Shown here: one piece after another, positions 1 through 64,000 of the stretch
Layout: the number at the start of each line of letters is the position of its first letter
Position numbering within the stretch: position 1 is the stretch's first letter
Source of the DNA: Thermoanaerobaculia bacterium
GTDB taxonomy: Bacteria > Acidobacteriota > Thermoanaerobaculia > UBA5066 > Gp7-AA6
Assembly (NCBI GenBank): GCA_038229875.1
Contig: JBBROA010000002.1
Span: 1,713 to 65,712 of the forward strand
DNA: 64,000 nucleotides
Direction: 5' to 3'
Program-made: the position numbers and the translations under genes
Notes under the pieces: model-generated
The model's input: only the letters and a program-made list of their open reading frames with translations
Databases searched by the model: none
Told to the model about the DNA's origin: nothing

Positions 1-3983
<3,983 letters not shown>

Positions 3984-3996
3984 GGACGGTCGCCTG

Positions 3997-5061
3997 GTGG
4001 ACGGTGGCCTGGTGAGCCCGGCCCGCAGCTCCGGCGCGCTCGCCTGCTTCGGCAGAGGACTGAGGCTCTCCCTTTCGAAGCCCTATCTCGCCGTTTCCCT
4101 GTGGCTCATCCAGCTCCTCCTCGCGTCGGTGCTGATCCTGCCGGTCTCGAACACTCTGCACGACCTGCTCGACGACTCCCCGGCGGCCAGCCGGATGGTG
4201 GCGAACCCGGATCTGGGATGGTGGGAAACGCTTCTGCGGACGCATCCCGATCTCCTCGGCAGTTTTCCGGACTTGCTCACCGGGCTCCTGACTCCCGAGG
4301 GCGTCACGGCTTCCAAGCTCGGCGGGCTGCATGGCATCGGCGCGACGGCCGTCTCCCTGGGGCTCCTCGCGATCGTGCTCCACGCGTTCGCGCTCGGCGG
4401 CGTCCTGGGGACGCTCCGGGAGCCGCACGGATCTCTCGTGACGTTCGGCCGGGAGGGGATGCGGCGCTTTCCGGCGTTCCTGGCGTTCACGCTGGCGGCG
4501 CTTGCGGCCGCTCTGTTCGCCTACCGCTGGGTGTGGATCGAGAGCGGAGTCGCCCTGCACGACCGTATGCGAGACCTGCAGAGCGAGCGGCAGGCGCTCG
4601 CGATCACGCTGGCGCGGCTCATCCTGCTCGCGCTCGTCCTCGCGACGATCAAGCTGGTGGCCGACTCGGTGCGCACCGTCTGGGTGGCGCGGCCCGATCT
4701 CCCGCCGATCTCGCGGTTCTTTGCCGGCATCGCGGGAGCGCTTTCGCGTCCGCTGCGGCTCTTCGGCGTGCTCCTCTCGGCGCTCGTCGCCATCCTGACG
4801 CTCTACGCGATCTGGATCGTCGCCGATCCGTCGGCGGGCGGAGAGGCGAGATTCGCGCTCGTCCCGCTGATCCTGACGCAGCAGGTCTTCGTCTTTCTTC
4901 GGCTGTTGATCAAGGTCGGGTATTACGCGGGGATCTCGGAGGCGCTGACGCGCACCCCGTCCCCCGAATACTCGTACGTCGCTGCGCCGCCGCCTCCCCC
5001 GTCACCGCGCCCGGCCGGCAACGACGAACCCGCTCTCGAGAACCAGGCCGGCGCCGTCTAG
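3997..5061 (+). CDS. hypothetical polytopic membrane protein with a Pro-rich C-terminal tail
   Basis: Track ORF with a GTG start. It has several hydrophobic helices and a PPPPPSPRP tail. It overlaps the convergent YdjM-like gene by about 60 nt, so the ends are uncertain. Confidence 0.5.
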   Translation: MDGGLVSPARSSGALACFGRGLRLSLSKPYLAVSLWLIQLLLASVLILPVSNTLHDLLDDSPAASRMVANPDLGWWETLLRTHPDLLGSFPDLLTGLLTPEGVTASKLGGLHGIGATAVSLGLLAIVLHAFALGGVLGTLREPHGSLVTFGREGMRRFPAFLAFTLAALAAALFAYRWVWIESGVALHDRMRDLQSERQALAITLARLILLALVLATIKLVADSVRTVWVARPDLPPISRFFAGIAGALSRPLRLFGVLLSALVAILTLYAIWIVADPSAGGEARFALVPLILTQQVFVFLRLLIKVGYYAGISEALTRTPSPEYSYVAAPPPPPSPRPAGNDEPALENQAGAV

Positions 5062-6060
5062 CCGCACGCGGTAGACGAAGGGCTGGCGGGTGTACTCGCC
5101 GTTTTTTCCGCGCGACCACGGCCCCGTGAAAAACGGCAGGAACCGGAGGTCCTCGAACGTCACCACCGCGCCGCCGTCGGGCGAGGCCGTCACCGTCTCG
5201 AGAGGAAAGCGGGCGAACGCCAGGTACGTCTGCACGTCCGGCAGCGCTCGCGCGCGACGAAGCGGGACGGAGTCGGGAGGCCGGTCGAAGCTGCGGATTC
5301 GCGCTCTCTCGGGCGGCGGATAGAAGTCGGGCAGGCGGCGAAGCGCCTCGGACAGCCGATCCGGAACGTGCGGCATGGGCACCGACCGGGCGAACGGTCC
5401 GATGTCGAAAAAGCAGGCGTGGACCGACCCGGCGTGCTCCGAGAGCGCGAGCCAGCGGAAGGGGGAAAAAAGCTGGGGCATGACGGCGACGACGGCGCCC
5501 GGCGGCGGCCGGTCGATGCGGCGCCACGCTTCGAGCGCCCCGCCGTGCAGCACGGCGCAGAAGGCGATGTAAGAGGCGAGCGCCCCGCAGCCCCACGCCG
5601 CGATCTTGCGGCCGCTCGCCGGACGGACGAGTGTCAGGAGAAGCGTCACGAAACCAATTCCGGAAAAGAAGAGGTCGATGATGAAGAGGAGATCGAGCGA
5701 GTAGCGGGTCCTGCTGAACGGCGTGAAGAACATCGTCCCGAATGACGTGATCCAGTCGAAGAGGATGTGGGACGCGATCCCGACGGCCGCGAACATCCAG
5801 AGGTCGAGGAATCTCGCCTTTCGAAAAAAAAGCCGCGCGAGCGCCGCGACCCCGACGGCGAACAGCGGGAGGTAGACGAAGGAGTGACTCCATCCCCTGT
5901 GATTGCGGAGATAGTCGACCTGCGAGCCCAAAAAAAACGTGTCCGCGTCCGGCAGCATCGCGGCGAGAAAGCCGATCCAGAGCGCGGCGCGCGCCCCGGG
6001 GCGGGACGTCATTGATCGCGTGAGCATCGCTCCCACGAGGCCGTGGCTCGGCGTATCCAT
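5002..6060 (-). CDS. YdjM/DUF457-family membrane-bound metal-dependent hydrolase
   Basis: MDTPSHGLVGAML...DADTFF...NHRGWSHS matches the YdjM family pattern. It has multiple TM helices. Confidence 0.72.
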   Translation of the reverse strand: MDTPSHGLVGAMLTRSMTSRPGARAALWIGFLAAMLPDADTFFLGSQVDYLRNHRGWSHSFVYLPLFAVGVAALARLFFRKARFLDLWMFAAVGIASHILFDWITSFGTMFFTPFSRTRYSLDLLFIIDLFFSGIGFVTLLLTLVRPASGRKIAAWGCGALASYIAFCAVLHGGALEAWRRIDRPPPGAVVAVMPQLFSPFRWLALSEHAGSVHACFFDIGPFARSVPMPHVPDRLSEALRRLPDFYPPPERARIRSFDRPPDSVPLRRARALPDVQTYLAFARFPLETVTASPDGGAVVTFEDLRFLPFFTGPWSRGKNGEYTRQPFVYRVRLDGAGLVLESGFVVAGRAR

Positions 6061-6089
6061 GCGCGGCGGATGATAATCTCGCGCCCGTT

Positions 6090-6824
6090 TTGGCCCCGCA
6101 GTCCGAGCAGACGCTCCGGGATCGCGTGGCGCTCGTCACGGGCGCCTCGTCCGGCCAGGGCCGCGCGTTCGCGGAGGGGCTCGCGCGCGCCGGCGCCAGA
6201 GTCTTCGCGGTCGCCCGGCGGGAAGAGCTGCTCCGCTCGCTCGTCACCGAGATTTGCGATTCGGGCGGTGAGGCCGCGTATCACGTCGTCGACGTGCGCT
6301 CCATTCCCGCCGTTTTCGACCTCGTGGACGTCGTGCTCGCCCGCTATCGCCGCATCGACATCCTGATCAACGCCGCGGGCATCGGCTACCGCGCTCCGTT
6401 GATCGAGCTCAAGCGGTCGCAGATCGAGGAGATGCTCGCGACCGATCTTGCCGGAGCGATCTACCTGACCTCGGCGGCGCTGCCGTCACTGATCAAGAGC
6501 GCTCCCGCGCACATCGTGAACGTGGCCTCGATCGCGGGGCTCGAGGGGTTCGCCGAGGGCTCGGTCTACTGCGCCGCGAAACACGGGCTCGTGGGCTTCA
6601 CGCGCGCGCTCGCGCAGGAATTGAAACCGCAGGGGGTGCGCGTGACGGCGCTCTGCTCCGGGTCGGTCGACACCGAGTTCTTCGACCGTTTCCGTCCGAC
6701 CACGGAGAAGAGCCAGCGACTGCGGCCGGAAGATGTGTTGGCCGCGCTCCTCGGAATCCTGACGTCGCCGCCGCACGTGCTGCATGGCGAAGTCGTGCTG
6801 CGGCCGAGGGTCGTTCCGGCCTAG
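6090..6824 (+). CDS. SDR-family short-chain dehydrogenase/reductase
   Basis: VALVTGASSGQGRA is the TGxxxGxG motif; NAAG; YCAAKHG is the YxxxK motif. The TTG start at 6090 could instead be GTG at 6126. A TGATAAT -10-like box lies at about 6071. Confidence 0.85.
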   Translation: MAPQSEQTLRDRVALVTGASSGQGRAFAEGLARAGARVFAVARREELLRSLVTEICDSGGEAAYHVVDVRSIPAVFDLVDVVLARYRRIDILINAAGIGYRAPLIELKRSQIEEMLATDLAGAIYLTSAALPSLIKSAPAHIVNVASIAGLEGFAEGSVYCAAKHGLVGFTRALAQELKPQGVRVTALCSGSVDTEFFDRFRPTTEKSQRLRPEDVLAALLGILTSPPHVLHGEVVLRPRVVPA

Positions 6825-6940
6825 TCACCCCGGCGTGCCGACGGCGTTGCGATTCGATGCCGGAAGGGCGCGCCTTCACGGACCTGCCTCGCCCCGCTCG
6901 GCCCCGGCCCGCTGATTGGCCCGCCCCTATAATCGAGGGC

Positions 6941-7633
6941 ATGAGCTCCGTCCTTCTCGTCGACGACACCGGCCTCTTCGACGCTGTCGCCGACGACATC
7001 GCGCGACGGACCCACTGCCGCCCGCTGCGCGCCAGGAACGGGACGGAGGCGCTCGCGACCGCGCGGCGCGAGAAGCCGGACCTGATCTTCCTGGACGCCG
7101 AAATGTCGGGGATGACAGGGATCGACGTGTGTCGGGTACTGAAGGCGGACTCTCACCTCGGGCACCGTCCGGTCGTGGTCGCGGCGGCGACGCCGATCTC
7201 GGCGGACGCGGCCCGCCGCGCCGGTGCGGACGAGTGCATCGACAAGCCCTTCGACACCCCGGTCGTCTTCGACACGATGCGGCGGTACCTTCAGCTCTCG
7301 CCTCGCGACGCGGCGCGGGCGGCGGTCGAGTGGTCGGTGACGTTCTGGCGCGACGGCGCGCAGCACGAGGGCACTCTCCGCGACCTCTCGCGCGGCGGTT
7401 TCTTCATCCGGACTCCCGTGCGCCAACCAGTCGGCGCCAGGCTCGAGATCTCGTTCGAGCTGCCCGGACAGAAAGGCCGGACGGTCGTCGCGGAGGCGAT
7501 CGTGGTGCGCGTCGGGCAGGAATCGGACCGCGGACTCGGGTGCCGGTTCTTCCGGCTGACCGCGGGGTCGCGGACGCACCTCGAGGAGTGCCTGCGGCTG
7601 CTGGAGACGCCGGTGCCGGCGGGAAAGCGCTAG
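6941..7633 (+). CDS. response regulator: receiver domain fused to a C-terminal PilZ (c-di-GMP-binding) domain
   Basis: MSSVLLVDDTG...DLIFLDAEMSGMTG...KP is the receiver part. RDGAQHEGTLRDLSRGGFFIRT carries the RxxxR and DxSxGG PilZ motifs. A TATAAT lies 7 nt before the ATG, so a leaderless start is possible. Confidence 0.8.
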   Translation: MSSVLLVDDTGLFDAVADDIARRTHCRPLRARNGTEALATARREKPDLIFLDAEMSGMTGIDVCRVLKADSHLGHRPVVVAAATPISADAARRAGADECIDKPFDTPVVFDTMRRYLQLSPRDAARAAVEWSVTFWRDGAQHEGTLRDLSRGGFFIRTPVRQPVGARLEISFELPGQKGRTVVAEAIVVRVGQESDRGLGCRFFRLTAGSRTHLEECLRLLETPVPAGKR

Positions 7634-7664
7634 CGGGTCTTCCGCTGACGGAACCCCCCGCCGG

Positions 7665-8117
7665 TCAGACGATCCTCTCCCCCGGCCCCGTTCCCTGCCC
7701 GAGGTCGATCAGCTCGATGCCCGCTTCCCGGGCGACCTGCAGAGACCGCTCGTCCCGGTAGAATTCGCCGTAGTAAACCCGCGCGATCCCGGAGTTCGCG
7801 ATCAGCTTGAAACAGGGCCAGCACGGACTGGCGGTCGTGTACAGCTCCGCGTCGCGGATCGCCACCCCGTTCCGCGCGGCCTGGAGGAGCGCATTCGCCT
7901 CGGCGTGCACGGTCGAGACGCAGTGGCCGTCCTCGACGACGCAGCCGACGTCCTCGCAGTGCGGAAGCCCGCGGATCGAGCCGTTGTAGCCGGTCGAGAG
8001 GATCGTGCGGTCGCGCACGATGACGGCGCCCACGTGCTTCCGTTCGCACGTGGCCCGCGTGGCCACCTGCCGCGCGATGTTCATGAAGTACGTATGCCAG
8101 CCGACGCGTTCGTTCAT
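7665..8117 (-). CDS. dCMP/cytidine-deoxycytidylate deaminase
   Basis: MNERVGWHTYFMNIARQVA...CVSTVHAEANAL...SPCWPCFKLI is the zinc-binding H-A-E / PCxxC signature. The track ORF 7665..9323 is this gene with a spurious upstream read-through. Confidence 0.85.
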   Translation of the reverse strand: MNERVGWHTYFMNIARQVATRATCERKHVGAVIVRDRTILSTGYNGSIRGLPHCEDVGCVVEDGHCVSTVHAEANALLQAARNGVAIRDAELYTTASPCWPCFKLIANSGIARVYYGEFYRDERSLQVAREAGIELIDLGQGTGPGERIV

Positions 8118-8246
8118 GGGCCAATTATGTTCCGACACCGCCGTACGCGAGCCGGGGGTTTCGGCGCCGGGCGCCGTGTCACCATCGCTCTTTGCCTCTC
8201 GGCCTTCGCCCTCCGCCGGCAAGGGCGCGATAGAATTGAGGGTCTT

Positions 8247-9470
8247 ATGGACAAACCCCGGCGCGTCGTCGTCACCGGTCTGGGCGCCGTGACGTCGATC
8301 GGCACGAACGTGACGGATTTCTGGAAAGCGCTCCTCGAGGGGACGTGCGGCATCCGGCCGTTTTCCCTGTTCGATCCTTCCGGTTACCGCACACAGACCG
8401 CGGCGCAGGTCCTGGAGATTCCGGACGGGTTTCTCTCCGCTTCGGAAAGAAAGCGCACGTCCCGCGCCGATCGAATGGGTCTCGCGGCGGCGCGCGAGGC
8501 CATCGCGCAGTCGGGCCTCGATCTCTCGCGGGAGAATCCTGCCCGCATCGGCGTCATCCTGGGAGGCGGGACGTCGGGCCTCCTCGATTCTGAGGCGTAT
8601 TACGAGCAGCACCTTCACGGAAAGAAGGGCCGGCCCTCGCACGTCCTGAACCACCTGCCCGACGCCATTACGGATCGCGTGGCGCAGCGGTTTCGCGTCG
8701 AAGGCATCAAGTCGACGATTACGACGGCCTGCTCTTCGTCGGCAAACGCGATGGGATTCGCGCACGACGCGATCGCGGCGGGGCTGGCGGACGTCATCAT
8801 CACCGGGGGATCCGACGTCCTCGCGCGGCTCACCTACGGCGGGTTCAACTCGCTGCGCTCGGTTGATCCCGAGCCGTGCCGCCCCTTCGACCGGGAGCGC
8901 CGGGGCCTCTCGATCGGCGAGGCGGCCGGCATCCTCGTGTTCGAGGAGTGGGAGCGGGCGAAACGGCGCGGCGCCCCGATCCTGGCGGAGTTCCTGGGCT
9001 ACGGCGTCACCTCGGATGCGCACCACATGACCGCGCCCGACCCGAGCGGGGCCGCCGGAGGGCGCACCGTCCGCTCCGCGCTCGCGGCCGCCGGGATCAA
9101 CGCGGAAGACGTCGATTACGTCAACGCCCATGGAACCGCGACGCCGCAGAACGACTCCGCGGAGACGGCGGCGTTGAAGATGGGACTGGGCGGCCGGGCG
9201 CGCGAAATCCCGATCTCCTCGATCAAGTCGATGATCGGTCATTGCCTCTGCGCGTCGGGGGCGATCGAGGCGGTCGCGACCGTTCTCACCGTCCGGGACG
9301 GTAAGATTCCGCCGACGATTCACTACGACAACCCCGATCCCGCCTGCGATCTCGATTACGTTCCGAACGCCGCGCGGGAAGGCGACATCGAGGTCGCACT
9401 CTCCGATTCGTTTGCGTTCGGCGGCAACAGCTCCGTCGTGGTTTTCGCGCGGGAAGCCGGCGTTTACTGA
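8247..9470 (+). CDS. beta-ketoacyl-ACP synthase, FabF/KAS II type (catalytic Cys-His-His present)
   Basis: MDKPRRVVVTGLGAVTSIG; Cys in TTACSSSANAMG; His in VNAHGTATPQND; His in SMIGHCLCASGAIE; ends FAFGGNSSVVVF. Confidence 0.9.
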   Translation: MDKPRRVVVTGLGAVTSIGTNVTDFWKALLEGTCGIRPFSLFDPSGYRTQTAAQVLEIPDGFLSASERKRTSRADRMGLAAAREAIAQSGLDLSRENPARIGVILGGGTSGLLDSEAYYEQHLHGKKGRPSHVLNHLPDAITDRVAQRFRVEGIKSTITTACSSSANAMGFAHDAIAAGLADVIITGGSDVLARLTYGGFNSLRSVDPEPCRPFDRERRGLSIGEAAGILVFEEWERAKRRGAPILAEFLGYGVTSDAHHMTAPDPSGAAGGRTVRSALAAAGINAEDVDYVNAHGTATPQNDSAETAALKMGLGGRAREIPISSIKSMIGHCLCASGAIEAVATVLTVRDGKIPPTIHYDNPDPACDLDYVPNAAREGDIEVALSDSFAFGGNSSVVVFAREAGVY

Positions 9471-9472
9471 GC

Positions 9473-10609
9473 TTGGCGTCGAGAGGGTGGATCACGGGGA
9501 CGGGCGCCGTCTCGCCCCTGGGGCGCGGCTCGCAGGAGTTCTATCGGCGCCTCCTCGCCGGCGAGACGGCCGTGCGCCCGATGACGGCGGAGGAACGCGC
9601 CGGGCTGCAGGCGACCGAAGTGGCGCGCTGCGACGGTTTTTCGCCGCAGCCGGAGATCCCCCCCATGAAGGCCCGCCGCTTCGACCGCGGAAGCCAGTTC
9701 GCGATCGTGTCCTGTCTCGAGGCGATTCGCGAGGCCGGCTTCAACATCGCCGACGCTCCCGAGGAGATCGGGATCGCAATGGGAACCGGGTCGGCCGGAG
9801 CGGGCGCGTTGACGGAGTTTCTGCGGGTGCTGTTCCTCGAATCGCCGGAGGCCGCGCCGCCGTTCCATTTTCCCAACACGGTCGCGAACGCCCCCGCCTC
9901 GCAGGTCTCCATCGAGCTGAAGCTGTTCGGGCCGAACGTCACGATCACCCAGAAGGATCCTTCCGCATTGAACGCGCTTCTGTACGCGGTTCTGGCGCTC
10001 GAATCCGGGAGGGCGCGCGCGATGCTGGCCGGCGCGGTCGACGAATGGAACGCAATCTACGCCCTCGGATTCGACCGGGTCGGCGCGCTGCGCGGCGAGA
10101 AGCGGCGCTCGGGCATCGTGCAGGGTGAAGGCGGCTTTGCGATGCTCGTCGAGACCGAGGCGGCCGCGCGCCTCCGGGGCGTCCGGCCTCTGGCGAGCCT
10201 CGCGGGAATCGGGTTCGCGGGGGTGCCCACGGACCCGTACCGCTTCGCTCCGGATCCTGCCGCGATCCGCCGGACGATCCAGGGCGCGCTCGACGACGCC
10301 CGCGTCGCGCCCTCAGAGGTCGGGCTGTGGCTCCCCTCCGCAAACGGCGTCGTCGAGATGGACCGCGCGGAGGCCGACGTGATGCGGGAGATTTTCGGAG
10401 CGCCGCCTCGCGCGCTCGCCGTCAAGCACGCGATGGGCGAAGCCGCCGCGTCCGGAGGCGGGCAGCTCGTGGCGGCGACGCGAGCGATCGCGGACCCGGA
10501 CGGGCCGTTCCCGGCGGACGGACGGCCGCGGCGGGCCCTCGTCAACTCGTTCGGCGCCGGTGGAAACTTTCTCGCGGCCGTCCTGGAATCGCCGGCGGCG
10601 GCCGCGTGA
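9473..10609 (+). CDS. ketosynthase-like non-catalytic partner (chain-length-factor analogue; Cys/His/His replaced by Asp/Asn/Glu)
   Basis: TTG start 2 nt after the KS stop. KS fold (ITGTGAVSPLG...FGAGGNFLAAVLE). At the aligned catalytic positions it has TITQKDPSALNAL (C to D), LPSANGVV (H to N), and KHAMGEAAASGGG (H to E). Confidence 0.8.
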   Translation: MASRGWITGTGAVSPLGRGSQEFYRRLLAGETAVRPMTAEERAGLQATEVARCDGFSPQPEIPPMKARRFDRGSQFAIVSCLEAIREAGFNIADAPEEIGIAMGTGSAGAGALTEFLRVLFLESPEAAPPFHFPNTVANAPASQVSIELKLFGPNVTITQKDPSALNALLYAVLALESGRARAMLAGAVDEWNAIYALGFDRVGALRGEKRRSGIVQGEGGFAMLVETEAAARLRGVRPLASLAGIGFAGVPTDPYRFAPDPAAIRRTIQGALDDARVAPSEVGLWLPSANGVVEMDRAEADVMREIFGAPPRALAVKHAMGEAAASGGGQLVAATRAIADPDGPFPADGRPRRALVNSFGAGGNFLAAVLESPAAAA

Positions 10610-11076
10610 GCGCAGTTCGCTCGGGCGCCGCTCCGCTGAAAGGCTTCGAGATCACGATCCCGGTGCGATTTGCGGAGTGCGATTCCTACGCGGTCGTGTG
10701 GCACGGGCACTACGCTCTGTACCTCGAGCAGGTGAGGGAAGCCTTCACACGGCGTTTCGGGTTTACGGCCACGAAAGCGTTGTCGATCGGATACCGCGTG
10801 CCCATCACCCGGATGGACATCCGGTACCGCCGCCCGGCTCTCGCCGACACGGACATCCGCGTCTGCGCCCGTCTTCGACCCCCCGCGGTCGCGCGGCTCG
10901 AGATCGACTACGAGATCCGCGATGCGGGAGGCGAGCTCCTCGCGAGCGCCGTGACTGAGCAGGTCGTCTTGAACGCGTCGGGAGAGCTCCTCCTGGCGCT
11001 TCCGCGCGACCTCCGGACGCTGGTGTCGGAGATGGTCGCATACCAGGAAGATCAGGATAGAAAGGGGATCGCGTGA
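10606..11076 (+). CDS. 4HBT/YbgC-like hotdog-fold acyl thioesterase
   Basis: GTG start overlapping the upstream TGA (GTGA). FEITIPVRFAECDSYAVVWHGHYALYLE matches the 4HBT D-x4-V-x-H-x2-Y motif. Confidence 0.75.
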   Translation: MSAVRSGAAPLKGFEITIPVRFAECDSYAVVWHGHYALYLEQVREAFTRRFGFTATKALSIGYRVPITRMDIRYRRPALADTDIRVCARLRPPAVARLEIDYEIRDAGGELLASAVTEQVVLNASGELLLALPRDLRTLVSEMVAYQEDQDRKGIA

Positions 11077-11642
11077 AGGGGGATCGCGTGAAGGATGCTT
11101 CTCCGGGCCCCGCCGACAACGGGGCCGACGCCGCGGCGAGAAAACGGCGGTCGTGGTTCTTTCTGGCCCGCTTCCTCGGTCTGCTGATCGGCTTCGCGCT
11201 TCTCGTCTCGTGGACCCCGGTAAACGATCACGCCATCGTGCCGTTCACCGCGGGCGTCGCGCATGCATCGGCCGCGGTCTTAAACGTGCTCCAGGAGCGC
11301 GTCAGCGTCGTCGGAACGGAGATTCGGGCGTCCGGCTTCGGTGTCGACATCGAGAACGGCTGCAACGGCGTCGAGACCGCGCTGCTGTTCTGCGCGGCGG
11401 TGCTCGCCTTCCCTGCTTCCTGGAAGGCGCGGGGTATCGGTCTCCTGCTCGGCTTCGTGGCGATCCAGGGCATCAACCTCGTCCGGGTGGTCTCGCTCTT
11501 CTGGATCGGCCGCCACCACCCCGCTCTTTTCTCGAGCGCTCACACGGTCATCTGGCAGTCGGCGGTCGTCCTGGCCGGCGTCCTGCTGTTCCTCCTGTGG
11601 GCCTCCCGGCAGAAGAGCGGGGCCTCTCCCGCAAACGCGTGA
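11073..11642 (+). CDS. minimal exosortase/archaeosortase-family protein (conserved Cys core only, 189 aa)
   Basis: GTG overlapping the thioesterase TGA; an alternative GTG lies at 11088 because of a 16-bp tandem duplication. GTEIRASGFGVDIENGCNGVETALLFCAAVLAF fits the exosortase G-N-x-I-x-L-P-x-G-x-F-x-V-x-E-A-C-S-G pattern. A downstream TM helix carries the N-L-V-R (NxxR) motif. It has 4-5 TM helices. Confidence 0.6.
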   Translation: MKGDRVKDASPGPADNGADAAARKRRSWFFLARFLGLLIGFALLVSWTPVNDHAIVPFTAGVAHASAAVLNVLQERVSVVGTEIRASGFGVDIENGCNGVETALLFCAAVLAFPASWKARGIGLLLGFVAIQGINLVRVVSLFWIGRHHPALFSSAHTVIWQSAVVLAGVLLFLLWASRQKSGASPANA

Positions 11643-12223
11643 CGGTCTCCCGCGCCGCGCGACGCGCGCTCATGCGCGGAGCCGCCGGGTTCGCCGTGGG
11701 TCTGGCGCTCTGGCTCGCCCTTTCCGCGCCCTACGAGCGGGCGGTCGCCTTCGCCGCGGAAGCGCTGCTGCGGCTGGGAGAGCATCCCGCGGTCACGCGG
11801 ATAACCCCTCGCGGCGGCGAGTTCGTGATCGACCGGAGCGATTTTCCTCCAGCCGCCCCGCGCCCCGGTCTCCCCGCCGCGGATCTCCACTTCAACCTGG
11901 TGATCCTTGCCGCGCTGCTCGCCGCGCTTCCGCCAGCCAGGGGCTCGCGCGTTCTGCTTGCGTTCGCGCTGCTGTACGTCGTGCACGTCGTCGCGCTCTG
12001 CTGCCAGGTGGAATCGCTTTACGCGACGCGGCTCGGGGCCTGGAGTGAGGCAAACTACGGGGCTTTTGCGCGCAACGCGTGGGCGGCCGCTTTCCACGTG
12101 TACCAGATCGCCGGACGATTCGCAGCGCCGTTTGCAATCTGGTGGCCGCTCGCCTGGCGGGAGCCCGCGGATCCGGAAGTCAGGAAAGGTCCGGCGAGAG
12201 GGAAGAAAAAGGCGAAGAGATGA
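11639..12223 (+). CDS. hypothetical polytopic membrane protein, last gene of the KS/CLF/TE/exosortase operon
   Basis: GTG overlapping the upstream TGA (GTGA). It has 3-4 hydrophobic helices and a basic tail RKGPARGKKKAKR. I recognise no domain. Confidence 0.45.
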   Translation: MTVSRAARRALMRGAAGFAVGLALWLALSAPYERAVAFAAEALLRLGEHPAVTRITPRGGEFVIDRSDFPPAAPRPGLPAADLHFNLVILAALLAALPPARGSRVLLAFALLYVVHVVALCCQVESLYATRLGAWSEANYGAFARNAWAAAFHVYQIAGRFAAPFAIWWPLAWREPADPEVRKGPARGKKKAKR

Positions 12224-12251
12224 GGAGTCCCGGGCAACCCGGGAAAGCCGG

Positions 12252-13328
12252 CTACGGGCGCTTGTTGCGGTCGCGGCGCAGGTAGCGGTAGTCGGGGACC
12301 TGATACTCCTTCAGCTTCGCGATCAGCGAGCCGCGCGAGATGTTCAGGACTTCCGCGCCGCGGCTCTGATTTCCCTGTACGCGGCGCATCGCGCGGTCGA
12401 TGACCTCGCGCTCGACGGTCTCGACGATCTTCTTCAGGTCGTCGGTCTGCCGCAGGACGGCGTCGATCTCATCCTCGTTCGGAGGCTCGACGACGACAGG
12501 CGAGGGCACCTCGGCGGGCCCTCGCTCGGAGCGGCGGACCGCGATTCCCGCCAGCTGGGCGGCCTCTTCGAGGAAAAGGATGGTCCTTGCGGGAAGCCTT
12601 GGGCTCTCGCGGACCAGGATCGCGAAGGCGCCGTCCGAAGCCGCGTTCTCGACAACCAGAGTGAGCACTCCGGCGACGCTTTCGGAGCGAACCACACGCT
12701 CGCCCCCGCGGACCTCCTCGAGAAGGCTCGGAGGAAGCGCCGGCTGGTCGACGAACGTCGAAGCGAGAAACCGGAACCCGTTTGCCGCCGTCACGTGGCC
12801 GACCGCCCACTCGCGCGGGGCGAATTCCTGATCCAGAAAATCCGTGAGAGCGATCGCGACTTCCTCCGGGCTGTCGTGCTGCCGGCACAGGCGGTAGGCG
12901 GAAAGCCGCAGGGCGCGATATTCGACTTCCGTCGCTGGCGCGGCAGACGCCTCAGGGGAGGACGATGACACGTCGTTGATGGGAATCTCGTGGACCGGCG
13001 CGGGCCGCCCGGGGTTGCTGCCGACCTGGACAACCGTGATGGTCGCCTCTCCGATCGTGATGCGATCGCCCGCCGCGATCGGCCCGCCCGAAAATTCGCG
13101 GCCGTTCACGGTGATGGCGTCGACGCCTTTATAGAGGTCGAGCTGGTAGCGGCCGTCCTTCTCGACGAAACGGATGTGGCGGCCAGCAACCCCACGCGCT
13201 CGAACGACGACTTCGTTGCCGGAAGAAGCGCCGACGGTGATCGCCGTGCCGAGCACGCGGTGCAATTCCGCCCCTCCCGCTCGTTTGCGGACTTCCAAGT
13301 TCAGCATTTTTGTCTTCTTGTCCGTCAA
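12252..13328 (-). CDS. FHA-domain transcriptional regulator with C-terminal Fis-type HTH
   Basis: The N-terminus ITVGASSGNEVVVRARGVAGRHIRFVEKDGRYQL is an FHA domain. The C-terminus RGAEVLNISRGSLIAKLKEYQV is a Fis-family HTH. The middle looks GAF-like. Confidence 0.72.
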   Translation of the reverse strand: MTDKKTKMLNLEVRKRAGGAELHRVLGTAITVGASSGNEVVVRARGVAGRHIRFVEKDGRYQLDLYKGVDAITVNGREFSGGPIAAGDRITIGEATITVVQVGSNPGRPAPVHEIPINDVSSSSPEASAAPATEVEYRALRLSAYRLCRQHDSPEEVAIALTDFLDQEFAPREWAVGHVTAANGFRFLASTFVDQPALPPSLLEEVRGGERVVRSESVAGVLTLVVENAASDGAFAILVRESPRLPARTILFLEEAAQLAGIAVRRSERGPAEVPSPVVVEPPNEDEIDAVLRQTDDLKKIVETVEREVIDRAMRRVQGNQSRGAEVLNISRGSLIAKLKEYQVPDYRYLRRDRNKRP

Positions 13329-13496
13329 TAACGTATATCAAACATGCCGGGATCTGAACAAAAATATGCACGCCACCGTACCAACCTCCAAAAAACCCTC
13401 CGGCGGGTCGGACGCACCGGATCTGGTATCCCCGCCCGCAATGGCCACAATAAGTTGTGGAACACTCCGGGGGCTTTTGCTAGATTCGTGAACACG

Positions 13497-16400
13497 ATGT
13501 TCAAACTCGAGCGGGTGCAGATCTCGGGCTTCAAGTCCTTCTACGAGAAGGTCGACCTCGCATTTCCGGGCAGCGTCACGGCGGTCGTGGGCCCGAACGG
13601 GTGTGGCAAATCGAACATCAGTGACGCGGTCTCGTGGGCGCTCGGCGAACAGAGCGCCAAGACGCTGCGTGGCGAGCGCATGGACGACGTCATCTTCAAC
13701 GGATCCGCCAGGCGGCGCCCGCTCGGAATGTGCGAGGTCATCCTGACGCTCTCGACCCGCGCCCGGGTGAGCGCGCGTCAGGACGGGAAGAGCAACGGCG
13801 ACGGGGACGGGGCGGACGGCGGCGGCGAAAACGGCCACGGCGCCGGGAACGGTAACGGGAACGGGGGAAGCGAGACCGACGGCGACCTGCTGCGGATCGG
13901 GCGTCGGGTGTACCGCGAAGGGACCGGCGAATACTTCTTAAACGACAAGCAGGTCCGGTTGAAGGACATCCAGGACAAGCTGCTCGGCACCGGTCTCGGC
14001 GTGCGCGCGTATTCGGTGATCGAGCAGGGACGGATCGATCAGGTGCTCTCGACCAAGCCGCAGGACCGGCGCCGGCTCATCGAAGAGGCGTCCGGCATCA
14101 CGCGATACAAGCTCAAGAAGCGGCTCGCGGAAGGCAAGCTCGAAGAGACGCGCGGCAACCTTCTGAGGATCTCGGACATCGTGTCGGAGATCGAGAAGAA
14201 CGTGGCGTCCTTGAAGCGGCAGGCGTCTCGCGCCGCGAAGTACCGCGAACAATCCGACGCGCTTCGCGGGAAAAAAGCGGCGCTCGCGAGAACGCGGCAC
14301 GACGTGCTCCAGGCGGCGGTCGCCGAAGCGGAGCGGACGCGGGACGCGCGGCGCGACGTCGAAGCCGCCGCCGCCGCCGCGCTCGGTCGCGCGGAGTCGG
14401 AGCTCGCGGCGGCGCGGCTCGCGGCGGCGGACCTCCAGGCCGAACGCGACCGTCTCCGGGACGCGGTCGCCGCGCTCGAAAACGCGATCCAGCGCGATGA
14501 CGCGCTGCTCGAGGGCAACCGTCGCGCCGCGGCGGATCTCGCCGACCGCCGCGCCTCGCTCGAGCGAGAAGGCCGCGATGTCGCCGCCGAGCACACCAGG
14601 TCCGCCGCGGAGCTCACGGAGCTGGAGGAGCGGCTCGAGCGCGCGGTGGCCGAGGCCCGCTCCCGCTCCCTGGCCCGCGAAGACGCGGACAGCCGGGCCG
14701 CAGCGGGCGCCTCCGCTTTCTCGGAGCTCGAGCGCGAGCTCGACCGGGCACGGGAGGACGCGCTTCTCGCCGCCGGCGAAAGAGTCACCGCCCGCAACGC
14801 GCGCCACGAGGTGGACCTCGAAGCCTCTCGCGCCACCGCTTCGCTGGCCCGGCTCGAGGAAGCGCACGCGCGGGCGGTCTCGGAGCTCGCGCTGCGGGAA
14901 AAGGAAGTCGAGGCCGCTCTCGAAGAGGAGCGGCGCCTGACCCGGGAGGCGGCGGACGCGCGGGCTGAGACCGAGGCCTGGGAGGCGGAGCTGTCCCGCC
15001 TCGCCGGCGCGCTGGCCGAATCCGAGGTCGCGCGAGAGACGGCGCGCGAGGGCCTCTCGATCTCGGAGCACCGCCTGGGAGCGTTGAACGAGATCTGGAA
15101 GAGCCGGCAGGGCAACCTCCACGCGGTCCGGGGCGCGCTGGCCACCGCCGGTATCGCGGAAGCGGGAGCGCTGGCCGACCGGCTGATGCCGGCCGTCGGA
15201 TGGGAGGAAGCGGTCGACCTTCTTCTGGGGGAAGACCTCGAAGCGATCGTGTGCGGCGGAGACCCCGAGGCCGCGGTCGAAGCCTCCCGGGGGCTCGCCT
15301 CCGCGACCTTCGTGCGAAGCGGTTGGACGGACGAGCGCGGCGCCTCGCGGGTCGCGGGAACCGAGGGTGGCTGGGAGATTGCACTTCAGAACTTCAACAG
15401 CCTCTCTCCCGCCGAGCGCGCGGCGCTCCCGCCCGTTGCCCTCGTTTCAACTTTCGCCGCCGCCCTCGAGCTCTCGGGCATCCACCCGGAGACGACGTTC
15501 GTGACGCGCCGGCGCGAGCTCGTCCGGGGCTCCCTGGTTCGCGTCGTCCACACGCCTCCCGAGGCGTCCGGCCTGTTCGCCCTCCGCCGCGACATCGACC
15601 GCCTCGGGCTCGAAACCGCCCGGGCCCGCGAAAGCGTCGCCGCGCTCGACCGGTCGATCGAAGACCTTCGCCGCGCGCGGCACGAATGCGAGGCGGCCAT
15701 GCCGGCCCGACGTGACCGGGAGCGTGAGGCCAGCGGCCGGCTTTCCGGGTTCGTGGCGCGTTTCGAAGAGCGGCGCGCCGAACGGGACCGACTGGCGCGA
15801 GAGCGAGAGACGCTCGAAACGGAGGCCGTCGCTCTCCGCCAGGAATCCGAACGCCTGGCGGGCGCCCGCTCCGCGCTCGAGGCCGACGAACGGGCTCACG
15901 GCACCCGGGAGGCGTCGATCCGCGAGCGCGCGGAAAAGCTCGCCAGCGCGCTGCCCGAGGCGCGCTCCTTTGCCGCCGCGGCGGCCGACGAGCTCGCCCA
16001 CCGGCGAACGGAGGCGGAGGTCGCGGCCGAAAGAAGGCGTTCGCTCGAAACCGCGCGCGAGAAGCTCGTCGAAGCTCGGGGCATCCTGGAGCGGCGGATG
16101 GGAGACGCATTCGAAGAGGGGCGGCGGCTCACGGAACGCGCGGAGGAGCTCGCGCGCGAGGAGTCGGAAGCCCGAGCGCGGCAAGCGGAGAACATCAGAG
16201 CGCGGGAGACCGCGTCGGAAGAGCTCGAGGCCGCGTCCGCGACAGCGACGGAAGCGGGAACCAGCGTGCTTACCGCCGAGGACGGCACGAAGGTCGAGCG
16301 CGCCACGCTCGACGCGGCCCGCGAAGCGCGATTCGAAGCGGAGGTCGGCGAGACACGGATTCGATCCGACTTCGACCACGCGACAGCTCAGGCACAGGAC

Positions 16401-17102
16401 GAATTCGGTGTGCCGCCGGCCTCCCTGGATGCTCCGGAAGATCGCTCTCCCGAGGCGCTCACGGCCCTCGAGGAAGAGGTCGCGACGCTCGCGGCGTCCA
16501 TCGAGAGACTCGGACCCGTCAACCTCCTCGCGCTCGAGGAGCATCGCGAAAGCTCGGAGCGGCTCCTCTTTCTGACCGCGCAGCGCGACGACCTGTTGAA
16601 ATCGGTGGCCGAGCTCCAGGATTCGATTCGCAAGATCAACGCGACGTCCTCGGAACGCTTCCGGCAGGCGTTCGAGGCGGTCAATGAGAACTTCAAGGCG
16701 ATGTTCTCGCGTCTCTTTCAGGGAGGCGCGGCCGAGATGCGCCTTCTGGACGACAACGACCTTCTCGAGTCCGGGGTCGAGATCATCGCGCAGCCGCCCG
16801 GAAAGCGAAACCAGTCGATTCAGCTTCTTTCCGGAGGCGAAAAGGCGCTGACCGCGATCGCCCTGCTGATGGCGATCTTCCGCTACAAACCTTCCCCGTT
16901 CTGCATCCTCGACGAGGTCGACGCTCCCCTCGACGAGGCAAACATCGACCGCTTCACGAAGCTCCTCCGCGACATGACCGACGACACGCAGTTCATCGCG
17001 ATCACCCATAACAAACGGACGATGGAAACCGCGGACGTCATGTACGGGGTCACGATGGAGGAGCCCGGCTGCTCGAAGATCGTCTCGGTTCGGTTCGACT
17101 GA
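13497..17102 (+). CDS. smc: chromosome segregation protein SMC
   Basis: MFKLERVQISGFKSFYEKVDLAFPGSVTAVVGPNGCGKSNISDA (Walker A); long coiled coils; a C-terminal LSGGEKALTAIALLMAIF...ILDEVDAPLDEAN signature/Walker B. Confidence 0.92.
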   Translation: MFKLERVQISGFKSFYEKVDLAFPGSVTAVVGPNGCGKSNISDAVSWALGEQSAKTLRGERMDDVIFNGSARRRPLGMCEVILTLSTRARVSARQDGKSNGDGDGADGGGENGHGAGNGNGNGGSETDGDLLRIGRRVYREGTGEYFLNDKQVRLKDIQDKLLGTGLGVRAYSVIEQGRIDQVLSTKPQDRRRLIEEASGITRYKLKKRLAEGKLEETRGNLLRISDIVSEIEKNVASLKRQASRAAKYREQSDALRGKKAALARTRHDVLQAAVAEAERTRDARRDVEAAAAAALGRAESELAAARLAAADLQAERDRLRDAVAALENAIQRDDALLEGNRRAAADLADRRASLEREGRDVAAEHTRSAAELTELEERLERAVAEARSRSLAREDADSRAAAGASAFSELERELDRAREDALLAAGERVTARNARHEVDLEASRATASLARLEEAHARAVSELALREKEVEAALEEERRLTREAADARAETEAWEAELSRLAGALAESEVARETAREGLSISEHRLGALNEIWKSRQGNLHAVRGALATAGIAEAGALADRLMPAVGWEEAVDLLLGEDLEAIVCGGDPEAAVEASRGLASATFVRSGWTDERGASRVAGTEGGWEIALQNFNSLSPAERAALPPVALVSTFAAALELSGIHPETTFVTRRRELVRGSLVRVVHTPPEASGLFALRRDIDRLGLETARARESVAALDRSIEDLRRARHECEAAMPARRDREREASGRLSGFVARFEERRAERDRLARERETLETEAVALRQESERLAGARSALEADERAHGTREASIRERAEKLASALPEARSFAAAAADELAHRRTEAEVAAERRRSLETAREKLVEARGILERRMGDAFEEGRRLTERAEELAREESEARARQAENIRARETASEELEAASATATEAGTSVLTAEDGTKVERATLDAAREARFEAEVGETRIRSDFDHATAQAQDEFGVPPASLDAPEDRSPEALTALEEEVATLAASIERLGPVNLLALEEHRESSERLLFLTAQRDDLLKSVAELQDSIRKINATSSERFRQAFEAVNENFKAMFSRLFQGGAAEMRLLDDNDLLESGVEIIAQPPGKRNQSIQLLSGGEKALTAIALLMAIFRYKPSPFCILDEVDAPLDEANIDRFTKLLRDMTDDTQFIAITHNKRTMETADVMYGVTMEEPGCSKIVSVRFD

Positions 17103-17174
17103 CGGCGCGGACGAGCCCGGTTCCGAGTCCCGCCGGGGCGAAGAGAGAGGCTCCTCCGGGCGCCCTTTCCGGCC

Positions 17175-17203
17175 GCTGACAAGCGCAACCGTCCCTGCTA
17201 AGA
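17175..17203 (+). promoter_or_regulatory. putative sigma70 promoter for tRNA-Thr (CTGACA - 17 nt - TAAGAT)
   Basis: The -35-like CTGACA and the -10-like TAAGAT are spaced 17 nt apart. The -10 ends about 20 nt before the mature tRNA 5' end. Confidence 0.4.
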
Positions 17204-17222
17204 TCCGCCGTCCGGTCATCCC

Positions 17223-17298
17223 GCCGACGTAGCTCAGTTGGTAGAGCAGCGGTTTCGTAAACCGCAGGTCCCCGGTTCAAATCCGGGCGTCGGCTCCA
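17223..17298 (+). tRNA. tRNA-Thr (anticodon CGU)
   Basis: The read is GCCGACGTAGCTCAGTTGGTAGAGCAGCGGTTTCGTAAACCGCAGGTCCCCGGTTCAAATCCGGGCGTCGGCTCCA. The 7-bp acceptor stem GCCGACG/CGTCGGC closes it. The D-loop reads AGCTCAGTTGGTAGAGC. The anticodon loop reads TTCGTAA. The T-loop reads GGTTCAAATCC. CCA is encoded. Confidence 0.9.
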
Positions 17299-17407
17299 TC
17301 ACCCGCTTCGGGCGTCGCGGTCCGCGTCGCGACGGCCGGTTCCCCCCGGAATCGTCCCGGCCTCACAATGCGGTGAGACGCCATTGCATCCGCGACGAAG
17401 GAGATCC

Positions 17408-17704
17408 ATGCGGATCGCTTTTCATGCCTTGCGGGCCGGCAGCCGGTTCGGCCGCCTCTTCACCGCCGTGGCGCTCTCTCTGGCGCTCCTGACCGTGCCC
17501 GCGTGCCACGGATCTGGCACCCCGCGACCGAAACCGTCAACGCTCTCGCCCGCGCGGCGAGGAATCCACACCTACCACTTGCGGCTCGGCGTTCGGGTTT
17601 CCCGAGCGGCAGTCAGAGATCCAATCACTAGTTCCAAACGAAGGACATTGACGTTCTTCGAGGGCTTTCCGGTCACCCTTCGGAAGCCCGAACCCGACTG
17701 CTAG
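17408..17704 (+). CDS. possible small secreted protein or lipoprotein (98 aa)
   Basis: AAGGAG Shine-Dalgarno 5 nt before the ATG. MRIAFHALRAGSRFGRLFTAVALSLALLTVPAC is a signal peptide with a Cys at a lipobox-like position. Confidence 0.3.
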   Translation: MRIAFHALRAGSRFGRLFTAVALSLALLTVPACHGSGTPRPKPSTLSPARRGIHTYHLRLGVRVSRAAVRDPITSSKRRTLTFFEGFPVTLRKPEPDC

Positions 17705-17976
17705 CCCCCGGCTGCGGCGGAGTCGGCGGAACGAGGCTAACCTGCTACGGCGGCCCGGAGGGAGTCTGTAGAAGTCGAAAAGAGATTCTCCGCGCGTATC
17801 TGGAGAAGCTCGCCGTGCGCGGTAAGGCTAAGGCCGCTAAGTACTCGACCATTCTTAGTATCAGGGTTTTCGCATCACGCGACCGTAAACCCTGACGAGG
17901 ACAATAAAGATCGTCAAGACGGCCAAGATTAATAAGACTTCAGGTAACCCGATCCGTCCAAACATAAGCGTCCCCC

Positions 17977-20340
17977 TTACCGTCCGCCGGGAGTAACGAA
18001 GCCCGGCCGGTCCTGTTGCCATGCGAGGCTGACGCCAGTCGTCATCGGAACGCCAATGATTCCGATCATGTCTTTGACATCTTTGTAAGGGTCGTAGCGG
18101 TTAGCGGCATCTCCGCCCGGTGAAAGCGCTAGGACCACGTACGATCCGGGAGAGAGCAAGTCACAGGCATGTACCTCGGAATTCATGTCAGGCTGCATTA
18201 ACGATTCGATTGACAGCCCGTTAGCAGCCGCGGCCTGCCGAAGCACGGAAATGGGTATTTCCATCCCGTTCCTGACGAAAAGCAGAATAGCGTCTCGACG
18301 TGGAACCCCGAGCTTCCCGAGCACCTTGAGGCCCGGACCTGAAACAAATGGCGACAAAGTTAAAGTTAACGTGTTTGTCTTCTCATCCGCAGACGGATCG
18401 GCGCTGGCGGGTAAGAGGGCGGTTTGAACGGTGAATCCAGGGGCGAATACGTAAACGGGGAGCATTTCCCCCGCCAGCTCCTCGAGGACAAGCTCACCTT
18501 GCCCGTCCGTAACACCGAGCGAGCGCAGCGGAGCCAGGCGAGGCGCCATGCGACGCGGATGGACCGGCACCATTACTTGCGCATTAGGAATGCCTTCGCC
18601 CCTGAGATCTCGAACGGCGACTCTGAACGGGGCCGCCTTGTCCAAATCGATCTCAAGGTTCCGAGTCTCCGTGCCAAGAGCGTCGACAAGGAGTTGTTTT
18701 CGCGAGTGGCCCTCGGCTCTTCCGGCGATCGTCAAGGTCCCGTCCTCGAGATCTCCGAAGGACGCTTTCCCGAACTCATCGGTGGGTTTCGTTTCCGAGC
18801 GGTGCTCTCCCGCCAGGCTTTCAAAGCTGGCATCCAAGAGCCCCGGAATGGGGCGGCCCGATGAGCGGTCTCGGAGGGTTACTGCGACAGTTCCACCCCT
18901 GAAAACGATATCGAAAAGCGTCTCGGGTTCCTTCGCCTCAACGCTACCCCCTCGGCGCGTTCCGTCCGGAAGCGACGCCGAAACGTAGACATGACATGCG
19001 CACCCTACAGTCAACGCGTAGCTACCATCTGCGCTCGAGATCGTTTCGCCTAACGTCGTACTCTCTTGACCCATGATTCTGGCGAACGGGATGATTCTGA
19101 TCGCGGCGTCAGCTGCGGGTTGGTCCCCGCGAAGTACCCGCCCTCTGACCACTCTCGAAGCAAACACCACTGTGAGACTTGGGTTCTCGGCTGTCGCGAC
19201 GTCCACGTCTTTTTCGCCGTAAGCCCACAAGCCGGCGGCTTTTCCCTCAGCCCTGTAATGCCCCGACTCGGAGATGGGTATCTCGACACTGTTCCCTTGG
19301 GCGAGATCACCTCGCCAGACGATTGTTTCGGAGCCCCTCCTGGTTACTTCCAACGCGTTGGCTGACGTAACGTTCTCTGTGATCTTCTTGAGGACGACAT
19401 TCACGTCGCCAGCAAGGGGCGAATCTGATTTCGCGCTCACCACCAATTTTGGAAGTGTTCTGAGTGCGATGTCAAAAAATCGGTCCCCCTGTGCCCTCGA
19501 AATCTCCCTGGCATTGACCTCCGCCGGACGATAACCTGCCACTCGGACATTCCAGGAATGAGGCACTTCGGGGAGACGATCTACGACAACATTTCCCGAA
19601 GCGTCTGGACGGAGTGTCCGAGATTCTAACCAGAGCGCGACCAGCCGCCCAGAAGCGGTTGATCCGGCAGAAACCCAGTTCACAGTGATTCTTGTCACAT
19701 CGCCGGGAGGTGGTCGAAGACGGATCGTTTCAGCGTGACCCCGTTGAGAGATCGGCGACGCAAGGCTCCTCGCTTCGCCCGGAAGTAGGGCAAGATCGGG
19801 GATGATGGCGGGGGCGGACTCGCCATCATCGAACAAAACGTCCCACCGGTCGGGTGGAAGAACGAACGCGACTACGCTTGGCGATGGCGATGACGTATCG
19901 GCTCGCATCTCCCGGCGCCCGTCCTGAGAACGTGCCACCAAAAGAGGGGGATTCGTCGCCCGAACCGGTCTTGGCAGCCTGATTTGCAGTGTAGCGAGCG
20001 CGTTGAATGTTACGGGCTGTCGCCATTGAGCCCGGGGTAGAGTGACGACATCAAACCCGGGCGCGGTGAGCGTCAGCTCGGTCATTGACTCTTCAACCGG
20101 CAGGACTATCGTATCGGCGTGCGGCGTCAGGATCTGGTCAAATGTGCGAATCCCCTTCACGCCGGCGCCGACTACACGGATCGACTTGGAAGCGGATCGG
20201 CCTACCCATCGGAGCGAGAGTCTGATCTGGCGGATCGATGCCTTTTCCGAGCCCGCCTGACTCGGGTTCGGTGGCGAAACGGGCTGGGAGGAAGTGATAG
20301 CCGCGAAAAAAAAGATGGTGGCAGCGCCGAGGTATCCCAT
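17977..20340 (-). CDS. large secreted protein with multiple carboxypeptidase-regulatory-like (CarbopepD_reg) Ig-like domains
   Basis: GGAGGA Shine-Dalgarno. Signal peptide MGYLGAATIFFFAAITSS. Repeated RGRVLRGDQPAADAAIRIIP...SADGSYAL modules. TAA stop. Local GC is about 55-58% against roughly 69% background. Confidence 0.7.
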   Translation of the reverse strand: MGYLGAATIFFFAAITSSQPVSPPNPSQAGSEKASIRQIRLSLRWVGRSASKSIRVVGAGVKGIRTFDQILTPHADTIVLPVEESMTELTLTAPGFDVVTLPRAQWRQPVTFNALATLQIRLPRPVRATNPPLLVARSQDGRREMRADTSSPSPSVVAFVLPPDRWDVLFDDGESAPAIIPDLALLPGEARSLASPISQRGHAETIRLRPPPGDVTRITVNWVSAGSTASGRLVALWLESRTLRPDASGNVVVDRLPEVPHSWNVRVAGYRPAEVNAREISRAQGDRFFDIALRTLPKLVVSAKSDSPLAGDVNVVLKKITENVTSANALEVTRRGSETIVWRGDLAQGNSVEIPISESGHYRAEGKAAGLWAYGEKDVDVATAENPSLTVVFASRVVRGRVLRGDQPAADAAIRIIPFARIMGQESTTLGETISSADGSYALTVGCACHVYVSASLPDGTRRGGSVEAKEPETLFDIVFRGGTVAVTLRDRSSGRPIPGLLDASFESLAGEHRSETKPTDEFGKASFGDLEDGTLTIAGRAEGHSRKQLLVDALGTETRNLEIDLDKAAPFRVAVRDLRGEGIPNAQVMVPVHPRRMAPRLAPLRSLGVTDGQGELVLEELAGEMLPVYVFAPGFTVQTALLPASADPSADEKTNTLTLTLSPFVSGPGLKVLGKLGVPRRDAILLFVRNGMEIPISVLRQAAAANGLSIESLMQPDMNSEVHACDLLSPGSYVVLALSPGGDAANRYDPYKDVKDMIGIIGVPMTTGVSLAWQQDRPGFVTPGGR

Positions 20341-20398
20341 TTGTCCTCCTCAACCCGTCGCCAGAATGTCGAATACAGTCGAACCTGAACGCTGACTG

Positions 20399-20767
20399 TT
20401 AATAGAGAGGCGATCGCATCAGGCATCCACCGTAAAGATCGGTCCACCAGCAGTCCAATCCAGGGCCGTATAAGGGATCACGATCCGGTCGGTTGTCAGC
20501 CGGGCCGTAATATTCGCACCTGTTCCCATTGGAGTTGCACTGGGGCCAAGGCGACATGAAGGTGTAGCAGTGATCGGTTCCCGGCGGGTCTCCATATGTG
20601 ACCGTGGCGCAAAACCCAGTTTGGAGCGTCTGGGTTCCGAGCTGTATCTCGTTGCAGGCTTCGCAAGCCGTTGCCTGCGTTGGATATAGCATCAACAAGA
20701 GCAGAGCTCCACTCAGAACGAGAAGACTTCGAGGGACCTTTCCCCCGCCCGGTCGGTAAGGACGCAT
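20399..20767 (-). CDS. small cysteine-rich secreted protein (8 Cys, about 90-aa mature peptide)
   Basis: AGGAGG Shine-Dalgarno 6 nt before the ATG. MRPYRPGGGKVPRSLLVLSGALLLLMLYPTQATA is the signal peptide. The mature part is ACEAC...GFC...DHC...PQC...NRC...LDC...GGC. It is co-directional with, and 58 bp upstream of, the large CarbopepD protein. Confidence 0.6.
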   Translation of the reverse strand: MRPYRPGGGKVPRSLLVLSGALLLLMLYPTQATACEACNEIQLGTQTLQTGFCATVTYGDPPGTDHCYTFMSPWPQCNSNGNRCEYYGPADNRPDRDPLYGPGLDCWWTDLYGGCLMRSPLY

Positions 20768-21268
20768 ACGCCCCCTCCTAATAGATCTGCGACACCAAAA
20801 GGATGCCGGATCTGACACCTTCTTGTCGCGAGGATCCAGAGACCGTAAGGCACCCCCCAATTGACGGTTGCGCAGAGGCCGTTCACACGAGAGTCGTCGT
20901 CTTGACCCGAACGCGACTGCAGTCGCCCCCTCGTCCTTCGTTGCCTACGGAGAACCAAAAGGACTCCCCCAACGTCCCCACAGTGGCACCGGGCGGCTAC
21001 GCCTCCGGGCGTCCCCCAACCCCGGGGCACTCCCCCCAGACTGCCGGACACGAGAACGAAGGCTGGTGGGCACACACCGAGCAGGGTTTACGCCGCGACA
21101 AACCCCCTCCGCGAGCTTTTTCCCCTGCTGAAGCTCTGGTGGTGTACGCTATCGTACATTAAAGCCGCCGCTGGCCTCTCCCGCATCGTTTCCACCCTCT
21201 CCGAGCGGCTCCTGGAAGGTCCGCCTGTCCGCGATTTTGAGGCATCCGCGCCCTGGCCGCGGAGAAGT

Positions 21269-22009
21269 GTGCCGACGGAACGGCGGATCGCGAGGGCGCC
21301 TTACGCGTCCGATTCGGGCCCGGAAAGAAGGCGGATACCCGGCGCGGCGACCGACGCGCGCGCTCTCGTCGTCGAGGACGACCCGGACCTGAACGAAGCG
21401 ATCTGTTTCCTGCTGGCGAGCGACGGATTCCAACCTGTCGGGGTCTTCAACGGCGCCGAAGCGCTGGCGGTCCTGGCGGATAAGACCGCCCCGCTCCCGT
21501 CCGTGATCCTCGCCGACCTCGCGATGCCGGTCATGAATGGATGGGAGCTCCGCGCGCGGCTCGAAGCGGACACTCGCGTCTCCCGGATTCCCCTGCTGGT
21601 CCTCTCGACGTTCGTCGATGACAACGTCGAAGTCTCCGGTGAACGCCCTGAAATGCAGCTGTCGAAACCCTTCGGCGCTGAAATGCTTCTGCTCTGCGTC
21701 AATCGTCTCGTGGGACCGCGGGTCGGCGTGGGACGCGCGCGCGTCTTCGAGAATCTCGTCTGCCGCCTTTCTAAAGATCAGAGCGCGGTCTCATTCCTTC
21801 TCGATGAAGACGACAAGCTACCCCTCTTTTCTCTGCCCGTCCGCCGATTCTCGATTCGCATCCTGCGCGAGATTGCATCGGGGTTGGTGCGTGGCAGCGT
21901 CGGGGCTCCCGAGCTCGGGGGGACGCGCCGGCTGCTTCTCTCCCGTACCTGGGGCGGCGCGGAGATCTTGAGCCGCTTCGAAGAGATTCGCGTCGACGGC
22001 GATCCCTGA
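21269..22009 (+). CDS. response-regulator receiver-domain protein with an uncharacterised C-terminal extension
   Basis: ALVVEDDPDLNEAICFLLASDGF...ILADLAMPVMNGWEL...LLVLS...KP is a receiver domain. GTG start. I see no recognisable output domain. Confidence 0.65.
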   Translation: MPTERRIARAPYASDSGPERRRIPGAATDARALVVEDDPDLNEAICFLLASDGFQPVGVFNGAEALAVLADKTAPLPSVILADLAMPVMNGWELRARLEADTRVSRIPLLVLSTFVDDNVEVSGERPEMQLSKPFGAEMLLLCVNRLVGPRVGVGRARVFENLVCRLSKDQSAVSFLLDEDDKLPLFSLPVRRFSIRILREIASGLVRGSVGAPELGGTRRLLLSRTWGGAEILSRFEEIRVDGDP

Positions 22010-22053
22010 CAGGTCGACCGGGACGCCGCGATCGAGCGGCGAATCTCTCGCGG

Positions 22054-22374
22054 TTGTGGCGCGGATCTCGCACAGACGCGGGCATGAGCGCGACGTCCCG
22101 CGAGGTGAAGTGTCGTCTAGAAAAGTCCGGGCACTCCCGCGTGATCGTGTTCCACCGCGAAGACGGCCAGGAGGTTCTCGTCCTGCCCGCGGAACGGGTG
22201 GACCTTCGGACTCTGGAAAAGCTCGAGGCCAATGAGGTCCGCTGCGCGGTTCAGGGCCCGGCGGCCGACGGGACGAGCGCGCTCGAGATGATGAGCGCCG
22301 AGGGGGACCTTCTCTTTCAGCAGAAGGTCTGGATCGGATCGGGTACCTGGAACCGCACCCTGCGAGCGACCTGA
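22054..22374 (+). CDS. hypothetical small protein (start possibly the internal ATG at 22084)
   Basis: Track ORF only. It is located on an unoccupied stretch between genes. No motif recognised. Confidence 0.3.
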   Translation: MWRGSRTDAGMSATSREVKCRLEKSGHSRVIVFHREDGQEVLVLPAERVDLRTLEKLEANEVRCAVQGPAADGTSALEMMSAEGDLLFQQKVWIGSGTWNRTLRAT

Positions 22375-22422
22375 AAAGGTTCCGCTTCGCGCTGCCCGCC
22401 GTGCGGGTTAGCCCCCCCGGAC

Positions 22423-23922
22423 TCAGCTCGAGATCGTCAGGATCGAGTCGAAACCTCCGAACGGATCGACGTCTCGCGCCCCATTTCCCGGATCTTCCCG
22501 CCAGTGGACTCCGTCGATGAGGAGTTTGTAGCGGTACCGCCCCGCGGCGGGAGCCTCGATGGAAACCTTCCAGGTTCCGTCGGGCTGACGCTCGTAACGC
22601 GCGCTCTGGCCGTCCCACCCGTTGAAATCGCCCGCGAGGCACACGCGCCGCGCCTGGTCGTCGCGATAGAGAAAGATGACCCGACCGTTCTCGACCCTCG
22701 GCGTGTGAAGCAGGGGCGCGACGCCGGGCGTTTGGCGGGATCCCTCTTCCGCTGCCGCCTCGACCGCCCGTCCCGCGTGCACGACGCCGAACCCCTGCCG
22801 TTCGGCTGGCGCGCCCTCTATCCGCTCGGCGGTCGAGACGAGCAGCGCCTTCACCTCGGCGGGCGTCAACGCCGGGTTTGCTTCCAGCATCTGCGCGACG
22901 ATAGACGTGACGATCGGCGCCGCGAACGAAGTGCCGTCGACGTGCTGGTAATGGGCGGCGACGATTTTTCTCTCCTTCAGCCTCATGTTGACGGCCTCCC
23001 GGATCGCTCCGGGCTCCGCGCCCCGGAGCTCTTCGGGGAGATCCGCGGTGTCGCCCAGCCGCGCGGAGAGCGATGGAAGCTCTTCGTCGTCCGCCGCGGC
23101 CAGCGCCGAGAGCGCCTCGGCGGCGCGGTACTCGGGTGTCTCGAGAGGGATGGGCGCCGCGACCTCCATCGCGGGGGCGATCAGCTCGGGCTTGGCCAGT
23201 CCGTCGGGAGTGCTGCCGAAGCTCGACGTATAGAGAGCGAACGAGTGTCCGTCTTCCGAGCGCCAGTCGTGGTAACCGCCCACGGTGATCACTGACGGCG
23301 CGGACGCGGGCGGCCGCGCCGTGTGCTCGCTCTGCCCGCCCGAATTTCCAGCGGCCGCGACGACGACGAGACCCCGCGACACCGCCTCCTCGGCGAGCTG
23401 ATTCACCCGGCTTTCGGGAAGCGCGAGGTCCTGGTCGCCTCCCAGGGACACGTTGACGATCCGCACCCCGAACTTTTCGAAGTTTTCGAGGAGCCATTCG
23501 AAGGCGCGGGCGATTTCCTCGTCGTGGATCGAGCCCTCGCGGCCGACTTTGACCAGGAGAAGCCGCGCGGAGGATGCCAGTCCCCGGTACGCCCCGTCCG
23601 AAAGCGTGCCGTCGCCGGCGGCGACGACGGACGTCTGGGTTCCGTGCCACTGCCAGGGCGCGACCAGGCCGGAGGGCGGGAGCTCCGCGGCCGGGTGCTC
23701 CACGTCGTGAAAGGCCACGACCCGGCCGCTCTCGAAGAGATCCGGGTGTGCCGTAAACCCGGCGTCGAGGAATGCGATCGTGATTCCACGCCCGGAGAAC
23801 CGGAGGTCTGCCTCGAGCCGCTCCGCCGTCGGAAGCACGGCGGCCGGGCCGGGCGAATGCGGAGGATGTCGGGGTTCGTTTTCCATGACTTCGCGAAGAG
23901 CGGGCAGGTTATCCCGGCTCAC
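22423..23922 (-). CDS. S8 subtilisin-like serine protease with C-terminal AMPK-beta/CBM48-like carbohydrate-binding domain; no signal peptide
   Basis: Asp in ITIAFLDAGF, His in HGTQTSVVAAGDG, Ser in GTSFAAPIVTSIVA. The C-terminus VIFLYRDDQARRVCLAGDFNGWDG...WKVSIEAPAAGRYRYKLLIDGVHWREDP is glycogen-binding-domain-like. Confidence 0.85.
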   Translation of the reverse strand: MSRDNLPALREVMENEPRHPPHSPGPAAVLPTAERLEADLRFSGRGITIAFLDAGFTAHPDLFESGRVVAFHDVEHPAAELPPSGLVAPWQWHGTQTSVVAAGDGTLSDGAYRGLASSARLLLVKVGREGSIHDEEIARAFEWLLENFEKFGVRIVNVSLGGDQDLALPESRVNQLAEEAVSRGLVVVAAAGNSGGQSEHTARPPASAPSVITVGGYHDWRSEDGHSFALYTSSFGSTPDGLAKPELIAPAMEVAAPIPLETPEYRAAEALSALAAADDEELPSLSARLGDTADLPEELRGAEPGAIREAVNMRLKERKIVAAHYQHVDGTSFAAPIVTSIVAQMLEANPALTPAEVKALLVSTAERIEGAPAERQGFGVVHAGRAVEAAAEEGSRQTPGVAPLLHTPRVENGRVIFLYRDDQARRVCLAGDFNGWDGQSARYERQPDGTWKVSIEAPAAGRYRYKLLIDGVHWREDPGNGARDVDPFGGFDSILTISS

Positions 23923-24263
23923 ACAAAAAAGGGGGCCCGGCCGGCACTCCTCGAGATTCCGTCAGAGCGGAGAAACCGTCAGCTCCTGGCCTACTGCGTC
24001 CTGCGCAGCCCCGTCCGCCACATGTTTTCCATCCTTTTTCGTGTCGTCGAAATGGGATGAGATCGCCGACCTCGAGCGCCGGCTCGGTGACGTTTCCATC
24101 TTTGTCGCTTCGGTCCACTCGAGCAGAACGAACATCGGGAGCGACAGGGTCGGGATCATGAATTCCCTGGAGTTCCGCATGCACGCCTCCGTCGAATTCC
24201 GAAGGAGGAACGGAGCCAGCAGCGCCTGTTCTTCGACTCAGGTGTTAGTCTTCAGATCGATTC

Positions 24264-24608
24264 ATGGCCATCGCTCTCGCCGAAGAAAGTCCCGAAATCC
24301 AGCACAAGTCTCAGCGGGCGAACTTCCGCTGGACGCTGGCTTCGCCGTGGGACGAACAACGCCTGGCGGCTTTCCTCATGGTCAAACACCGCCGCAACGA
24401 CGCGGACTGGACGAGGCGCTCTTCCCCGTTCTTCGCCTCGCTCGGCCAGGACACGGTCGAATGTTCGGTCCCGATCACCGGTCCCGACGCCCTCCCGGAC
24501 CTGGAAAAACTCCTGACGCGCGAACTGCTGGGAATCCTCACCGGCGCGAGCCGGATCCACGACGAAATGGAAACCGGCAGCGACTGGCGGAGAGTCACAC
24601 CGCCGTAG
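24264..24608 (+). CDS. hypothetical protein
   Basis: Track ORF. It is located on an unoccupied stretch and has no recognisable motif. It lies upstream of the repeat element and the DGQHR gene. Confidence 0.35.
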   Translation: MAIALAEESPEIQHKSQRANFRWTLASPWDEQRLAAFLMVKHRRNDADWTRRSSPFFASLGQDTVECSVPITGPDALPDLEKLLTRELLGILTGASRIHDEMETGSDWRRVTPP

Positions 24609-24716
24609 TCGATCGATGTCGAGCGTCGACCCTTCAGCGACTCGTCTTTCCCCGTACCCTTCCCCCGGACAGTTTCCGCCGCGCGCGCGAAATGCACGCA
24701 ACTCCCTTCGGGCCTT

Positions 24717-24951
24717 CTCACCCCGACCCTCTCCCCGAGCGCGGACAGAGGGAGGTGGCGTCTCTCATCTCAATCTCGAATACGCTCGCCCGGAGAGGAG
24801 TCTCCTGACCGAAGGGAAGGAGGAGCCTCTCCGGGCGGGAGCGAAGCGAGCGGAGGGAGAAGGCGGGCGGTCGAAGGCCGCACCCGGCCGAGCCGCCCGC
24901 CGGTGCCGTTCGCGGCCGCGAACGGCAGCTCCCGGAGCGAGCGGAGCGACG
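24717..24951 (+). repeat. structured dispersed repeat, copy A (about 235 bp)
   Basis: About 85% identical to copy B. Internal hairpins are CCCTCTCC...GGAGAGGG, GGCGGGCGG...CCGCCCGCC and GCCGTTCGC-GGCC-GCGAACGGC. It lies in the 5' region of the DGQHR gene. Confidence 0.75.
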
Positions 24952-24984
24952 TTCTATACTCCCCCCAAAGATAAGGGGGCCAGG

Positions 24985-26109
24985 ATGCTGTCCGTTCCCT
25001 CACTCCGACTGAACCAGTTCGGCGTGCGGTTCTATGAGGCTCTGCTTTCCGGAGCGGATCTCCAGACACTCGTTGGTTTTGAGGTGCTGTCCTTCGGGGC
25101 CGGCAGCCAGACGACCCGCGGAAAAGCGAAGGCCGGCGGGCGGGTCAACTGGGAGTTCCTGGAGAAGAAGATCGGCTCGTCCGAACAGGCTTTCCAACGG
25201 CCGATCATCCAGAAGAAGATCGAGGAGCTGGTCGCCTACTACCTCCAATGCGCCGACTCCGGGACCCTGCCGGCGATCGCAGGCAGCGTGCTGTTAGTGT
25301 CCGAGAAGCGCCTCGACTTTGCCCCGTCGGGCGGGCGAAGCGACATCGGGACCCTGAAGCTGCCCGACGAAGGCGGCATCCTTCGAGCCCTGGACGGCCA
25401 GCACCGCCTGCTCGCGCTCCACCAGCTCGCCGAGAAGCACAACCTGAAGGACTTCCAGGTCCCCGCGGTCGTGTTCGACGCCCTGACCGCAGACCAGGTC
25501 GTCGAGCTCTTCGTCACGATCAACAGCAAGCACACGAAGCTGAACCCCTCGCACCTGATCTCTCTCTCGGGGCGCCGGCTCTACCGAGACGAGAATCTCG
25601 CCGCGGCGCACGACGTCATCCGCAGCCTGAACGAGGACGAGCACTCGCCTCTGCGCGGACAGATCAAGGTGCTCGGCATCGGAAAGGGCGCCGTGACGCA
25701 GGCCTCGCTCGCGGACGAGCTCCGCGACGTGTTCGCCGCGATGGACGCGGCGGGCGGGCGCATGGCGAAGGAGTTTCGTGAGAACGCCCGCCGCTTCTTT
25801 CTGAACTACTTCAAGGCCGCGGGGCGCGCTTTCCCGGCGGCGTTCGCGGGACGGAAATATTCGATCAAGAGCGCGACGTCCCTGCGAGCGTTCATCCGGA
25901 TCGTGCCCTACGTCATCGCGATGATCCGGAGCCGCGCCGGAGACGTGTGGTCGTCGGGAGAGCTCGACGCGGCGCTGCGGCCCTGGTCCGAGGCCGTAGG
26001 CGACAAGCGCTTCGAGACGGAAGGCGCATGGAAAGAGAAGATGACCGGCGGGACGCGCTCGGCCGTCGAGATCCTCGCGCGCGAGCTTCGACAGGGCTTG
26101 AACACCTGA
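24985..26109 (+). CDS. DGQHR-domain protein (DndB/DpdB-like, ParB/Srx fold)
   Basis: AAGGGGG Shine-Dalgarno. MLSVPSLRLNQFGVRFYEALLSG...ILRALDGQHRLLALHQL...VVELFVTINSKHTKLN matches the DGQHR family. Confidence 0.8.
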   Translation: MLSVPSLRLNQFGVRFYEALLSGADLQTLVGFEVLSFGAGSQTTRGKAKAGGRVNWEFLEKKIGSSEQAFQRPIIQKKIEELVAYYLQCADSGTLPAIAGSVLLVSEKRLDFAPSGGRSDIGTLKLPDEGGILRALDGQHRLLALHQLAEKHNLKDFQVPAVVFDALTADQVVELFVTINSKHTKLNPSHLISLSGRRLYRDENLAAAHDVIRSLNEDEHSPLRGQIKVLGIGKGAVTQASLADELRDVFAAMDAAGGRMAKEFRENARRFFLNYFKAAGRAFPAAFAGRKYSIKSATSLRAFIRIVPYVIAMIRSRAGDVWSSGELDAALRPWSEAVGDKRFETEGAWKEKMTGGTRSAVEILARELRQGLNT

Positions 26110-26176
26110 ATCGGGCGGCGGGCGGCCGGAACTCGCCGGCGTCTTTTTCGTAAGTCTCAGAGAGGAGCGGACCGCC

Positions 26177-26758
26177 ATGGGAGCCATCGGAGGGTGCCTT
26201 CTGATCATAGTCGTCGGGGCGTTTGCCGCCGCGATCTGGGCCATCTCGCGTTACAACAACCTGGTCACCCTGAAGAACCAGGTGGCCAACGCCTGGAAGC
26301 AGATCGACGTCCAGTTGAAGCGCCGGCATGACCTGATTCCAAACCTCATCGCCTCGGTGAAGGGCGAGATGCAGTTCGAGCAGGACACCCTGGAGAAGGT
26401 CATCCAGGCGCGCAACAGCGCGGTCACCGCGCGCGGCGTGGCCGACACGGCGGAAAAGGAGAATCAGCTCACGCAGACCCTTTCCCGGCTGTTCGCGCTT
26501 GCCGAGAACTACCCGAACCTGAAGGCGAACGAAAGCGTGAAAGCCCTGATGGAGGAGCTGACCTCGACCGAGAACAAGATCGGGTTCGCGCGCCAGTTCT
26601 ACAACGACATCGCCACCCGCTTCAACACGGTTCAGGAGGTCTTCCCCGATCAGTTCATCGCGCGCGCGTTCAACTTCCAGCACGTCGAGCTGTTCGAGAT
26701 CACCGAGCCCTCGGAGCGCGACGTCCCGGCCGTCGACCTGAGCCTGAAGCCGAAGTAG
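26177..26758 (+). CDS. lemA: LemA-family protein
   Basis: An N-terminal TM helix followed by ISRYNNLVTLKNQVANAWKQIDVQLKRRHDLIPNLI...LFALAENYPNLKANE is a typical LemA sequence. Confidence 0.85.
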   Translation: MGAIGGCLLIIVVGAFAAAIWAISRYNNLVTLKNQVANAWKQIDVQLKRRHDLIPNLIASVKGEMQFEQDTLEKVIQARNSAVTARGVADTAEKENQLTQTLSRLFALAENYPNLKANESVKALMEELTSTENKIGFARQFYNDIATRFNTVQEVFPDQFIARAFNFQHVELFEITEPSERDVPAVDLSLKPK

Positions 26759-26825
26759 CTGTCAGCAACCGGCTATCAGCTATCAGACTCGAGCTCCTCT
26801 CGATCGTTTCTCGAGCTGCTCGTTT

Positions 26826-26850
26826 CGTTTTCGCGCGAAACAGTTTTTCC
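26826..26850 (+). terminator. putative intrinsic terminator after lemA
   Basis: TTTCGCGCGAAA is a perfect palindrome and is followed by CAGTTTTTCC. Confidence 0.45.
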
Positions 26851-26881
26851 CAGGCTGAGAGCTGAAAGCTGAGAGCCTCCC

Positions 26882-27856
26882 ATGACAAACCTCTACGACC
26901 AGCAGCGCCACAACCTCCGCCGCACCGCCGGCCTTCTGGCCGGCTTTATCGCCTTCGTCACCGTGCTCGGAATGGGAGGGGATCTTTTTCTCTACGGGTC
27001 GGGCGCGAGCCCCGGCCTGCCCGTCCTGACCATCGGGGCGCTTCTTTTCGGCGGCGGCTCGGCTCTCTGGTCGCTCAAAGGAGGCGACCGGGCCGTCCTG
27101 GAATCCACGCACGCGCGGCCGCTCGACCGGTCGGACCCCCGCCACAAGCTGCTCGACAACGTGGTCGAGGAGATGGCGATCGCGTCGGGACTTCCGAAGC
27201 CTGCGGTGTACATCGTCCCGGACCCGGATCCGAACGCGTTTGCGACCGGCTCCGGGCCGGAAAAGTCATCAATCGCGGTGACCGCGGGACTCCTCGACGT
27301 CCTGAACCGCGAGGAGCTTCAGGCCGTCGTTTCGCACGAGATGTCGCATGTGAGGAACTACGACGTACGCGTGATGACGGTCGTCGCGGCGCTGGTCGGA
27401 TCGGTGCTGCTGATCTCCGACTGGGGCAGTCGAGGGTTGTCGTGGGGAGGCGGCCGGTCGAACGACGACGACGACAGCGGCGGCGGCGGCGGGCTCGGCA
27501 TTGTCTTCTTCGTGCTGTGGGTGGTCTCGCTCGTCCTCGCGCCGATCATCGCGCAGATCGTGGCGATGTCGGTCTCGCGGGAACGCGAATACCTCGCGGA
27601 CGCCACAGGCGCCGAGCTGACACGCAATCCTCTGGCGCTAGCCTCCGCTCTCGAAAAGATCGCCGCGGCGGTCGAGCCGACACGCTCGATCAAGCAGGGC
27701 GTCGCCCATCTCTGCATTGAGGACCCGCGGGGCCGCGCGATCAACGAGCGGGCGGGGATGTTCTCGAACCTGTTCGCGACCCACCCGCCGATCGCCAGGC
27801 GCATCGCACTCCTGAGAGAGATGGCGTATCAGATCCCGGGAGGCGTGAGGGGTTAG
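26882..27856 (+). CDS. M48-family HtpX-like zinc metalloprotease
   Basis: N-terminal TM helices; AVVSHEMSHVRNYD carries HExxH; a second membrane segment and a downstream Glu in EREYLADATGAE. This pairing with LemA is common. Confidence 0.85.
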   Translation: MTNLYDQQRHNLRRTAGLLAGFIAFVTVLGMGGDLFLYGSGASPGLPVLTIGALLFGGGSALWSLKGGDRAVLESTHARPLDRSDPRHKLLDNVVEEMAIASGLPKPAVYIVPDPDPNAFATGSGPEKSSIAVTAGLLDVLNREELQAVVSHEMSHVRNYDVRVMTVVAALVGSVLLISDWGSRGLSWGGGRSNDDDDSGGGGGLGIVFFVLWVVSLVLAPIIAQIVAMSVSREREYLADATGAELTRNPLALASALEKIAAAVEPTRSIKQGVAHLCIEDPRGRAINERAGMFSNLFATHPPIARRIALLREMAYQIPGGVRG

Positions 27857-27877
27857 GGGTTAGGGGTCAGGCCGGGA
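27848..27877 (+). repeat. G-quadruplex-capable telomere-like heptad repeat at the 3' end of the htpX-like gene
   Basis: GGGGTTA, GGGGTTA, GGGGTCA, then GGCCGGG. This gives four or more G-runs. Confidence 0.6.
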
Positions 27878-27916
27878 AGGATCGGGCGCCAGGCGCGAAG
27901 CGCCGCAACGCTCTCT

Positions 27917-28204
27917 CTAATCCAGGTCGAAATCGCGGATCGGTCGCGAGTCGTCCTTCTTGGCCCGGTCGAAGAGCTCGTCGAACTTCCGGTTCAGCAC
28001 GTCCTTCTTCGACTTCTCCGCCTCGACCGAGGCGTTGAATTTCTTTTCGCGCTCGATGTCGTGCGTCTTTAAGGCGCCGATGGCGTCATCGACGGACTGG
28101 AACGTGCGGGCAACCTTCGGCGCCTCATGGGCGATGACCGCCTTCAGCTCCGGGTCGATCTTCAACCGCGCGTTGCAGCAGGGGCAGAGAAGCTCGAAGT
28201 CCAT
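27917..28204 (-). CDS. small zinc-ribbon-like protein (CPCC motif)
   Basis: MDFELLCPCCNARLKIDPELKAV...; 95 aa with a charged C-terminal half. Confidence 0.5.
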   Translation of the reverse strand: MDFELLCPCCNARLKIDPELKAVIAHEAPKVARTFQSVDDAIGALKTHDIEREKKFNASVEAEKSKKDVLNRKFDELFDRAKKDDSRPIRDFDLD

Positions 28205-28320
28205 GGCGGAAGTGTAACGGAGCGAAGGAGGGGAAGCGACCGGCGGAGGCTGAGTCGATTAGCGCTGCGGCTGATTTCGCGTAGTCAGGTGGGCTGAACA
28301 GCATCAACTGCCTGCGGCCC

Positions 28321-28548
28321 CTCACTCCAACCCTCTCCCCCGGCGCGGTGAGAGCTGCGCGCTCGCCCGCGGTGGCGAATACGCTCGCATCGAGAGGAGT
28401 CTCCCGACCAGAGGGAGGGAGGAGCCTCTCGATGCGGGAGCCGCAGCGAACGGAGGGAGCAGGCGAACGGTCGAGCCGACAGGCGAGCCGTTCGCCGGTG
28501 CCTTCGCCGCGACGGCGAAGGCAGCTCGCGCAGTGAGCGGAGGCGACG
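28321..28548 (+). repeat. structured dispersed repeat, copy B (about 228 bp)
   Basis: Homologous to copy A. Its hairpins carry compensatory substitutions: GGCGAACGG...CCGTTCGCC and GCCTTCGCCG-CGA-CGGCGAAGGC. Its 3' end abuts the TAA stop of the Hsp15-like gene. Confidence 0.75.
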
Positions 28549-28549
28549 A

Positions 28550-28945
28550 TTAGAACCCTTTCCGCTCACGGCGCTCCCGGCGCTCGCGCCGGTCGGGGCG
28601 GCCGGCGTCCTCGCGGGGCGCTAGCATCCGGTCCAGCCTTCTCGCTTCCGCCACCTCGGGAGACGGCGGCGGGGTTGTGTCCTCGTACAGCTGACGCGCC
28701 TGCGCCTTCGGGATCGATCGCGAGGCCAGCCCCTTGACGACCAGGATCCGGGAGTCTCCCCGCGAGGAGCTGATCGTGAGCCGATCGCCGATCCGGACCT
28801 CGCGGTGCGGCTTCGCACGCGCGCCGTTGACGTCGACTTTTCCTCCCTCGATCGCCGCTTTCGCCTGGGACCGCGTCGGGTAGACGCACGCCACATCGAG
28901 CCAGACATCGAGTCGGACGGTCGTCGCGGGGTCGGAGGCGCTCAG
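28550..28945 (-). CDS. Hsp15/HslR-like S4-domain RNA-binding protein (start uncertain, probably non-canonical)
   Basis: VRLDVWLDVACVYPTRSQAKAAIEGGKVDVNGARAKPHREVRIGDRLTI is an S4 domain. The C-terminus is Arg/Glu-rich. The only in-frame start after the EAL stop is CTG at about 28945. The longer track ORF reads through the EAL gene region. Confidence 0.6.
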   Translation of the reverse strand: MSASDPATTVRLDVWLDVACVYPTRSQAKAAIEGGKVDVNGARAKPHREVRIGDRLTISSSRGDSRILVVKGLASRSIPKAQARQLYEDTTPPPSPEVAEARRLDRMLAPREDAGRPDRRERRERRERKGF

Positions 28946-30126
28946 AGCTCGAAGCCCTCCTCCGATTTGAGGGACGGCGCGACTTCCGGCACCGGACTCT
29001 CCCCGCGGGGGGCCTCCGGACCTGGACCCGCGGCCGCCGCATGTGCGCCGAGCCACGAGAGAAACTCGGGCGTCGCCGTCCCCGGCTCTTCGGACGGACG
29101 GGCGAGAAAATATCCCTGCGCCGCGAAGACGCCTTCGGACAGACAGACGTCCAGGTCCTCGGGGTTTTCGATGCCTTCTGCGATCAGACCCACGGACGCG
29201 TCGCGGGCAACCTGCGCCAGGAGGCGGAGCACCGCCCGGCGCGGCGGATCGGCCGAGACGCCCCTCGTAATTTCGCTGTCCACCTTGATCCATCGCGGCG
29301 CGAGCCCCGCGCAGTAGCGGATGGTGTCGTAACTCGAGGTGATGTCATCGAGAGCGATCGAGACTCCGAGGTCGTGCGGCACCGCGAGCGCCGATCCGAG
29401 ACGCTCGAGCGATTCGACGCGTTCCACCTCGACGAGATCGAGCGCGAGGCGCGTGTACGGAAACTGCACGCGCTCGGCCTCGACGCCGAGGCCCGACAGG
29501 CCGCCTTCGCCGGCGAGCAGGCGCGGGTTGACGTTTAAGAAAAGCATGGAGTCAGCCGGCAGCCGCGATGCCGCCTCGAGGACGTTCACCCACGAGATCC
29601 GCTCGAACGCGAGCGCGATCCCAAGGCGCTGCGCCGCCGGGAAGATCTCGGCGGCGAGGCGAGTCGCCCCTTCCGGGGTGCGGACGCGAAGAAGTCCTTC
29701 GAAGCCGACGGTTTCACCCGTACGCAGGTCGAAGATCGGCTGGAACTCCACGAACAGCGCGCCCGCCGAGAGGGCGTCGACGAGCCACAGCGCTCCGACC
29801 TGCCGGGCCGACGCCGGAAGCGGGGCGAGATTCCCAATCGCGTCCCATTTCGTCTGTGCCGGGTCCTCGGGCGCCACGCGGACGTGCTCGGCGAGCGGCC
29901 CTAAGGCCTCCTCCATCCTGGCGAGGAGCTCCGCGGCCGAGCGCTCGACCGCAATCCGCCGGGACCGTCCATAGATCTGCCCTCGCGTCCAGACCTTTCC
30001 GAGCGCGGCGGAAAGCGCGCGCTCTGCATCCGGACCATCCGGCCGGACAAACAGCGCACGCGCTTTCCGCCAGCGTTCGAGTCGGGCGAGAGTCCGAGCG
30101 TCGAGAAGCCCGCCGGTGGAGAGCAC
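28942..30126 (-). CDS. EAL-domain protein (putative c-di-GMP phosphodiesterase) with uncharacterised N-terminal domain
   Basis: EFQPIFDL, LLRVR, FLNVN, ALDDITSSYD, WIKVDSE, LIAEGIENPED and AQGYFLARP cover most of the conserved EAL residues. Confidence 0.75.
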   Translation of the reverse strand: MLSTGGLLDARTLARLERWRKARALFVRPDGPDAERALSAALGKVWTRGQIYGRSRRIAVERSAAELLARMEEALGPLAEHVRVAPEDPAQTKWDAIGNLAPLPASARQVGALWLVDALSAGALFVEFQPIFDLRTGETVGFEGLLRVRTPEGATRLAAEIFPAAQRLGIALAFERISWVNVLEAASRLPADSMLFLNVNPRLLAGEGGLSGLGVEAERVQFPYTRLALDLVEVERVESLERLGSALAVPHDLGVSIALDDITSSYDTIRYCAGLAPRWIKVDSEITRGVSADPPRRAVLRLLAQVARDASVGLIAEGIENPEDLDVCLSEGVFAAQGYFLARPSEEPGTATPEFLSWLGAHAAAAGPGPEAPRGESPVPEVAPSLKSEEGFEL

Positions 30127-30174
30127 TGCTTGGAATTGTAAGCGACGGAGGGGGCGGAGCTGTCGGGGATCCAG

Positions 30175-30220
30175 TTCTCAGCTGTCAGCCACTCGTCTTC
30201 TCAGCTGTCAGCCACTCGTC
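30175..30220 (+). repeat. 23-bp tandem direct repeat, two copies (TTCTCAGCTGTCAGCCACTCGTC)
   Basis: Perfect duplication in the EAL/acs intergenic space. It contains the CTCAGCTGTCAGC core that is also seen at 26758 and, reversed, at 39881. Confidence 0.7.
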
Positions 30221-30250
30221 TCCCGGATCGAAAGGCCAGGCGATTCAACC

Positions 30251-32224
30251 TCATCCCTCTTTGTCCTCGTACTGACTCTTCAGGGACGACACCACCGTCG
30301 GATCCGCCAGGGTTGTCGTGTCTCCGAGGACCCGCCCTTCGGCGATGTCCCGCAGCAGGCGTCGCATGATCTTTCCCGACCTCGTCTTCGGCAGGTCGGC
30401 GGTGAAGAAGAGCCGCTCCGGCTTCGCGATCGCGCCGATCTTCTTCGCGACGTGCGCCAGGAGCTCCGCGCGGAGCCCGTTTCCGCCGGCCGCGGCCGCT
30501 CCCGTCTGGGACTTTTCCTTCAGGATGACGAATGCGGCAATCGCGGTGCCCTTGATTTCGTCGTTCACACCCACGACCGCGGCCTCCGCCACCGCGGGAT
30601 GATCGACGAGCGCCGACTCGACCTCCATCGTACCGATGCGGTGTCCGGCCACGTTCATGACGTCGTCGACGCGCCCGAGCAACCAGAAATACCCGTCCTT
30701 GTCGCGCTTCGCGCCGTCACCCGCGAAATAGGTCTCCTCGTTCCACTTCGACCAGTAGGTCTTCACGTACCGCTCGTCGTCGCGCCAGATCGTCCGCAGC
30801 ATGGCGGGCCAGGGACGTGTGATCGCGAGGTACCCTCCGCCCACACCGACCTTACGGCCGTCCTGATCCAGGATTTCCGCGCGGACTCCGGGGAAGGCCT
30901 GAGTCGCCGACCCCGGTCGCGTCGTCGTGATGCCCGGCAGCGGCGTGATCATGATCATTCCGGTTTCCGTCTGCCACCAGGTGTCGACGACCGGACACTT
31001 CCCGCCGCCGATGTGCGTCTGGTACCAGATCCACGCTTCGGGGTTGATCGGCTCTCCGACGGATCCTAAAAGGCGGAGCGAGGAGAGATCGTGCTTCTCG
31101 GGCCACTCCGTCCCCCACTTCATGAACGCGCGAATCGCCGTCGGGGCGGTGTACAGGATCGTGACGCCGTGGCGCTCGATGAGCTCCCAGAAACGCCCGC
31201 GCGTCGGGGCATCGGGCGCTCCTTCGTACATGAGACAGGTGGCCCCGTTCGCGAGCGGACCGTAGACCACGTATGAGTGCCCGGTGACCCAGCCGATGTC
31301 CGCCGTGCACCAGTAGACATCGTCTTCCTTCAGGTCGAACACCCACTTACTCGTGGCGTAGGTCCCGAGGAGGTACCCGGCCGTGGTGTGCAGGATGCCC
31401 TTCGGCTTTCCGGTCGTTCCGGACGTGTAGAGGATGTACAGGGGATCCTCGGAATCCATCTTCTCCGGGGGGCACTGCGACAGGGCGCCTGACATCAGCT
31501 CGGACCACCAGAGATCCCGACCCGCTTGCCAGCTCACTTCGGTCCCGGTCCGCTTGACGACGATCATCTTTTGGATGGTCGGGGTGTCGATCAGCGCCTC
31601 GTCGGAGATCTTCTTCAACGGAACGATGTTTCCCCGGCGCCATCCGCCGTCCGCAGTCACCAGGATCTTCGCGCCCTGGTCGTTGATGCGGTCCCGCAGC
31701 GACTCGGCGGAGAACCCCCCGAACACGACCGAATGGATCGCTCCGATCCGGGCACACGCGAGCATGGCGACCGGCAGCTCCGGGATCATCGGCATGTAGA
31801 GGGTGACGCGGTCGCCCTTTCCGACTCCCAGGGACTTCAGCACGTTCGCGAATCTGGAAACTTCGCGGAGGAGCTCCCGATACGTGATGGTGCGGGTGTC
31901 ACCGGGCTCGCCCTCCCAGATCAGGGCGGCCTTGTTGGCGCGGGGTCCCCGGGCATGCCGGTCGACGCAGTTCACAGACGCGTTCAGCTTGCCGCCGACG
32001 AACCATTTCGCCCTCGGCGGCTTCCAGTCGAGGACCTTTTTCCAGGGCTTCATCCACTCGAGCTCGCCCGCGAAACGCTCCCAGAACTTCTCGAAATCGC
32101 GGTCGGCCTTCGCGTACACCGCGGGGTTCGACACGTTTGCCGCCGCCGTGAAGGCCTTCGGCGGCTTGAAACGGCGTTTTTCGAGGAGCAGGGCTTCGAT
32201 CGTCTCGTCCGGTCTGGTCGCCAT
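30251..32224 (-). CDS. acs: acetyl-CoA synthetase
   Basis: Full-length match in pattern: [17 protein letters not shown], the C-terminal lysine region [10 protein letters not shown], 657 aa. Confidence 0.93.
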
Positions 32225-32643
32225 TGCCGACTCTTCTCTTTCCGAGGACGACCGCCCCGGGGAGGGACGAGACCTCGAGGACGAATGTTATTCCCAAATC
32301 CCCGCCGGAACCGAAGAAGCCTTGACTTCGGTTAAGCCTGTGAAACACAGTGCCCCCACGACTGGTCAATGCCCGGTGCCTGCCGCCGGCCGCCGCCCTC
32401 GCGGAGAGCGAGAACCGTCCGGGGCGACGGCTCCGGTGTCTCCGTTCCTGGACGTGCCCCCCCTCCCGGATCGGACTCCGCGGGCCGCGAACCCGGGACC
32501 GGACGCCCCATGAACGCCGGCGTACCGGGCGTTTCTCCTCTGCGAACGTGTCGTAGCTCCACAGTAAAATTCCCGGTCGAAGTCCCCGGCAACGCTCGAT
32601 TCGGACTTCGCGCATCTCTAAACTTTTAGGAGAGGGAGGGTTC

Positions 32644-34260
32644 ATGGCGACCGGAACCATGGAGAGACAGGCGCCCACCGGCGCCCTCACAGCGGATGAG
32701 AGACGGGTCATCTTCGCCTCTTCACTCGGAACGGTCTTCGAGTGGTACGACTTCTACCTCTACGCGACACTCGCTCCCTTTTTCGCCGCGCTCTTTTTTC
32801 CTCCGGGCAACGCGACGGCCGCCCTTCTGTCTTCTTTCGTGACCTACGCGGCCGGATTCCTCGTGCGTCCCTTCGGCGCGCTCTTCTTCGGACGCATCGG
32901 AGACCTCGTCGGGCGGAAGTACACGTTCCTCGTGACGATCGTGGTCATGGGCGCTTCGACCGCGGCGGTCGGTCTTCTGCCCACCTACGCCAAGATCGGC
33001 TTCGTTGCTCCGATCCTGCTCGTGCTCCTGCGACTCCTGCAGGGCCTCGCGCTCGGCGGCGAGTACGGCGGAGCCGCGACCTACGTGGCCGAGCATGCGC
33101 GGCCCGGCCGCCGCGGCTACAGCACGGCCTGGATCCAGACCACCGCGACTCTCGGCCTGTTCATGTCCCTCCTGATCATCGGGTTCTGCCGCTGGAAGAT
33201 GGGACCGGACGATTTCAAGGCCTGGGGCTGGCGGATTCCCTTCCTGCTTTCGGTCGTCCTGCTGGGGTTCTCGATCTACATCCGGTTGAAGCTGCAGGAA
33301 TCTCCGATCTTCAAGCGCATGAAAGCCGAGGGGAAGGGTTCCAAGGCTCCCCTGACCGAAAGCTTCGCCACCTGGTCGAACGCGAAGATCGTCCTGCTCG
33401 CTCTCTTCGGGGCGACCGCCGGCCAGGGCGTCGTCTGGTACGCGGGACAGTTCTACGCCCTCTTCTTCCTGACGCTCTACCTGAAGCTCGACTACCTGAC
33501 GGCCTACATACTGATCGCCGCCGCGCTCCTGATCGGGACTCCGTTCTTCATCGTGTTCGGATCCCTGTCGGACCGGATCGGCCGCAAGTGGATCATCATG
33601 GTCGGGTGCCTTCTCGGCGCGCTGACTTTCTTTCCCCTGTTCAAGGGGCTGACTCATTACGTCAACCCGGGCCTCGAGCAGTACGCCGCGGCGACTCCGA
33701 TCACGGTGGCTGCCGACGACTGCAGGATGCACATCTTCCCCACCCCCAAGACCGTGTTTTCGCCCTGCGACAAGGCCAAGGATTTCCTGACCAAGGCCGG
33801 GCTCTCCTTCACGTCGGGTCCCGCCGTCGCGGGCGAGCCCGTCGTCACGACGATCGGGAGCGCTCCCCCGCTTCACGGTTATGACGAGGACAAATACAAG
33901 GCGGCGTTGAAGGCGTCGGGCTACCCGGCCGCGCCGGACAAGGCCCGCATCAACTACCCCATGACTCTCCTGATTCTCGTGATTCTGGTGCTCTACGTCA
34001 CGATGGTGTACGGGCCGATCGCCGCGTTCTTAGTCGAGCTCTTCCCGACCCGGATCCGATACACCTCGATGTCTCTGCCATACCACATCGGAAACGGATG
34101 GTTCGGAGGGATGCTCCCGCTTCTGGCGACCGCGCTCGTCGCCTCCCGGGGAAACATCTACGCCGGTCTCTGGTATCCGGTCGTCGTGGCCGCCATCACC
34201 TTCGTCATCGGAGCGTTGTTTCTCAAGGAGACGAAGGACAGGGACATCCAGGCAATCTGA
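32644..34260 (+). CDS. MFS transporter, metabolite:H+ symporter (MHS) family
   Basis: 12 TM segments; GRIGDLVGRKYTF; a large central loop; AGGAGAGGGAGGG Shine-Dalgarno. Confidence 0.88.
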   Translation: MATGTMERQAPTGALTADERRVIFASSLGTVFEWYDFYLYATLAPFFAALFFPPGNATAALLSSFVTYAAGFLVRPFGALFFGRIGDLVGRKYTFLVTIVVMGASTAAVGLLPTYAKIGFVAPILLVLLRLLQGLALGGEYGGAATYVAEHARPGRRGYSTAWIQTTATLGLFMSLLIIGFCRWKMGPDDFKAWGWRIPFLLSVVLLGFSIYIRLKLQESPIFKRMKAEGKGSKAPLTESFATWSNAKIVLLALFGATAGQGVVWYAGQFYALFFLTLYLKLDYLTAYILIAAALLIGTPFFIVFGSLSDRIGRKWIIMVGCLLGALTFFPLFKGLTHYVNPGLEQYAAATPITVAADDCRMHIFPTPKTVFSPCDKAKDFLTKAGLSFTSGPAVAGEPVVTTIGSAPPLHGYDEDKYKAALKASGYPAAPDKARINYPMTLLILVILVLYVTMVYGPIAAFLVELFPTRIRYTSMSLPYHIGNGWFGGMLPLLATALVASRGNIYAGLWYPVVVAAITFVIGALFLKETKDRDIQAI

Positions 34261-34270
34261 GGCCATCTTC

Positions 34271-34299
34271 CCGGCGGCGATGAGCCGCCGGTTCTTTTT
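34271..34299 (+). terminator. intrinsic terminator after the MFS gene
   Basis: CCGGCGGC-GATGA-GCCGCCGG is a perfect 8-bp stem, followed by TTCTTTTT. Confidence 0.6.
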
Positions 34300-34337
34300 G
34301 AGGCGGAGTTCGTACGGAACGAAATAAGGAGGAGAGC

Positions 34338-35573
34338 ATGACTCGACGGTTTCTTCGATTCGCCCTGGTCGCGCTTGCGGTCGCCGGGCTTGCGCCCGCC
34401 GCAGCGCCGGCCCAGGTGGTCGTGAAGGTCAGCGATACGGTGAATCTCCGACTCGGCTTCCAGCTTCAGGGATGGGCGGAATTCCTTCAGGACCCGGTGA
34501 CGGAGGGCTACCAGAAAAACTTCAAGCTCCGCCGCGTGCGCCTGATCGTGGCCGGCCAGGTCGCGAAGAATGTGACGTTCTTCTTCCAGACCGACAACGC
34601 GAACCTGGGAGCGTCGGTCGGGACGGCCACAAAGGCGATCAACACCGGGCTTCTCATCCAGGACGCCTTCGGCGAGTGGCATCCATTCAGCAACGACCTG
34701 TTCATCCTCGACTTCGGCAAGATGCTCATCCCCTTCACCCGCAATTCGCTTCAGAGCACGTCGAGCCATCTCGCGCTCGACGGCGGCACGTGGACATTCC
34801 TCCAGGTCGCTGGCGAGCAGAGCGATGCGGGGCGCGATGTCGGCATCCAGCTCAAGACCTATCTGGCGGGCGATCACCTCGAGATCCGCACCGGCCTCTT
34901 CGACGGCTTTCGCGCTCCGACCAACACGGCCGTGGGCACCACGAACGGTTCGCGCAATCCCTACCGCTTCGCCGGCCGGATCGTTTACAACGTGTTCGAC
35001 ACGGAAAAGGGCTACGTCCCAGTCGGCACGAACCTCGGCAAGAAGAAAATCCTCGCCTTCGGCGCCGGATATGACTCGCAGGGCGGGTACACGGCGCCGT
35101 CGACGGCGACTCTTCCCTCCGGCGACGGTTACAAGGCGTACGGCGGGGACATCATGCTGGACTTGCCTGTGGGCCCGGGCGATATGAAGACGGGAAAGAG
35201 CGCGTTTACGGCCCACGCCGACTTCATCCACTATGACGGCGGCTGCGGCATCACGCCCCTGGGGACCCGCGCGACGAACTGCCTCATTCCGTCTCTGTCG
35301 CCGGAGCGGGAACTCTTCACCGACGTCGGCTTCTACTTCAAGCCGATCGAGCTCCAGCCGTTCGTGCGGTACGAGACGCTCCAGTTCACGGACAGCATCG
35401 AGCACGGGCGCAACATTCGGCGCTACATGGGCGGATTCAACTACTACGTCGCGCAGCAGAACATGAAGATCACGGCGGCGTACGAGCGAATCGTCCCCGG
35501 AACGAAGCCGGCGACCGCGGCGGTCAAGAACACCAATCACTTCGTGGTTCAGCTTCAGTTCTATTACTTCTAG
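34338..35573 (+). CDS. putative outer-membrane beta-barrel porin
   Basis: Signal peptide MTRRFLRFALVALAVAGLAPAAAPAQ. Alternating amphipathic strands. The C-terminus ends QFYYF with an aromatic residue. Confidence 0.6.
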   Translation: MTRRFLRFALVALAVAGLAPAAAPAQVVVKVSDTVNLRLGFQLQGWAEFLQDPVTEGYQKNFKLRRVRLIVAGQVAKNVTFFFQTDNANLGASVGTATKAINTGLLIQDAFGEWHPFSNDLFILDFGKMLIPFTRNSLQSTSSHLALDGGTWTFLQVAGEQSDAGRDVGIQLKTYLAGDHLEIRTGLFDGFRAPTNTAVGTTNGSRNPYRFAGRIVYNVFDTEKGYVPVGTNLGKKKILAFGAGYDSQGGYTAPSTATLPSGDGYKAYGGDIMLDLPVGPGDMKTGKSAFTAHADFIHYDGGCGITPLGTRATNCLIPSLSPERELFTDVGFYFKPIELQPFVRYETLQFTDSIEHGRNIRRYMGGFNYYVAQQNMKITAAYERIVPGTKPATAAVKNTNHFVVQLQFYYF

Positions 35574-35604
35574 TCGGGTGGGAACAGGGGGCGAAGGAGG
35601 ACCA

Positions 35605-36942
35605 ATGTCGAAAAAGAACAAAAACGGTCTGACCCGCCGGCAGTTCGTGAAGGTGACGGGAACGGGGGCGCTCGCCGCAGGGGTCGGCGCCAACTTCCTG
35701 TTCCCGGCGCGCGCTGCGGCGCAGCAGAAGACGCTTCGCATCATCCAGTGGAGCCATTTCGTTCCGGGCTACGACAAGTGGTTCGACAACACGTACACGA
35801 AGGAATGGGGCGCGAAGAACAACACGAACGTCGTCGTGGACCACATTGCGATCGGGGAGATCAACGCCCGCGCGGCCGCGGAGGTCTCGGCGAAGAAGGG
35901 TCATGACCTGTTCATGTTCCTCTCCCCTCCCGCGGCTTACGAAAAGCAGGTCATCGACCACTCCGAGATCTACCAGACCGTCGAAAAGAAGCACGGCAAA
36001 AAGATCGATCTCGCGCACAAATCGACCTACAACCCGAAGACGAAGAAATACTTCGCGTTCTCGGACTCCTATGTGCCCGACCCGGGCAATTACCGGAAGG
36101 ATCTCTGGGAAAAAGTCGGATACCCGAACGGGCCCGACACCTGGGAAGACCTCCGCATCGGCGGCAAGAAGATCAAGGACAGCGTCGGAAACCCGGTCGG
36201 AATCGGGCTCTCGCAGGAGCTCGACACCAACATGGCCGTTCGGGCGCTTCTCTGGTCCTACGGCGGGTCCGAGCAGGACGAGAACGGCAATGTCACGATC
36301 AATTCGAAGCAGACCGTGGAAGCCCTCAAGTACATGCGCGCGATGTTCAAGGAGTGCATGACCCCCGAGGTGTTCACCTGGGATCCCTCCTCGAACAACC
36401 GGGGCATCCTGGCCGGCAAGCTGTCGTTCGTCGCCAACGCGATCTCGGTGACGCGCACCGCGGAGAAGGACAACCCGGAGATGTCGAAGAACATCCAGGT
36501 GGCCCCGGCCTTGAAGGGCCCGGTCCGCCGGATCGCGGCGGAGCACGTCATGGACTGCTACGCGATCTGGAACTTTGCCGAGAACCAGGAGGGCGCCAAG
36601 CAGTTCTTAGTCGACTACATCGACAACTTCGGCGCGGCGTTCAAGGCGAGCGAGTTCTACAACTTTCCCTCGTTTCCGAGCACGGTCCCCGACATCAAGG
36701 CGCAGCTCGCGAACGATCCGAAGGGCGTTCCGAACGACAAGTACAAGGTCCTGTCCAACGTCCTCGAATGGGCGACCAACGTGGGATACCCGGGGTACGC
36801 GACCGCCGGAATCGACGAGGTCTTCAACACCTTCGTTCTGCCGACCATGTTCGCCCGCGCGGCGCGCGAAGAGGTCACGCCGGAGGAGGCCGTGAAGACC
36901 GCGGAAGCGGAGATCAAGCGCATCTTCGCCAAATGGAAGTAA
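35605..36942 (+). CDS. ABC transporter substrate-binding protein (Tat signal), operon 1
   Basis: GAAGGAGG Shine-Dalgarno. TRRQFVKVTGTGALAAGVG is a twin-arginine signal. It is a paralogue of the SBP at 55070. Confidence 0.85.
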   Translation: MSKKNKNGLTRRQFVKVTGTGALAAGVGANFLFPARAAAQQKTLRIIQWSHFVPGYDKWFDNTYTKEWGAKNNTNVVVDHIAIGEINARAAAEVSAKKGHDLFMFLSPPAAYEKQVIDHSEIYQTVEKKHGKKIDLAHKSTYNPKTKKYFAFSDSYVPDPGNYRKDLWEKVGYPNGPDTWEDLRIGGKKIKDSVGNPVGIGLSQELDTNMAVRALLWSYGGSEQDENGNVTINSKQTVEALKYMRAMFKECMTPEVFTWDPSSNNRGILAGKLSFVANAISVTRTAEKDNPEMSKNIQVAPALKGPVRRIAAEHVMDCYAIWNFAENQEGAKQFLVDYIDNFGAAFKASEFYNFPSFPSTVPDIKAQLANDPKGVPNDKYKVLSNVLEWATNVGYPGYATAGIDEVFNTFVLPTMFARAAREEVTPEEAVKTAEAEIKRIFAKWK

Positions 36943-36963
36943 GAAGGTAAGCTCACCCGCGCC

Positions 36964-38046
36964 ATGGCCATAGTCCAGACGCGGGCACTCACCAAAGTCT
37001 TCAAAAAGGGCGAGCTCGGCGCCGTGAACAGCGTGGACCTGGAGAGCCGGGAGGGCGAGTTCCTCGTCCTCCTCGGCCCGTCCGGGTCCGGTAAAACGAC
37101 CCTTCTCCGGATGATAGCGGGGCTCGAGGAGCCCACGTCCGGCGAGATCCTGATCGGCGGCCGCGTCGTCAACGACATGACGCCGCGCGAGCGCCGGATC
37201 GCGATGGTCTTCCAGAGCTACGCGCTCTATCCCCACCTGACCGTGCTCGGCAACATCGTCTTCCCTCTGAAGGCGCAGGGCATGGAAAAAGGAGAGCGCC
37301 AGAAGAAGGCCGAGTGGGCCGCGGGCCTTCTCGGGATCGGGCAGCTCCTCCATAGAAAGCCGCGGGAGCTTTCGGGCGGCGAGCGCCAGCGTGTCGCGCT
37401 CGCGCGGGCGATCGTGCGGGAGCCCTCGCTCTTCCTGCTCGACGAGCCGCTCTCGAATCTCGACGCGAAGCTGCGAGCCTCGGCGCGGACGGAGCTCGAG
37501 CAGTTCCAGCGACGCGTCGCCACCACGACCATCTACGTGACGCACGACCAGGTCGAAGCCATGGCGATGGGCGACCGCATCGTCGTCATGAACAAGGGAC
37601 TGGTCCGACAGATCGGCACGCCGGCCGAGGTCTACGACGAGCCGGCGGACACCTTCGTCGCCACCTTCCTGGGTTCGCCGCCGATGAACCTGATCGACCT
37701 CGGAGAGGTGACGGTTGGATTTCGGCCCGAGCACTTCTTCCCGGTGACCCATCTCGCGGGACAGGCCGCGGTGCCTGCCGATATGCGCGCGGACGCGCGC
37801 GTGGGCCCCTACGTTCCCCTGAAGTTCCGGCTGAGCCACGAGGAATACCTGGGCGCGGAGAGGATCCTCTACGGCCAGCTCGAGGGCGGGAAGTTCGACG
37901 GTAAGCCCGCCGTGTCGCGAATGTCGTCGACGCACGGCGCGGTCTACGAAAGCGGATCGGTGCACGCGTTCGCCGTCCGGCAGGAGGATCTCAAGTTCTT
38001 CGACCGGGAGAAGGGCACCCGGACCGAACCCGTCCCGCTTTCATGA
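36964..38046 (+). CDS. ABC transporter ATP-binding protein (MalK/UgpC-like), operon 1
   Basis: GPSGSGKTT, LSGGERQRVALARA, LLDEPLSNLD and a C-terminal TOBE-like region. Confidence 0.92.
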   Translation: MAIVQTRALTKVFKKGELGAVNSVDLESREGEFLVLLGPSGSGKTTLLRMIAGLEEPTSGEILIGGRVVNDMTPRERRIAMVFQSYALYPHLTVLGNIVFPLKAQGMEKGERQKKAEWAAGLLGIGQLLHRKPRELSGGERQRVALARAIVREPSLFLLDEPLSNLDAKLRASARTELEQFQRRVATTTIYVTHDQVEAMAMGDRIVVMNKGLVRQIGTPAEVYDEPADTFVATFLGSPPMNLIDLGEVTVGFRPEHFFPVTHLAGQAAVPADMRADARVGPYVPLKFRLSHEEYLGAERILYGQLEGGKFDGKPAVSRMSSTHGAVYESGSVHAFAVRQEDLKFFDREKGTRTEPVPLS

Positions 38047-38930
38047 GCGCTCTCGGGCGGCAGCGCTGGCTCGGGCCGGCCATGTTCCTCCTGGCCATCC
38101 TCTACGTGGTGGCGCTCGTTGGAGTTCCGTTCGTGCTCGCCTTTCTCTACAGCGTCGGCGACGTCAAGGTCGGCAGCGTCGGCTACCACTTCGTCGGCCT
38201 CGCGAACTTCAAGTCCGTCCTGCAGAACCCGACCTTCCTGCGCTCGCTGAGAAACTCCTTCGTCTTCACGATCTCTTCGCAGGTGCTCGTGCTCCTGGGA
38301 GCCAACATCCTCGCGATGGCGTTGAAAAACGTTTTCCCCGGGCGGCGCTTCGTCCGATTCCTGATCCTCCTCCCTTGGGTCGCCCCCGTTTCGATCGGCT
38401 CGATCGGCTGGAAGTGGATTCTCGATTCTCTCTACAGCGTCATCAACTGGGTGCTCATCCGGTTCCACCTCGCCAACGAGTTTTCGCCGCCAATGTATCT
38501 CGGCGAACCGAAGCTCGCCATGATCTCGGTCATCCTCGTGCACACGTGGCACATGCTCCCCTTCGCGACGGTGATCATCCTGGCGGGGTGGACCGCCATT
38601 CCGAAGGACATCCCGGAGGCGGCCGAGGTCGACGGGGCGAAGTTCTTCCGGAAGCTGTTCCAGATCGAGCTGCCGATGATGCTGCCGATCATCAACGTCG
38701 CGGTGCTCTTCGGCGTGATTTTCACGTTCACCGACATGACCGTGGTGTACATCCTGACCCGCGGGGGACCTTACGACACGACACAGGTTCTTCCGTCGCA
38801 GGCGTTCTTCACCGGGATCCTCGGAGGCGACCTCGCGGAGGGCGCGGCCATTTCTCTCTTCCTCGTTCCGCTGCTCGTGCTCGTTGCGTGGCTGATGCTG
38901 CGCTCGGCGCACCGCGCGGAAGTGACGTAG
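38043..38930 (+). CDS. ABC transporter permease (MalF/UgpA-like), operon 1
   Basis: 6 TM helices and an EAA-like loop (AAEVDGAKFFRKLFQIELPMM). ATGA overlap with the ATPase gene. Confidence 0.88.
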   Translation: MSALGRQRWLGPAMFLLAILYVVALVGVPFVLAFLYSVGDVKVGSVGYHFVGLANFKSVLQNPTFLRSLRNSFVFTISSQVLVLLGANILAMALKNVFPGRRFVRFLILLPWVAPVSIGSIGWKWILDSLYSVINWVLIRFHLANEFSPPMYLGEPKLAMISVILVHTWHMLPFATVIILAGWTAIPKDIPEAAEVDGAKFFRKLFQIELPMMLPIINVAVLFGVIFTFTDMTVVYILTRGGPYDTTQVLPSQAFFTGILGGDLAEGAAISLFLVPLLVLVAWLMLRSAHRAEVT

Positions 38931-38940
38931 GCAGGAATTC

Positions 38941-39792
38941 ATGGCGATTGGTCTGAAGGCGCGGAAAGGGTTCGGCCGGGTCGTCCACGTCCTAGTGCTG
39001 CTGTTCTTCTCGGTCGCGCTCGGATTCCCCTTCTACTGGATGGTGATCACGAGCTTCAAGCAGAACCCGGACCTTTACAACCTGAAGAACAACCCGTTCA
39101 TTTTCAGCATGAAGCCGACGCTCGATCACATAACGTTCCTGTTCCGGGAGACCCTGTTTCTCCGCTGGTTCGGCAACACGCTTTTCGCGGGGTTCTGCGT
39201 CGTCGTCATCACCCTTCTCCTCGCGGTCCCCGCCGCGTATGCGCTGACGAGGCTGACCGGACGCTGGGGCGGAAACGTCGGCATCGCGATCTTCCTGACC
39301 TATCTCGTCCCTCCGACGCTGCTCTTCATTCCCCTCTCCAGGATCGTCGCCCTCCTCGGGCTGCAGGACACACTCTGGTCGATCATCGTCGTGTACCCGA
39401 GCTTCACCATTCCTTTCTCGATCTGGCTCCTGATGGGGTTCTTCAAGTCGATCCCGCGCGAGCTGGAAGACGCCGCCATGGTGGACGGCCTGACACGCTT
39501 CCAGGCGTTCATCAAGCTCGTGATCCCGATCTCCGTGTCCGGAATCCTCACGGTCGTGATCTTCACCTTCACGCTGGTGACGCAGGAGTTCGTCTACGCG
39601 CTGACGTTCATCTCCTCGGCGTCGCATCAGACCGTCGGGGTCGGCGTACCGATCTATCTCGTCCGCGGCGACGTGTATTACTGGGGGTCGCTGATGGCGG
39701 CGTGCCTCATCTCGGCGCTTCCGATCGGTATTCTGTACAACCTGTTCCTCGACCGCTTCATCGCGGGGTTCACCGTGGGGTCGGTGAAGTAG
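38941..39792 (+). CDS. ABC transporter permease (MalG/UgpE-like), operon 1
   Basis: 6 TM helices and an EAA loop (DAAMVDGLTRFQAFIKLVIP). Confidence 0.88.
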   Translation: MAIGLKARKGFGRVVHVLVLLFFSVALGFPFYWMVITSFKQNPDLYNLKNNPFIFSMKPTLDHITFLFRETLFLRWFGNTLFAGFCVVVITLLLAVPAAYALTRLTGRWGGNVGIAIFLTYLVPPTLLFIPLSRIVALLGLQDTLWSIIVVYPSFTIPFSIWLLMGFFKSIPRELEDAAMVDGLTRFQAFIKLVIPISVSGILTVVIFTFTLVTQEFVYALTFISSASHQTVGVGVPIYLVRGDVYYWGSLMAACLISALPIGILYNLFLDRFIAGFTVGSVK

Positions 39793-39827
39793 GAAGTCGA
39801 GAGCTCCGCGTCGCGCGTCGAGCGTCC

Positions 39828-39853
39828 CGACGGAGACCGGGCGAACCGTCGGA
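39828..39853 (+). terminator. hairpin CCGACGG-N12-CCGTCGG in the convergent gap between ABC operon 1 and aguA
   Basis: Perfect 7-bp inverted repeat with no U-tract. It is followed by the CTGACAGCTGACAGCTGAGAGC motif, which abuts the aguA stop. Confidence 0.25.
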
Positions 39854-39901
39854 TCCGCTTCGACGATCCCAACCGCATATCTGACAGCTGACAGCTGAGA
39901 G

Positions 39902-40924
39902 CTACAGCGAAACCGGCTGCTGCCGCGTCAGGCAGTGAATCGTGCCGAGGCCCCAGACGAGGTCCCGGGCGTGGATCCCCACGACCGGCCGGTCGAAGAG
40001 CTCCCCCAGAATCCCGAGCGCGATCGGGTCGTTCGGGTCGTTGAACGTCGGCACGAGCACCGCGGCGTTCGCTATGTAGAAGTTCGCGTAGGACGCCGGG
40101 AGCCGGCGGCCGTCGAAGAAGACCGGGAAGGGCATCGGAAGATACGCGATCTCCGGACGGGTGCCGTCCTCGAGGCGGGCTCCTTCCAGGCGCTCCCGGT
40201 TCTCCTCCAGCGCACGGTGGTTTTCGTCCGCGGGATTCTCCTCCCGGCAGAGGACCACGGTGCGGGGCCCGGTGAAGCGGCAGAGGTCATCGACGTGTCC
40301 GTGGGTGTCGTCGCCGGCGATGCCCCGGCCGAGCCAGATGACGGTGCCGGCGCCCAGCGTCTCGCGAACGACCCGCTCATAGCCGGCGCGGTCGAGGCCC
40401 GGATTACGCACCTGGACTTCCGGGTCCAGCAGACACTCCTCGGTCGTCATCAAAGTCCCCCGCCCGTTCACGTCGATCGCTCCGCCTTCGAGCACGACGT
40501 CGCTTCCCTCCGCGGCCGCGGGCAGAAGAGGCATCTCCAGCGCGCGGGCGACGCGCTCCGGGACGCGGTCGTCGCACTTCCAGTCGGGATACTTTGCCCA
40601 ACCATTGAAGCGGAAATGTCGGATCGCGATCTCCGAACCGCGCCGCACGAACGCCGGGCCCGAGTCCCGGGTCCATCCCCTGTCCGTCGGCATCCGGAAG
40701 AATTCGACCTTCGACAGGTCGAGTCCGGACCGCCGCATGACCCGACGAGCGCGCGCTTCGTGCGCGGAGGACTCGACGAGCACCCGCAGGATTTCCCCGG
40801 GGAGGATCCAGCGGGAGATCTCCGCGTACGCCCAGGGAATCGGACCGAAACGGCCCGGCCAGTCCGACGTGTTGTGCGGCCAGCCGATCCACGTCGCCTC
40901 GTGCGGCTCCCACTCGGCCGGCAT
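39902..40924 (-). CDS. aguA: agmatine deiminase
   Basis: MPAEWEPHEATWIGWPHN...GAIDVNGRGTLMTTEECLL...GIHCLTRQQP follows the AguA/porphyromonas-type deiminase pattern. Confidence 0.88.
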   Translation of the reverse strand: MPAEWEPHEATWIGWPHNTSDWPGRFGPIPWAYAEISRWILPGEILRVLVESSAHEARARRVMRRSGLDLSKVEFFRMPTDRGWTRDSGPAFVRRGSEIAIRHFRFNGWAKYPDWKCDDRVPERVARALEMPLLPAAAEGSDVVLEGGAIDVNGRGTLMTTEECLLDPEVQVRNPGLDRAGYERVVRETLGAGTVIWLGRGIAGDDTHGHVDDLCRFTGPRTVVLCREENPADENHRALEENRERLEGARLEDGTRPEIAYLPMPFPVFFDGRRLPASYANFYIANAAVLVPTFNDPNDPIALGILGELFDRPVVGIHARDLVWGLGTIHCLTRQQPVSL

Positions 40925-40962
40925 CGCGAAGGCGCCGGCGGCGGAGCGGCGGCGGGAAGCTC

Positions 40963-41892
40963 TCAGCGGCGGTCGCCCCAGGATTCGCCCGCGAGGAAGC
41001 GCGACGTGATTCCGCCGTACGCGTCGATGCGGCGGTCGCGCAGAAACGGCCAGTTGCGGCGCACGTCTTCGATCCGTGCCGGGTTCACCTCCGCCATCAG
41101 GATTTCCTCACGATCCGCGGACGCCTGAGCGACGATCACTCCCTGAGGGTCCGCGATGAACGAGTTGCCCCAGAACTCGATTCCGGCGCCACCGCCCTCC
41201 GGGATCTCGTGGCCGACCCGGTTGGCGGCACCGACATAGAGGCCGTTAGCGATCGCGTGCCCTCTCTGGACGGTGCGCCAGGCGTCGAGCTGGGCGGCGC
41301 CCTGTTCGGCCTTCTCGTGCGGATGCCAGCCGATGGCGGTCGGATAGAAGAGCACGTCCGCTCCCTGGAGCGCCGCCATTCGCGCGCCCTCCGGATACCA
41401 CTGGTCCCAGCAGATCAGGGTCGAGATGCGGCCGGGGCCGACGTCGAAAGCGGGAAATCCGAGGTCCCCCGGCGTGAAGTAGAACTTCTCGTAGTACGCC
41501 GGATCGTCCGGGATGTGCATCTTCCGGTAGACGCCGGCGATCGAGCCGTCGGGCGCGATGATTGCCGCGCTGTTGTGGTACAGCCCCGCGGCCCGGCGCT
41601 CGAAAACGGGCGCCACGATGGCGACGTGCCCGCGCCGCGCCGCCTCGGAGAGTCGCGCCGTCGTGGGGCCCGGAAGGGGCTCCGCGAGGTCGAAAGTCGC
41701 GGCATCTTCTTTCTGGCAGAAGTACCTGGACCGGAAGAGCTCCGGAAGGCACACGACGGCGGCGCCCTGGCGCGCGGCCTCTTCAACCTTGAGAGCGCCC
41801 CGCTCGAGGTTCTCGTCCGGATCGGGCCCGCACGCCATCTGAACGAGCGCGATGCGGTAAGGCTTCTTCGCCGGGACGGCGGTCGTGGTCAC
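40963..41892 (-). CDS. aguB: N-carbamoylputrescine amidase (CN-hydrolase)
   Basis: RIALVQMA...VVCLPELF...CWDQWYPE carries the Glu-Lys-Cys nitrilase-fold triad. It is adjacent to aguA. Confidence 0.88.
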   Translation of the reverse strand: MTTTAVPAKKPYRIALVQMACGPDPDENLERGALKVEEAARQGAAVVCLPELFRSRYFCQKEDAATFDLAEPLPGPTTARLSEAARRGHVAIVAPVFERRAAGLYHNSAAIIAPDGSIAGVYRKMHIPDDPAYYEKFYFTPGDLGFPAFDVGPGRISTLICWDQWYPEGARMAALQGADVLFYPTAIGWHPHEKAEQGAAQLDAWRTVQRGHAIANGLYVGAANRVGHEIPEGGGAGIEFWGNSFIADPQGVIVAQASADREEILMAEVNPARIEDVRRNWPFLRDRRIDAYGGITSRFLAGESWGDRR

Positions 41893-41935
41893 GACCGAAT
41901 ACTACCGTCGCATCCGCCACGGCGGGCATGGCGCG

Positions 41936-41985
41936 CCACCTCCCTCCCCGCGCCCGGGGAGACGAGCGGGGTGAGGGGGCTCGGC
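41936..41985 (-). repeat. reverse-orientation fragment (copy D) of the structured repeat
   Basis: The reverse complement reads GAGCCCCCTCACCCCGCTCGTCTCCCCGGGCGCGGGGAGGGAGGTGG. This matches the 5' module of copy C, CGCCCCCTCACCCCGGCCCTCTCCCCCGGCGCGCGGGGAGAGGGAGCGG. Confidence 0.55.
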
Positions 41986-42013
41986 CCGCTCAGAATGCGA
42001 CAGTGAAACGGCG

Positions 42014-43309
42014 TCAGGGCGACCCCTTCATCACCCGCTCAACCTCCGCGAGCGACGGGTCGATCTCGATCGGGCGGTTCGCGCGTGCGGGAGGCGGATC
42101 CGTGTCCTGGTGGTAGCTCAGGATAGCGCCCGGGTCCTTCAGGATGTGCCCCGTGAGAACCGCCAGGACGCTCTCTCCCGGTCTGATCACGCCCTCTCCC
42201 ACCAGACGGCGCATTCCGGCAATCGAGGCCGCGCTCGCGGGCTCGCAGCCTATTCCGGCGGCATCCACTACGGCCTTCGCCTCCAGGATCTCCGCGTCGG
42301 CGACGTCCGTCACAACCCCTCCCGTCGAGCGGATCGCGGCGACGCCGCGGTCGTGCGACGCCGGGTCGCCGATGCGGATCGCGGTCGCGACAGTCTCGGC
42401 CTTCACGGGATGCGTCGCCGCGAAGCCGTCCCGGAAGCTCCTCGCGAACGGATTTGCGCCTTCGGCCTGCACCGCCGCAAGGCGCGGGACGCGGGAGATC
42501 AGGCCGAGATCCCGTGCTTGCGAGAGCGCCTTTCCGAAGGCGGACGTGTTTCCGAGATTGCCGGCGGGAAGCACGATCCAGTCGGGCGGCTCCCAGGAAA
42601 GCTGCTCGAGAGCTTCGAACACGATCGTCTTCTGCCCTTCGAGGCGGAAGGGGTTCACCGAGTTGACGAGATAGACACCCAGAGACTCGCTCGCCTGGAC
42701 TGCCAGCGCGAGGCACGCGTCGAAATCGCCGCGGACCACCAGCGTCCGCGCGCCGTACGCGAGCGTCTGTGCGAGCTTGCCGGTCGAGACCTGCCCCGCC
42801 GGGACGAAGACGAGCGCCGGAATCCCCGCGAGCGCCGCGTAGGCCGCGAGTGAAGCGGACGTGTTCCCCGTGGAGGCGCAGGCGACGGCCTTCGCCCCGA
42901 TGCGCCGCGCGACGGTCATTCCGACCGTCATGCCGCGGTCCTTGAAGGATCCGGTGGGATTGTGTCCCTCGTGCTTGATGGAGAGCTCGGCGACGCCCGC
43001 CCAGCGGGAGATCGCAAGGCTCCGCAGCAGCGGCGTGTTCCCTTCCGGGTGCGATACGACGTCGGCATCCGCTCCGGGCAGCACGAGCTCGCGATAGCGC
43101 CAGACCCCCGAAGCATCGAGGCCCCGCCGCGTCGCGGAACGCCCCGCGAAGAGCGCGGCAAGCTCCGCGCCGCGCTCTGCCGGCGTCGCGTGGCGGACCT
43201 CGAGAAGCCCGCCGCAGGAGGGACAGCGGGGTTTCGGATACGAGATCTCGATGTCGCGGCCCTCGCGCGGGCAGAACTGCCAGCTCGGACGGTCCGCGCC
43301 GACGGTCAC
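42014..43309 (-). CDS. thrC: threonine synthase
   Basis: PLP lysine motif HNPTGSFKDRGMTVG; 431 aa. Its ATGA start overlaps thrB. Confidence 0.9.
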   Translation of the reverse strand: MTVGADRPSWQFCPREGRDIEISYPKPRCPSCGGLLEVRHATPAERGAELAALFAGRSATRRGLDASGVWRYRELVLPGADADVVSHPEGNTPLLRSLAISRWAGVAELSIKHEGHNPTGSFKDRGMTVGMTVARRIGAKAVACASTGNTSASLAAYAALAGIPALVFVPAGQVSTGKLAQTLAYGARTLVVRGDFDACLALAVQASESLGVYLVNSVNPFRLEGQKTIVFEALEQLSWEPPDWIVLPAGNLGNTSAFGKALSQARDLGLISRVPRLAAVQAEGANPFARSFRDGFAATHPVKAETVATAIRIGDPASHDRGVAAIRSTGGVVTDVADAEILEAKAVVDAAGIGCEPASAASIAGMRRLVGEGVIRPGESVLAVLTGHILKDPGAILSYHQDTDPPPARANRPIEIDPSLAEVERVMKGSP

Positions 43310-44244
43310 GCAACCTCCGGAGACGTGAGCAGTCTCGCGCCCTCGCCGTCGACCGGCGTCACCCGCACCCGCGCGACGATTCCGCGCGCCGTGTACGCAT
43401 CCCGCATCGCGGCGGAGATCCGCTCCGCGCTCTCCGGCCCGTCCGCGAAGGCGAAGGCGGCCGGGCCGCTCCCCGAGATCGAGCAGCCGAACGCCCCCGC
43501 ATCGAGGGCGGCCGCCTTCGCCTCGACAAATCCCGGGAGAAGGGCCGCGCGGACGGGCTCCGCGATGCGGTCCTCGACCGAGCGCCGCAGCAGCGCGAAG
43601 TCTCCCGACGAGAGCGCGGCGACGAGAGCGCCGACGTTCGCGGCCTGCGAGATCGCGGTCTCCCGGCGGACCATATCGGGAAGCCGCGATCTCGCCTCCC
43701 CCGTCGAAAGCCGCTGCTCGGGCTCGGCAAGAACGACCAGCAGGCCGGGCGGCCAGCGGAGCGGCACCACGTCGGGCGGATCGAGCGACCGCACCAGGAC
43801 GACGCCCCCGAAAAGCGCGGGCGCGACGTTGTCGCCGTGGCGCCCGGAGACGGCTTCTTCCGCTTCGAGACAGGGCTCGAGCAGCTCTGCGCGCGAAAGG
43901 GGAGATCCGAGAAACGCGTTGACCGCGAACGCGGCGGCGACGGCAGATGCGGCGCTGCCGCCCTGTCCACCGGATAGAGGCAGCCCCTTCAGGACGTCGA
44001 GCGTGATTCCGGTTCCGTTCGCTCCCGCTTTCCGGCGCACGGCCGCCGCCGCGATCCCGGCCGTGTTGCCCTCGGGGTCGAGCGACAGCTCGAGATGTCC
44101 GGAGGTCCGGAGGACCAGGTCCCCTCCCGGCGCGGGAAACGCCGTGACCACGTCGCCCGCTCCGGAAAGCGCCAGGCCGAGGATGTCGAGGCCCGGGCCG
44201 ACGTTTGCCACGGTCCCTGGTGCGAAGGCCCGCGACACGTTCAT
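43306..44244 (-). CDS. thrB: homoserine kinase
   Basis: PLSGGQGGSAASAVAAAFA is the GHMP kinase motif. The stop overlaps the thrC start. Confidence 0.88.
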   Translation of the reverse strand: MNVSRAFAPGTVANVGPGLDILGLALSGAGDVVTAFPAPGGDLVLRTSGHLELSLDPEGNTAGIAAAAVRRKAGANGTGITLDVLKGLPLSGGQGGSAASAVAAAFAVNAFLGSPLSRAELLEPCLEAEEAVSGRHGDNVAPALFGGVVLVRSLDPPDVVPLRWPPGLLVVLAEPEQRLSTGEARSRLPDMVRRETAISQAANVGALVAALSSGDFALLRRSVEDRIAEPVRAALLPGFVEAKAAALDAGAFGCSISGSGPAAFAFADGPESAERISAAMRDAYTARGIVARVRVTPVDGEGARLLTSPEVA

Positions 44245-46760
44245 GCGCCGGCGAGCATAGCGACGTCGTTGAAGATCCCGCCTGCTGTGACCTCCAGGCC
44301 GGCGCCGGGCCCCTGGATGATCAGCGGATTGGAGCGGTAACGCGTGGTCGTGAACGCCACCTGGTTATCCGTGCCGGCGAGGCTCGCGAACGGCTCGCCG
44401 GGGGCGACCTCGACCAGCCCGACACGGATGCGGCGCCGCGTCACCGACGCGACATATCGCAGCACCCGGCCGCGAGAGCGAGCGGAGGCGACGCGCCGCT
44501 CCCATTCCGCGTCACCGGATCCGACCTGAGACAGGAACCGGGCGAGCGGCAGCCCGCGAGCGCGCGCGGGAACCAGGTTCTCGACCGGCACGGAGTCCGG
44601 CTCCCCCGCATAGCCGAGAAGGCGCCCCAGGATCAGCGCTTTTCTTCCGACGTCGGCGCCCGACAGGTCCTCCCGCGGGTCCGGCTCGGCATAGCCGCGC
44701 TGGATCGCCATCAGGAGCGACTCCGAGAACCGGCGGCCCTTGCCGACCTCCGTCAGCAGAAATCCGAGCGTCCCTGAAAGGCAGCCTTCGATCTTCAGCA
44801 CGCGGTCGCCCGACTCGACCAACTTGCGCCACGTGTCGAGGACCGGAAGTCCCGCTCCGACGGTCGCTTCGAAGCGCAGTCTCCGCCCGTTCCGCTCGAC
44901 CGCCGCGTGGACACCCCGCGCGTCCTCGCTGCGGCCCGCGAGCGGCCGCTTGTTCGCGAGCACCAGGTCGAAGCCGGCGCGCGCCGCTTCCTCGAGCAGC
45001 CCCGCCGTGTTTTCCGCCGTCACATCCACCAGGATCGGGCGTGAGAGCGCGTGCTCGGCGAGCGCGGCGATCGCGTGGCGAGCGGTGCGCCGCTCCCCCG
45101 CCGCCGCCACGGAGCCCGTTCGCGCCTTCGCCGAGACCAGCCGGGCGACCGCGGGCGCCGAGAAGCCGCCGGGCTGGAACCGGAGCCCGCCGCGGTCGAT
45201 CACCGCGACCAGGCGCAGGCGCTTTCCGCGCGTGGCGAGAAGACGCGCGAGCGTGCGGCCGACCTGACCGAACCCGAGCAGGACGACGTCGGCCCTCGAG
45301 TCTTCCGCGGCTGCGCCTCCCCCGATCTTCGAAAGCTGGAACGCCTCGTGAATCCGCCTCTGCGCATCCGCAGCCTGCGCCGACGACACCACGAATGAGA
45401 TGTTCAGCTCCGACGATCCCTGCGCGATGGCAACGACGTTGATCCCGGCGCGCGCGAGCGGGCTGAAGACACGGGCGGCGATCCCGGGAGTTCCCGCCAT
45501 GCCGAGCCCCACCACCGAGATCGTGGCGAGATCCGGCGAAACGTCCACGCGGTCGAGCTCGCCGCGCGCCAGCTCGCCGGAAAACGCCGCCTCGAGACTG
45601 TGCCGCGCGGCTTTCGCGTGCTCCGCCGGGACCGAGAGACAGATCGAGTGCTCGGAGGACGCCTGGGAGATGAGGGAAACCGAGATGCCTTCGTGCTGGA
45701 GAGCGGCGAAGGTCCGGGCCGCGATTCCGGGGACTCCGAGCATGCCGTTGCCGGTGACCGTCACGAGCGCCTGGGCGCTCATGGCCGAGATCGCCTTCAC
45801 GGGGTAGCCGGGAAGAGTGCGGCGCCGGGAAATCTCGGTCCCGCCCCGTTCGGGTTCGCCGAACGGGCGAACGAAAACCGGGACCCTGCGGCCGGCGAGC
45901 GGGATCAGGGCACGGGGCTGCAGGACCTTTGCGCCGTAATAGGCGAGCTCCGCCGCCTCCCGTACGTTCAACTGCGGGATCACACGCGCGTCGGAAACAA
46001 CCCTCGGATCCGCCGTCAGGAACCCGGGAACGTCCTTCCAGAGCAGGACGGCTCGGGCGCCGAGAGCCCGGCCGATCAGCGTGGCGGTCAGGTCGGACCC
46101 GCCGCGCCCGAGCGTCACCGGGCGGCCGTCCGAGCCGGTGCCGACGAAACCCGGAACGACCGGAGTCGTCCCCTTCGCAAGAAGCGGCCGGAGCCCCGCG
46201 CGAACCTTGCGGTCGGTCGAGGGGAGATCCGGGAATGCCTGCCCCGGACGCCCGTCGGTTGCGATCATCCCGACGGCGTCTACGTATTCGGCGACGATAC
46301 CGCGATCGGCGAGACCCGCCGCGAAGATCAGAGCCGCGAGTTGCTCGCCGCGTACGAGGATGTGGTCGACGCCGGACAGCGACAACTCGCGCAGAAATCG
46401 CGGCGCACCGACGAGCGCTTCGACCTCCGAGAAGGATCGGTCTATCTCTCCGAGGACCCGGCGTCGCGCCGCCGGATCGCGGACGACGAGCTTCGCGGCC
46501 GCCCGGTATCGCTCCCGCAGCGCCCGCGCGCGATCCTTGCCGGAGGAATCTCCGGACGACTCAGCGCGCGCGATCGCGAGGAGGGCGTCCGTGACGCCGG
46601 CAAAAGCCGAGACGACGACCACCGCAGGCCGGGACGCGCCCTGCACGAGGGTCAGGGCGTGCGCGAGGGCCTTTCCGTCGGCAAGCGAGGCGCCGCCGAA
46701 TTTGTGGACGGTCGGAGCGCCGGAGGATTTTGCCAAGATGCCGATTATGGCTGAGGGCAC
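44241..46760 (-). CDS. thrA: bifunctional aspartokinase / homoserine dehydrogenase
   Basis: VHKFGGASL kinase N-terminus, ACT regions, and a C-terminal NAD-binding LLGFGQVGRT with the HSD catalytic domain. 839 aa. Confidence 0.9.
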   Translation of the reverse strand: MPSAIIGILAKSSGAPTVHKFGGASLADGKALAHALTLVQGASRPAVVVVSAFAGVTDALLAIARAESSGDSSGKDRARALRERYRAAAKLVVRDPAARRRVLGEIDRSFSEVEALVGAPRFLRELSLSGVDHILVRGEQLAALIFAAGLADRGIVAEYVDAVGMIATDGRPGQAFPDLPSTDRKVRAGLRPLLAKGTTPVVPGFVGTGSDGRPVTLGRGGSDLTATLIGRALGARAVLLWKDVPGFLTADPRVVSDARVIPQLNVREAAELAYYGAKVLQPRALIPLAGRRVPVFVRPFGEPERGGTEISRRRTLPGYPVKAISAMSAQALVTVTGNGMLGVPGIAARTFAALQHEGISVSLISQASSEHSICLSVPAEHAKAARHSLEAAFSGELARGELDRVDVSPDLATISVVGLGMAGTPGIAARVFSPLARAGINVVAIAQGSSELNISFVVSSAQAADAQRRIHEAFQLSKIGGGAAAEDSRADVVLLGFGQVGRTLARLLATRGKRLRLVAVIDRGGLRFQPGGFSAPAVARLVSAKARTGSVAAAGERRTARHAIAALAEHALSRPILVDVTAENTAGLLEEAARAGFDLVLANKRPLAGRSEDARGVHAAVERNGRRLRFEATVGAGLPVLDTWRKLVESGDRVLKIEGCLSGTLGFLLTEVGKGRRFSESLLMAIQRGYAEPDPREDLSGADVGRKALILGRLLGYAGEPDSVPVENLVPARARGLPLARFLSQVGSGDAEWERRVASARSRGRVLRYVASVTRRRIRVGLVEVAPGEPFASLAGTDNQVAFTTTRYRSNPLIIQGPGAGLEVTAGGIFNDVAMLAGA

Positions 46761-46824
46761 CCGGGTTTACGCGAGTTGCAACCGGCGTCTGTGACGAGTC
46801 CTGTCAGGCCTGATTCGCCGCCCC

Positions 46825-46922
46825 CTCACCCCGGCCCTCTCCCCCGGCGCGCGGGGAGAGGGAGCGGAAGGGAGCAGCGAGCGGAGCCGCCCTTGCGCCT
46901 CAGGGAGTGAGCGGAGGCGACG
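46825..46922 (+). repeat. structured dispersed repeat, short copy C (about 98 bp)
   Basis: CCCTCTCCCCCGGCGCGCGGGGAGAGGG forms a perfect 10-bp-stem hairpin. The 3' end GAGTGAGCGGAGGCGACG is shared with copies A and B and supplies the last 8 codons plus the stop of the tautomerase gene. Confidence 0.7.
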
Positions 46923-47298
46923 CGTAGGACGCGAGTCCCTTCCCGAACGACCAGTTCTCCTTCGGCACTTCGACGAGCGTCACCAGGATGTCCTCCGGCC
47001 GGACGCCCGGATCGGCCGCCAGGTTCTCGGCAATCGCCGCGTAGAGCGCGCGCTTTTTTTCGAGCGTTCGCCCGGCGTTCAGCGTGATCTGAATGACGAG
47101 GAACCCCGCGCCTCTCGCGATCCCGAGATAGCCCGGGTCGTAGATCAGCTCGTCTTCCTCGTGTTCCGAAAAGATCTGAAAGCGGTCGTCCGGCGGGACG
47201 TCGATCGTCTTGACCATCGCCCGGTGGATACCGTCTCCGACGGCGGCGCGGAAGGCGGAAGGCTGTCCTTCGCGAATCGAAACTCGGACCAGCGGCAT
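46900..47298 (-). CDS. tautomerase-superfamily protein (N-terminal Pro1)
   Basis: MPLVRVSIREGQ...; about 130 aa. It resembles a 4-oxalocrotonate tautomerase-like tandem fold. Confidence 0.68.
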   Translation of the reverse strand: MPLVRVSIREGQPSAFRAAVGDGIHRAMVKTIDVPPDDRFQIFSEHEEDELIYDPGYLGIARGAGFLVIQITLNAGRTLEKKRALYAAIAENLAADPGVRPEDILVTLVEVPKENWSFGKGLASYASPPLTP

Positions 47299-47347
47299 CG
47301 GCTACCCTCCTGTCGGAGCCGGTCTCCGGCTCGGGGGGCAACTTACA

Positions 47348-47381
47348 CCCGGGACGAGAGCACGCGTGCTCTCGTCCCGGG
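47348..47381. terminator. perfect 34-bp palindrome CCCGGGACGAGAGCACG|CGTGCTCTCGTCCCGGG
   Basis: Two 17-nt arms with zero mismatches. It lies about 14 nt after the stop of the small membrane-protein gene and about 50 nt upstream of the tautomerase start. Confidence 0.4.
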
Positions 47382-47393
47382 AAGTTCGCCGAT

Positions 47394-47630
47394 TCAGTCG
47401 AGCTGCAGGTCCAGGTTGTCCCGGTCCGCATCCGCTGCCAGGGAAGGCCCGCTGTCGGGGGAGGCGGCGGCGCTCGCGGAAGACGTCTCGGGGGTCGCGG
47501 GAGCGTTCGAGGACGTTCCTCCCATCGTGAGCAGCGCCGAGCCAATCAGCGTGATGCCCATCGCGACGCCCATCCACCCTTCGCTCCAGGAACTCCGGCT
47601 CTTCACCACGTGCAGCTTCGTGTCCGTCAT
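47394..47630 (-). CDS. small single-pass membrane protein (78 aa)
   Basis: AAGGAGG Shine-Dalgarno 5 nt before the ATG (MTDTKLHVVKSRSSWSEGWMGVAMGITLIGSALLTMGG...). A candidate sigma54 promoter lies upstream. Confidence 0.45.
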   Translation of the reverse strand: MTDTKLHVVKSRSSWSEGWMGVAMGITLIGSALLTMGGTSSNAPATPETSSASAAASPDSGPSLAADADRDNLDLQLD

Positions 47631-47664
47631 GACCGCCTCCTTGTATTGGCCCACGCAGGGAGAG

Positions 47665-47686
47665 AGAGCAAGCGAAGGACCACAGG
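47665..47686 (-). promoter_or_regulatory. candidate sigma54 (-24/-12) promoter
   Basis: The minus strand reads TGTGGTCCTTCGCTTGC. The GG and GC doublets have the canonical 12-nt offset (compare TGGCACG-N4-TTGC). It lies about 38 nt upstream of the small-gene ATG, directly downstream of an NtrC-family activator gene. Confidence 0.35.
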
Positions 47687-47812
47687 ATTCCGCAGGAAGC
47701 CGTTTGAATCATCCGGTCTGTTTCCAGAGACTTCGCTCGTCTGGCTGCCCGAAGGGCCACGCGCCTGTCCGGATTCCGGACGACACCATTCCAGTTTCTG
47801 GACGACGCGCGA

Positions 47813-49179
<1,367 letters not shown>

Positions 49180-49183
<4 letters not shown>

Positions 49184-50553
49184 CGGGCAGGAAATGAAAC
49201 GCCCCGGAGGGAGGCGTCGAGAATCTCGATCGGGTGCGCGGCACGGATCTCACTCCCCTGCTCCCTCAAGATCTTCTGGATCTGAAGCGTGCACCCGGGG
49301 TTCGCGCTCGCGAGAAGGTCGGCTCCCGTGGAAAGCACGTTCGCCGCCTTGCGCCGGCCGATCTCGTCCGCGCTCGCGGGCTCCGTCAGGTTGTAGATCC
49401 CGGCGCTTCCGCAGCACTGGTCGCCCTCCGGGATTTCCAGGATCTCGAGACCCGGGATTCCCCGGAGGAGATCCCGCGGCTGATCGCGGACGCGCTGCGC
49501 ATGCGCGAGATGGCAGGCGTCGTGGTACGCGACGCGCATCGGACGGGGGTGCCGCGGCGCCGCGGGGCCGAGGGCCGCCAGGAACTCCGAGACGTCGCGC
49601 ACGCGCGAGGAAAACGCCGCCGCGCGCTCCGCCCACGAGCGATCCCCCGCGAAAAGGCGGCCGTAGTCCTTCAGGTGCGAGCCGCAACCCGCCGCGTTCA
49701 CGATGATCGCGTCGAGGTTCCGGTTCTCGAAGTGCGCGATCAGGCCGCGAGCGAACGCGAGCGCTTCGCCGTCTCGACCGGCGTGCATCGACAGCGCGCC
49801 GCAGCAGCCCTGCCACTTCGGGACCGACACGTCGCACCCCTCGGCGGAGAGCGCGCGAACTGTCGCCTGGTTCACCTCGGGAAAGAAGACACGCTGCACG
49901 CAGCCGGCGACCAGACCGACGCGGGCGCGCACCGGCGCGGCGGCGGCGGTCTTCTCCGGCAGATCCGAGGAGGCAACGCCCTCCCGGACCGGCGGCATCA
50001 GCGCCTCGAGTTGCGCGAGCCGCCGCGGGAGGATCGTGAGCAGGCCCGAAGCGTGGACGAGCCGCTGGAGCCCGACGGCCGAGTAGAGCGCGAGCAGCCT
50101 CCGGACCACCTTCAGACGCGCCGGGTACGGGAACAGCAGAAAAAGCGACCCGCGGTAGAGACGATCGCCGATCGGGCGGCGGTATTCCTTCTCGATCGCG
50201 GCGCGGGTCTCCTCGATCAGGACGTCGTAGCGCACTCCGGAGGGGCAGGCCGTCAGGCACCCCATGCACCCGAGGCAGCGATCGAAATGCGCCACGACGG
50301 TGTCGGTGAACGTGAGCTTCCCTTCCGCGAGCCCGCGCATCAGGTCGATGCGCCCCCGGGGCGAGTCCATCTCCTCGCTCCACGAGTTGTAGGTCGGGCA
50401 CGCGGGCAGGCAGAACCCGCAGTGGACGCAATCGTCGATCAGAGTGCGGGCGCCGGTTCGGGGGGGCGCGCCCTCTTCCGTCCCGGGCTGGAGACCGTGC
50501 GGTCCGCTTTCCACGACCACGCTACAACCCTCCGACGAAGCGGCCGGGAGCAA
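49180..50553 (-). CDS. glcF: glycolate oxidase iron-sulfur subunit
   Basis: CVHCGFCLPACPTY and CLGCMGCLTACPSG are two 4Fe-4S motifs. Cys-rich CCG domains follow. TTG start. Confidence 0.88.
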
Positions 50554-51721
50554 GGCGCCGGTCCGGGTCGAGGCGCGCCTTCATGGACTGCTGGAGCGGC
50601 CAGGACGCGGACCGCTCTCCCCAGACGTCGACGCGGGACCGGATCGAGGCGGGGGCTGCCTGCAGCGTGAGCGATCCGCCGAGTCCCGTGAGGACGGACC
50701 TCGCGGAGAGAAGCGCCGAGGCGGCGAGCTCGCTGCTCTCGGGGCCGGCGTCTCCGCCGAGGAAGCCGATTCCGAGAGTCGGATACCAGACGGCGCCGCC
50801 GCTCTCGAGGGCGTCCAAGACCTTCGGCACGACCTCCGCCGAGACGGCCTCGACTTCGGAGCGGGGCGCCGTCATCTTCGCGCGAACGGATTGGAGGCCG
50901 CGCACCGAGTCGTGCCGCGACTCGAACGCCGCGCGGGCGGCGGCGTCGACGATCTCGGCGCGCGCGCCCGATTTCATGAGTGCGAGGAAACGCTCGCGCT
51001 GCTGATCGACTCCCGCGGCGAACCCTTCGAACCGGACTCCGAGGTCGAAGACTCCGGGCCCCGACAGGATCGCGACGGCGGACGCGGGCTCCAGCTGCGC
51101 GCGGCGCATCTCGCGGACGACGTTCCTGAGGAGCGCGGCGGAGCAGCCCGGGACCTCGACCATCGCCGAGCTCTCCGGAAGCGGATGGAGCCGAAAAGTC
51201 ACCGTCGTGATGAGTCCCAGCGTGCCAAGTGAGCCGACCATGAGTTTCGGGATGTCGAAGCCAGCGACGTTCTTCACGACCTTCCCGCCGCCCCGCGAAA
51301 GGGTACCGTCGGAGCGCACGATCGAGACGCCGATGATGAGGTCGCGGATCGAGCCGTACCGCGCGCGCAGGGGTCCGAACGCGTTTCCCGCGACGAGGCC
51401 TCCGAGCGTTGCGCGCTCGGGCCACGGCGGGTCGAGGGCGAGCCTCTGTCCGTGCGCGCCGGCCACCCTCTGCAGGACCCCCAGCGGGACCCCCGCCTCA
51501 GCGACGACGATCTGATCCGACGGCGCGTGCTCGAGAATCCGCCCGAGCCCCCCGGTGCGGAGAACCGCGTCGATACCCTCGGCCGGGTGCCCGGAGTCGA
51601 GGTCCGTGCCGCCCCCGACGAAGAGGAGCCTCGCCGCGTCGCGCGCGCACTGCGCCATGACCTCCGCCGCCTCTTCGACGCTGTCTGGGGAAAAGACGAG
51701 CTTCGGCCGAGCGCCGAGCAC
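50522..51721 (-). CDS. glcE: glycolate oxidase FAD-binding subunit (start approximate: first canonical in-frame start after the glcD stop is GTG at 51721)
   Basis: FAD-binding PCMH domain (LLFVGGGTDLDSG...GGLVAGNAFGP...VKNVAGFDIPKLMVGSLGTLG). It lies between glcD and glcF. Confidence 0.72.
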   Translation of the reverse strand: MLGARPKLVFSPDSVEEAAEVMAQCARDAARLLFVGGGTDLDSGHPAEGIDAVLRTGGLGRILEHAPSDQIVVAEAGVPLGVLQRVAGAHGQRLALDPPWPERATLGGLVAGNAFGPLRARYGSIRDLIIGVSIVRSDGTLSRGGGKVVKNVAGFDIPKLMVGSLGTLGLITTVTFRLHPLPESSAMVEVPGCSAALLRNVVREMRRAQLEPASAVAILSGPGVFDLGVRFEGFAAGVDQQRERFLALMKSGARAEIVDAAARAAFESRHDSVRGLQSVRAKMTAPRSEVEAVSAEVVPKVLDALESGGAVWYPTLGIGFLGGDAGPESSELAASALLSARSVLTGLGGSLTLQAAPASIRSRVDVWGERSASWPLQQSMKARLDPDRRLAPGRFVGGL

Positions 51722-51818
51722 CGCGTCACTTTCGCGCCCTTCTCGAACAGTCAGATTCAGAGGAAGCTCCTCGGCTCCGAGACGCTCGCCGCGGAACGCT
51801 GAACGCTCAACCCTATTC

Positions 51819-53288
51819 TCATCCCCGTCCCGCCTCTCCCGAAAGCTCCGTCGGATGCGGCCGGTACGGGCCCGGCCGGTCGCCGCACAGCCGGGGCGTC
51901 GGGAACACCTTACCGGGATTGAATCGGTTCGCCGGGTCGAACGCGCAGCGCACGCGGCCCATCGTGTCGAGATCTCCCTCCGCGAACATCTCCGCCATGT
52001 ATGGCGCCTTGTCCGCGCCAACGCCGTGCTCCCCCGTGATCGATCCGCCCGATCGGATGCAGATCCGGAGGACTTCCCCGCCGAGCTCCTCGGCGCGCTT
52101 CTCCTCTCCCGGAACGCGCGCGTCGTAGAGCACGAGGGGATGCAGGTTGCCGTCGCCCGCGTGAAACACGTTCGCCACCCGCAGCCCCGCCGCGACCGCG
52201 AGCGCCTTGATCTCGCGGAGTACGGGCGCGATCGACGAGCGCGGGATCACCCCGTCCTGCACGATGTAGTTCGGGCTGATGCGTCCCACGGCGGCAAACG
52301 CGCTCTTGCGCCCCTTCCACATCAGCTGCCGCTCGTTCTCGTCCCGCGGGCGGCGGATCTCGATCGCGCCGGCAGCGGCGGCGAGGCGCGTCGCCGACTC
52401 CGAGGTGTGCTCGACTTCCGCCAGCGGCCCGTCCACGTCCATCAGCAGGGCGGCGCCGACGTCGGGCCAGTCCACGCCGGTCGCAGCCTTCGCGGCCACG
52501 ATCGCCAGCCGGTCCATCATCTCGATCGCCGCCGGCACGATCCCGGACGCGATGATCGCCGACACGGCGTGACCGGCTTCGTCGGTCGAAGGAAACGTCG
52601 CGAAGAACGTACGCGTCGCTTCGGGCTTCCGGAGGATCCGCAGCACGACCTCGGTGACGATGCCGAGCATGCCTTCACTCCCGACAAGGACGCCGAGCAG
52701 GTCATATCCCGGAGCGTCACCGACCGGCCCCCCAAGATCGAGGACCGAGCCATCGCCGAGGACGATCCGGGCCCCGAGGACGTGATTCACGGTGAAACCG
52801 TATTTCAGACAGTGCGCTCCGCCGGAGTTCTCCGCGACGTTGCCGCCGATCGTGCAGACGCTCTGCGAGGAAGGATCCGGCGCGTAGTAGTAGCCCTCGG
52901 GAGAGATCCGCTTGCTGACGTCCAGGTTGATCACGCCCGGCTCGACCCGCATCCACTCGTTCTCGTAATCGACCTCGAGGATCTTCTTCATGCGGGCGAG
53001 GCCGATGACGACGCAGCCGGCCACCGGGAGAGCGCCGCCGGACAACCCCGTCCCGGCTCCGCGAGCCACAATCGGAAGCCCGTCGTGCGCCGCGAGGCGC
53101 ACGACGGCGGCGACTTCCGCGGTCGACGCGGGCAGAACCACCAGCCCGGGCGTGACGCGGAAGCTCGCAAGGCCGTCGCTCTCGTAGGTTCGCAGCTGCT
53201 CGGGCTCGCTGACGCAGTGGCTCCTTCCGACGATCGCGGCCATGCCCGCCAGGACGCTCTCGGGGACCGCGGACGAGGAGGCGCTCAT
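51819..53288 (-). CDS. glcD: glycolate oxidase subunit GlcD (FAD-linked oxidase)
   Basis: PIVARGAGTGLSGGALP and the C-terminal ITGEHGVGADKAPYM are typical of GlcD/D-lactate dehydrogenase. Confidence 0.9.
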   Translation of the reverse strand: MSASSSAVPESVLAGMAAIVGRSHCVSEPEQLRTYESDGLASFRVTPGLVVLPASTAEVAAVVRLAAHDGLPIVARGAGTGLSGGALPVAGCVVIGLARMKKILEVDYENEWMRVEPGVINLDVSKRISPEGYYYAPDPSSQSVCTIGGNVAENSGGAHCLKYGFTVNHVLGARIVLGDGSVLDLGGPVGDAPGYDLLGVLVGSEGMLGIVTEVVLRILRKPEATRTFFATFPSTDEAGHAVSAIIASGIVPAAIEMMDRLAIVAAKAATGVDWPDVGAALLMDVDGPLAEVEHTSESATRLAAAAGAIEIRRPRDENERQLMWKGRKSAFAAVGRISPNYIVQDGVIPRSSIAPVLREIKALAVAAGLRVANVFHAGDGNLHPLVLYDARVPGEEKRAEELGGEVLRICIRSGGSITGEHGVGADKAPYMAEMFAEGDLDTMGRVRCAFDPANRFNPGKVFPTPRLCGDRPGPYRPHPTELSGEAGRG

Positions 53289-53310
53289 GCCCGAAGTCCT
53301 CCCATGCGCG

Positions 53311-54888
53311 CTATTCGAGGAGGCGATACGCCGGAAACGTCAGGAACTCGGTGAAGCGCGGACTCTCGACCAGCTCGTCCAGGATCTTCGCGGCCTCTCC
53401 GAGCTGCCCGGCTCCGCCACCGCCTCCTCCGAGCGCAGCCAGCTCTTCGGACCGCACTTTCCGGTAGAGCTCGAGCGTCACGCGGGTGCCGTCCGAGAGT
53501 GAGGCGCCGTTATGGATCCATTGCCAGAGCTGGGAGCGGGAGATTTCCGCGGTGGCGACGTCCTCCATGAGGTTGAAGATCGCCGCGGCGCCGTTGCCCT
53601 GCAGCCAGGAGCTCAAGTACTGGAGCGCAACGTTCACGTTGTTTCGAAACCCGGCCTCCGTCACCGAGGCGCCGGGGACGCGCGTGTCCGTGAGCATTGC
53701 CGCAGTCGTTTTCACGTCGTCGCGAAGCCGTTCCTTCTGATTCGGCCGGCCGGCGAGCGCCTTCTCGAAGACCTCTCGTGCGATTGCGACGAGACCGGGA
53801 TGCGCGACCCAGGTTCCGTCGAAACCGTCGGAGGCCTCGCGCTGCTTGTCCTGGCGCACTTTCGCCAGCGCGGCCTCGTTGACCTCGGGGTCTTTGCGGC
53901 TCGGGATGAAAGGCGCCATGCCCCCCATCGCGTGCGCGCGGCGGCGGTGGCACGTGGCAACCAGCAGCTCTGTGTACGCCCGCATGAAAGGGACCGTCAT
54001 CGTCAGCTGAGCGCGCTCGGGCAGCACGAGGTCTTTGCGCTCACGCAGGGTCTTGATTGTCGAGAAGAGGTAGTCCCACCGCCCGGCATTCAGCCCGCTC
54101 GCATGCTCCTTCAACTCCCATAGGATCTCGTCCATCGCGAACGCGGCGGGAAAAGTCTCGACGAGCACGGTCGCGCGGAACGTGCCCCGCGGGATCTCGA
54201 GCTTCTCCTGCGCGAACAGAAAGACGTCGTTCCACAGGCGCGCCTCGAGCGGGCTCTCCATCTTCGGCAGGTAGAAGTACGGCGCCGTGCCCCGGGCCAC
54301 GCGCTCGCGCGCGTTGTGGAAGACATACAGGCCGAAGTCGAACAGGCTCGCGGAGATCGGATTCCCGTCGACCTCGACGTGTTTCTCGGGGAGGTGCCAG
54401 CCGCGGGGTCGGACCATGAGAGTCGCGACCTCGGGATTCAGGCGATAGCTCTTCCCCTCCGGGCTGTCCCACGAGATCTCCCCCCGGACCGCGTCGATCA
54501 GGTTCAATTGACCGGTGACGACGTTCTCCCAGGTGGGCGAAAGCGAGTCTTCGAAGTCCGCCATGAAAACGTCGGCGCCCGAGTTCAGGGCGTTGATCAT
54601 CATCTTGCGCTCGACCGGTCCCGTGATCTCGACCCAGCGGCGCTCGAGGTCCGGAGGCGCGGGGGCGACCGTCCAGTCATCCCGCCGGACCGATTCGGTT
54701 TCGGAAGGGAAGTCCGGCAGCTCCCCGGCGTCGAAACGCGCCTGCCGCTGTGCCCGCCTCGCCAGAAGGTCCTGGCGTGTCGGCTCGAACCGCCGCGCCA
54801 GAGACTCGACGAAGGCCAGAGCGCCGTCGGACAGGACCGTCTCCGCGGATCCAAGCGATCTCCCGAGGACCTGAACTCCGCTCGCCAT
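53311..54888 (-). CDS. aceB: malate synthase A
   Basis: [15 protein letters not shown] and the full-length malate synthase A pattern. It sits 22 nt upstream of glcD. Confidence 0.92.
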
Positions 54889-55069
54889 GCTCTCCTCCCG
54901 GACAAAACCCTTCCGAGACTACCTCAGCCATTGGACAGCGCCCGGCCGCCTGCCCGCTTCTTTTTTGCCTTCGGGATGTCCGGCGTGTGGCATACGATTC
55001 GGAGCAATCGAAGAGGTCCCTGTATCAAGCGGGGGTCATCCATCTGATGGCTCCAGAGAGGGAGACGCC

Positions 55070-56374
55070 ATGAAGGATCGTCCGAAAAAAGAGAGCCGTT
55101 TCGGGATCGGCCGGCGGGAATTCCTGAAGGCGACGCTGGCGGCCGGCGCGGCCCTCGCGGCGCCGACGGTGTTCGTCCGCAACGTCTTTGCGCAGGACCG
55201 GGTGCTCAAGGTCGTGCACTGGAAACACTTCGTCCCCGACTACGACAAGTATTTCGACGTGTTCGCCAAGGAGTTCGGAGAGAAGAACAAGTGTCGGGTC
55301 GAGGTCGACTACGTCGCCACCGCCGACCTGCCGACGGCCATCGCCGCCGACATCTCGCGGCGCGGCGGCCACGATGTGTTCCATCTGAACGGCACCGGCG
55401 CGTGGCTCTACGACCAGATTTTGGTCGACGTGTCCGAGGTCGCGAACCGGCTCGGCAAGGAGTTCGGTGGCTGGCTCCCGGAGGCGAAGGACATCGGCAT
55501 GGTGCGCGGGAAGTGGCTGGCGGTGCCCTCCTGGTACATCGCCTATCCGTTCATCATCAATCGGGGCTACTTCAACCAGGTCGGGGCTGACTACACGGAC
55601 AAGACCACCTGGCAGGATCTTCTCGTCTCGGGCGCGAAGCTGAAGAAGGCCGGTTATCCCTTCGGCATCCCCTACTCGCAGACACCGGACGCCAACGACA
55701 ACCTCCTTCCTCTGATGCTTTCGTTCAAGGCGTACCTCTATGACAAGGACGGAAAGGTCAACTTCCGCAAGAAGGAGATCGTCGACGTCCTGAAGTTCGG
55801 CGAACAGTTCTTCAAGGAGACGATGACGGACGAGGTTCTCTCGTGGGACGACACCTCCAACAACCGTTTCATCGCGTCGGGTAAGGGCTCGCTGGTCTGC
55901 AATCCCATCAGCGCGTATCGCACGGCCGCGAAGGACAACCCGGACGTCTACAAGAATCTCGAAGTCGTCAAGACGCCCCTCGGTCCCGCCGGTCGGGTCA
56001 ACGGCGCCCGCACGATGTCGTACGGCATCTACAACTTCTCCAAGGCCCAGGACCTCGGCAAGGAATTTCTCTATGCGATGAATACCGCGGGCCTCAAGGG
56101 CATGGAAGCGTCCACCGGCTACAACCATCCGATGCTGAAGGCGTTCTGGAATAAGCCGATGCCGGTTCTCGGGCACGAGCCGAAGCTCGAGCTTCTGCAG
56201 GAGTTCCAGAACGACGTGAAGTTCATCGGCTATCCCGGCCCGATGACGAAGACGGCGACGACCATGTACGCCAAGTTCATCGTGCCGACGATGTTCGCGG
56301 AAGTCGCCAAGGGCAAGTCGCCCCGCGCGGCGATGGAAGACGCGGAGCAGAAGCTGCGGGCGGTTAGCGTCTGA
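55070..56374 (+). CDS. ABC transporter substrate-binding protein (Tat signal), operon 2 (paralogue of 35605)
   Basis: GRREFLKATLAAGAALAAP. It aligns along its length to SBP1 (HWKHFVPDYDKYFD against QWSHFVPGYDKWFD). Confidence 0.85.
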   Translation: MKDRPKKESRFGIGRREFLKATLAAGAALAAPTVFVRNVFAQDRVLKVVHWKHFVPDYDKYFDVFAKEFGEKNKCRVEVDYVATADLPTAIAADISRRGGHDVFHLNGTGAWLYDQILVDVSEVANRLGKEFGGWLPEAKDIGMVRGKWLAVPSWYIAYPFIINRGYFNQVGADYTDKTTWQDLLVSGAKLKKAGYPFGIPYSQTPDANDNLLPLMLSFKAYLYDKDGKVNFRKKEIVDVLKFGEQFFKETMTDEVLSWDDTSNNRFIASGKGSLVCNPISAYRTAAKDNPDVYKNLEVVKTPLGPAGRVNGARTMSYGIYNFSKAQDLGKEFLYAMNTAGLKGMEASTGYNHPMLKAFWNKPMPVLGHEPKLELLQEFQNDVKFIGYPGPMTKTATTMYAKFIVPTMFAEVAKGKSPRAAMEDAEQKLRAVSV

Positions 56375-56454
56375 AGGTGCGCGCCGGGCGCCGGGCGGGG
56401 GCGGAATTTCGCCTCTTCCCGGCGTCTGCTCTCCCCTCCTCGTAAACCTGCCCC

Positions 56455-57570
56455 ATGGCCGAAGTCGTCCTCGAGCGGGTGGAAAAGCGGTTCGGCGACG
56501 TCCGGGCGGTCGCCGGAATCGACCTGACCATACGCGACAAGGAATTCGTGATCCTGGTCGGCCCGTCCGGGTGCGGAAAAACGACCACCCTTCGGATGAT
56601 CGCGGGCCTCGAGGAAGTCTCGGGCGGCGACATCCGGATCAGCGGCCACTCGGTCACGCATCTCCCTCCACGCGACCGCGACATCGCGATGGTCTTCCAG
56701 AGCTACGCGCTGTATCCGCACATGACGGTCGCGCGGAACATGTCTTTTTCTCTCCGTCTGCGCGGCATGCCGCGCGACCAGATCAATCAGAGGGTCCGCG
56801 AGGTCGCTGAAATCCTGGGGCTCGCGGACCATCTCGACCGCAAGCCGCGGCAGCTCTCGGGCGGCCAGAGGCAGCGGGTCGCCGTGGGAGCGGCCCTCTG
56901 CCGGCAGGCGGGCGTGCTCCTCTTCGACGAGCCCCTCTCGAACCTGGACGCGAAGCTCCGCGTCCACATGCGCACGGAATTGAAGAGGCTGCACCAGAGC
57001 GTGCAGTCCACGATGGTGTACGTGACCCATGACCAGGTCGAAGCGATGACGATGGGAGATCGGATCGTCATCATGAACGCCGGCGTGATCTGCCAGGTGG
57101 GCACGCCGCTCGAGGTCTACGACCGGCCCGCGAGCCGTTTCGTCGCCGGATTCATCGGCAGCCCACCGATGAATTTTTTCGAAGGCGAGCTCGTGTCGGA
57201 TGGCTCGGCCGTCGCTCTCGCCCTGCCCGGCGATCTCAAGCTCGAGCTCCCCCGGCCGGAGCTCGCGTCCCGCGTGGGAAAGAAAATCTCGTTCGGCATA
57301 CGGCCCGAGCACATTTCCGTGGCACAGAGCGGCCGCGCCCTCTCCGATCTCGCGTGGGCCGCCGTTGCGAGCCCGGCAAAAGTCCCCGCGGTCATCGAGG
57401 TCGTCGAGCCGCTCGGGCATCGCGTCGTGGTCACGGCGCGCGGCGAGGCGGGCACCTTCCAGATGGAGACCGAGATCCACGCCGGTGTGCGACAGGGCGA
57501 CCGGGTGGATCTGTGGTTCGACATGAACCGCGCGTACCTCTTCGACGGCGAGACGGAGGCGACTCTCTGA
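56455..57570 (+). CDS. ABC transporter ATP-binding protein, operon 2
   Basis: GPSGCGKTT, LSGGQRQRVAVGAA, LFDEPLSNLD, TOBE-like C-terminus. Confidence 0.92.
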   Translation: MAEVVLERVEKRFGDVRAVAGIDLTIRDKEFVILVGPSGCGKTTTLRMIAGLEEVSGGDIRISGHSVTHLPPRDRDIAMVFQSYALYPHMTVARNMSFSLRLRGMPRDQINQRVREVAEILGLADHLDRKPRQLSGGQRQRVAVGAALCRQAGVLLFDEPLSNLDAKLRVHMRTELKRLHQSVQSTMVYVTHDQVEAMTMGDRIVIMNAGVICQVGTPLEVYDRPASRFVAGFIGSPPMNFFEGELVSDGSAVALALPGDLKLELPRPELASRVGKKISFGIRPEHISVAQSGRALSDLAWAAVASPAKVPAVIEVVEPLGHRVVVTARGEAGTFQMETEIHAGVRQGDRVDLWFDMNRAYLFDGETEATL

Positions 57571-58904
57571 GCGCGGCGCCGCCTCGCAAACCGCCCGCGG
57601 CAGCCCCAGCCCCGCCGCGAAAGCCGCGCGCGCGGCTCTTCGACCGCGAGGCGCCGCTCGGGTATGCGCTCGTGCTGCCCGCCGCCCTGTACCTCACCCT
57701 CTTCATCGCTTACCCGTTCGGCATGTCGATCTACCTCTCGCTCTCCGACGCCCAGGCCGGCAACCAGAAGTGGAGCTACATCGGAACCGCGAATTACTCG
57801 AAGATCCAGAGCTACGACCTCCTCGCGAACGACTTCGTGATCGGCCGGTTTTCCTCCGAAGCCGCTGCCCGCGCCTTTCTCGCCGGCCGCGCCGGCTTCA
57901 AGGTGGAGACCTCCGCGGCTCCGGGCGGAGGCTCCCGCGCGGCCATTGTCGCCGCCGGAAAATCCATCCCGCTCCTCGACATGGCCAAGGAGGACGACGC
58001 CACCTTCGCCGCGTCGACGATCCTCCAGGACACGGACTGGACCGTGCGCCCCTCCGGCGGTTACGCGGAGGTCGTCGCCCACGCGAAGGAATCCTCGATC
58101 ACGCTGGGGACGTTCGACACCCGCGCCGCCGTGGACCTCGCCGCGAAAAAGCTGCTCGTGCCCGCCACGACGCGCGTCGACATCCACGGCACCGGCGTCC
58201 TCCAAGACCCGAATTTCCTTCTCGCCCTGAAGAACACGTTCAAGTACACGTTCGGGACCGAGATCCTGAAGCTCCTGATCGGCGTGCCCTGCGCCCTGCT
58301 CTTGAACCGCAAGTTCGGAGGGCGGCGCCTGCTGCGCGGGCTCGTCGTGATCCCGTGGGTCATCCCGATCGCGATCAGCGCCCAGGCGTGGCTGTGGATT
58401 CTCGACTCGACCTACAGCGTCATCAACTGGTGCCTGGTGCACTGGGGATTTCTCTCTCCCCAGCACATCATCAACTTCCGCGGCGACAAGGACCTGGCGA
58501 TGCTGTCCGTCATCGCCGTGAACGTCTGGCGGGGATTCCCGTTCACGACGATCATCATCCTGGCGGGGCTGACGGCGATTCCGGACGAGATCCTGGAGCG
58601 CGCGAAGCTCGAAGGGGCGAACGGCTTTCAGCGCTTCGTGCACATCATCTCGCCGATGGTGCGGCCGATTCTCATGGTGTCCCTGCTCTTCTCGGTGATC
58701 TTCTCGTTCACCGACTTCAACACGATCTGGATCATCACCAAGGGCGGCCCGTTCGATCAGACGCAGGTGCTCGCGACGTACGCGTACCAGCTCGGCGTGA
58801 ACGCGGGCTACCTCGGAAAGGGAGCCGCGACGTCACTGTTCATGTTCCCGATCATGGCCATCATGGTGTTCTTCATGCTCCAGTTCCTTCGGCGGGAAGC
58901 GTGA
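57567..58904 (+). CDS. ABC transporter permease (MalF-like, large periplasmic loop), operon 2; start uncertain
   Basis: The in-frame region follows the ATPase stop directly. Candidate starts are CTG at 57567 or GTG further in (MLPAALYLTLF...). It has an EAA loop (AKLEGANGFQRFVHIISPMV). The long track ORF 57354..58904 includes an antisense 5' extension. Confidence 0.78.
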   Translation: MSAAPPRKPPAAAPAPPRKPRARLFDREAPLGYALVLPAALYLTLFIAYPFGMSIYLSLSDAQAGNQKWSYIGTANYSKIQSYDLLANDFVIGRFSSEAAARAFLAGRAGFKVETSAAPGGGSRAAIVAAGKSIPLLDMAKEDDATFAASTILQDTDWTVRPSGGYAEVVAHAKESSITLGTFDTRAAVDLAAKKLLVPATTRVDIHGTGVLQDPNFLLALKNTFKYTFGTEILKLLIGVPCALLLNRKFGGRRLLRGLVVIPWVIPIAISAQAWLWILDSTYSVINWCLVHWGFLSPQHIINFRGDKDLAMLSVIAVNVWRGFPFTTIIILAGLTAIPDEILERAKLEGANGFQRFVHIISPMVRPILMVSLLFSVIFSFTDFNTIWIITKGGPFDQTQVLATYAYQLGVNAGYLGKGAATSLFMFPIMAIMVFFMLQFLRREA

Positions 58905-60010
58905 GCTCGCGCGGGTATCTCCTCTGGCGCCGGATCCGGCCATCTCTCATCTCGTACGCGGGCCTCGCGCCGTTTCTCGCATTCGCCCTGTTCCCCTTCT
59001 ACTGGATGCTGATCACTTCTCTCAAGGCCGACCCGAACCTGTACGACTTGAAGCGCAACCCTTTCTGGTTCTCGAGCGTCGACGGCAACACGCACCGGCC
59101 GTACCACAAGGACATCATCGTGCCGGCGTCGTTTCCGGAGGGCGTCATCCAGTGGAAGGTGACATCAGGCGCGGCGACCACCCGCAGCGACAGCGTGCAG
59201 AACCCCGAGCCCATCGCCTTCATCGGCTCCCGGAAAGTCGAGAGCCCGGTGGACGGAAAGCTCGCGGCCATCCGCGTGCCGTCGGGTTCGATCGCGCATC
59301 CGAACGAGGTGATCGGGTTCATCGAAGTGGCCAGCCCCACCCTCACGCACTACCGGTATCTCGTCTCGACGCCGTTCTACCGGTGGCTGCGTGTGAGCCT
59401 GATCACCGGGCTCGTCGTGATGCTGATCACGCTGCTTCTCGCGGTGCCCGCCGCGTACGCCCTCGCGCGACTGAACTTCCGCGGCAACCGGATGCTCGGG
59501 ATCGTTATCTTCCTGACGTACCTAATCCCGCCGACCATCCTCTTCATCCCGTTCTCGCAGTTCGTCGGGGCGCTGAAGATCGACAACACGATCTGGTCGC
59601 TGATCCTGACCTACCCCACGTTCACGGTCCCGTTCTGCACGTGGCTCCTCATGGGCTTCTTCCGGAGCGTCCCGAAGGAAATCGAGGAGCGGGCGCTTTT
59701 AGACGGCGCGACGCGCATGCAGATGCTGCGGCTGGTCGTCATTCCCGTCGTACTCCCCGGCATCATCACAGCGGCGATCTTCGCCTTCACGCTCTCGTTC
59801 CAGGAGTACGTTTACGGGCTGACGTTCATCAGTTCGACCGTCAACCGGACGCTCCCGGTCGGGATTACTGTGGACATGGTGCGCGGCGACGTCTATTTCT
59901 GGGGACCCTTGATGGCCGCCGCGGTGCTGGGCTCGATCCCGGTGGTCATCGTCTACGCGCTCTCGCTCGACTACTTCATCTCCGGGATGACGACGGGGGC
60001 CGTGAAATGA
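58901..60010 (+). CDS. ABC transporter permease (MalG-like, with about 130-aa periplasmic insertion), operon 2
   Basis: GTG overlapping the upstream TGA (GTGA). EAA loop (ALLDGATRMQMLRLVVIP). The track ORF 57770..60010 is mostly a spurious upstream extension. Confidence 0.85.
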   Translation: MSSRGYLLWRRIRPSLISYAGLAPFLAFALFPFYWMLITSLKADPNLYDLKRNPFWFSSVDGNTHRPYHKDIIVPASFPEGVIQWKVTSGAATTRSDSVQNPEPIAFIGSRKVESPVDGKLAAIRVPSGSIAHPNEVIGFIEVASPTLTHYRYLVSTPFYRWLRVSLITGLVVMLITLLLAVPAAYALARLNFRGNRMLGIVIFLTYLIPPTILFIPFSQFVGALKIDNTIWSLILTYPTFTVPFCTWLLMGFFRSVPKEIEERALLDGATRMQMLRLVVIPVVLPGIITAAIFAFTLSFQEYVYGLTFISSTVNRTLPVGITVDMVRGDVYFWGPLMAAAVLGSIPVVIVYALSLDYFISGMTTGAVK

Positions 60011-60070
60011 CGCTCAGGTAGCCTCTCCGGACTCTCATACACCGCGGTGGCCTCCGGATAGGATTCCCGC

Positions 60071-61261
60071 GTGGAGCATCATCTCGACCCGGGATTTCTG
60101 CTCGCCTTTGCGGCGGCACTCGTCGGCGCCAAGCTCTTCGGAGAGATCGTCCAGCGGTTCGGTCAGCCCGCCGTTCTGGGAGAGCTCCTCGCGGGAGTGG
60201 CTCTCGGGCCCTCTGTTTTGGGTCTCGTGCCGCTTTCGGAGGGGATCTTTCTGCTCGCCGAAATCGGCGTGATGCTGCTGCTCTTCGAAGTGGGGCTCGA
60301 GACTGATCTCGGGGAGCTCGCCCGAGTGGGAGGCCCGGCCGTGCTCGTCGCGCTGCTCGGGATGGTGCTCCCTTTCGGAGGAGGCTTTCTGGTCATGAGG
60401 TTGCTCGGCTACCCGACGCTCGCGGCGGTTTTCGTCGGCGCCGCCCTGATGGCCACGTCGATTGGAATCACCGCAAGGATTCTCGGGGAGCTGAAGGTCC
60501 TGGCGACCCGGGAAGGCCAGATCATCCTGGGAGCGGCGGTGGCTGACGACGTCCTCGGGCTCGTGGTTCTCGCGGTTGTGAGTCAGATGGCGGACCGGGG
60601 AGCTGTCGAGTTTGGGGCGGTCGCCAGGTCGACCGGGCTTGCGATCGGTTTTCTGGCGGCGGCGCTCCTGCTGGGAATTCCGGTCGGAAAGCGGCTCGTC
60701 AAGGTCGTCGATCGCGCCGCCGTGCGTGGCATTCTCGTGGGAACCTCGGTTGCTCTGGCTCTGCTGCTGGCCTTCGCGGCCGCGAAGGCGGGCTCGGCGC
60801 CGATCGTCGGGGCGTTTGCCGCCGGACTCGTGCTCGCCCGGACCAACCGCCGTCACGAAATCGACACCGCATTGAAGCCGATCGTGGACATCTTCGCCCC
60901 GCTCTTCTTCGTTTTCGTCGGAGCGCAGGTGAACGTGGCCTTGTTGAACCCCGCGGTCGCTGAAAACCGGGCCGCGCTCCTGCTCGCGCTCTTGCTCACG
61001 GTCGTCGGGTTTCTCGGCAAGATGGCCGCAGGCTGGGGCGCCTGGGGAGGAGTCCGACGCGCCTTCATCGGAGCGGGGATGGTTCCGCGCGGTGAGGTCG
61101 GCCTCATTTTCGCGTCCATCGGACGCGCCACGGGAAGCCTTACCGAGCGCGTCTTCGTTGCGCTCGTTCTGACCGTCTTCGCGACGACATTCCTCGCGCC
61201 GCCGCTCTTGAAGGCCCTGCGGCCGCGTCCGATGAAACCATCCTCGCCGGCGGCCGTTTAG
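60071..61261 (+). CDS. cation:proton antiporter (CPA2 / Kef-type)
   Basis: 11-12 TM helices. GELLAGVALGPSVLG and LLFEVGLETD are the Na+/H+ exchanger family signatures. Confidence 0.85.
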   Translation: MEHHLDPGFLLAFAAALVGAKLFGEIVQRFGQPAVLGELLAGVALGPSVLGLVPLSEGIFLLAEIGVMLLLFEVGLETDLGELARVGGPAVLVALLGMVLPFGGGFLVMRLLGYPTLAAVFVGAALMATSIGITARILGELKVLATREGQIILGAAVADDVLGLVVLAVVSQMADRGAVEFGAVARSTGLAIGFLAAALLLGIPVGKRLVKVVDRAAVRGILVGTSVALALLLAFAAAKAGSAPIVGAFAAGLVLARTNRRHEIDTALKPIVDIFAPLFFVFVGAQVNVALLNPAVAENRAALLLALLLTVVGFLGKMAAGWGAWGGVRRAFIGAGMVPRGEVGLIFASIGRATGSLTERVFVALVLTVFATTFLAPPLLKALRPRPMKPSSPAAV

Positions 61262-62484
61262 ATGACGGCGCCCGGCGTCGCCGCCTTTCGGTCGGAAAAC
61301 TCCACCGGAAGTGCCTCGAGCCCCCGCAGGACCAATCCCCGCCGCCAGCGCAGCGCCTCCGGGGCGACGGCCAGTCGCAGGCTCGAAATGCGCCGGAACA
61401 GGGTTTCAAACGCGATCTGCCCCTCCAGGCGCGCGAGCGGCGCGCCCAGGCAATAGTGAACGCCCAGGCCGAATGCGAGGTGCCGGTTCGGCTCGCGCGC
61501 GATATCGACCGCGTCGGGGTCCGCGAATTGCCGCTCGTCCCGGTTCGCGGAGGCGAGCACCGCGTAGACGAGTGATCCTCCCGGAATCGTCACGCCGGCG
61601 ATCGTCACGTCTTCGCGCGCGAACCGTTCGGTCGCGGTCTCCAACGGGCCGCTGTGTCGTAGCAGCTCTTCCACCGCGGACCGAATCAGTCCGGGATCTT
61701 CTCGCAGCCTCTCCATCTGATCGGGATGCTCGAGGAGCGCCAGCGTGCCGTTCGCGATCAGGTTGACGGTCGTCTCGTGCCCGGCAATGAGGAGAAGGAA
61801 AACCATCGCCAGAAGCTCATCCTCACTGAGCTGTTCACCCGCTTCTTCGACCTGAACTAGAGCGCTCACGAGATCGGCGCGAGGTCTCGCCCGGCGAGCC
61901 TTCACCAGATTGCGTATATAGCGCAGGAACAGCACGGCGCTTGGGAGGGCCCGGATCATCCGCCAGCCGGACGGGTTGGACTGAACGATGGCGGCAGACC
62001 AGCGATGGAATTTGTGGCGGTCCTCGACCGGAACGCCGAGCATCTCCGCAATGATGGTCGTCGGGATCGGTAAGGCGTAATCGCGCACCAGGTCCATTTC
62101 TCCCCGCGCGACGCACCGGTCGAGAAGGTCCTCCGTGAGCTTCTGGATGCGCTCGCGCACCTGCTCGATCACGCGGGGCGTGAACGCCTTCTGGACCAGC
62201 GAGCGCAGCCGGGTGTGATCCGGCGGATCCACGTCCAGCATGTTGCGAGCCAACGGTCGGAACATGCCGGGGACCCACGGCTGTTTCGCCAGGACTTTTG
62301 ACCTGTCCTTCGCAAAACGATCGTCCTTCAAGACCGCGGCGACGTCGTCATACCGCGTCACGAGCCAGACAATCTGTTTGTCCGGTAAACGCACCGGGCA
62401 AACCGGCTCCTCGGCGCGCAGCCGCGCGTAAAACGGATACGGGTTGGCCTTGAAGGCAGGGCGCGCGATGTCCAGGCTGCGCAT
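61258..62484 (-). CDS. cytochrome P450
   Basis: [15 protein letters not shown] (heme Cys loop), AGHETT (I-helix), EELLR (ExxR). Confidence 0.9.
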
Positions 62485-62617
62485 CAGGATTATCAGGCGG
62501 CAGTGCCCGGATGGCGATTTCGCGACTCGGGGCCGCGAGAGGACAGAACCCAGGCATGAGGTCGGCTGAATGACAGTTCACACCTCCAGATCGGACGGCT
62601 CTCGGGACAGATCCCGG

Positions 62618-64000
62618 TCAGACCTCGGGCGTCCCCGGGCCCTCGCTCCTGGGTGGCCGCGGACGGCGCAAGACCCGCTCGGTCAGGCTGCCCTGTCGAA
62701 CCCGCACACCCGAACGGGTCAGCTCGCTGAAGGCGACGTCCATGGGGACATCCAGTCCGGTCGATTTCGACAAACCGATTTTCTGGCTCGCGTAAACGCT
62801 GCGGTGACCGACGATGAGAAAGGCAGTTCCGGCCGCGAGGGCGGCGTAAACGCCAAGCCCGACCGGCAGCAACTCCATCCCCATCACCGCCGCCGCGATT
62901 GGTGTATTCGCACCAGCGGCCACGAGGGCAACGAACCCAAAGGCGGCGAAGGCGCCGACCGGAAGATGGAAAACGCGCGCCAGCGCGGCTCCGCCGGTAG
63001 CGCCGACGAAAAAGAGGACTGTGATGATGCCGCCGCTTCCCCCCGTCTCGAGCGTGACGGCGGAAGCGATGATCTTACAGAGAAAGGCGAGCAGTGCGAT
63101 CTGCGCCGCGCCCGACAGGGCGGCCTCGATCGTTTCGGTTCCGAGCCCCGCATATTGTGCGCCCGCCAGTTGATAGAAGAGCGCCAGGAAGAGCCCTCCG
63201 GCCGCTGCGACGCGATAGGGGTAATGCTCGAATCGCCTGAGCCCCTTCTCGAGCGCCCGCATGGTCTCGATCAAGATCAGGGCCGCGAGCCCGAAAGCGG
63301 CGCCAAAGACGATCGCAAGAAAAACGACCTCGGTCTGCCGGAAGGATGCGAGCGACTCGTGTAAGACAGGGACCGGAGCTTGAACGCCGCAGACCAGATG
63401 AGCAACGATGGCGGACACCAGGCAGGGAAAAAGAACCGAATACTCGATTCGCCCGAGGTAGAGAACCTCGATGCCGAAGAGCGCGCCCGAGACCGGCGTG
63501 CCGAAGACCGCCGCGAATCCGCCGCCGATGCCGCAGATCACGAGACGGCGACGGTCTTCGTCGTTCAGCCGCAAGACGTCGGCGAAGAGGCTCGCGATCG
63601 ACGCCCCGATCTGGGCGCACGGCCCTTCTTTGCCAACCGAACCGCCGAAGGCGAGCGTCAGCACCGTCGCCAGGAGTTTTACCGGAGCGACCCTCCAATC
63701 GATCTTCCCCGAACTCTGATGGACGGCGGCTATGACCGCTTCCGTGCCGTGCCCCTTCGCCGTCGGAGCAAAGGTTCGGATCAGCCAAACGCAGCCTGGC
63801 AAGGCGAGTGGGAGCAAGAAGTAATACGGGAGCGGACCCATGCGGATCTTCGCTACGAGGCCGCTCGACGCCGCCAGCGCCCAGAGAAAGGCCTTCGTTC
63901 CCAAACCCACGGAAAGCCCCGCGACCGCTCCGAGAAGCGCCCACTTCAGCGTGCTGATGAGAAGCGCGGTGTGTTCGGTATACCAGCGGCTCTCGTCGGC
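62618..64000 (-). CDS. ClC-family chloride channel; N-terminus runs off the right window edge
   Basis: GSVGKEGP, GIGGGFAAVFGTPVSG and GIEVLY motifs. The reading frame stays open to position 64000 (…RWYTEHTALLISTLKWALLGAVAGLSVGLGT…), so the track start at 63910 is internal. Confidence 0.88.
   Translation of the reverse strand, partial: ADESRWYTEHTALLISTLKWALLGAVAGLSVGLGTKAFLWALAASSGLVAKIRMGPLPYYFLLPLALPGCVWLIRTFAPTAKGHGTEAVIAAVHQSSGKIDWRVAPVKLLATVLTLAFGGSVGKEGPCAQIGASIASLFADVLRLNDEDRRRLVICGIGGGFAAVFGTPVSGALFGIEVLYLGRIEYSVLFPCLVSAIVAHLVCGVQAPVPVLHESLASFRQTEVVFLAIVFGAAFGLAALILIETMRALEKGLRRFEHYPYRVAAAGGLFLALFYQLAGAQYAGLGTETIEAALSGAAQIALLAFLCKIIASAVTLETGGSGGIITVLFFVGATGGAALARVFHLPVGAFAAFGFVALVAAGANTPIAAAVMGMELLPVGLGVYAALAAGTAFLIVGHRSVYASQKIGLSKSTGLDVPMDVAFSELTRSGVRVRQGSLTERVLRRPRPPRSEGPGTPEV

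Follow-up and report, generated by a model that had tools for sequence, protein, structure and literature searches.

An exosortase H cassette at the end of a probable acyl-chain operon in Thermoanaerobaculia: two separable modules joined in one clade

A five-gene operon from a Thermoanaerobaculia bacterium (Acidobacteriota) places a ketosynthase, a ketosynthase-like protein and a thioesterase directly in front of an exosortase and a membrane protein. Does this arrangement encode a single pathway, in which protein sorting depends on a dedicated lipid, or two functions that are expressed together? The window analysed here is a stretch of 64,000 nucleotides of contig JBBROA010000002.1. An earlier note on its sequence had described an operon with one stop+2 nt TTG junction and three GTGA junctions, and we found coordinates and junctions exactly as claimed (Table 1). 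The genes, KS1, KS2, TE, XrtH and Assoc, follow one another on the plus strand between 8247 and 12223, and all five reading frames are backed by codon-position GC. The TGA of KS1 ends at 9470 and the TTG of KS2 follows after 2 nt, at 9473; TE, XrtH (at 11073) and Assoc each start with a GTG that overlaps the stop codon of the gene before it (GTGA). At the TE/XrtH junction, the tandem repeat of GGGATCGCGTGAAGG yields two GTG starts in the same frame, both preceded by a purine-rich stretch of their own, and XrtH would have 184 residues if the second GTG (11088) were used. Five close relatives lack the duplication: they carry one copy of GCGTGAAGG (or GCATGAAGG), and their start codon overlaps the stop of TE.

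Table 1. Features of the locus and its two boundaries
Feature	Coordinates	Strand	Evidence
dCMP deaminase gene, divergent; upstream boundary, outside the operon	7665..8117	-	HAEANAL and PCWPC motifs in the translation
KS1, FabF-like beta-ketoacyl-ACP synthase, 407 aa, ATG start	8247..9470	+	PF00109 139.8 bits; PF02801 131.2 bits
KS2, ketosynthase-like partner, 378 aa, TTG start, triad lost	9473..10609	+	PF00109 82.8 bits; PF02801 30.9 bits
TE, hotdog-fold (4HBT/YbgC-like) thioesterase, 156 aa	10606..11076	+	PF13279 (4HBT_2) 48.5 bits (cutoff 25.5); PF03061 31.3 bits
Perfect 15-bp tandem duplication at the TE/XrtH junction	11065..11094	+	read from the sequence
XrtH, minimal exosortase H, 189 aa	11073..11642	+	TIGR04177 116.2 bits (cutoff 86); TIGR04178 54.7 bits (cutoff 23)
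Assoc, divergent exosortase-H-associated membrane protein, 194 aa, 3-4 hydrophobic helices	11639..12223	+	NF041730 28.5 bits (below cutoff 35)
FHA + HTH_8 (Fis-type) regulator, convergent; downstream boundary, outside the operon	12252..13328	-	PF02954 43.3 bits; FHA/Yop-YscD_cpl matches

The dCMP deaminase, on whose orthologues PF00383 is recorded, is part of a conserved synteny block and adjoins the ketosynthase-thioesterase trio both in loci of the window's type and in a sister clade. On the other side, the FHA regulator lacks a sigma-54 AAA+ domain, and it comes directly after TE in loci devoid of XrtH. As the earlier note had said, the operon contains no ACP, KR or DH; furthermore, a search for ACP motifs over the whole window and 168 related loci found none. 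Its statement that no PEP-CTERM-type cargo is visible also held, as a search of the window for C-terminal sorting signals came back empty.

An alignment shows the Cys-His-His triad of KS1 to be intact (TACSSS, DAHHM and NAHGT), which agrees with its Pfam matches and with its description as a FabF-type ketosynthase. In KS2, all three catalytic residues are gone: Asp replaces Cys in TQKDPS, Tyr-Arg stands for His-His, and Ser-Ala-Asn for Ala-His-Gly. The loss is common to all aligned KS2 orthologues, so that the description of gene 2 as an inactive ketosynthase is upheld, and TQKDPS is also kept in a sister-clade protein with 47% identity (P0244). The TTG start of KS2 matches NCBI-annotated orthologues, one of which (P0121) is 100% identical over 378 residues. 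In its sequence KS2 resembles a chain-length factor (CLF), although classical CLFs have Gln at the position of the active-site Cys and KS2 has Asp. PDB entry 9s5h, which we take to be the structure of an anammox FabF/dead-FabF pair, contains the best match of KS2 (9s5h_C, 109 bits, barely above the about 102 bits of ordinary FabF proteins) and the third-best of KS1 (9s5h_B). The anammox pair (amxFabF2/amxFabFmut, from the ladderane cluster) is a KS/CLF-like heterodimer by experiment (bioRxiv 10.64898/2026.05.19.726425). There too, an active FabF-like gene adjoins a FabF-like gene without the triad; however, the dead subunit has Val or Thr instead of Cys, the gene order is reversed, and the cluster encodes its own ACP along with radical SAM enzymes. 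The third gene is a 4HBT thioesterase, as proposed, and matches the PDB thioesterases 1z54 and 6fdg; its score against TIGR00051 (40.1) is below the cutoff of 68.7.

Gene 4 had been described as an exosortase core, and its match to TIGR04178 confirms this. Judging by its TIGR04177 score, it belongs to an already named family, exosortase H, which the earlier note had missed, and its homologues are named "exosortase H (IPTLxxWG-CTERM-specific)" in source annotations. XrtH aligns to positions 105-251 only of the 254-position Pfam Exosortase_EpsH model. Cys97, Arg138 and His157 are invariant in a 25-sequence alignment, and Cys-Arg-His has been inferred to be the exosortase catalytic triad in Haft's preprint. 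The AlphaFold2 model of XrtH has a pLDDT of 88.8, and no solved-structure relative of the model was found. Assoc, called an unknown membrane protein before, is instead a homologue of the exosortase-H partner: the NF041730 model is matched by 12 of 16 Assoc orthologues, among which conserved polar residues are present. It comes after XrtH, whether linked or solo, in all loci with enough downstream sequence except L084, where Assoc fell under the identity filter of one script. A single-sequence structure model of Assoc was unusable (pLDDT 55).

These two genes have much in common with the exosortase H system (TIGR04177, NF041730, TIGR04174), namely a minimal exosortase of about 180 aa with the invariant residues and a partner homologue in the same position. 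In addition, two related loci with a solo XrtH (L004 and L066) have IPTL-like cargo tails beside it, consisting of a V/IPTL motif, a hydrophobic helix and RR or RRR. The differences are that Assoc and the candidate cargo tails (11.4 against 20.5) are under the curated cutoffs and that the window is without cargo. XrtA/EpsH PEP-CTERM systems have accessory genes for an acyl-CoA ligase, an ACP and a decarboxylase, and they too place an exosortase near acyl metabolism. The exosortase here, however, is of the XrtH subfamily, has no EpsI domain and has relatives with IPTL rather than PEP cargo signals; the acyl genes are others, and there is no EPS locus. Our literature search found no description of XrtH behind a ketosynthase/thioesterase operon.

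The association of the two parts exceeds chance. XrtH lies directly behind TE in 66 of the 75 assessable GTDB species loci of Thermoanaerobaculia and in 41 of 49 metagenome contigs that were anchored on KS2 and are of the window's type, so that the five-gene arrangement is conserved in relatives. In a junction survey across related loci, the KS2-TE spacing was -4 in 60 loci, and the TE-XrtH spacing was -4 in 31 and +8 in 11. The earlier note's "hard-wired" is nevertheless an overstatement. XrtH is absent from the remaining eight of the 49 contigs, and trio-only loci of the window's type include L086, L099, L112, L119, L120, L142 and L151. On one contig of 3,226,042 bp, the trio (L085, at 2.90 Mb) and XrtH-Assoc (L034, at 0.90 Mb) are 2 Mb apart, and the trio keeps its usual chromosomal place. 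In the sister clade (L087, L088, L140, L162 and L164), whose KS2 is about 47% identical, the trio stands beside the dCMP deaminase with no XrtH within about 9.5 kb. Conversely, XrtH-Assoc without KS or TE nearby was found in at least nine species loci, the deepest branches of the XrtH tree included, and these solo pairs occur in varied, unrelated contexts, twice beside the IPTL-like cargo. In the tree, the outgroups are solo and one large clade is linked, with two solo groups nested within it. The trio is older than its linkage to XrtH. In L144, which has a sister-type trio, XrtH-Assoc lies within 1.5 kb of TE with an opposite-strand histidine kinase between them; therefore, the association of the modules may predate their fusion into an operon.

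Because the trio and XrtH-Assoc also occur apart, we read the locus as composite: two separable modules have come together as a translationally coupled operon in one large Thermoanaerobaculia clade. The junction most likely serves the co-expression of two envelope functions and not an obligatory biochemical dependence, a reading we favour with moderate confidence. On this reading KS1-KS2-TE, which lies between the dCMP deaminase on one side and the FHA regulator/SMC genes on the other, is an old, chromosomally stable acyl-chain module. As in KS/chain-length-factor pairs, active KS1 and dead KS2 may form a heterodimer that condenses malonyl units onto an acyl chain held by an ACP encoded elsewhere, presumably the housekeeping one, and the hotdog thioesterase would then set the product free. 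XrtH-Assoc is the known exosortase-H cassette, in which XrtH, an intramembrane enzyme, probably cuts IPTL-type C-terminal sorting signals off secreted proteins and passes the proteins on, with Assoc as its partner membrane protein. This cassette would have come to stand directly behind TE, and therefore both modules would be made from one message. What link there is between the modules, if any, we infer from their arrangement. Against this composite reading, the stop-start overlap is maintained down to about 56-60% XrtH identity, and overlaps kept that far usually mark a functional partnership.

Such a partnership would couple sorting to lipid directly, which is the idea of the earlier note: KS1/KS2/TE would supply an acyl or beta-keto-acyl product dedicated to this purpose, or a lipid derived from it, and XrtH, perhaps with Assoc, would use it as the acceptor on removal of the IPTL-type helix, leaving the cargo lipid-anchored. 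The gene neighbourhood is what suggests this coupling, a possible but rather unlikely alternative. The translational coupling in the same 66 species loci argues for it, as do the closeness of the modules in L144 and the retention of both in a genome where they are unlinked, which a real partnership predicts. There is also a precedent in archaea, where a sortase-like enzyme of the same superfamily, ArtA, lies beside lipid-biosynthesis genes in one clade only: artA adjoins pssA/pssD in Methanosarcina alone and stands unclustered in over 70 genomes of haloarchaea, and yet the juxtaposition rightly foretold a functional link, as lipid anchoring by ArtA in Haloferax needs PssA and PssD (PMC7157517; for a summary of lipid attachment linked to archaeosortases, see bioRxiv 10.1101/2023.06.07.544157). 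However, the lipid genes there build a phospholipid head group that offers an amine as nucleophile (archaetidylethanolamine), whereas here a chain-elongating ketosynthase pair and a thioesterase provide no obvious nucleophile. A free acid released by TE would be a poor nucleophile for Cys-protease transpeptidation, and the locus offers no acyltransferase, ligase or ACP to transfer a fatty acid to protein or head group. The solo XrtH-Assoc loci and the sister-clade trios without nearby XrtH also count against direct coupling. So does the breadth of TIGR04177, a general NCBI model that was founded on members from other phyla, in which, to our knowledge, no such trio has been described.

Ordinary housekeeping fatty-acid synthesis, with KS1 as the organism's FabF and its neighbours incidental, is very improbable. 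In its favour, KS1 scores above the cutoff of the subfamily model NF005589, "beta-ketoacyl-ACP synthase II" (413 against 387), FabF proteins lead its PDB matches, and the genes around the locus (ligA, dCMP deaminase, SMC) are core genes. On the other hand, it is under the cutoff of the fabF equivalog TIGR03150 (415.9 against 493.75), is always accompanied by a triad-less ketosynthase and a thioesterase, and has none of acpP, fabD, fabG, fabH or fabZ beside it. The nearest SDR lies beyond two other genes, is absent from several loci and stays below every NCBIfam cutoff (129-136 bits with FabG models that require 222-332). KS2 is without catalytic residues, and therefore an ordinary fab cluster does not fit. 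Also very improbable is a small cluster for a secondary metabolite, of the aryl-polyene or highly reducing type II PKS kind, that has nothing to do with protein sorting. Such clusters do have at their core an active ketosynthase, a CLF-like partner without the triad and a 4HBT-type thioesterase (type II PKS KS/CLF; ApeO/ApeC with ApeK); the ishigamide and actinorhodin KS/CLF pairs are among the PDB matches, and the NCBIfam model of cispentacin AmcF shows weak similarity (241 and 77 bits, in both cases under the cutoff of 325). However, neither the window nor any of the 168 related loci has an ACP dedicated to the trio, a ketoreductase, a dehydratase pair, an acyltransferase, a LolA-like protein or an MMPL exporter, and the trio behaves as a stable core-genome feature over deep divergence, not as a patchy accessory cluster.

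In one uncultured lineage of Acidobacteria, then, XrtH-Assoc, a pair known from the sorting of surface proteins, ends an older fatty-acyl operon, a promising though unproven lead towards a possible use of lipid by exosortases.

Five genes of the window (8247-12223) run as a single translationally coupled operon, as the earlier note had proposed, with a 2-nt gap at the first junction and GTGA overlaps at the other three. On its upstream side the operon adjoins a dCMP deaminase gene in divergent orientation, and on its downstream side a convergent gene for an FHA and HTH_8 regulator; its wider flanks hold ligA, YdjM, a generic SDR, a response-regulator-PilZ protein and SMC. A promoter and terminator scan of window positions 7600-13400 gave no signal above shuffled expectation.

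Genes of the ketosynthase-exosortase operon in the window
Gene	Position	Strand	Description
KS1	8247-9470	+	FabF-like ketosynthase
KS2	9473-10609	+	TTG start, 2 nt past KS1 stop
TE	10606-11076	+	thioesterase; GTGA overlap with KS2
XrtH	11073-11642	+	GTGA overlap with TE
Assoc	11639-12223	+	membrane protein; GTGA overlap with XrtH

Exactly at the TE/XrtH junction, the window carries a perfect 15-bp tandem duplication, GGGATCGCGTGAAGG x2 (11065-11094), from which two in-frame GTG starts arise, at 11073 and 11088. The unit is duplicated in the window alone and is present as a single copy in five close relatives, and the conserved XrtH start among close relatives is a GTG or ATG overlapping the TE stop. 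The GC content of the window is high, about 0.59-0.73 across the first 30 kb. Between 18000 and 21000 it goes down to about 0.59, compared with 0.65-0.73 around it, and the dip spans a minus-strand gene (17977-20340) whose 787-aa product carries a CarboxypepD_reg domain. The regulator downstream of the operon (12252-13328, minus strand) has FHA and HTH_8 domains and lacks a sigma-54 AAA+ domain; the syntenic regulator of a sister clade (loci L087 and L144) has about 640-660 aa and the full FHA, Sigma54_activat, HTH_8 architecture. Two ORFs of ~355 aa (2460-3542, minus strand; 3997-5061, plus strand) had no Pfam or NCBIfam match, and a syntenic ~340-aa gene without Pfam hits in loci L001 and L085 is probably the counterpart of the latter.

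KS1 contains both ketoacyl-synthase domains and scores above the cutoff of the broader subfamily model NF005589 (413 vs 387 bits). It shares the Cys-His-His triad of FabF, which the alignment shows to be complete (TACSSS, DAHHM, NAHGT), but falls below the fabF equivalog cutoff (TIGR03150, 415.9 vs 493.75). KS2 matches the ketosynthase models less strongly and has kept none of the three triad residues: Cys is replaced by Asp (TQKDPS), His-His by Tyr-Arg, and Ala-His-Gly by Ser-Ala-Asn. The loss is common to all aligned orthologues and to the sister-clade protein P0244 (47% identical), which upholds the reading of the second ketosynthase as inactive. The active ketosynthase and its triad-less homologue are kept side by side in every related locus with enough sequence, and two ketosynthase chains of one PDB entry, 9s5h, were the best match to KS2 and the third-best to KS1. 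KS2 resembles a chain-length factor. Many distant KS2 relatives (P0250, P0257, P0258 and others) are ~800 aa long with two ketosynthase matches each. P0250, the one that was read, looks like a natural KS-KSbeta fusion, because its N-terminal half keeps the active-site Cys and its C-terminal half resembles KS2.

The third gene encodes a 4HBT_2 hotdog protein (PF13279, 48.5 bits vs cutoff 25.5), and the YbgC/FadM subfamily models matched it below their cutoffs (TIGR00051, 40.1 vs 68.7; TIGR02799, 42 vs 141). The earlier note had seen no ACP in the operon; a search of all ORFs of less than 400 codons, covering the window and 168 related loci, found no ACP motif, and a dedicated ACP for a KS/chain-length-factor cluster was found neither in the window nor near the trio KS1-KS2-TE in related loci. 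The SDR gene (6090-6824) was considered as the missing ketoreductase of the operon and rejected: it scores below every NCBIfam cutoff, is absent in several loci, and has two genes between itself and the operon, one of them on the opposite strand. The trio resembles type II PKS in its ketosynthase and CLF-like partner, but ACP, tailoring and export genes are missing; likewise, the ACP(s), ketoreductase, dehydratase pair, acyltransferase and LolA-like/MMPL export of aryl-polyene clusters are absent beside the window trio. By these criteria the trio fits neither group. The closest analogy to KS1/KS2 is the recently characterised FabF/dead-FabF heterodimer of anammox bacteria (bioRxiv 10.64898/2026.05.19.726425).

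The fourth gene had been read as an exosortase-family protein, and model searches confirmed this. It matched the exosortase/archaeosortase signature TIGR04178 (54.7 bits vs cutoff 23), Pfam PF09721 (27.8 vs 25.7) and, best of the exosortase subfamily models, the exosortase H model TIGR04177 (116.2 vs 86); the runner-up, XrtM, scored 70.2 bits, below its cutoff of 125. Homologues are named 'exosortase H (IPTLxxWG-CTERM-specific)' in public sources. C97 (in NGCNG), R138 and H157 are invariant in a 25-sequence alignment, and Cys, Arg and His form the inferred catalytic triad of exosortases as defined previously (bioRxiv 10.1101/2023.06.07.544157). The protein has only 189 aa and covers the C-terminal half only of the EpsH model; no XrtA model was among its hits and no EPS genes lie near it, which sets it apart from the XrtA/EpsH PEP-CTERM system with its EpsI domain, PEP-CTERM cargo and EPS locus. 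The earlier note had likewise seen neither PEP-CTERM-type cargo nor an EpsI partner in the window. The predicted XrtH structure (pLDDT 88.8) had no significant PDB fold match and thus added nothing beyond the sequence evidence. A tblastn search of plasmids with XrtH was uninformative, its only hits being Methylomonas XrtM.

Gene 5, previously called unknown, turned out to match the model NF041730, 'exosortase H-associated membrane protein', just below the cutoff (28.5 vs 35 bits), and 12 of 16 Assoc orthologues match it at E<=0.01. Assoc has 3-4 helices with conserved polar residues W25, Y32, E48, R66, D68, Y128 and Y140; its single-sequence structure model (pLDDT 55) was left unused. With a single exception, every locus with sufficient sequence has Assoc directly behind XrtH. 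Because of the TIGR04177 and NF041730 matches, including those of the orthologues, genes 4 and 5 are assigned by sequence to the known two-gene XrtH cassette. A literature search found neither work on the function of XrtH nor a report of an exosortase linked to a ketosynthase, and the present arrangement was not described in it.

Conservation of the arrangement was assessed in a species scan with one genome per GTDB species, which gave 80 XrtH loci, 75 of them with enough upstream sequence. TE lies directly upstream of XrtH, with KS2 and KS1 before it, in 66 of these 75 loci. A metagenome scan anchored on KS2-like proteins placed XrtH directly downstream of TE on 41 of the 49 contigs of the window type, as distinct from a sister clade with KS2 ~47% identical. 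Junction spacing is -4 for KS2>TE in 60 loci, -4 (31 loci) or +8 (11 loci) for TE>XrtH, and -4, -23, -11 or -1 for XrtH>Assoc in most loci. The arrangement of trio and XrtH is real, and chance falls far short of explaining it. The whole surrounding block (YdjM, SDR, RR-PilZ, dCMP deaminase, FHA regulator, SMC) is conserved too, however, so plain vertical synteny accounts for some of the signal. All close relatives of the window come from metagenome-assembled genomes, which bear the label Thermoanaerobaculia or Acidobacteriota.

The earlier note described the trio as hard-wired to the exosortase. The conserved coupled operon bears out one part of that claim, but the two modules are demonstrably separable. 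One genome decides the point, as it holds both of them apart on contig_52079 (3,226,042 bp): the trio stands in its usual block at 2.90 Mb, followed directly by the FHA regulator (L085), and XrtH-Assoc is found at 0.90 Mb in an unrelated context (L034). The trio occurs without XrtH in seven further window-type loci, and in the sister clade (L087, L088, L140, L162, L164) it lies beside the dCMP deaminase gene with no XrtH within about 9.5 kb; a more distant KS pair with Cys replaced by Gln (L089, L090) lacks TE as well. Conversely, XrtH-Assoc without a nearby trio was found in at least nine species loci with varied neighbours. The FHA/HTH8 regulator was considered as the true partner of XrtH and rejected, because it stays with the trio where the modules are unlinked.

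The neighbour-joining tree of XrtH has solo loci on its deepest branches and one large clade linked to the trio, with two solo groups nested inside that clade; in the KS2 tree, trio-only loci fall in at least two places. The direction is clear: the trio is older, and XrtH-Assoc settled behind it as a guest and has since departed at least once, with the number of gain and loss events approximate because the trees are short-alignment neighbour-joining trees. One sister-type locus, L144, carries XrtH-Assoc 1.4 kb downstream of TE, with an opposite-strand histidine kinase gene between them and the sigma-54/FHA regulator after XrtH-Assoc. Its XrtH is about 50-58% identical to linked-clade XrtH, and it is the only one of seven assessable sister-clade loci with XrtH near the trio. 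Because both modules are close together there, their association may predate the operon fusion. Within L144 (11100-17320), ~3.2 kb with a minus-strand radical SAM/SPASM gene separate KS2 from TE.

No cargo with an IPTL-type C-terminal sorting signal was found in the 64-kb window, by strict or relaxed searches. The regular expression IPTLxxWG, which proved too strict, had no match in the window and 86 loci. A relaxed tripartite search (motif, hydrophobic helix, basic tail) gave two hits, both beside solo XrtH pairs. In L004 (6774-7685), a 303-aa secreted protein directly upstream of XrtH ends ...NVPTLGGNGIALFIALLAGAGVLLIALRRR, and in L066 (about 1281-3191), a secreted beta-propeller-repeat protein 7 kb upstream of XrtH ends ...AIPTLSPSFLAVLALSLVAAGLFLLRRPS. 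Both tails consist of a VPTL/IPTL motif, a hydrophobic helix and then RR(R). Whole-protein NCBIfam scans missed the short sorting-domain model, and scanning the 40-residue tails alone gave sub-threshold matches only: against TIGR04174, the IPTL-CTERM model, the L066 tail gives an end-to-end alignment (11.4 vs cutoff 20.5), and it matches the 'midcut-by-XrtH' model NF033207 weakly (16.5 vs 45). This supports an ordinary protein-sorting role for this XrtH branch. In one outgroup clade (L076, L077, L080; about 8270-9645), the gene directly before the solo XrtH-Assoc pair encodes a conserved ~440-aa protein that has a signal peptide but neither a Pfam match nor a C-terminal sorting tail.

KS/CLF pairs suggest by analogy that KS1 and KS2 would assemble into a heterodimer, with condensation carried out by KS1 alone and the acyl tunnel shaped by KS2; going by the anammox and PKS precedents, this substrate tunnel would be shared. 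Because the pair has no ACP, KR or DH of its own, it would have to borrow the fatty-acid machinery of the cell, and the hotdog thioesterase would then release the product. XrtH would cleave IPTL-type tails inside the membrane through its Cys-Arg-His site. XrtA loci carry accessory acyl genes. The present arrangement is best described as an exosortase cassette that sits within an operon of lipid type, similar in spirit to those loci and to artA-pssA-pssD.

We lean slightly towards the view that the operon co-expresses two envelope functions without obligatory dependence. That the trio instead supplies a lipid-like acceptor for XrtH, as gene neighbourhood might suggest, seems unlikely, although the archaeal precedent and L144, where the modules also lie near each other in the sister clade, speak for it. 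The artA gene lies beside pssA/pssD in Methanosarcina only and is unclustered in >70 haloarchaeal genomes, yet both PssA and PssD are required for ArtA-dependent lipid anchoring (PMC7157517); clade-limited linkage therefore does not refute coupling. However, on the deepest branches of the XrtH tree no trio lies close by, an acyltransferase or ligase for transfer is absent, and the acid released by the thioesterase is no obvious nucleophile. The fuller scheme, in which the trio makes a lineage-specific acyl compound that XrtH and Assoc attach, itself or as a derived lipid, to the new C-terminus of IPTL-type surface proteins, is quite doubtful; if true, this would be the first bacterial exosortase with its acceptor pathway encoded in its own operon.

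After cleavage, exosortase cargo might be released, attached to polysaccharide or attached to lipid. With a member of a known exosortase subfamily and a module for building acyl chains in one deep, translationally coupled operon, there is a concrete hypothesis on this fate, and for archaeosortase A the lipid-anchoring partners were correctly foreseen from clade-limited synteny of just this kind. Three points temper the value of the operon: its modules are separable, the organisms are represented here by metagenome-assembled genomes only, and the evidence is gene neighbourhood. It is a solid, conserved and testable lead. Even without coupling, the KS/dead-KS/TE trio is a lipid module, conserved but uncharacterised, in a soil lineage that is widespread.

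Follow-up and report, generated by a model that had tools for sequence, protein, structure and literature searches.

A catalytically dead ketosynthase homolog as a probable chain-length-factor-like partner of a FabF-like ketosynthase in Thermoanaerobaculia

The gene that follows a FabF-like ketosynthase (KS) gene in a 64,000-nucleotide (64-kb) stretch of Thermoanaerobaculia DNA, here called the window, encodes an intact KS fold with a dead active site (Table 1). We give a probability of roughly 75% to the reading that this KS homolog without a catalytic triad, the dead KS, does no catalysis itself and serves as the chain-length-factor-like half of a heterodimer whose other half is the live KS encoded upstream. 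Dead KS partners have long been regarded as a hallmark of aromatic polyketide synthases (PKSs). The dead-partner design as such is known already; what we describe here is its occurrence in Thermoanaerobaculia and its coupling to a protein-sorting gene.

Table 1. Operon genes and key residues, in positions of the window
Feature	Position	Strand	Remarks
Live FabF-like KS	8247..9470	+	Operon gene 1; 407 aa
Live-KS Cys162	8730-8732	+	Catalytic residue
Live-KS His295	9129-9131	+	Catalytic residue
Live-KS His332	9240-9242	+	Catalytic residue
Dead KS (KS homolog without catalytic triad)	9473..10609	+	378 aa; TTG start
FPNTV motif (Phe133-Val137) of dead KS, helix-loop-helix	9869..9883	+	Predicted contribution to partner's acyl tunnel
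Asp162 codon GAT of dead KS	9956..9958	+	Position of catalytic Cys
Ser289 codon TCC of dead KS	10337..10339	+	Position of first catalytic His
Glu323 codon GAA of dead KS	10439..10441	+	Position of second catalytic His
4HBT/YbgC-type hotdog thioesterase	10606..11076	+	GTG start overlaps dead-KS stop (GTGA)
Exosortase H (XrtH)	11073..11642	+	GTG start overlaps thioesterase stop (GTGA)
Probable XrtH-associated membrane protein	11639..12223	+	Last of block; GTG start overlaps XrtH stop

Fold, active site and conservation of the dead ketosynthase

Pfam detected both KS halves in the dead KS (PF00109, 3.8e-23; PF02801, 3.1e-7). Its AlphaFold2 model (pLDDT 93.1, pTM 0.94) was FabF-like, with Foldseek TM scores of 0.88 to 0.91 to FabF structures. 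On the Pfam, AlphaFold2 and Foldseek evidence alike, the protein belongs to the thiolase-fold beta-ketoacyl synthase superfamily. BLASTP aligned it with the adjacent live KS at E 1e-23; the two are only 26% identical and both genes have closer relatives in other clusters, and we rejected a recent tandem duplication of the adjacent KS.

The catalytic positions were aligned with BLASTP, with MAFFT and with a HMMER alignment to the Thermus FabF 1j3n, and all three agreed. Cys162 of the live KS (TTACSSS) lay opposite Asp162 (TITQKDPS), and His332 (GHCLCASG) lay opposite Glu323 (GEAAASGG), both as originally predicted. The first catalytic His had been predicted to be replaced by Asn. We found instead that NAHGT lies opposite LPSAN and that its His pairs with Ser289 in all three alignments; the aligned strings given with the prediction already place Ser there. 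Asn291 pairs with the Thr two residues past the His, and this position is Asn in 41 and Asp in 44 of 85 orthologs. The replacement set is Asp/Ser/Glu, not Asp/Asn/Glu, and the view that it is unusual has to be dropped, as Glu or Asp, Ser and Glu are the commonest residues at the three positions in the clade of dead partners.

The live KS also has Lys327 and a gating Phe, Phe391, in a GFGG loop. In the dead KS the gating residue is Ala362 (Ala in 81 of the 85 orthologs), and the catalytic Lys is retained as Lys318 (83 of 85). With the Cys, both His residues and the gating Phe all gone, the protein is not an active elongating KS of the FabF/FabB type, in agreement with the earlier statement that it is not a condensing enzyme. 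We ruled out that a better alignment would restore Cys/His/His, since the three aligners and the PDB alignment were concordant.

The replacements are themselves conserved. Asp162 was kept in 83 of 85 orthologs (the exceptions being Gln in L002 and Glu in L003), and Ser289 and Glu323 were each kept in 84. Median identity over 80 species genomes was 74% for the dead KS, 80% for the live KS and 66% for the thioesterase encoded downstream. The dN/dS ratio of the dead KS was 0.07 to 0.19, roughly double the value for the live KS and close to those of neighboring genes. Since these residues are near-invariant and dN/dS is low, we conclude that the dead KS is a selected protein. Loss of every catalytic residue, together with a 19-residue stretch near the C terminus that is missing relative to the live KS in the MAFFT alignment, might have been taken as the mark of a decaying relic, or of an assembly or sequencing artifact, of a once-active KS. 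That reading is refuted by the conservation and dN/dS data. The reading frame is intact, an identical protein (P0001) is in the public record, and more than 80 species-level orthologs, 68 to 97% identical, share the same replacements, so a sequencing error or pseudogene was rejected.

Probable pairing with the live ketosynthase and the exosortase H operon

The live KS matched both KS families in Pfam (PF00109, 1.5e-40; PF02801, 2.4e-38). It scored 415.9 bits against the NCBIfam fabF model TIGR03150, under the cut-off of 493.75, and 413 against PRK07314, over the cut-off of 387. Its top PDB matches were FabFs (5.6e-102), with chain 9s5h_B third (9.5e-94); the actinorhodin (act) KS-alpha gave 2.1e-74.

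As the original prediction had it, the dead KS starts 2 nt 3' of the live-KS stop (TGA, 9468-9470). The spacing becomes a 4-nt overlap in the L002, L004 and L087 loci. The live KS gene lay directly 5' of the dead KS in all 77 evaluable genomes. Natural fusions of the two were found in 53 of the best 150 family representatives (50% identity); these proteins are about 800 aa long, with Cys-His-His in the N-terminal half and a dead C-terminal half. The proposal that the dead KS is a partner of the adjacent live KS is thus supported by tight gene coupling, invariant adjacency and fusion, and also by the nearest solved structure, most likely amxFabFmut (see below), which is one chain of a two-KS heterocomplex. 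We conclude that the dead KS very probably partners the live KS next to it. In the broad sense of a KS homolog that lacks the nucleophilic Cys and is coupled to a live KS, it is a chain-length-factor-like partner.

A phylogeny of the KS pair, run as a neighbor-joining tree, grouped all Cys-bearing KSs with the FabFs and placed the dead partners outside them. The KS and partner branches were roughly parallel, which suggests that the KS and dead KS are an old pair. The dead-KS clade is very large and almost unstudied; its commonest signature is Glu/Ser/Glu, and fusion to a live KS is frequent among its members. The FPNTV motif was invariant in the 85 orthologs, and its Phe, Thr and Val were present in 54 of 71 single-domain representatives. 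In the L003 cluster, identities to this locus were 53% for the KS, 35% for the partner and 40% for the thioesterase. The clusters of more distant relatives resemble aryl polyene gene clusters, with LolA, MMPL, acyltransferase and ApeI/ApeP-like dehydratase genes. In a plasmid collection, the dead-KS query returned only matches of about 30% identity to KS-family genes, including an annotated fabF.

Three further genes follow the dead KS, each starting within the stop of the one before (Table 1). The thioesterase matched Pfam 4HBT_2 (1.4e-12), and its PDB matches were the thioesterases 1z54 and 6fdg (about 3e-9). It was 3' of the dead KS in 77 of 77 evaluable genomes, with a start codon available at the −4 overlap position in 65 of 79 loci, so that in Thermoanaerobaculia (Acidobacteriota) live KS, dead KS and 4HBT thioesterase are always together among evaluable genomes. 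XrtH scored 116.2 bits against TIGR04177 (cut-off, 86). It stood next after the thioesterase in 61 of the 72 species genomes that could be evaluated, and a −4 overlap between the two existed in 46 of 65 loci. The probable XrtH-associated membrane protein scored 28.5 bits against NF041730, under the cut-off of 35, and was present in 64 of 84 loci. The five genes form an operon in most Thermoanaerobaculia, and its neighborhood, between genes for a dCMP deaminase, SMC and a YdjM-family protein, was conserved in all 80 species genomes sampled. The class is one of uncultured soil bacteria.

Within the 64-kb window we found no ACP, ketoreductase or dehydratase gene and no IPTLxxWG-CTERM substrate; for ACP, neither tblastn searches with four ACP queries nor a scan for the DSL motif gave a match, and there was no PP-binding domain. 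A promoter and terminator scan of positions 7600-12500 gave no signal over shuffled background. The XrtH query found only distant XrtM matches in the plasmid collection, and among the matches listed in the protein search there were only Thermoanaerobaculia XrtH proteins. Our literature search returned one passing mention of exosortase H and no mention of 9S5H, the IPTLxxWG signal or Thermoanaerobaculia ketoacyl synthases.

Comparison with known chain length factors

The best PDB match of the dead KS was 9s5h_C (2.5e-30 when searched with the sequence alone, 2.3e-106 when searched with the family profile). Chains C and B of this entry are most likely the anammox proteins amxFabFmut and amxFabF2; we equated 9s5h with the preprint structure by sequence features, which fit Brocadia amxFabFmut, the PDB code being absent from the preprint text. 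The preprint describes its anammox system as the first chain length factor (CLF) of a fatty-acid-type pathway (bioRxiv 10.64898/2026.05.19.726425). Brocadia amxFabFmut is inactive alone and copurifies with amxFabF2; its Phe135, Thr138 and Val139 line the tunnel of the live subunit, and their mutation shifts chain-length preference (bioRxiv 10.64898/2026.05.19.726425). Like amxFabFmut, the dead KS is full length and FabF-like, lacks a working triad, has Glu for the second His and the FPNTV tunnel motif, and is encoded next to a live FabF homolog in a context that is FabF-like rather than aromatic PKS. The two are not orthologous, however. They are only about 30% identical and fall in separate clades of the neighbor-joining tree; the anammox set is Val/Asn/Glu, with Val, Ile or Phe at the Cys position across that clade, and in anammox bacteria the gene for the dead copy comes first, the opposite of the order here. 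The anammox pair belongs to ladderane Cluster I, with its own ACP, FabZ and radical SAM genes, whereas the neighbors here are a thioesterase and exosortase H, with no amxACP, amxFabZ, radical SAM or other ACP gene. Orthology of the amxFabFmut type was ruled out by the separate clade and the different neighboring genes.

Iga12, the CLF of the ishigamide Iga11/Iga12 pair (PDB 6kxd) from a highly reducing type II PKS, is also full size, with the same length as the dead KS (378 aa), and also partners a FabF-like KS; the chain made by Iga11/Iga12 is reduced and non-aromatic. Residues 7 to 371 of the dead KS matched Iga12 at E 4.6e-15, but the dead KS matches FabFs better, and Iga12 comes from a secondary-metabolite cluster of an actinomycete, in which ACP and tailoring genes are included. 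The act CLF, or KS-beta (PDB 1tqy_B; 7.2e-19), is likewise a KS homolog without Cys whose gene follows and is coupled to that of KS-alpha, and the act pair is heterodimeric. It has Gln at the Cys position, as some Thermoanaerobaculia orthologs do, where the dead KS has Asp; no ACP, cyclase or aromatase is encoded near the dead KS, and the live KS is closer to FabF than to act KS-alpha. Having Asp162 in place of Gln and no minimal PKS cluster in the 64-kb window, the dead KS was rejected as a classical aromatic type II PKS CLF. Nor is it a malonyl decarboxylase of the KSQ type, which has Gln and keeps both His residues; the three positions here are Asp, Ser and Glu.

The original prediction had also named ApeC, the aryl polyene CLF, as a comparator. 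Like the dead KS, ApeC is a catalytically dead protein that goes with a live KS; its partner is ApeO, and the type II system they serve is a reducing one. It is, however, about half the size, with a single thiolase half (PMC8358021), whereas the dead KS, at 378 aa, contains both halves by Pfam and was modeled as a complete FabF-like fold. As a half-size CLF, ApeC is a poor comparator, and a CLF of the ApeC type was excluded by size and domain content.

Proposed function and its alternatives

We propose that synthesis of the dead KS is matched to that of the live KS and that the two assemble into a 1:1 heterodimer, in which the dead subunit supplies the second half of the thiolase-fold dimer. 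The live subunit alone, through Cys162, His295 and His332, would carry out acyl loading and condensation with malonyl-ACP. The helix-loop-helix of the dead subunit (FPNTVANAPAS) would form the far wall of the acyl tunnel and select chain lengths or shapes, and its vestigial pocket (Asp162, Ser289, Glu323 and Lys318) would be chemically idle. The co-translated 4HBT thioesterase would then free the product from its carrier, with ACP and any reducing enzymes supplied from elsewhere in the genome.

The dead KS had been described beforehand as a structural or decarboxylase-like partner. The partner part of that description has stood up, and the decarboxylase-like part has lost its support because both His residues are gone. 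In classical type II PKS CLFs and in KSQ loading domains, the Gln has been proposed to serve in the decarboxylation of malonyl-ACP. A priming subunit of this kind, in which the dead copy would decarboxylate malonyl-ACP to start chains with Asp162 in Gln's stead, would fit the Gln at the Cys position in L002, P0125 and P0131, a sister branch and the only Thermoanaerobaculia branch that has it. We consider it very improbable. A carboxylate would imitate the amide of Gln poorly, Ala has replaced the gating Phe, and both His residues, which stabilize the enolate in the established KS mechanism, are replaced by Ser and Glu. Although the anammox heterodimer does decarboxylate malonyl-ACP, this activity requires the live subunit, the dead subunit being inactive alone (bioRxiv 10.64898/2026.05.19.726425). 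The same system bears on whether the dead KS might act without its neighbor, for example in regulation, or by binding acyl-ACP or lipid as a homodimer. Scalindua amxFabFmut crystallized alone is a homodimer, but the anammox helix-loop-helix, disordered in the lone homodimer, becomes ordered only in the heterodimer (bioRxiv 10.64898/2026.05.19.726425). Conservation of the vestigial pocket residues and Lys318 would suit such a stand-alone, non-enzymatic role; the unbroken adjacency to a live KS and the common natural fusions argue against it, and we regard it as very improbable.

A different question is which pathway the pair would serve. It might be the housekeeping elongating KS of Thermoanaerobaculia fatty acid synthesis rather than part of a specialized lipid or polyketide-like pathway, in keeping with its conserved core-genome neighborhood, the similarity of the live KS to true FabFs and the absence of a dedicated ACP nearby. 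This seems unlikely, given that the live KS falls below the FabF equivalog cut-off, that a co-translated thioesterase is unexpected where acyl-ACP is to be supplied for phospholipids, and that relatives occur in aryl-polyene-like clusters with their own ACP, dehydratase and glycosyltransferases.

Under the chain-length-factor-like reading, an anammox-like design is fixed in the core genome of a whole uncultured class of Acidobacteriota. Since the dead partner also comes from a large clade, this would widen the range of KS/CLF-type heterodimers beyond secondary metabolism. The translational coupling to exosortase H is conserved and could tie the making of lipids to protein sorting that depends on an exosortase. 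More specifically, though we hold this only tentatively and think it rather doubtful, KS, dead KS and thioesterase may make a dedicated acyl or lipid moiety that XrtH and the membrane protein use in processing and anchoring their substrates. If so, this would offer a first handle on the attachment target of exosortase substrates, and FabF-like KS/CLF pairs would gain a new physiological role. KS, partner and thioesterase form a compact three-gene unit that could be expressed to find the product.

At the Cys position, an acidic residue recurs across the family: Asp here and Glu in many relatives, with Gln in some Thermoanaerobaculia orthologs. Such a conserved acidic residue could do more than fill space.

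Replaced catalytic residues of the dead KS

The dead KS, a ketosynthase (KS) homologue of 378 amino acids, is encoded by an uninterrupted open reading frame (ORF). It begins with a TTG codon 2 nt past the TGA stop codon (9468-9470) of the FabF-like live KS, so that both the ORF and its spacing were as originally predicted. Both KS halves were recognized by Pfam (PF00109, 3.8e-23; PF02801, 3.1e-7), and BLASTP aligned the protein with the live KS at 26% identity (E 1e-23).

The live KS has a complete catalytic set: Cys162, His295, His332, Lys327, and the gating Phe391. We matched the residues of the dead KS by BLASTP, MAFFT, and HMMER alignment to Thermus FabF (1j3n), and all three agreed. Asp162 stands at the position of Cys162, Ser289 at that of the first His (His295), Glu323 at that of the second (His332), and Ala362 at that of Phe391; the Lys is kept as Lys318. 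The predicted changes of Cys to Asp and His to Glu therefore stood, but the predicted change of His to Asn was a register slip. Asn291 pairs with a Thr two residues past the His, and its position is Asn in 41 orthologues and Asp in 44. Since the three alignments gave the same replaced residues, a better alignment does not restore Cys/His/His.

Sequencing errors were also considered. A protein identical to the dead KS is present in public records (P0001), and among 85 orthologues Asp162 was conserved in 83, Ser289 in 84, and Glu323 in 84. The dN/dS of the dead KS against close relatives was 0.07 to 0.19, roughly double that of the live KS and in line with neighbouring genes. The replacements are thus not errors, and the protein is real and selected. 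Its FPNTV motif (Phe133-Val137) was invariant across the 85 orthologues.

Positions of the KS pair, the genes that follow it, and other features of the window
Feature	Position (nt)	Strand	Remark
Live KS	8247-9470	+	First gene of block
Dead KS	9473-10609	+	2-nt gap to live KS
FPNTV motif of dead KS	9869-9883	+	
4HBT/YbgC thioesterase	10606-11076	+	GTGA overlap with dead KS
Exosortase H (XrtH)	11073-11642	+	TIGR04177, 116 bits (cut-off 86); GTGA overlap with thioesterase
Probable XrtH-associated membrane protein	11639-12223	+	NF041730, 28.5 bits, below cut-off of 35; GTGA overlap with XrtH
SDR-family oxidoreductase	6090-6824		5' of operon
Low-GC stretch	17000-22000		
DndB-like protein	24616-26109		
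Agmatine deiminase to threonine operon	39902-46760	-	
Sigma-54 response regulator	47813-49183		
Glycolate-oxidase-like set and malate synthase	49180-54888	-	

Owing to the high GC content, ORFs in the mechanical list overlap or reach spuriously far in the 5' direction (228-3983, 7905-9470, and 10327-11076). The true starts lie further downstream: an ATG at 8247 for the live KS, 10606 for the thioesterase, and well inside 228-3983 for the M1 peptidase.

Conservation of the five-gene block

We surveyed gene context with one genome per species, finding 433 relatives and using the best 80, all of which were Thermoanaerobaculia or Acidobacteriota metagenome-assembled genomes (MAGs). Among these best 80, the live KS lay 5' of the dead KS and the thioesterase 3' of it in 77/77 evaluable loci each, and XrtH followed the thioesterase in 61 of 72, while 11 genomes had the KS pair and thioesterase (the triad genes) without XrtH there. 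A start codon occupied the -4 overlap position at 65/79 dead KS/thioesterase junctions and at 46/65 thioesterase/XrtH junctions. In the window, where the five genes are closely packed, three GTGA stop/start overlaps tie translation of XrtH and the probable membrane protein to that of the triad genes. The block sits in conserved housekeeping surroundings (M1 peptidase, YdjM-family gene, SDR, response regulator with a PilZ domain, dCMP deaminase, FHA-Fis regulator, and SMC). The SDR gene was kept at the site in 56/84 loci; between it and the operon are the PilZ-domain response regulator and an oppositely oriented dCMP deaminase. No acyl carrier protein (ACP), ketoreductase, or dehydratase was found within the 64-kb window.

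The nominal substrate motif of XrtH, a C-terminal sorting signal of the IPTLxxWG type, was found in no protein encoded in window positions 1-64000. Either the substrates are encoded elsewhere in the genome or this lineage uses a different motif.

The family of dead partners

When the dead KS was searched against all 1.84 billion cluster representatives, 131 matched at E <= 1e-30. Among the best 150 matches, from which the residue statistics were drawn, 53 were fusions of about 800 amino acids with a Cys-His-His N-terminal half and a C-terminal half that lacks the triad and is the part matching the dead KS. Another 71 were single-domain proteins, in which the Cys position held Glu (24), Phe (11), Asp (9), or Gln (4), the first His was Ser in 34/71, and the second was Glu in 46/71; Glu/Ser/Glu was the commonest combination. 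By these counts, the triad of the dead KS is ordinary for its clade, a large one of dead KS partners in which Asp/Ser/Glu is a less common form of the usual signature and no oddity; the set originally predicted to be unusual was Asp/Asn/Glu. The Phe, Thr, and Val of FPNTV were found in 54/71 single-domain relatives. Public annotations call the family [quoted passage not shown] or simply FabF.

Close relatives (40 to 97% identity) all came from Thermoanaerobaculia or Acidobacteriota MAGs. Gln, the classical residue of a chain length factor (CLF) at the Cys position, occurs in two deeper Thermoanaerobaculia branches, one represented by protein P0125 and the other by protein P0131 together with the orthologue in locus L002 (10001-11146). 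L002, a Thermoanaerobaculaceae contig, holds a bare pair about 1 kb from phosphatidylserine decarboxylase and synthase (CDP-alcohol phosphatidyltransferase) genes. A second bare pair, overlapping by 4 nt, lies in an uncultured Desulfosarcina genome (L087, 8760-11218) with no ACP or thioesterase near it; such pairs are therefore not confined to Acidobacteriota.

Relatives at 35 to 39% identity (L003, 7098-14525; L085, 5980-14548) lie in a fuller cluster that encodes a polysaccharide deacetylase with DUF3473, an acyltransferase, an ACP, an ApeP-like dehydratase, KS, dead KS, a 4HBT thioesterase, a methyltransferase, and two glycosyltransferases. Perhaps the complete pathway is seen here, with the Thermoanaerobaculia triad genes as a reduced form. 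In the P0152 locus and in L086, the surroundings, which include LolA, MMPL, and acyltransferase genes, resemble aryl-polyene gene clusters.

In a neighbour-joining tree with no bootstraps, every sequence that has the Cys, the N-terminal halves of fusions among them, grouped with FabFs, and the dead partners fell outside. The tree, the 26% mutual identity of live and dead KS, and the identities of the L003 cluster to the window genes (KS 53%, partner 35%, thioesterase 40%) rule out a recent tandem duplication.

A probable role like that of a chain length factor

The AlphaFold2 model of the dead KS (57-sequence alignment; pLDDT 93.1, pTM 0.94) superposed on FabF structures with TM scores of 0.88 to 0.91. 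Its top solved chain by sequence was 9s5h_C (2.5e-30 with the single sequence, 2.3e-106 with a family profile), and the second KS chain of that entry, 9s5h_B, ranked third for the live KS (9.5e-94), behind Listeria FabF. In 9s5h_C, Val replaces the Cys, Asn and Glu replace the two His residues, and FPNTV lies at 134-138. Since the PDB code is absent from the preprint text, we infer from sequence that this chain is amxFabFmut of Brocadia fulgida, with a one-residue offset (bioRxiv 10.64898/2026.05.19.726425). amxFabFmut and its live partner amxFabF2 co-purify; neither is active by itself, but the pair decarboxylates malonyl-ACP and produces acetoacetyl-ACP. Phe135, Thr138, and Val139 of amxFabFmut line the acyl tunnel of the live subunit, and mutations of Phe135 and Val139 shift chain-length preference (bioRxiv 10.64898/2026.05.19.726425).

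The dead KS is nearest in kind to such full-length dead partners of FabF-like KSs, namely, amxFabFmut, with which it has FPNTV in common, and Iga12 of the ishigamide system (6kxd_B), also of 378 amino acids (E 4.6e-15). It and amxFabFmut are not orthologues, as it falls in a Thermoanaerobaculia-only clade apart from the Val/Ile/Phe clade that holds amxFabFmut and has different neighbours. Nor is it a classical KS-beta, which it differs from in lacking the Gln and nearby ACP or cyclases, or an ApeC-type protein, ApeC being half-size (PMC8358021).

The dead KS is best read as working like a CLF, the noncatalytic half of a KS heterodimer (probability about 0.75). The data show that the triad is lost and the fold kept, that the protein is under selection and its gene coupled to that of the live KS, that such pairs occur as natural fusions, and that the tunnel motif is shared; formation of the complex, control of chain length, product release, and the product are inferences. 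The live subunit would do all the chemistry; the dead subunit would complete the dimer with its own pocket inert, and its FPNTV helix-loop-helix would wall off the acyl tunnel and so set chain preference. Release would most likely fall to the co-translated thioesterase, and the fatty acid synthase of the cell would lend the ACP and whatever reductive enzymes are needed.

Of the structural or decarboxylase-like partner originally predicted, the structural one is the likelier. Gln at the Cys position in sister branches would suit a priming decarboxylase, but the loss of both His residues makes this role very improbable for the dead KS. That the dead KS acts on its own in binding or regulation is unlikely, because a live KS is always adjacent and natural KS-partner fusions exist. 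At the level of the pathway, we rather doubt that the pair is the housekeeping elongating KS of the class, as the live KS scores below the FabF equivalog cut-off and the attached thioesterase argues for a specialized role. Three points are novel: the dead KS is fixed in the core genome of a whole class of uncultured bacteria, no dedicated carrier protein lies near the KS pair in the 64-kb window, and co-translation of the triad genes with XrtH is conserved, the last being the most interesting lead.

Elsewhere in the window, a stretch with a GC content of 0.59 to 0.62 (versus about 0.68 elsewhere) holds a 787-amino-acid protein with a carboxypeptidase-regulatory-like domain, and just beyond it lies the gene for a DndB-like (DNA-sulfur-modification-associated) protein; the region may be acquired DNA. 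A glycolate-oxidase-like set (two FAD-binding subunits and an Fe-S/CCG subunit) sits beside malate synthase, and the window also encodes a sigma-54 response regulator. A polyamine route is suggested by agmatine deiminase and N-carbamoylputrescine amidase-like genes, after which comes a threonine operon with a threonine synthase-like PALP enzyme, homoserine kinase, and a fused aspartokinase-homoserine dehydrogenase.

Follow-up and report, generated by a model that had tools for sequence, protein, structure and literature searches.

Exosortase H and its associated membrane protein in a Thermoanaerobaculia genome: a short enzyme typical of its class and a candidate exosortase-derived partner

The stretch of Thermoanaerobaculia DNA analysed here (64,000 nucleotides, referred to as the window) contains a gene whose product is, as judged by curated family models, exosortase H (XrtH), an ordinary full-length member of its class. 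The adjoining downstream gene encodes a protein that is, by similar evidence, a member of the described XrtH-associated family. Exosortases are thought to remove C-terminal sorting tails from surface proteins. Exosortase H itself is a small enzyme that spans the inner membrane several times, and members of the family are presumed cysteine proteases or transpeptidases. Taken as a whole, the explanation that we regard as highly probable is that XrtH acts, by analogy, as a sorting-type enzyme, and that the partner gene encodes an XrtH-associated, exosortase-derived, non-catalytic subunit. Family membership, conservation of the Cys, Asn, Arg and His residues, constant adjacency of the two genes in this lineage and their tight operon packing are direct observations, from which catalysis, topology, heterodimer formation and the nature of the substrates are inferred.

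Identification of XrtH and its gene start

The open reading frame at 11073..11642 on the + strand specifies 189 aa from its GTG codon and contains VVGTEIRASGFGVDIENGCNGVE and GINLVRVV. Its GC3 value of 0.85 is like that of other genes of the window, in which overall GC content is 67%. Inspection of the sequence showed a perfect tandem duplication of 15 bp, the copies lying at 11064-11078 and 11079-11093. Because of this duplication, GTG start codons occur in frame at both 11073 and 11088. Homologues of XrtH start MKAARPG..., and a 99% identical protein (P0001) was called at 184 aa; the start at 11088 is therefore favoured over that at 11073. Residue numbers for XrtH are nevertheless counted from GTG 11073 throughout. 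The features are:

11064..11093, + strand: tandem duplication, 2 x GGGGATCGCGTGAAG, covering the stop of the thioesterase gene and the two possible starts of xrtH

11088..11642, + strand: xrtH, exosortase H, 184 aa from GTG 11088 (189 aa if GTG 11073 is used)

Searches against NCBIfam showed that XrtH matched the exosortase H model TIGR04177 at 116.2 bits, above the cut-off of 86 (E 1.4e-33), with residues 32-177 aligned on model positions 5-152 of 158 (148 positions). The exosortase/archaeosortase signature TIGR04178, against which the earlier note had proposed a comparison, gave 54.7 bits for a cut-off of 23 (E 9e-15). Both scores are far beyond chance, confirming the note's assignment to the exosortase/archaeosortase family. 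Ten further exosortase/archaeosortase classes in NCBIfam matched below their cut-offs, and PF09721 was matched at 27.8 bits (cut-off 25.7) by its C-terminal part alone, positions 105-251 of 254. A search of 5.8 billion proteins returned 1713 XrtH relatives. Among the matches listed (120 of the 1713), lengths were 166-198 aa and many proteins were named 'exosortase H' by JGI or NCBI, these named relatives coming from Thermoanaerobaculia and Acidobacteriota genomes. When xrtH loci were collected with one genome per GTDB species, 115 were obtained, and all 80 of the 80 loci kept were from the Thermoanaerobaculia lineage. A PDB sequence search with XrtH produced no related entry (best E 2.3).

Membership in the XrtH class accounts for two properties that had been noted as unusual, the short length and the C-N-G form of the cysteine motif, both of which are normal for that class. 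When 1.84 billion cluster representatives were searched with a profile, 4445 matched at E <= 0.001; the best 150 of these, 25-69% identical to the XrtH query, were aligned. Median length in the best 150 of the 4445 representatives was 187 aa, compared with 184-189 aa for the protein here. The description 'unusually short' thus holds in comparison with XrtA-type enzymes and fails within the XrtH class; nor is the protein a stripped-down catalytic core, being full-length for a class whose model has 158 positions. At least ten other curated exosortase/archaeosortase classes have models of 150-199 positions; those for XrtH, XrtM, XrtX, XrtY, XrtF, XrtG, ArtB, ArtD, ArtE, ArtF and pacearchaeosortase measure 150-187 positions. 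Of the 150 representatives, 63 have Asn directly after the Cys and 61 have Asp, with Thr (11) and Ser (7) much less frequent. GCNG (46 of 150) and GCDA (47 of 150) were the two common forms of the motif, and GCSG occurred once, so that C-N-G is the class norm. GCNG is also found in canonical gammaproteobacterial XrtH (Rhodanobacteraceae, Dokdonella, Xanthomonadales).

Conserved residues and proposed mechanism

Three elements of the sequence stand out by conservation:

11361..11363, + strand: Cys97 codon (TGC), presumed catalytic nucleophile, in N95-G96-C97-N98-G99

11475..11486, + strand: codons of N135-L-V-R138 (NxxR motif), Arg138 being the presumed catalytic Arg

11541..11543, + strand: His157 codon (CAC), presumed third member of a Cys/Arg/His triad

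In the alignment of diverse representatives, Cys97 was conserved in 145 of 147 sequences and Arg138 in 147 of 147, which bears out the earlier reading of the Cys and the NxxR Arg as columns of a catalytic motif. Asn135 was conserved in 147 of 148 and His157 in 141 of 143. Close homologues were still more uniform, with N95, G96, C97, N98, G99 and E101, as well as N135, R138, H148, H157, W161 and Q162, shared by 33 of 33.

In ArtA of Haloferax volcanii, Cys173, Arg214 and Arg253 are critical (PMC9263693), and Cys/Arg/His is the suspected triad of the family (Haft, 10.1101/2023.06.07.544157). The spacing between Cys97 and Arg138 is 41 residues, identical to that between Cys173 and Arg214 of ArtA. 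Arg179, a further 41 residues past Arg138, is conserved (at 90% or more) only within the close clade; across XrtH-type proteins this column is Trp, Arg or Lys.

A confident AlphaFold2 model of XrtH was obtained, with a pLDDT of 89. In the model, a three-stranded sheet leads straight into the helix at 98-112, with Cys97 at its start. An N-in topology is consistent with hydropathy and with where Lys and Arg lie; the N-terminus is probably cytoplasmic, followed by four firm transmembrane helices. We infer that the outer face carries a more amphipathic helix and the small three-stranded sheet. Cys97 where the helix after the sheet begins, Arg138 at the outward end of the following helix and His157 where the last helix begins would then cluster near the outer leaflet.

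A mechanism can be drawn by analogy, from the site-directed mutagenesis of ArtA and from family-wide conservation. XrtH would recognise surface proteins by a short C-terminal tail that combines a motif with a transmembrane helix and a basic terminus, the motif for the XrtH class being of the IPTLxxWG type. Cleavage at the motif would proceed via a thioacyl intermediate on Cys97. The tail would be released, and the surface protein would then be either freed or transferred onto an acceptor. To our knowledge, the acceptor is not known for any exosortase, and we know of no exosortase structure or biochemical reconstitution to anchor such a mechanism; PDB searches found nothing related.

The downstream membrane protein

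The gene directly downstream of xrtH is as follows:

11639..12223, + strand: XrtH-associated membrane protein, 194 aa, with a GTG start overlapping the xrtH stop by 4 nt (GTGA)

The expectation of a separate multi-transmembrane protein in the next gene was borne out to the extent that this 194-aa reading frame contains three strong hydrophobic segments and one weaker segment. The further suggestion that it might be a new accessory subunit was not upheld, as the protein belongs to a described family (NF041730/PF28117). The NF041730 model (exosortase H-associated membrane protein) aligned with it near full-length, over model positions 2-177 of 184, with an E value of 1.1e-6 and a score of 28.5 bits that does not reach the cut-off of 35. 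The same was observed for the seven Thermoanaerobaculia partners as a group (that of the window and six relatives), which all scored 21-33 bits, below the 35-bit cut-off. It is because of these sub-threshold scores that NCBI records call such partners 'hypothetical protein'. Precomputed matches to PF28117 (XrtH_assoc) were present on many close homologues of the partner, and a 'faint' one on the gene at locus L001, whose product is 100% identical to the window's partner by tblastn. A local Pfam search with the window's partner gave no match to PF28117.

In 81 of the 82 related loci, combined tblastn and HMM searches placed the partner gene directly behind xrtH; in the other one, the sequence breaks off near xrtH. 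No Cys is conserved across the partner family. The AlphaFold2 model of the partner was likewise confident, with a pLDDT of 87.

Relationship of the partner to exosortases

Profile comparison and structural models suggest a common origin of the partner and XrtH, although the sequence homology is weak and the XrtH core is the only thing that the partner detectably resembles. With narrow profiles, hhalign gave a probability of 0.4%, which is not significant. Profiles were then broadened: the partner side drew on 115 sequences, among them divergent members from the related loci, and the XrtH side on about 140 diverse sequences. The broadened comparison yielded a collinear alignment over 127-128 columns, with partner residues 7-148 on XrtH residues 23-161 (P 0.0011, probability 21%). 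As controls, the template was reversed, or shuffled in 12-column blocks (n = 60). The native template scored 26.5, compared with 15.4 over 13 columns for the reversed template and a mean of 15.7 (sd 2.8, maximum 23.8) for the 60 block-shuffles, the ten best-scoring of which aligned over no more than 60 columns. Arg138 of XrtH was paired in the native alignment with Gln123 of the partner. The two AlphaFold2 models also share an order of elements: N-terminal helices, three strands, helices of about 15 and about 30 residues, and a long helix.

Further evidence came from a locus of another lineage (L088), in which the partner gene follows the XrtH gene with a 23-nt overlap. The L088 partner matched a broad XrtH HMM at 22 bits across ATPIPWRRRWRALAMGLLMVTAFVVLRMS...QVFH, the 'A-x-P-x-x-W-R-R-R...L-R...H' region, within which the Arg and His are kept and the Cys is absent. 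In NCBIfam it weakly matched both TIGR04177 (E 1.3e-3) and NF041730 (E 2.9e-3). In a 425-aa reading frame (P0314), present in two separate assemblies, an XrtH domain is fused to one that shares 39% identity with the L088 partner; another protein (P0376) has two XrtH-like domains in tandem. Three other apparent XrtH-partner fusions were rejected as probable frameshift chimeras, two of them (P0285, P0350) for garbled stretches between the matched blocks and the third (P0335) by its hit pattern only.

From these profile alignments and predicted structures, it would seem that the partner is an exosortase-derived paralogue that has lost its nucleophile and is catalytically dead; the evidence is suggestive, not conclusive. 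Such a protein would most likely pair with XrtH and, with no catalytic role of its own, serve in scaffolding or in the handling of substrates. Alternatively, the partner may have no kinship with exosortases and be an accessory membrane protein, such as a substrate chaperone, an acceptor-binding subunit or a regulator, whose likeness to XrtH is of the generic kind found among small helical membrane proteins. We consider this unlikely, if still to be reckoned with. A generic likeness agrees poorly with a native alignment that is collinear and full-length and that beats 60 of 60 block-shuffles as well as the reversed control. The identical order of secondary-structure elements in XrtH and its partner, and the match of an L088-type partner to the XrtH HMM alongside its weak match to NF041730, also argue against it. 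Whatever its origin, the partner is not required by the XrtH class as a whole, since the canonical gammaproteobacterial XrtH genes (Rhodanobacteraceae and relatives) stand alone, with no partner gene adjoining.

Gene neighbourhood and the search for substrates

xrtH and its partner gene are the last two of five packed genes on the + strand, the first three being:

8250..9470, + strand: FabF-type beta-ketoacyl-ACP synthase II (NF005589, TIGR03150)

9473..10609, + strand: ketosynthase-like protein without the Cys/His/His site, similar to a chain-length factor (fabF, 135 bits)

10606..11076, + strand: 4HBT-fold acyl-CoA/ACP thioesterase, overlapping the stop of the preceding gene by 4 nt

Successive gaps in the run are 2, -4, 11 (or -4 with the xrtH start at 11073) and -4 nt. 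The first ketosynthase scored 413 bits on NF005589 (cut-off 387) and 416 bits on TIGR03150, the latter below the equivalog cut-off of 494, and has the active-site motifs TACSSS, HGTATP and GHCLCASG. The score of 135 bits for the second, ketosynthase-like protein is far below the fabF cut-off, and pairwise alignment with the upstream ketosynthase showed that its Cys is replaced by Asp, one His by Ala and the other His by Glu. The thioesterase matched YbgC/FadM-type models at E values of 1e-10 to 1e-12, all below the cut-offs, and PF13279 and PF03061 match the identical gene at L001.

This arrangement raises the question of whether xrtH and its partner are part of a lipid pathway, in which the acyl or lipid product of the ketosynthase/ketosynthase-like/thioesterase trio would be the XrtH acceptor, or a component of which the pair would process or anchor instead of sorting many surface proteins. 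The tight packing of the five genes favours such a link, as does the placement of the trio immediately before xrtH in the majority of the 82 related loci. The loss of all three catalytic residues from the second ketosynthase is reminiscent of the chain-length-factor partners of specialised pathways, and ArtA substrates are known to be lipid-anchored. The link is, however, confined to one class, in which the genes for a dCMP deaminase, an SDR, an FHA/HTH_8 regulator and SMC are just as syntenic with xrtH; inherited gene order is thus a possible explanation of the association. In fourteen loci the xrtH-partner pair is retained next to unrelated housekeeping genes and the trio is missing, and XrtH genes of other phyla have different neighbours. 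The five-gene run, moreover, includes no ACP, acyltransferase or exporter gene. On balance, a role in a lipid pathway seems improbable. The same low likelihood attaches to the more elaborate version, in which a Cys-less pseudo-exosortase would form an obligate heterodimer with XrtH and be co-expressed with a trio making the lipid acceptor for XrtH substrates.

The overlap and constant adjacency of xrtH and its partner in this lineage could also indicate a split exosortase, as the earlier note had entertained, with the 189-aa protein as the catalytic C-terminal half and the downstream protein supplying the N-terminal helices of long exosortases. XrtH does cover the C-terminal part only of long models (PF09721, above), as does a relative on TIGR02602 (positions 89-235 of 241), but on indirect evidence we regard this reading as very improbable, given that short forms are a normal curated state of the family (models of 150-187 positions), that canonical XrtH genes have no such neighbour, and that the partner, with its beta-sheet and its collinearity with XrtH residues 23-161, is unlike an N-terminal three-helix segment.

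Our preferred reading, an XrtH enzyme with an exosortase-derived partner, would call for substrates bearing sorting tails, and these were sought across 1.25 Mb (the window and the related loci) with PEP and IPTL patterns, a generic pattern of a transmembrane segment plus basic tail, and a loose PTL pattern. With one exception, no protein with a C-terminal sorting tail was found, either in the window (64 kb) or, for the 82 related loci, in the roughly 8 kb around xrtH; nor did any protein encoded in the window or flanking xrtH in the 82 loci carry the IPTLxxWG-CTERM tail (TIGR04174). This absence counts against the preferred reading, and 'IPTLxxWG-specific' is to be read as a class label only for this clade. 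The exception was locus L087, in which the gene for an XrtH 44% identical to that of the window lies 22 nt downstream of one for a He_PIG-repeat protein ending ...GGPTLDSVGLAILILLLTGVGVLLVNRFTL. This tail looks like a PTL-type sorting signal; it gave no match to CTERM models at E <= 1. A literature search for XrtH and IPTL-CTERM returned no study of the class; its sole find was an S-layer protein whose annotation includes an IPTL-CTERM tail.

Significance

The XrtH described here is unremarkable within a curated enzyme class, and its partner belongs to a family that is likewise curated. Both the XrtH class and the XrtH-associated family were already known; what is modestly new is the partner's likely exosortase ancestry and the lineage-specific operon. 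If the partner does derive from the exosortase fold, XrtH systems would be active/dead pairs, a pattern known in other enzyme families. Scores of the Thermoanaerobaculia partners lie narrowly below the NCBIfam cut-off, which has left these proteins as 'hypothetical protein' in public records. The grouping of xrtH and its partner gene in one operon with a thioesterase and a specialised pair of ketosynthases offers a testable hint about the acceptor or lipid chemistry of exosortases. Should the trio prove to make a lipid acceptor, the operon would be a compact genetic system in which an exosortase acceptor could be identified.

Comparison with known systems

The closest known system is canonical XrtH (TIGR04177, 'exosortase H, IPTLxxWG-CTERM-specific'), which resembles the protein here in its length of about 180 aa and in its G-C-N-G, N-x-x-R, His and W-Q motifs. 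Identity between the gammaproteobacterial XrtH clade and the XrtH here is about 30-45%. The genetic setting differs: canonical XrtH genes occur singly, flanked by aroK-aroB and pdxH-type genes, whereas in the present lineage the partner is always there and the trio is usually upstream. For the clade here, no IPTL-type substrates were found in the window and the 82 loci. The downstream protein agrees with the XrtH-associated family (NF041730/PF28117) in its near full-length alignment and in its position immediately after xrtH. Within that family, Thermoanaerobaculia partners are set apart by NF041730 scores below the 35-bit cut-off.

Several other short classes share this core, which measures about 150-175 residues. 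XrtM (TIGR04300), XrtX (NF046081), ArtB (TIGR04144) and XrtF (TIGR04128) matched XrtH at E values of 1e-12 to 1e-19, all with scores far below the class cut-offs. Among plasmids, tblastn found as relatives only short XrtM genes, from Methylomonas. ArtA of Haloferax volcanii belongs to a superfamily common to XrtH (TIGR04125, E 2e-4), and in both proteins a second basic residue (Arg253 in ArtA, Arg179 in XrtH) lies about 40 residues past the first Arg. ArtA differs in being longer (model of 271 positions), in recognising PGF-CTERM, and in having substrates that are anchored with archaeal lipids.

Gene neighborhood of xrtH

Two features flank xrtH and the gene for its associated membrane protein (the partner) in the window:

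8250-11076, directly 5′ of xrtH: FabF-type ketosynthase, ketosynthase-like protein and 4HBT thioesterase
12252-13328, − strand: FHA-like/HTH_8 protein, with a Yop-YscD_cpl match on the identical gene of related locus L001

The upstream trio was tightly packed, with stops and starts that overlapped or nearly abutted, and its ketosynthase-like member lacked the Cys/His/His active site. This arrangement was kept in most of the Thermoanaerobaculia loci examined and was missing from 14. At the junction with xrtH, positions 11064-11093 of the window formed a perfect 15-bp tandem duplication, two copies of GGGGATCGCGTGAAG, that takes in the stop codon of the thioesterase gene as well as both candidate starts of xrtH; the longer xrtH reading gains five codons (MKGDR) from it.

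The downstream gene, convergent with the xrtH-partner pair, was syntenic in most related loci. Its product combined an FHA-like N-terminus with a Fis-type HTH_8 domain at the C-terminus, and had no sigma-54 AAA+ domain. Elsewhere in the window, two long ORFs, 3970-5061 (+) and 5002-6135 (−), showed coding-like GC3 values (0.87 and 0.84, respectively), and neither gave a match at E ≤ 0.001 in the NCBIfam search.

Fused and tandem XrtH proteins

One database protein, P0314, carried both kinds of domain in a single reading frame:

L090 3456-4733 and L091 698-1975 (related loci): 425-aa ORF, XrtH domain joined to a partner-like domain

Its XrtH domain scored 99 bits on the exosortase H model TIGR04177, and its partner-like domain was 39% identical to the separate partner of related locus L088. 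Two assemblies based on separate sequencing runs contained the identical ORF. Three further database 'proteins', P0285, P0335 and P0350, showed partial matches to XrtH as well as to the partner. In P0285 and P0350 garbled sequence separated the matched blocks, so both are probably artefacts of gene calling on frameshifted contigs and not true fusions; P0335 was set aside on its hit pattern only. The representative search also returned P0376 (503 aa), in which XrtH-like domains stand in tandem at residues 17-170 and 184-338. The Cys and N-x-x-R are present in the second domain too, and ~160 more hydrophobic residues follow it.

A candidate substrate

An adjoining pair was found in related locus L087:

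3-470: He_PIG-repeat protein
492-1013: XrtH gene, product 44% identical to the window XrtH

The XrtH gene lies 22 nt after the stop of the He_PIG-repeat protein, whose C-terminal end (...GGPTLDSVGLAILILLLTGVGVLLVNRFTL) presents a PTL-type motif and then a hydrophobic helix. None of the CTERM sorting-tail models matched this protein, which is a candidate cognate substrate of the adjoining XrtH.

Comparison with canonical gammaproteobacterial xrtH

Canonical gammaproteobacterial xrtH was located in three loci:

L083 8001-8519
L085 and L086 8001-8498

In all three, xrtH stood alone, with the genes for shikimate kinase and dehydroquinate synthase beside it on the other strand. The gene for pyridoxamine-phosphate oxidase came immediately after xrtH in L083 and ~5 kb further downstream in L085 and L086. 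No XrtH-associated protein gene adjoined xrtH in these loci; the partner is therefore not universal across the XrtH class.

Follow-up and report, generated by a model that had tools for sequence, protein, structure and literature searches.

The window that we analyzed is a 64,000-nucleotide stretch of DNA from a metagenome-assembled genome of Thermoanaerobaculia (Acidobacteriota). On its plus strand, an SMC chromosome-segregation gene (13344-17102; TIGR02168, 856 bits; GC3 0.84) forms the native left flank and serves as our synteny anchor. It is followed by a tRNA-Thr(CGT) gene (17223-17298, plus strand; found by ARAGORN, and by Rfam with 74 bits), and the same succession of SMC and tRNA-Thr was seen in 24 of the 25 related loci that were scanned. 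The 3' end of the tRNA is the left boundary of a segment that is specific to the window (17299-21103, with a right end lying between 21104 and 21139; overall GC 59.9%). Native DNA resumes on the right (21140-22009, plus strand) with a palindromic block, GGTGTACGCTATCGTACATT (21141-21160), and a response-regulator gene, which has a PF00072 match and an annotated GTG start at 21269. The block is conserved in four relatives (L001, L002, L004 and L013), and the response-regulator gene is syntenic in relatives, at 74-92% identity.

The low-GC core of the segment (17861-20767, 58.4% GC) is a minus-strand operon of three genes. The first, CYS (20399-20767), encodes a predicted secreted protein of 122 amino acids with eight cysteines; the second, BIG (17977-20340), a predicted secreted protein of 787 amino acids. 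The third, taken from the ORF list, encodes a 34-amino-acid, single-helix membrane peptide (17861-17965; GC3 0.60) and starts 11 nucleotides past the stop codon of BIG. Upstream of CYS lies a non-coding, window-specific operon leader and promoter region (20768-21103). The original prediction described two secreted proteins at this locus, and both long minus-strand ORFs do begin with a hydrophobic, signal-like segment, as judged by inspection only.

The tRNA-proximal DNA had been described as non-coding. In fact, the 678 base pairs from the tRNA to BIG hold two ORFs, with 156 base pairs left over: the 34-amino-acid ORF, also called in the separately assembled Logan contig L031, and a 98-amino-acid ORF (17408-17704, plus strand; Shine-Dalgarno sequence GAAGGAGA; GC3 0.737, z = -3.1). 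The latter has a lipoprotein-like signal sequence and is also called in the Logan assembly. It has no match in Pfam, NCBIfam, PADLOC or PHROGs and forms a singleton cluster, and its status as a real gene is uncertain. Small hairpins had also been noted in this stretch. A hairpin, CAGGGTTT-N17-AAACCCTG (17862-17894, read from the sequence), is indeed seen in the fold, but the region folds no more stably than shuffled sequences (z = -0.09) and the hairpin overlaps the stop codon of the 34-amino-acid ORF, so the point is weak. No run of T residues was found 3' of the hairpin. Only residues 1-14 of the 34-amino-acid peptide resemble the N-terminus of TatA, and only weakly, in a comparison with a TatAd sequence. 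We rejected an assignment to TatA/E: the peptide has no Pfam match even at E <= 10, the FG of the hinge is changed to FI, and the ORF ends at 34 amino acids.

The drop in GC content beside the tRNA is real, with 58.7% GC over 17700-21000 and 60.0% over 17300-21260, although the remainder of the window is at 67.1% and not at the 69% originally given. Positions 17700-21000 are the lowest-GC stretch of 3.3 kb in the window (mean 66.7%, standard deviation 2.9). The drop does not begin just after the tRNA, as had been supposed; positions 17299-17704 are at 66.0% GC and the low-GC core begins at 17861. On the other side, positions 20768-21115 are at 64.4%. Because both edges of the segment are close to the host's GC content, the truly foreign DNA may amount to only about 3 kb.

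Codon usage, which had been proposed as a check, is strongly atypical in both large genes. GC3 is 0.626 in BIG and 0.610 in CYS, compared to 0.846 +/- 0.035 in the 43 background genes of the window (z = -6.3 and -6.7, respectively), all of which have a GC3 of at least 0.77. The observation that both long ORFs end in TAA, unlike their surroundings, also holds, as only 2 of the 43 background genes do. Their Shine-Dalgarno sequences, GAGGAGGA and AGGAGG (the latter that of CYS), are strong, as stated, but they are not unique, since at least five nucleotides of AGGAGG occur upstream of 9-13 of the 43 background genes. The argument from foreign translation signals adds little.

Low GC can arise in other ways than by acquisition. 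Between 30 and 40 kb of the window, GC falls to 61-64% with GC3 remaining at 0.85-0.89, a dip due to amino-acid composition alone. It might be proposed that the segment owes its low GC to the amino-acid composition or weak codon bias of an accessory operon that evolves fast and is expressed weakly. In line with this proposal, the GC3 of homologous CYS-BIG cassettes is below that of their neighbors in four other contigs (L032, L035, L037 and L039), so the low GC3 may in part be characteristic of the family, rather than a clean signature of a donor. However, it is the third codon positions that carry the deficit in the segment (z about -6), so amino-acid composition does not cause it, and the genes are missing from all relatives. 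Weak codon bias might contribute to the signal, but it cannot stand in for acquisition, and we consider this explanation quite improbable.

A comparison with related genomes had been set beforehand as a test capable of refuting acquisition. We compared six relatives (L001, L002, L004, L013, L015 and L018), whose SMC proteins are 85-95% identical to that of the window. All six keep the order FHA/Fis regulator, SMC, tRNA-Thr, response regulator, orf106 and subtilase (S8), and none of the six encodes BIG or CYS. The nearest relative, L001, has an SMC that is 95% identical and flanks that are about 94% identical in DNA. Homology to it in blastn ends at 17298, the last base of the tRNA, and restarts at 21140; in a pairwise alignment, weak homology begins at 21104 and becomes solid at 21140. 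The tRNA-Thr itself is identical in the two genomes, which diverge directly past the discriminator base. We found no homology between the relatives and any part of 17299-21103, including none between the leader (20768-21103) and the relatives' spacers.

The relatives have other contents at this position: an EamA transporter gene in L002, L004 and L013, non-coding DNA of 565-606 base pairs in L015 and L018, and two other small secreted ORFs in L001. The slot that runs from the tRNA-Thr(CGT) 3' end to the response-regulator promoter is thus a variable one, a replacement hotspot in this lineage. Such instability lends something to the idea that the low-GC genes are ancestral at this tRNA and that each of the sampled relatives lost them on its own, since with four different contents among the relatives, deletions must happen. 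Yet this idea requires several independent losses, including one in L001 despite its nearly identical flanks, and no relative retains a remnant of the cassette. It also leaves unexplained the GC3 of 0.61-0.63 and the TAA stops. We regard it as very improbable.

It is also important to consider whether the segment could be a chimera of metagenome assembly or binning, in which a fragment from another organism was joined on at the conserved tRNA. In favor of this are the origin of the window in a metagenome-assembled genome, the well-known tendency of chimeric joins to fall in tRNA genes, and the end of the Logan contig L031, which is within the tRNA. However, the segment did not arise as an artefact of assembly. 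Logan contigs of two separate sequencing runs (SRR24807096 and SRR19962015) match the window at 100% identity over 17241-20398 and 19421-20989, and so reproduce both the tRNA junction and the interior. L031 itself crosses the junction between tRNA and islet at 100% identity. This independent coverage applies to the left junction and to the interior up to 20989, with the right junction outside it. Synteny is regained perfectly after 3.8 kb, at a site free of repeats, which also argues against a chimera. We consider a chimera extremely improbable.

The original prediction reported no integrase and no clear repeat of the tRNA 3' end, and domain searches, tblastn and local alignments against shuffled sequences bear this out. 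No ORF of the segment matches Phage_integrase. A tblastn search of 17299-21139 with the tyrosine integrase of a homologous cassette (contig L035) gave no match, and six-frame translation revealed no remnant. The best local alignments to the tRNA 3' end, in search of an attR, score 10.5-13, as against 9.5-13.5 for shuffles; no flanking direct repeat or other terminal repeat of the segment was found. PHROGs and PADLOC gave no match to phage or defence families within the segment, and we found no relatives in IMG/VR or among plasmids. Elements smaller than 10 kb are referred to as genomic islets. Given the lack of any integrase, tRNA-fragment repeat, phage, plasmid or defence signature, the segment is a genomic islet that occupies a variable slot beside the tRNA, and not a classical, integrase-bearing island.

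This 3.8-kb segment was very probably acquired horizontally. The proposal of acquisition beside a tRNA 3' end is thereby upheld, by the absence of the segment from relatives, by a breakpoint exactly at 17298 and by the atypical codon usage. The suggestion of an old, decayed island is not favored. Because the segment is absent from a sister with about 94% identity in the flanks and its GC3 exhibits no drift toward the host, its gain looks fairly recent. The operon was probably donated by a lineage of lower GC, but no donor was found. As for the route of entry, the islet may have arrived with a tyrosine-integrase element that inserted at the tRNA and afterwards lost both its integrase and attR, a possibility to which we give somewhat less than an even chance. 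As the window contains no integrase, remnant or repeat, this route is based on one analogous contig (L035). Slightly less probable is a second route, in which the segment would have entered by recombination at the hotspot, with no integrase involved.

The cargo can be described in part. BIG matches PF13620 (CarboxypepD_reg) with 46.2 bits, above the cut-off of 32.3, as do all 18 members of its family that were tested for this match. Its AF2 model has a pLDDT of 82.6 and is all-beta except at residues ~685-780. On this basis, we confidently predict for BIG a rod of about seven beta-sandwich domains of a transthyretin- or Ig-like type, followed by a conserved C-terminal alpha/beta domain. Foldseek searches return pilins, SdrD, PitA and the MG domains of alpha-2-macroglobulin, with TM-scores that do not exceed 0.14 when taken over the full query, and a profile of the BIG family has weak matches in the PDB to NOMO2 and to a transthyretin-like protein. 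We recognized no sortase motif, thioester CxEQ or isopeptide signature in BIG. The hypothesis that it is a bacterial alpha-2-macroglobulin was rejected: it has 787 amino acids versus ~1500-2000, and its three cysteines (in GCACH and ACDLL) include none in a CxEQ context. The likeness is limited to the fold of the MG domains.

BIG belongs to a small family, with relatives of 749-806 amino acids and only about 40 related clusters in a set of 1.84 billion representative proteins. A search of 5.8 billion clustered proteins returned only BIG itself, while HMMER found 42 other, distant relatives at E <= 0.001, of which 18 have E <= 1e-10; the closest is only 34% identical. In CYS, the mature part begins with CEAC and the C-terminus reads GCLMRSPLY. 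A comparison of eight CYS homologues shows seven cysteines and one glycine to be invariant. CYS has no match in Pfam, NCBIfam or the PDB, and its AF2 model is unusable (pLDDT 46).

The two genes occur together elsewhere. In all 11 distinct contexts examined, BIG has next to it, in either gene order, a CYS homologue that retains the invariant cysteines. These contexts are the window and contigs L032-L037, L039, L040, L042 and L043 (L038 repeats L037, and L041 repeats L040). CYS and BIG are therefore a conserved module, and they alone form its conserved core. The closest relatives of CYS are in L033 (46% identity) and L035 (37%); both have the GCxxPLY end, and their contigs have 60-62% GC, like the islet. 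In L035, the PF00589 tyrosine integrase lies 3' of the cassette and faces an apparent tRNA 5' end, unlike the 3'-end geometry of the window, and in L036 the cassette is ~1.1 kb from the 3' end of a tRNA-Asn. In L032, L037 and L038, genes for an ECF sigma factor (Sigma70_r2/r4) and for TPR proteins lie on the flanks of the cassette. No promoter motif was found to be common to the window's leader and the homologous cassettes. Downstream of the cassette in five contigs (L033, L034, L035, L037 and L042) is a small, multi-helix membrane protein of ~120 amino acids. Such proteins form two families with no relation to each other. L039 and L040 lack them, and so does the window, which has the 34-amino-acid peptide instead. 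Comparison ruled out that this peptide is a remnant of those membrane proteins.

We propose that CYS and BIG are both exported by Sec. BIG would form an elongated rod, whose C-terminal alpha/beta domain would present or bind CYS, either within the envelope or at the cell surface, and the pair may thus serve as an accessory module for adhesion or for the envelope. In lineages where ECF sigma and TPR genes adjoin the module, these genes may control it.

Small, exported, cysteine-rich proteins also bring to mind a secreted, bacteriocin-like toxin system, in which CYS would be a disulfide-rich toxin, BIG would carry it or help to deliver it, and the small membrane protein would act as an immunity factor. 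The multi-helix membrane proteins that accompany the cassette in five contigs fit such a scheme, as does a distribution that is patchy and mobile-looking, with low GC3. However, an immunity factor is difficult to reconcile with a membrane protein that is not conserved and with a core limited to CYS and BIG. In addition, no bacteriocin, immunity or export-ABC family was matched in Pfam, NCBIfam or PADLOC. A toxin system seems unlikely to us. Distinctly tentative, though less so, is the idea that the pair is an undescribed, two-protein extracytoplasmic system, outside the adhesin, pilin and bacteriocin classes, rare, horizontally spread and, in some lineages, controlled by ECF sigma factors. With similar reserve, CYS (~90 amino acids when mature, with a CxxC start) could in such a system be, for example, a secreted effector on BIG as a rod-like carrier. 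We think it probable, all told, that the segment is a lineage-specific, integrase-less islet that brought in the operon of CYS, BIG and the 34-amino-acid peptide, whose products may form an exported adhesion or envelope module.

As an islet, the segment is an ordinary, textbook case, and the cargo pair, which is rare, conserved and uncharacterized, is the more interesting part. The hotspot between tRNA-Thr(CGT) and the response regulator should be useful in annotating genomes of this Thermoanaerobaculia lineage and in interpreting what accessory content they have. Little is understood about the proteins that uncultured Acidobacteriota secrete or carry on their surface. As an apparently mobile two-gene module that lacks annotation, CYS and BIG lend themselves to heterologous expression and to prediction of the structure of their complex.

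Integrase-mediated genomic islands that are associated with tRNAs have been catalogued by Islander (PMC4383910). The segment resembles tRNA islands in its location at a tRNA 3' end, its atypical composition, its sporadic occurrence among relatives and its cargo of secreted proteins. It differs in lacking a tyrosine integrase, in having no displaced piece of the tRNA at its far end, and in its size, as tRNA islands span about 10-200 kb while the segment, at ~3.8 kb, is in the islet class. Moreover, the slot holds unrelated cargo in relatives, as in a replacement hotspot and not as in a recognizable mobile element. With NOMO, Gram-positive pilins, MSCRAMM adhesins and the MG domains of alpha-2-macroglobulin, BIG shares predicted tandem beta-sandwich domains, but it is distinguished from these rod-like proteins by its family-specific C-terminal alpha/beta domain and by the obligatory gene for a cysteine-rich partner. 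Finally, extracytoplasmic modules linked to ECF sigma factors are similar to the cassettes of L032, L037 and L038, which are flanked by ECF-type sigma and TPR genes, whereas the cassette of the window is accompanied by no sigma or TPR gene and has as its neighbor the native receiver-domain response regulator.

The DNA between the tRNA-Thr(CGT) gene and the response-regulator gene is a lineage-specific gain, situated in a hotspot that the tRNA 3' end bounds on one side and the promoter block of the response regulator on the other. The tRNA (17223-17298, + strand) was called by ARAGORN and Rfam as a single copy, and an Rfam scan of the region found nothing else. With the neighboring SMC gene (TIGR02168, 856 bits) as query, we collected 30 loci from GTDB species representatives, almost all of them Acidobacteriota or Thermoanaerobaculia metagenome-assembled genomes. 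tRNA-Thr(CGT) follows SMC in 24 of the 25 loci scanned. The six closest relatives by SMC identity (L001 at 95%; L002, L004, L013, L015 and L018 at 85-89%) all keep the order FHA/Fis regulator, SMC, tRNA-Thr, response regulator, orf106, S8 subtilase, and onward. None of the six encodes any gene of our segment, i.e., the 787-aa protein BIG, the 122-aa Cys-rich protein CYS, or the ORFs of 34 and 98 aa.

DNA homology to L001 (~94%) ends at 17298. It is picked up again by blastn at 21140, and a pairwise alignment finds weak homology already from 21104. In its place L001 has 1.8 kb of unrelated DNA (13921-15698, 64% GC) with two minus-strand ORFs, one encoding 159 aa with a signal peptide and the other 140 aa; both products are small and secreted, and neither matches Pfam. 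In L002, L004 and L013 the slot holds a gene for an EamA transporter; L015 and L018 have non-coding DNA there (565-606 bp). Homology between the segment's edges and these slot spacers is not detectable. The original prediction of an insertion beside the tRNA called for a comparison with related genomes at this locus, and the absence of BIG and CYS from all six syntenic relatives bears it out: acquisition beside the tRNA by horizontal transfer is supported. In a more distant relative, L021, SMC and tRNA-Thr are ~7 kb apart (13637-20650), compared with ~100 bp in the other loci, which suggests another variable point 5' of the tRNA.

A chimeric assembly is an unlikely explanation for the segment, because exact synteny returns without a repeat at the join. 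In addition, Logan contigs assembled from two separate runs match the window at 100% identity over 17241-20398 (SRR24807096), which includes the tRNA-islet junction, and over 19421-20989 (SRR19962015); the right junction lies outside both spans.

The composition of the segment also sets it apart. GC content is 65-75% upstream but only 55-62% between ~17600 and 21000. The stretch 17700-21000 is at 58.7%, versus 67.1% in the remainder of the window, and is the minimum among 3.3-kb stretches of the 64 kb (mean 66.7%, sd 2.9), with a low-GC core at 17861-20767 (58.4%). The predicted drop in GC is therefore real, but it does not begin at the tRNA, as the first 400 bp have 66.0% GC. The deficit of the islet genes is located at silent sites: GC3 is 0.626 for BIG (z = -6.3) and 0.610 for CYS (z = -6.7), against 0.846 +/- 0.035 (minimum 0.769) for the 43 other genes of the window. 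Both genes end in TAA, as had been noted, a stop codon used by only 2 of these 43 genes. The cargo's codon usage is thus of a foreign type. Its translation signals had also been considered foreign-looking; GAGGAGGA or AGGAGG does lie upstream of BIG and CYS, but strong Shine-Dalgarno cores also precede 9-13 of the 43 background genes, and therefore these signals are not distinctive. The window offers an internal contrast at 30251-39792, where GC goes down to 61-64%, yet GC3 remains at 0.85-0.89 and it is GC1 and GC2 that are low; amino-acid composition, not foreign DNA, accounts for the dip.

BIG (17977-20340) and CYS (20399-20767) are the long ORFs of the segment, both on the minus strand and both with signal-like hydrophobic N-termini; CYS has a cleavage-type site, ATA|CEAC. 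The tRNA and BIG are separated by 678 bp, where about 270 bp of AT-richer non-coding DNA had been described; this interval contains two further ORFs. One, of 98 aa (17408-17704, + strand), has a Shine-Dalgarno sequence, a lipoprotein-like signal and a GC3 of 0.737. The other (17861-17965, - strand) starts 11 nt past the BIG stop and encodes a single-helix peptide of 34 aa. The N-terminus of this peptide (MFGRIGLPEVLLIL) is similar to that of TatA, with a pairwise E-value of 0.001 against a TatAd sequence, and Pfam was negative. The ORF may be a truncated TatA relic, which is a weak lead, or just a generic membrane helix. The small hairpin reported between the tRNA and the island genes (17862-17894) is no more stable than shuffles (z = -0.09) and overlaps the stop codon of the 34-aa ORF. 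We considered it as a terminator and rejected it, given this stability and the absence of a T-run.

Beyond the right edge, an imperfect palindrome, GGTGTACGCTATCGTACATT (GTACG-N4-CGTAC), lies at 21141-21160 upstream of the response-regulator gene and is kept in L001, L002, L004 and L013. The response-regulator frame continues without a stop 5' of the annotated GTG at 21269 (21119-21268), with a conserved peptide, ...STL(S/T)ERL.... This upstream stretch contains no ATG, GTG or TTG in the window or in L001; in L004, an ATG directly follows the palindrome. Either the response regulator would start at a non-canonical codon (perhaps ATT at 21158) or the block would be a regulatory element.

As the original prediction had stated, there is no integrase or clear repeat of the tRNA 3' end: no integrase or remnant of one was found, including in 17299-17976, and the repeat matches were not above chance. 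Terminal direct or inverted repeats of the segment likewise did not exceed chance. PADLOC and PHROGs identified no defence or phage families in the segment, a plasmid search gave no match, and no relatives turned up in IMG/VR and JGI metagenomes (searched by protein and by a 26-nt DNA pattern). In 23 relatives, the first ORFs after tRNA-Thr were inspected by eye, not by HMM, and no integrase was seen. The segment thus lacks the integrase and att sites by which tRNA-integrated genomic islands are recognized, and at 3.8 kb it is best described as an islet without an integrase, set in a variable slot next to a tRNA and ordinary in kind. We do not favour the proposal of an old, decayed island, since GC3 shows no drift towards that of the host and a sister genome with ~94% identical flanks lacks the segment. 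The islet might quite possibly have entered by integrase-mediated integration at the tRNA, with later loss of int and attR. A somewhat less probable route would be integrase-independent recombination at the hotspot.

As for the cargo, two of its genes make up a conserved module. A gene for a small secreted Cys-rich protein adjoins BIG in every retrievable context of BIG relatives. It is upstream of BIG in the window and in L032, L033, L034, L035, L036 (partial), L037/L038 and L042, and downstream in the more distant L039, L040/L041 and L043. Seven cysteines and one glycine are invariant in the CYS alignment. The mature proteins begin with CExC or CKxC, and those of the window, L033 and L035 end in GCxxPLY. 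CYS proteins matched no entry in Pfam, NCBIfam or PDB; a word-index protein search returned only CYS itself, a profile search added just five unnamed relatives, and an AF2 model was unusable (pLDDT 46). A third gene often follows the cassette, encoding a membrane protein of 118-142 aa with several hydrophobic helices (by eye). These proteins form two unrelated families, and some cassettes have none; in the window, the 34-aa peptide stands in this place and there are no remnants of a ~120-aa membrane gene. Therefore, the conserved core is CYS and BIG. A toxin/immunity reading of the operon is improbable; the lack of conservation of the putative immunity gene weakens it.

Cassette GC3 is below that of the neighbors also in L032, L035, L037 and L039, and the contigs with the closest CYS relatives (L033, L035) have 60-62% GC, a match to the islet. 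In L035, a tyrosine integrase (PF00589; ORF 4236-5446) follows the cassette. Its internally duplicated DHVF(I/L)GRRG(E/D)PI.DVRGGFDAAVL.VWKP suggests a remnant of a second, degraded integrase, and the contig ends ~100 bp past the integrase in GAGAGTGGCGGAACTGGCAGACGCGCG, which by eye resembles the 5' portion of a class II tRNA. In L036, the 3' end of a tRNA-Asn gene points towards the cassette at a distance of ~1.1 kb. These observations, which are few and include an L035 geometry unlike the window's, agree with a cassette that moves into variable regions near tRNA genes. The cassettes of L032, L037 and L038 have ECF sigma and TPR genes as neighbors on their flanks. The TPR genes (6380-7267 and 11094-12521 in L032; 3-1487 and 6156-7595 in L037) encode proteins with a common, near-identical C-terminal tail (...VPEGFAAVALLRESVKRRKTDPNAL..LRE.LQ.QN in L032), and, paired with the ECF-type sigma factor, they may be dedicated regulators of CYS-BIG in those lineages. 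No promoter motif common to the window and the homologous cassettes was seen.

A word-indexed search of 5.8 billion clustered proteins with BIG returned only itself. An exhaustive HMMER search of 1.84 billion representatives found 42 relatives at E <= 0.001, excluding the query. The closest are six full-length proteins (749-794 aa, 31-34% identity), and a looser shell of similar length has 23-30% identity. PF13620 (CarboxypepD_reg) matches 18/18 aligned family members, and Big_1 also matches some. A confident AF2 model based on the family alignment (mean pLDDT 82.6) has about seven beta-sandwich domains and a C-terminal mixed alpha/beta domain (residues ~685-780) that contains much of the family's sequence conservation. 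We infer that BIG and CYS are both exported, that BIG would act as an elongated scaffold, and that its C-terminal domain could bind or present the disulfide-rich CYS at the envelope or cell surface. What modest interest the islet has beyond its kind comes from this cargo, a secreted-protein module that is rare and unannotated but consistently paired.

PDB sequence searches with BIG gave nothing informative, and the family profile matched NOMO2 and a transthyretin-like protein weakly. Foldseek returned only generic strings of Ig-like domains (TM-scores <= 0.19), among them pilins, MSCRAMM adhesins, the MG domains of alpha-2-macroglobulin and phage fibre/baseplate proteins. BIG has no catalytic domain and no thioester motif.

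Follow-up and report, generated by a model that had tools for sequence, protein, structure and literature searches.

Small disulfide-rich proteins secreted by bacteria are often toxins, bacteriocins or inhibitors. The described proteins that come closest to the one reported here are the Streptomyces subtilisin inhibitor (SSI), tendamistat and bacterial defensin-like peptides, with which it shares a signal peptide, a size of about 10 kDa and an even number of cysteines; like them, it is also beta-rich, in its case by prediction. It differs from SSI and tendamistat, which have four cysteines, in having eight. Compared with all three, it is set apart by its acidic, lysine-free composition, by the lack of a sequence match in Pfam or the PDB and by sharing its operon with the gene for a large beta-sandwich protein. 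A second group of relevant systems comprises the small carbohydrate-binding modules (CBM5/12 and hevein-type), which are likewise rich in Trp, Tyr, Gly, Pro, Asn and Asp. Composition of this kind, i.e., rich in aromatic residues, Gly, Pro, Asn and Asp and stapled by disulfides, typifies small modules that bind ligands or glycans. However, the cysteine pattern of the small protein is unlike that of hevein-type modules, and the protein is free-standing, unlike the enzyme-fused carbohydrate-binding modules. One of its loops, C-W-W-T-D-L-Y-G-G-C, superficially recalls the W-W-T-x-G ("WWT") motif of CBM5/12. Assignment to the CBM5/12 chitin-binding module (PF02839) was rejected, as there was no Pfam match at E <= 10 and the WWT tripeptide is all that the two have in common.

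The genomic setting can be compared with two further described systems. As in tRNA-associated genomic islands, the insert that carries the gene starts directly where a tRNA gene has its 3' end, is absent in close relatives, has an atypical GC3 and occupies a site that holds other cargo in sister genomes; it differs from such islands in lacking both an integrase and a repeat of the tRNA end and in being only 3.8 kb long. As with the ORFan or singleton genes of MAGs, the small gene is without a database relative and lies in a variable accessory region. What distinguishes it from many MAG singletons is the strength of its translation and export signals together with a markedly non-random Cys content. 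The gene adds one single-copy case to a familiar class, namely the lineage-specific orphan secreted protein on a small, tRNA-linked accessory insert.

The window, i.e., the whole stretch of 64,000 nucleotides of a Thermoanaerobaculia metagenome contig that was analyzed, contains this gene together with the features collected in the table. Taken as a whole, the locus is probably best explained by a genuine Sec-exported, disulfide-held small protein that is encoded in an operon with a 787-aa protein on a horizontally acquired cassette.

Table 1. Features of the insert and its left border, in window coordinates
Feature	Position	Strand	Basis
tRNA-Thr (CGU), with its 3' end forming the left insert border	17223..17298	+	only Rfam match
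Strain-specific insert, ~3.8 kb, of lower GC and missing from syntenic relatives	17299..~21139		
98-aa ORF with AAGGAG box and signal/lipobox-like N-terminus (…LALLTVPAC/HGSG), convergent with the operon	17408..17704	+	called on Logan contig L002
34-aa single-transmembrane peptide MFGRIGLPEVLLILAVLTIFIVLVRVYGRVMRKP with GGGGGA box, probable third cistron	17861..17965	-	called on Logan contig L002
787-aa protein with hydrophobic N-terminus and CarboxypepD_reg-type beta-sandwich domains	17977..20340	-	Pfam PF13620, E = 6e-12
Intercistronic spacer, 58 nt, with the GAGGAGG box (20345-20351) of the 787-aa gene	20341..20398	-	
Small ORF (122 codons and TAA stop), first cistron of the insert operon	20399..20767	-	translation; independent gene call
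Mature domain of the small protein, 88 aa, 8 Cys	20402..20665	-	
Signal peptide of the small protein, residues 1-34, MRPYRPGGGKVPRSLLVLSGALLLLMLYPTQATA	20666..20767	-	translation reading and heuristic; predicted SPase I cleavage after ATA
Shine-Dalgarno box AGGAGG, 6-nt spacer to the ATG at 20767	20774..20779	-	

An earlier sequence-only reading had described a 122-aa precursor with a Sec signal and a mature part of about 90 aa containing eight Cys. This description was accurate in substance, although it left the strand unstated (the gene lies on the minus strand). Exact translation gives a precursor composed of MRPYRPGGGKVPRSLLVLSGALLLLMLYPTQATA followed by CEACNEIQLGTQTLQTGFCATVTYGDPPGTDHCYTFMSPWPQCNSNGNRCEYYGPADNRPDRDPLYGPGLDCWWTDLYGGCLMRSPLY, with the predicted cleavage between the two segments, before C35 (…PTQATA/CEAC…), and all eight Cys fall in the mature part. 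The n-region, MRPYRPGGGKVPR, has a charge of +4 and is followed by an uncharged, hydrophobic h-region of 15 residues, SLLVLSGALLLLMLY, and by a c-region of 6 residues, PTQATA, with Ala at -3 and -1 and Pro at -6. Read in this way and scored with a heuristic, the protein has the basic n-region, the uncharged h-region of 10-15 residues and the small residues at -3 and -1 that define Sec/SPase I substrates. Gene calling carried out independently on Logan contig L001 arrived at the same product of 122 aa. An alternative upstream start, the TTG at 20860, lacks an AGGAGG box and would make the signal peptide internal.

The mature protein has a mass of 9.9 kDa, a pI of 4.2 and no Lys. Its Cys residues occupy positions 1, 4, 19, 33, 43, 50, 72 and 81, giving the pattern C-x2-C-x14-C-x13-C-x9-C-x6-C-x21-C-x8-C (spacings of 2, 14, 13, 9, 6, 21 and 8). 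Aromatic residues account for 13.6% of the mature sequence (7 Tyr, 3 Trp and 2 Phe), and Gly, Pro, Asn and Asp are also abundant. Following translation from the ATG at 20767, the precursor would be exported via the Sec pathway, where SPase I would most likely cleave it after Ala34; the released acidic chain of about 9.9 kDa would then adopt a compact, beta-rich fold in the extracytoplasmic space, presumably held by up to four disulfides. Several other assignments were considered and rejected. Residues 1-13 lack the RR pair of the Tat motif S/T-R-R-x-F-L-K, and the sole CxxC, found in CEACN, is not the CXXCH of a c-type cytochrome. Nor is the protein a Cys-rich RiPP precursor of the SCIFF, ranthipeptide or sactipeptide type, as its N-terminus is a Sec signal and there is no radical-SAM neighbor; the neighbors present are the 787-aa beta-sandwich protein, the 34-aa peptide, a response regulator and an S8 protease.

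Judging from these sequence features, the small ORF is very likely to encode a real exported protein. The competing view is that the 928 bp between the 787-aa and response-regulator genes serve the insert as a leader or promoter without coding function, in which an ORF, an SD-like box and a hydrophobic stretch coincide by accident. Part of the evidence is compatible with such a spurious ORF. In simulations with a first-order Markov model of island composition, an ORF of at least 100 codons was present in 85% of random 928-bp sequences; thus, length alone is uninformative. The codon-position GC of the small ORF (0.56/0.54/0.61) shows weak periodicity, and a codon model trained on the 787-aa gene did not discriminate between frames or favor that of the small ORF. 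The ORF is on record from a Logan contig only and is absent from the NCBI assembly calls that gave the 787-aa protein, which indicates that one gene-calling run skipped it.

The translation and export signals argue against coincidence. An SD box together with a signal-peptide-like N-terminus occurred in 1 of 5000 simulated gaps (0.02%), and the further presence of at least six mature Cys in none of 5000. The 64-kb window contains 1233 starts that open an ORF of at least 100 codons. An SD box accompanies 30 of them, a signal-peptide-like N-terminus 41 and both features 3, one of which is the small ORF. The eight mature Cys compare with 2.5 expected (P = 0.003), and the Cys content of real proteins in the window is 0.5%. 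Amino-acid composition points in the same direction: the log-odds score of the small ORF (real versus out-of-frame ORFs) is +0.11, the highest among all ORFs in the 928-bp gap, where real genes score 0.11-0.40 and spurious ORFs -0.20 +/- 0.18. The difference is apparent in Arg, which makes up 4.5% of the small protein versus 19.6% of spurious ORFs. Moreover, a spurious ORF would imply an unusually long gene-free stretch of 928 bp within a 3.8-kb insert. The same DNA was recovered from two further assemblies. Logan contig L001 (SRR19962015; 1569 bp) corresponds to window 19421-20989 with 100% identity, and L002 (SRR24807096) corresponds to window 17241-20398 and ends at the first base past the stop codon of the small ORF. 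The three assemblies are 100% identical over shared DNA and hence offer no population variation for a selection test.

Searches for relatives were extensive, including the metagenome search that had been proposed for homologs of the small protein. A word-index search of 5.8 billion clusters returned the identical sequence alone (Logan run SRR19962015). An exhaustive phmmer search over 1.84 billion representatives returned the protein itself and three repeat proteins (E = 2.6e-5 to 5.7e-4), which on inspection were compositional matches and were discarded. No relatives were found among JGI metagenome contigs queried with the small and 787-aa proteins, among IMG/VR viral contigs or by tblastn against plasmids and phages, and a six-frame phmmer search of 929 kb of related Thermoanaerobaculia loci detected no relative of the small protein. 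Pfam, NCBIfam, PHROGs and PADLOC gave no family for the precursor at E <= 1, and a profile search with the mature part gave none at E <= 10. The best match in a PDB sequence search was a chance match to a GH9 endoglucanase (E = 1.6). These searches yielded identical copies only and no diverged homolog with conserved Cys spacing. Single-sequence AF2 gave a model of low confidence (pLDDT 49.4) consisting mostly of short strands, for which Foldseek found no match with E < 6.9 in the PDB; with a model of such poor quality, this result does not count against a knottin, defensin or inhibitor fold. A literature search on cysteine-rich secreted proteins of Thermoanaerobaculia gave fungal and plant papers only.

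The initial impression that no homology could be recognized is therefore confirmed by the absence of any homolog among about 15 billion proteins. This absence can be cited in favor of a spurious ORF, and the sequence-only reading had indeed proposed that an ORF without homologs or conserved Cys spacing anywhere would be spurious. Formally, that is the situation found, but the reasoning was judged faulty in light of the neighboring gene. A stretch of 787 codons cannot be a chance ORF, yet a database search with the 787-aa protein likewise matched itself alone; the lack of relatives is thus a property of the whole cassette. Since an undoubtedly real neighbor is equally orphan, the absence of relatives is no argument against the small gene, and a spurious ORF appears unlikely. 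As a methodological reminder, orphan status does not equal non-gene status when a neighbor that is certainly real is equally orphan.

The acquired nature of the insert, suspected from the start, is well supported by its absence from six syntenic relatives, its low GC3 and its border at the 3' end of tRNA-Thr. With the SMC C-terminus as a probe, 49 syntenic loci were collected, all from Acidobacteriota MAGs, many of which are labelled Thermoanaerobaculia; among GTDB species representatives, the SMC C-terminus was at most 97% identical at the amino-acid level. The gene order SMC, tRNA-Thr, response regulator and S8 protease is kept in L003-L006, L008 and L009. Synteny runs on to the DndB-like, LemA and HtpX genes in L003, L005, L008 and L009, and the contigs of L004 and L006 end earlier. 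All four ORFs of the insert, i.e., those of 122, 787, 34 and 98 aa, are missing from these six relatives. In the closest relative, L003, the flanks are 92-95% identical at the DNA level, and homology breaks off at the last base of the tRNA and restarts at about 21118-21140. The GC3 values of two island genes are 0.61 and 0.63, compared with 0.77-0.91 for neighboring host genes. Strong SD boxes precede all four island ORFs versus one of the six nearby host genes checked (LemA, GAGGAG), the host genes for SMC, HtpX and DGQHR being without one. This difference in SD use between insert and host genes parallels the difference in GC3. No integrase or transposase domain was found, nor was an att-type direct repeat of 14 nt or more derived from the tRNA end.

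Other genomes carry different DNA at the same position. L003 contains a different 1.8-kb cassette (11236-13013), which encodes a 159-aa signal-peptide protein with 4 Cys (12364-12843, minus strand) and a 140-aa ORF (11565-11987, minus strand), both with zero Pfam matches. L005 contains an EamA-family half-transporter (11260-11688). The remaining relatives have next to nothing at this position; in L004, L006 and L008, only about 0.75-0.9 kb separates the SMC and response-regulator genes. Cargo is swapped at the 3' flank of tRNA-Thr in this lineage, where three close genomes have three different cargos.

Two further observations concern the surroundings of the site. A gene for a 497-aa DndB/DGQHR-type protein (PF14072, E = 8e-15) is located at window 24616-26109 on the plus strand, between the gene for the S8 protease, which has a CBM48 domain, and the LemA-HtpX pair; it is conserved in all close relatives and so lies outside the insert. 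In two more distant relatives, tandem 174-aa secreted proteins with 4 Cys (L023, 18111-19190; L029, 19474-20050) are encoded near a second partial tRNA-Thr match. These proteins look like spore-coat-U or Csu-type pilins and are unrelated to the small eight-Cys protein.

Within the insert, the coordinates agree with the proposal that the small gene is the first cistron of a co-oriented operon and that the 787-aa gene follows it on the same strand, 58 bp downstream. Each cistron has its own SD box. The intercistronic spacer holds no hairpin beyond chance (fold z-score = -0.58), and a promoter and terminator scan upstream of the small gene gave nothing convincing. The 787-aa protein had been read as a secreted protein with multiple Ig-like domains. 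Beta-sandwich domains are present, but a single one, of the CarboxypepD_reg type, passes the Pfam threshold, with two or three more copies below it. Its signal peptide is weak and lacks a basic n-region, and its single-sequence AF2 model was unusable (pLDDT 34). The ORF of the 34-aa peptide begins 11 nt past the stop codon of the 787-aa gene. The peptide matched no Pfam family even at E <= 10 and had a single weak PHROG match (phrog_2852, E = 0.021); by eye, its residues 1-20 are TatA-like. The 98-aa ORF on the opposite strand is another orphan inside the same insert and is absent from relatives. The small gene would be co-transcribed with those of the exported 787-aa beta-sandwich protein and the 34-aa membrane peptide, and this operon and the convergent 98-aa ORF would together make up an accessory cassette of 3.8 kb that entered the genome by horizontal transfer at the 3' end of tRNA-Thr.

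With regard to function, the operon position and composition of the small protein suggest, with low confidence, that its most likely role is to assist or bind the 787-aa surface protein as a partner outside the cytoplasm. Such a partner is tentatively favored over an enzyme or a stand-alone toxin because the operon linkage is tight and the composition is typical of small binding modules.

A different role was suggested by the sequence-only reading, which listed toxins, bacteriocins, protease inhibitors and novel secreted effectors as candidates. In such a case, the product would be a disulfide-stabilized bacteriocin or toxin, or an inhibitor of proteases or other hydrolases, directed against competitors or foreign enzymes, and the 34-aa membrane peptide might serve as immunity. 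A small, exported, Cys-rich and strain-specific protein on a horizontally acquired cassette fits this proposal, as do the tiny transmembrane ORF in the same operon and the precedent of other small disulfide-rich secreted proteins. However, no family, fold or context match emerged to sustain it: models of toxins, bacteriocins and inhibitors in Pfam, NCBIfam, PADLOC, PHROGs and the PDB gave zero matches, and the locus contains no dedicated exporter, maturation gene or recognizable immunity gene. In addition, the protein is lysine-free with a pI of 4.2, which sets it apart from most membrane-active cationic bacteriocins, and a 787-aa beta-sandwich protein is not usual in bacteriocin loci. An antagonistic effector is therefore a rather improbable reading of the gene.

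It is also improbable, to a greater degree, that the small protein is a lipoprotein with an SPase II site, at which the Cys that follows ATA, as residue +1, would be lipidated, anchoring the domain to a membrane and leaving seven Cys. The Cys at +1 does stand right after a small residue, and Ala at -1 and Thr at -2 fit a lipobox. In the sequence Q-A-T-A-C, these are the only positions that fit; Ala at -3 and Gln at -4 agree neither with the lipobox [LVI][ASTVI][GAS]C nor with PROSITE PS51257. The 6-residue c-region, the Pro at -6 and the A-x-A form an SPase I signature, and lipidation would leave an odd number of Cys. Finally, the notion that the small ORF is a pseudogene fragment, i.e., the N-terminus of a larger secreted protein split from the 787-aa ORF by a frameshift, accords with the strong signal peptide of the former and the weak one of the latter, but it is highly improbable and largely refuted, as the two ORFs are in different frames, two stop codons stand just upstream of the 787 ATG in the 787 frame, each ORF has a strong SD box and the sequence is identical across three independent assemblies.

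Besides the Sec-exported partner protein as the preferred reading, a bolder one can be formulated. The 88-aa domain could found a new disulfide-rich fold of which it is as yet the sole member, transferred horizontally from an unsampled donor and acting outside the cell as a ligand- or glycan-binding cap for the 787-aa surface protein or as an antagonistic effector. This reading is speculative and on balance doubtful. If true, the four-ORF cassette would represent an accessory module of a new type in Acidobacteriota, serving at the surface or in competition.

To a specialist, the locus will be unsurprising, and it makes no long-standing question testable. Its practical value is limited, as the organism is known from metagenome assemblies only, there is no family from which to generalize and no activity can be inferred. 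If the small gene is real and functional, the accessory secretome of soil Acidobacteriota (Thermoanaerobaculia), of which little is known, would gain an orphan exported protein that is rich in disulfides, along with its orphan 787-aa partner.
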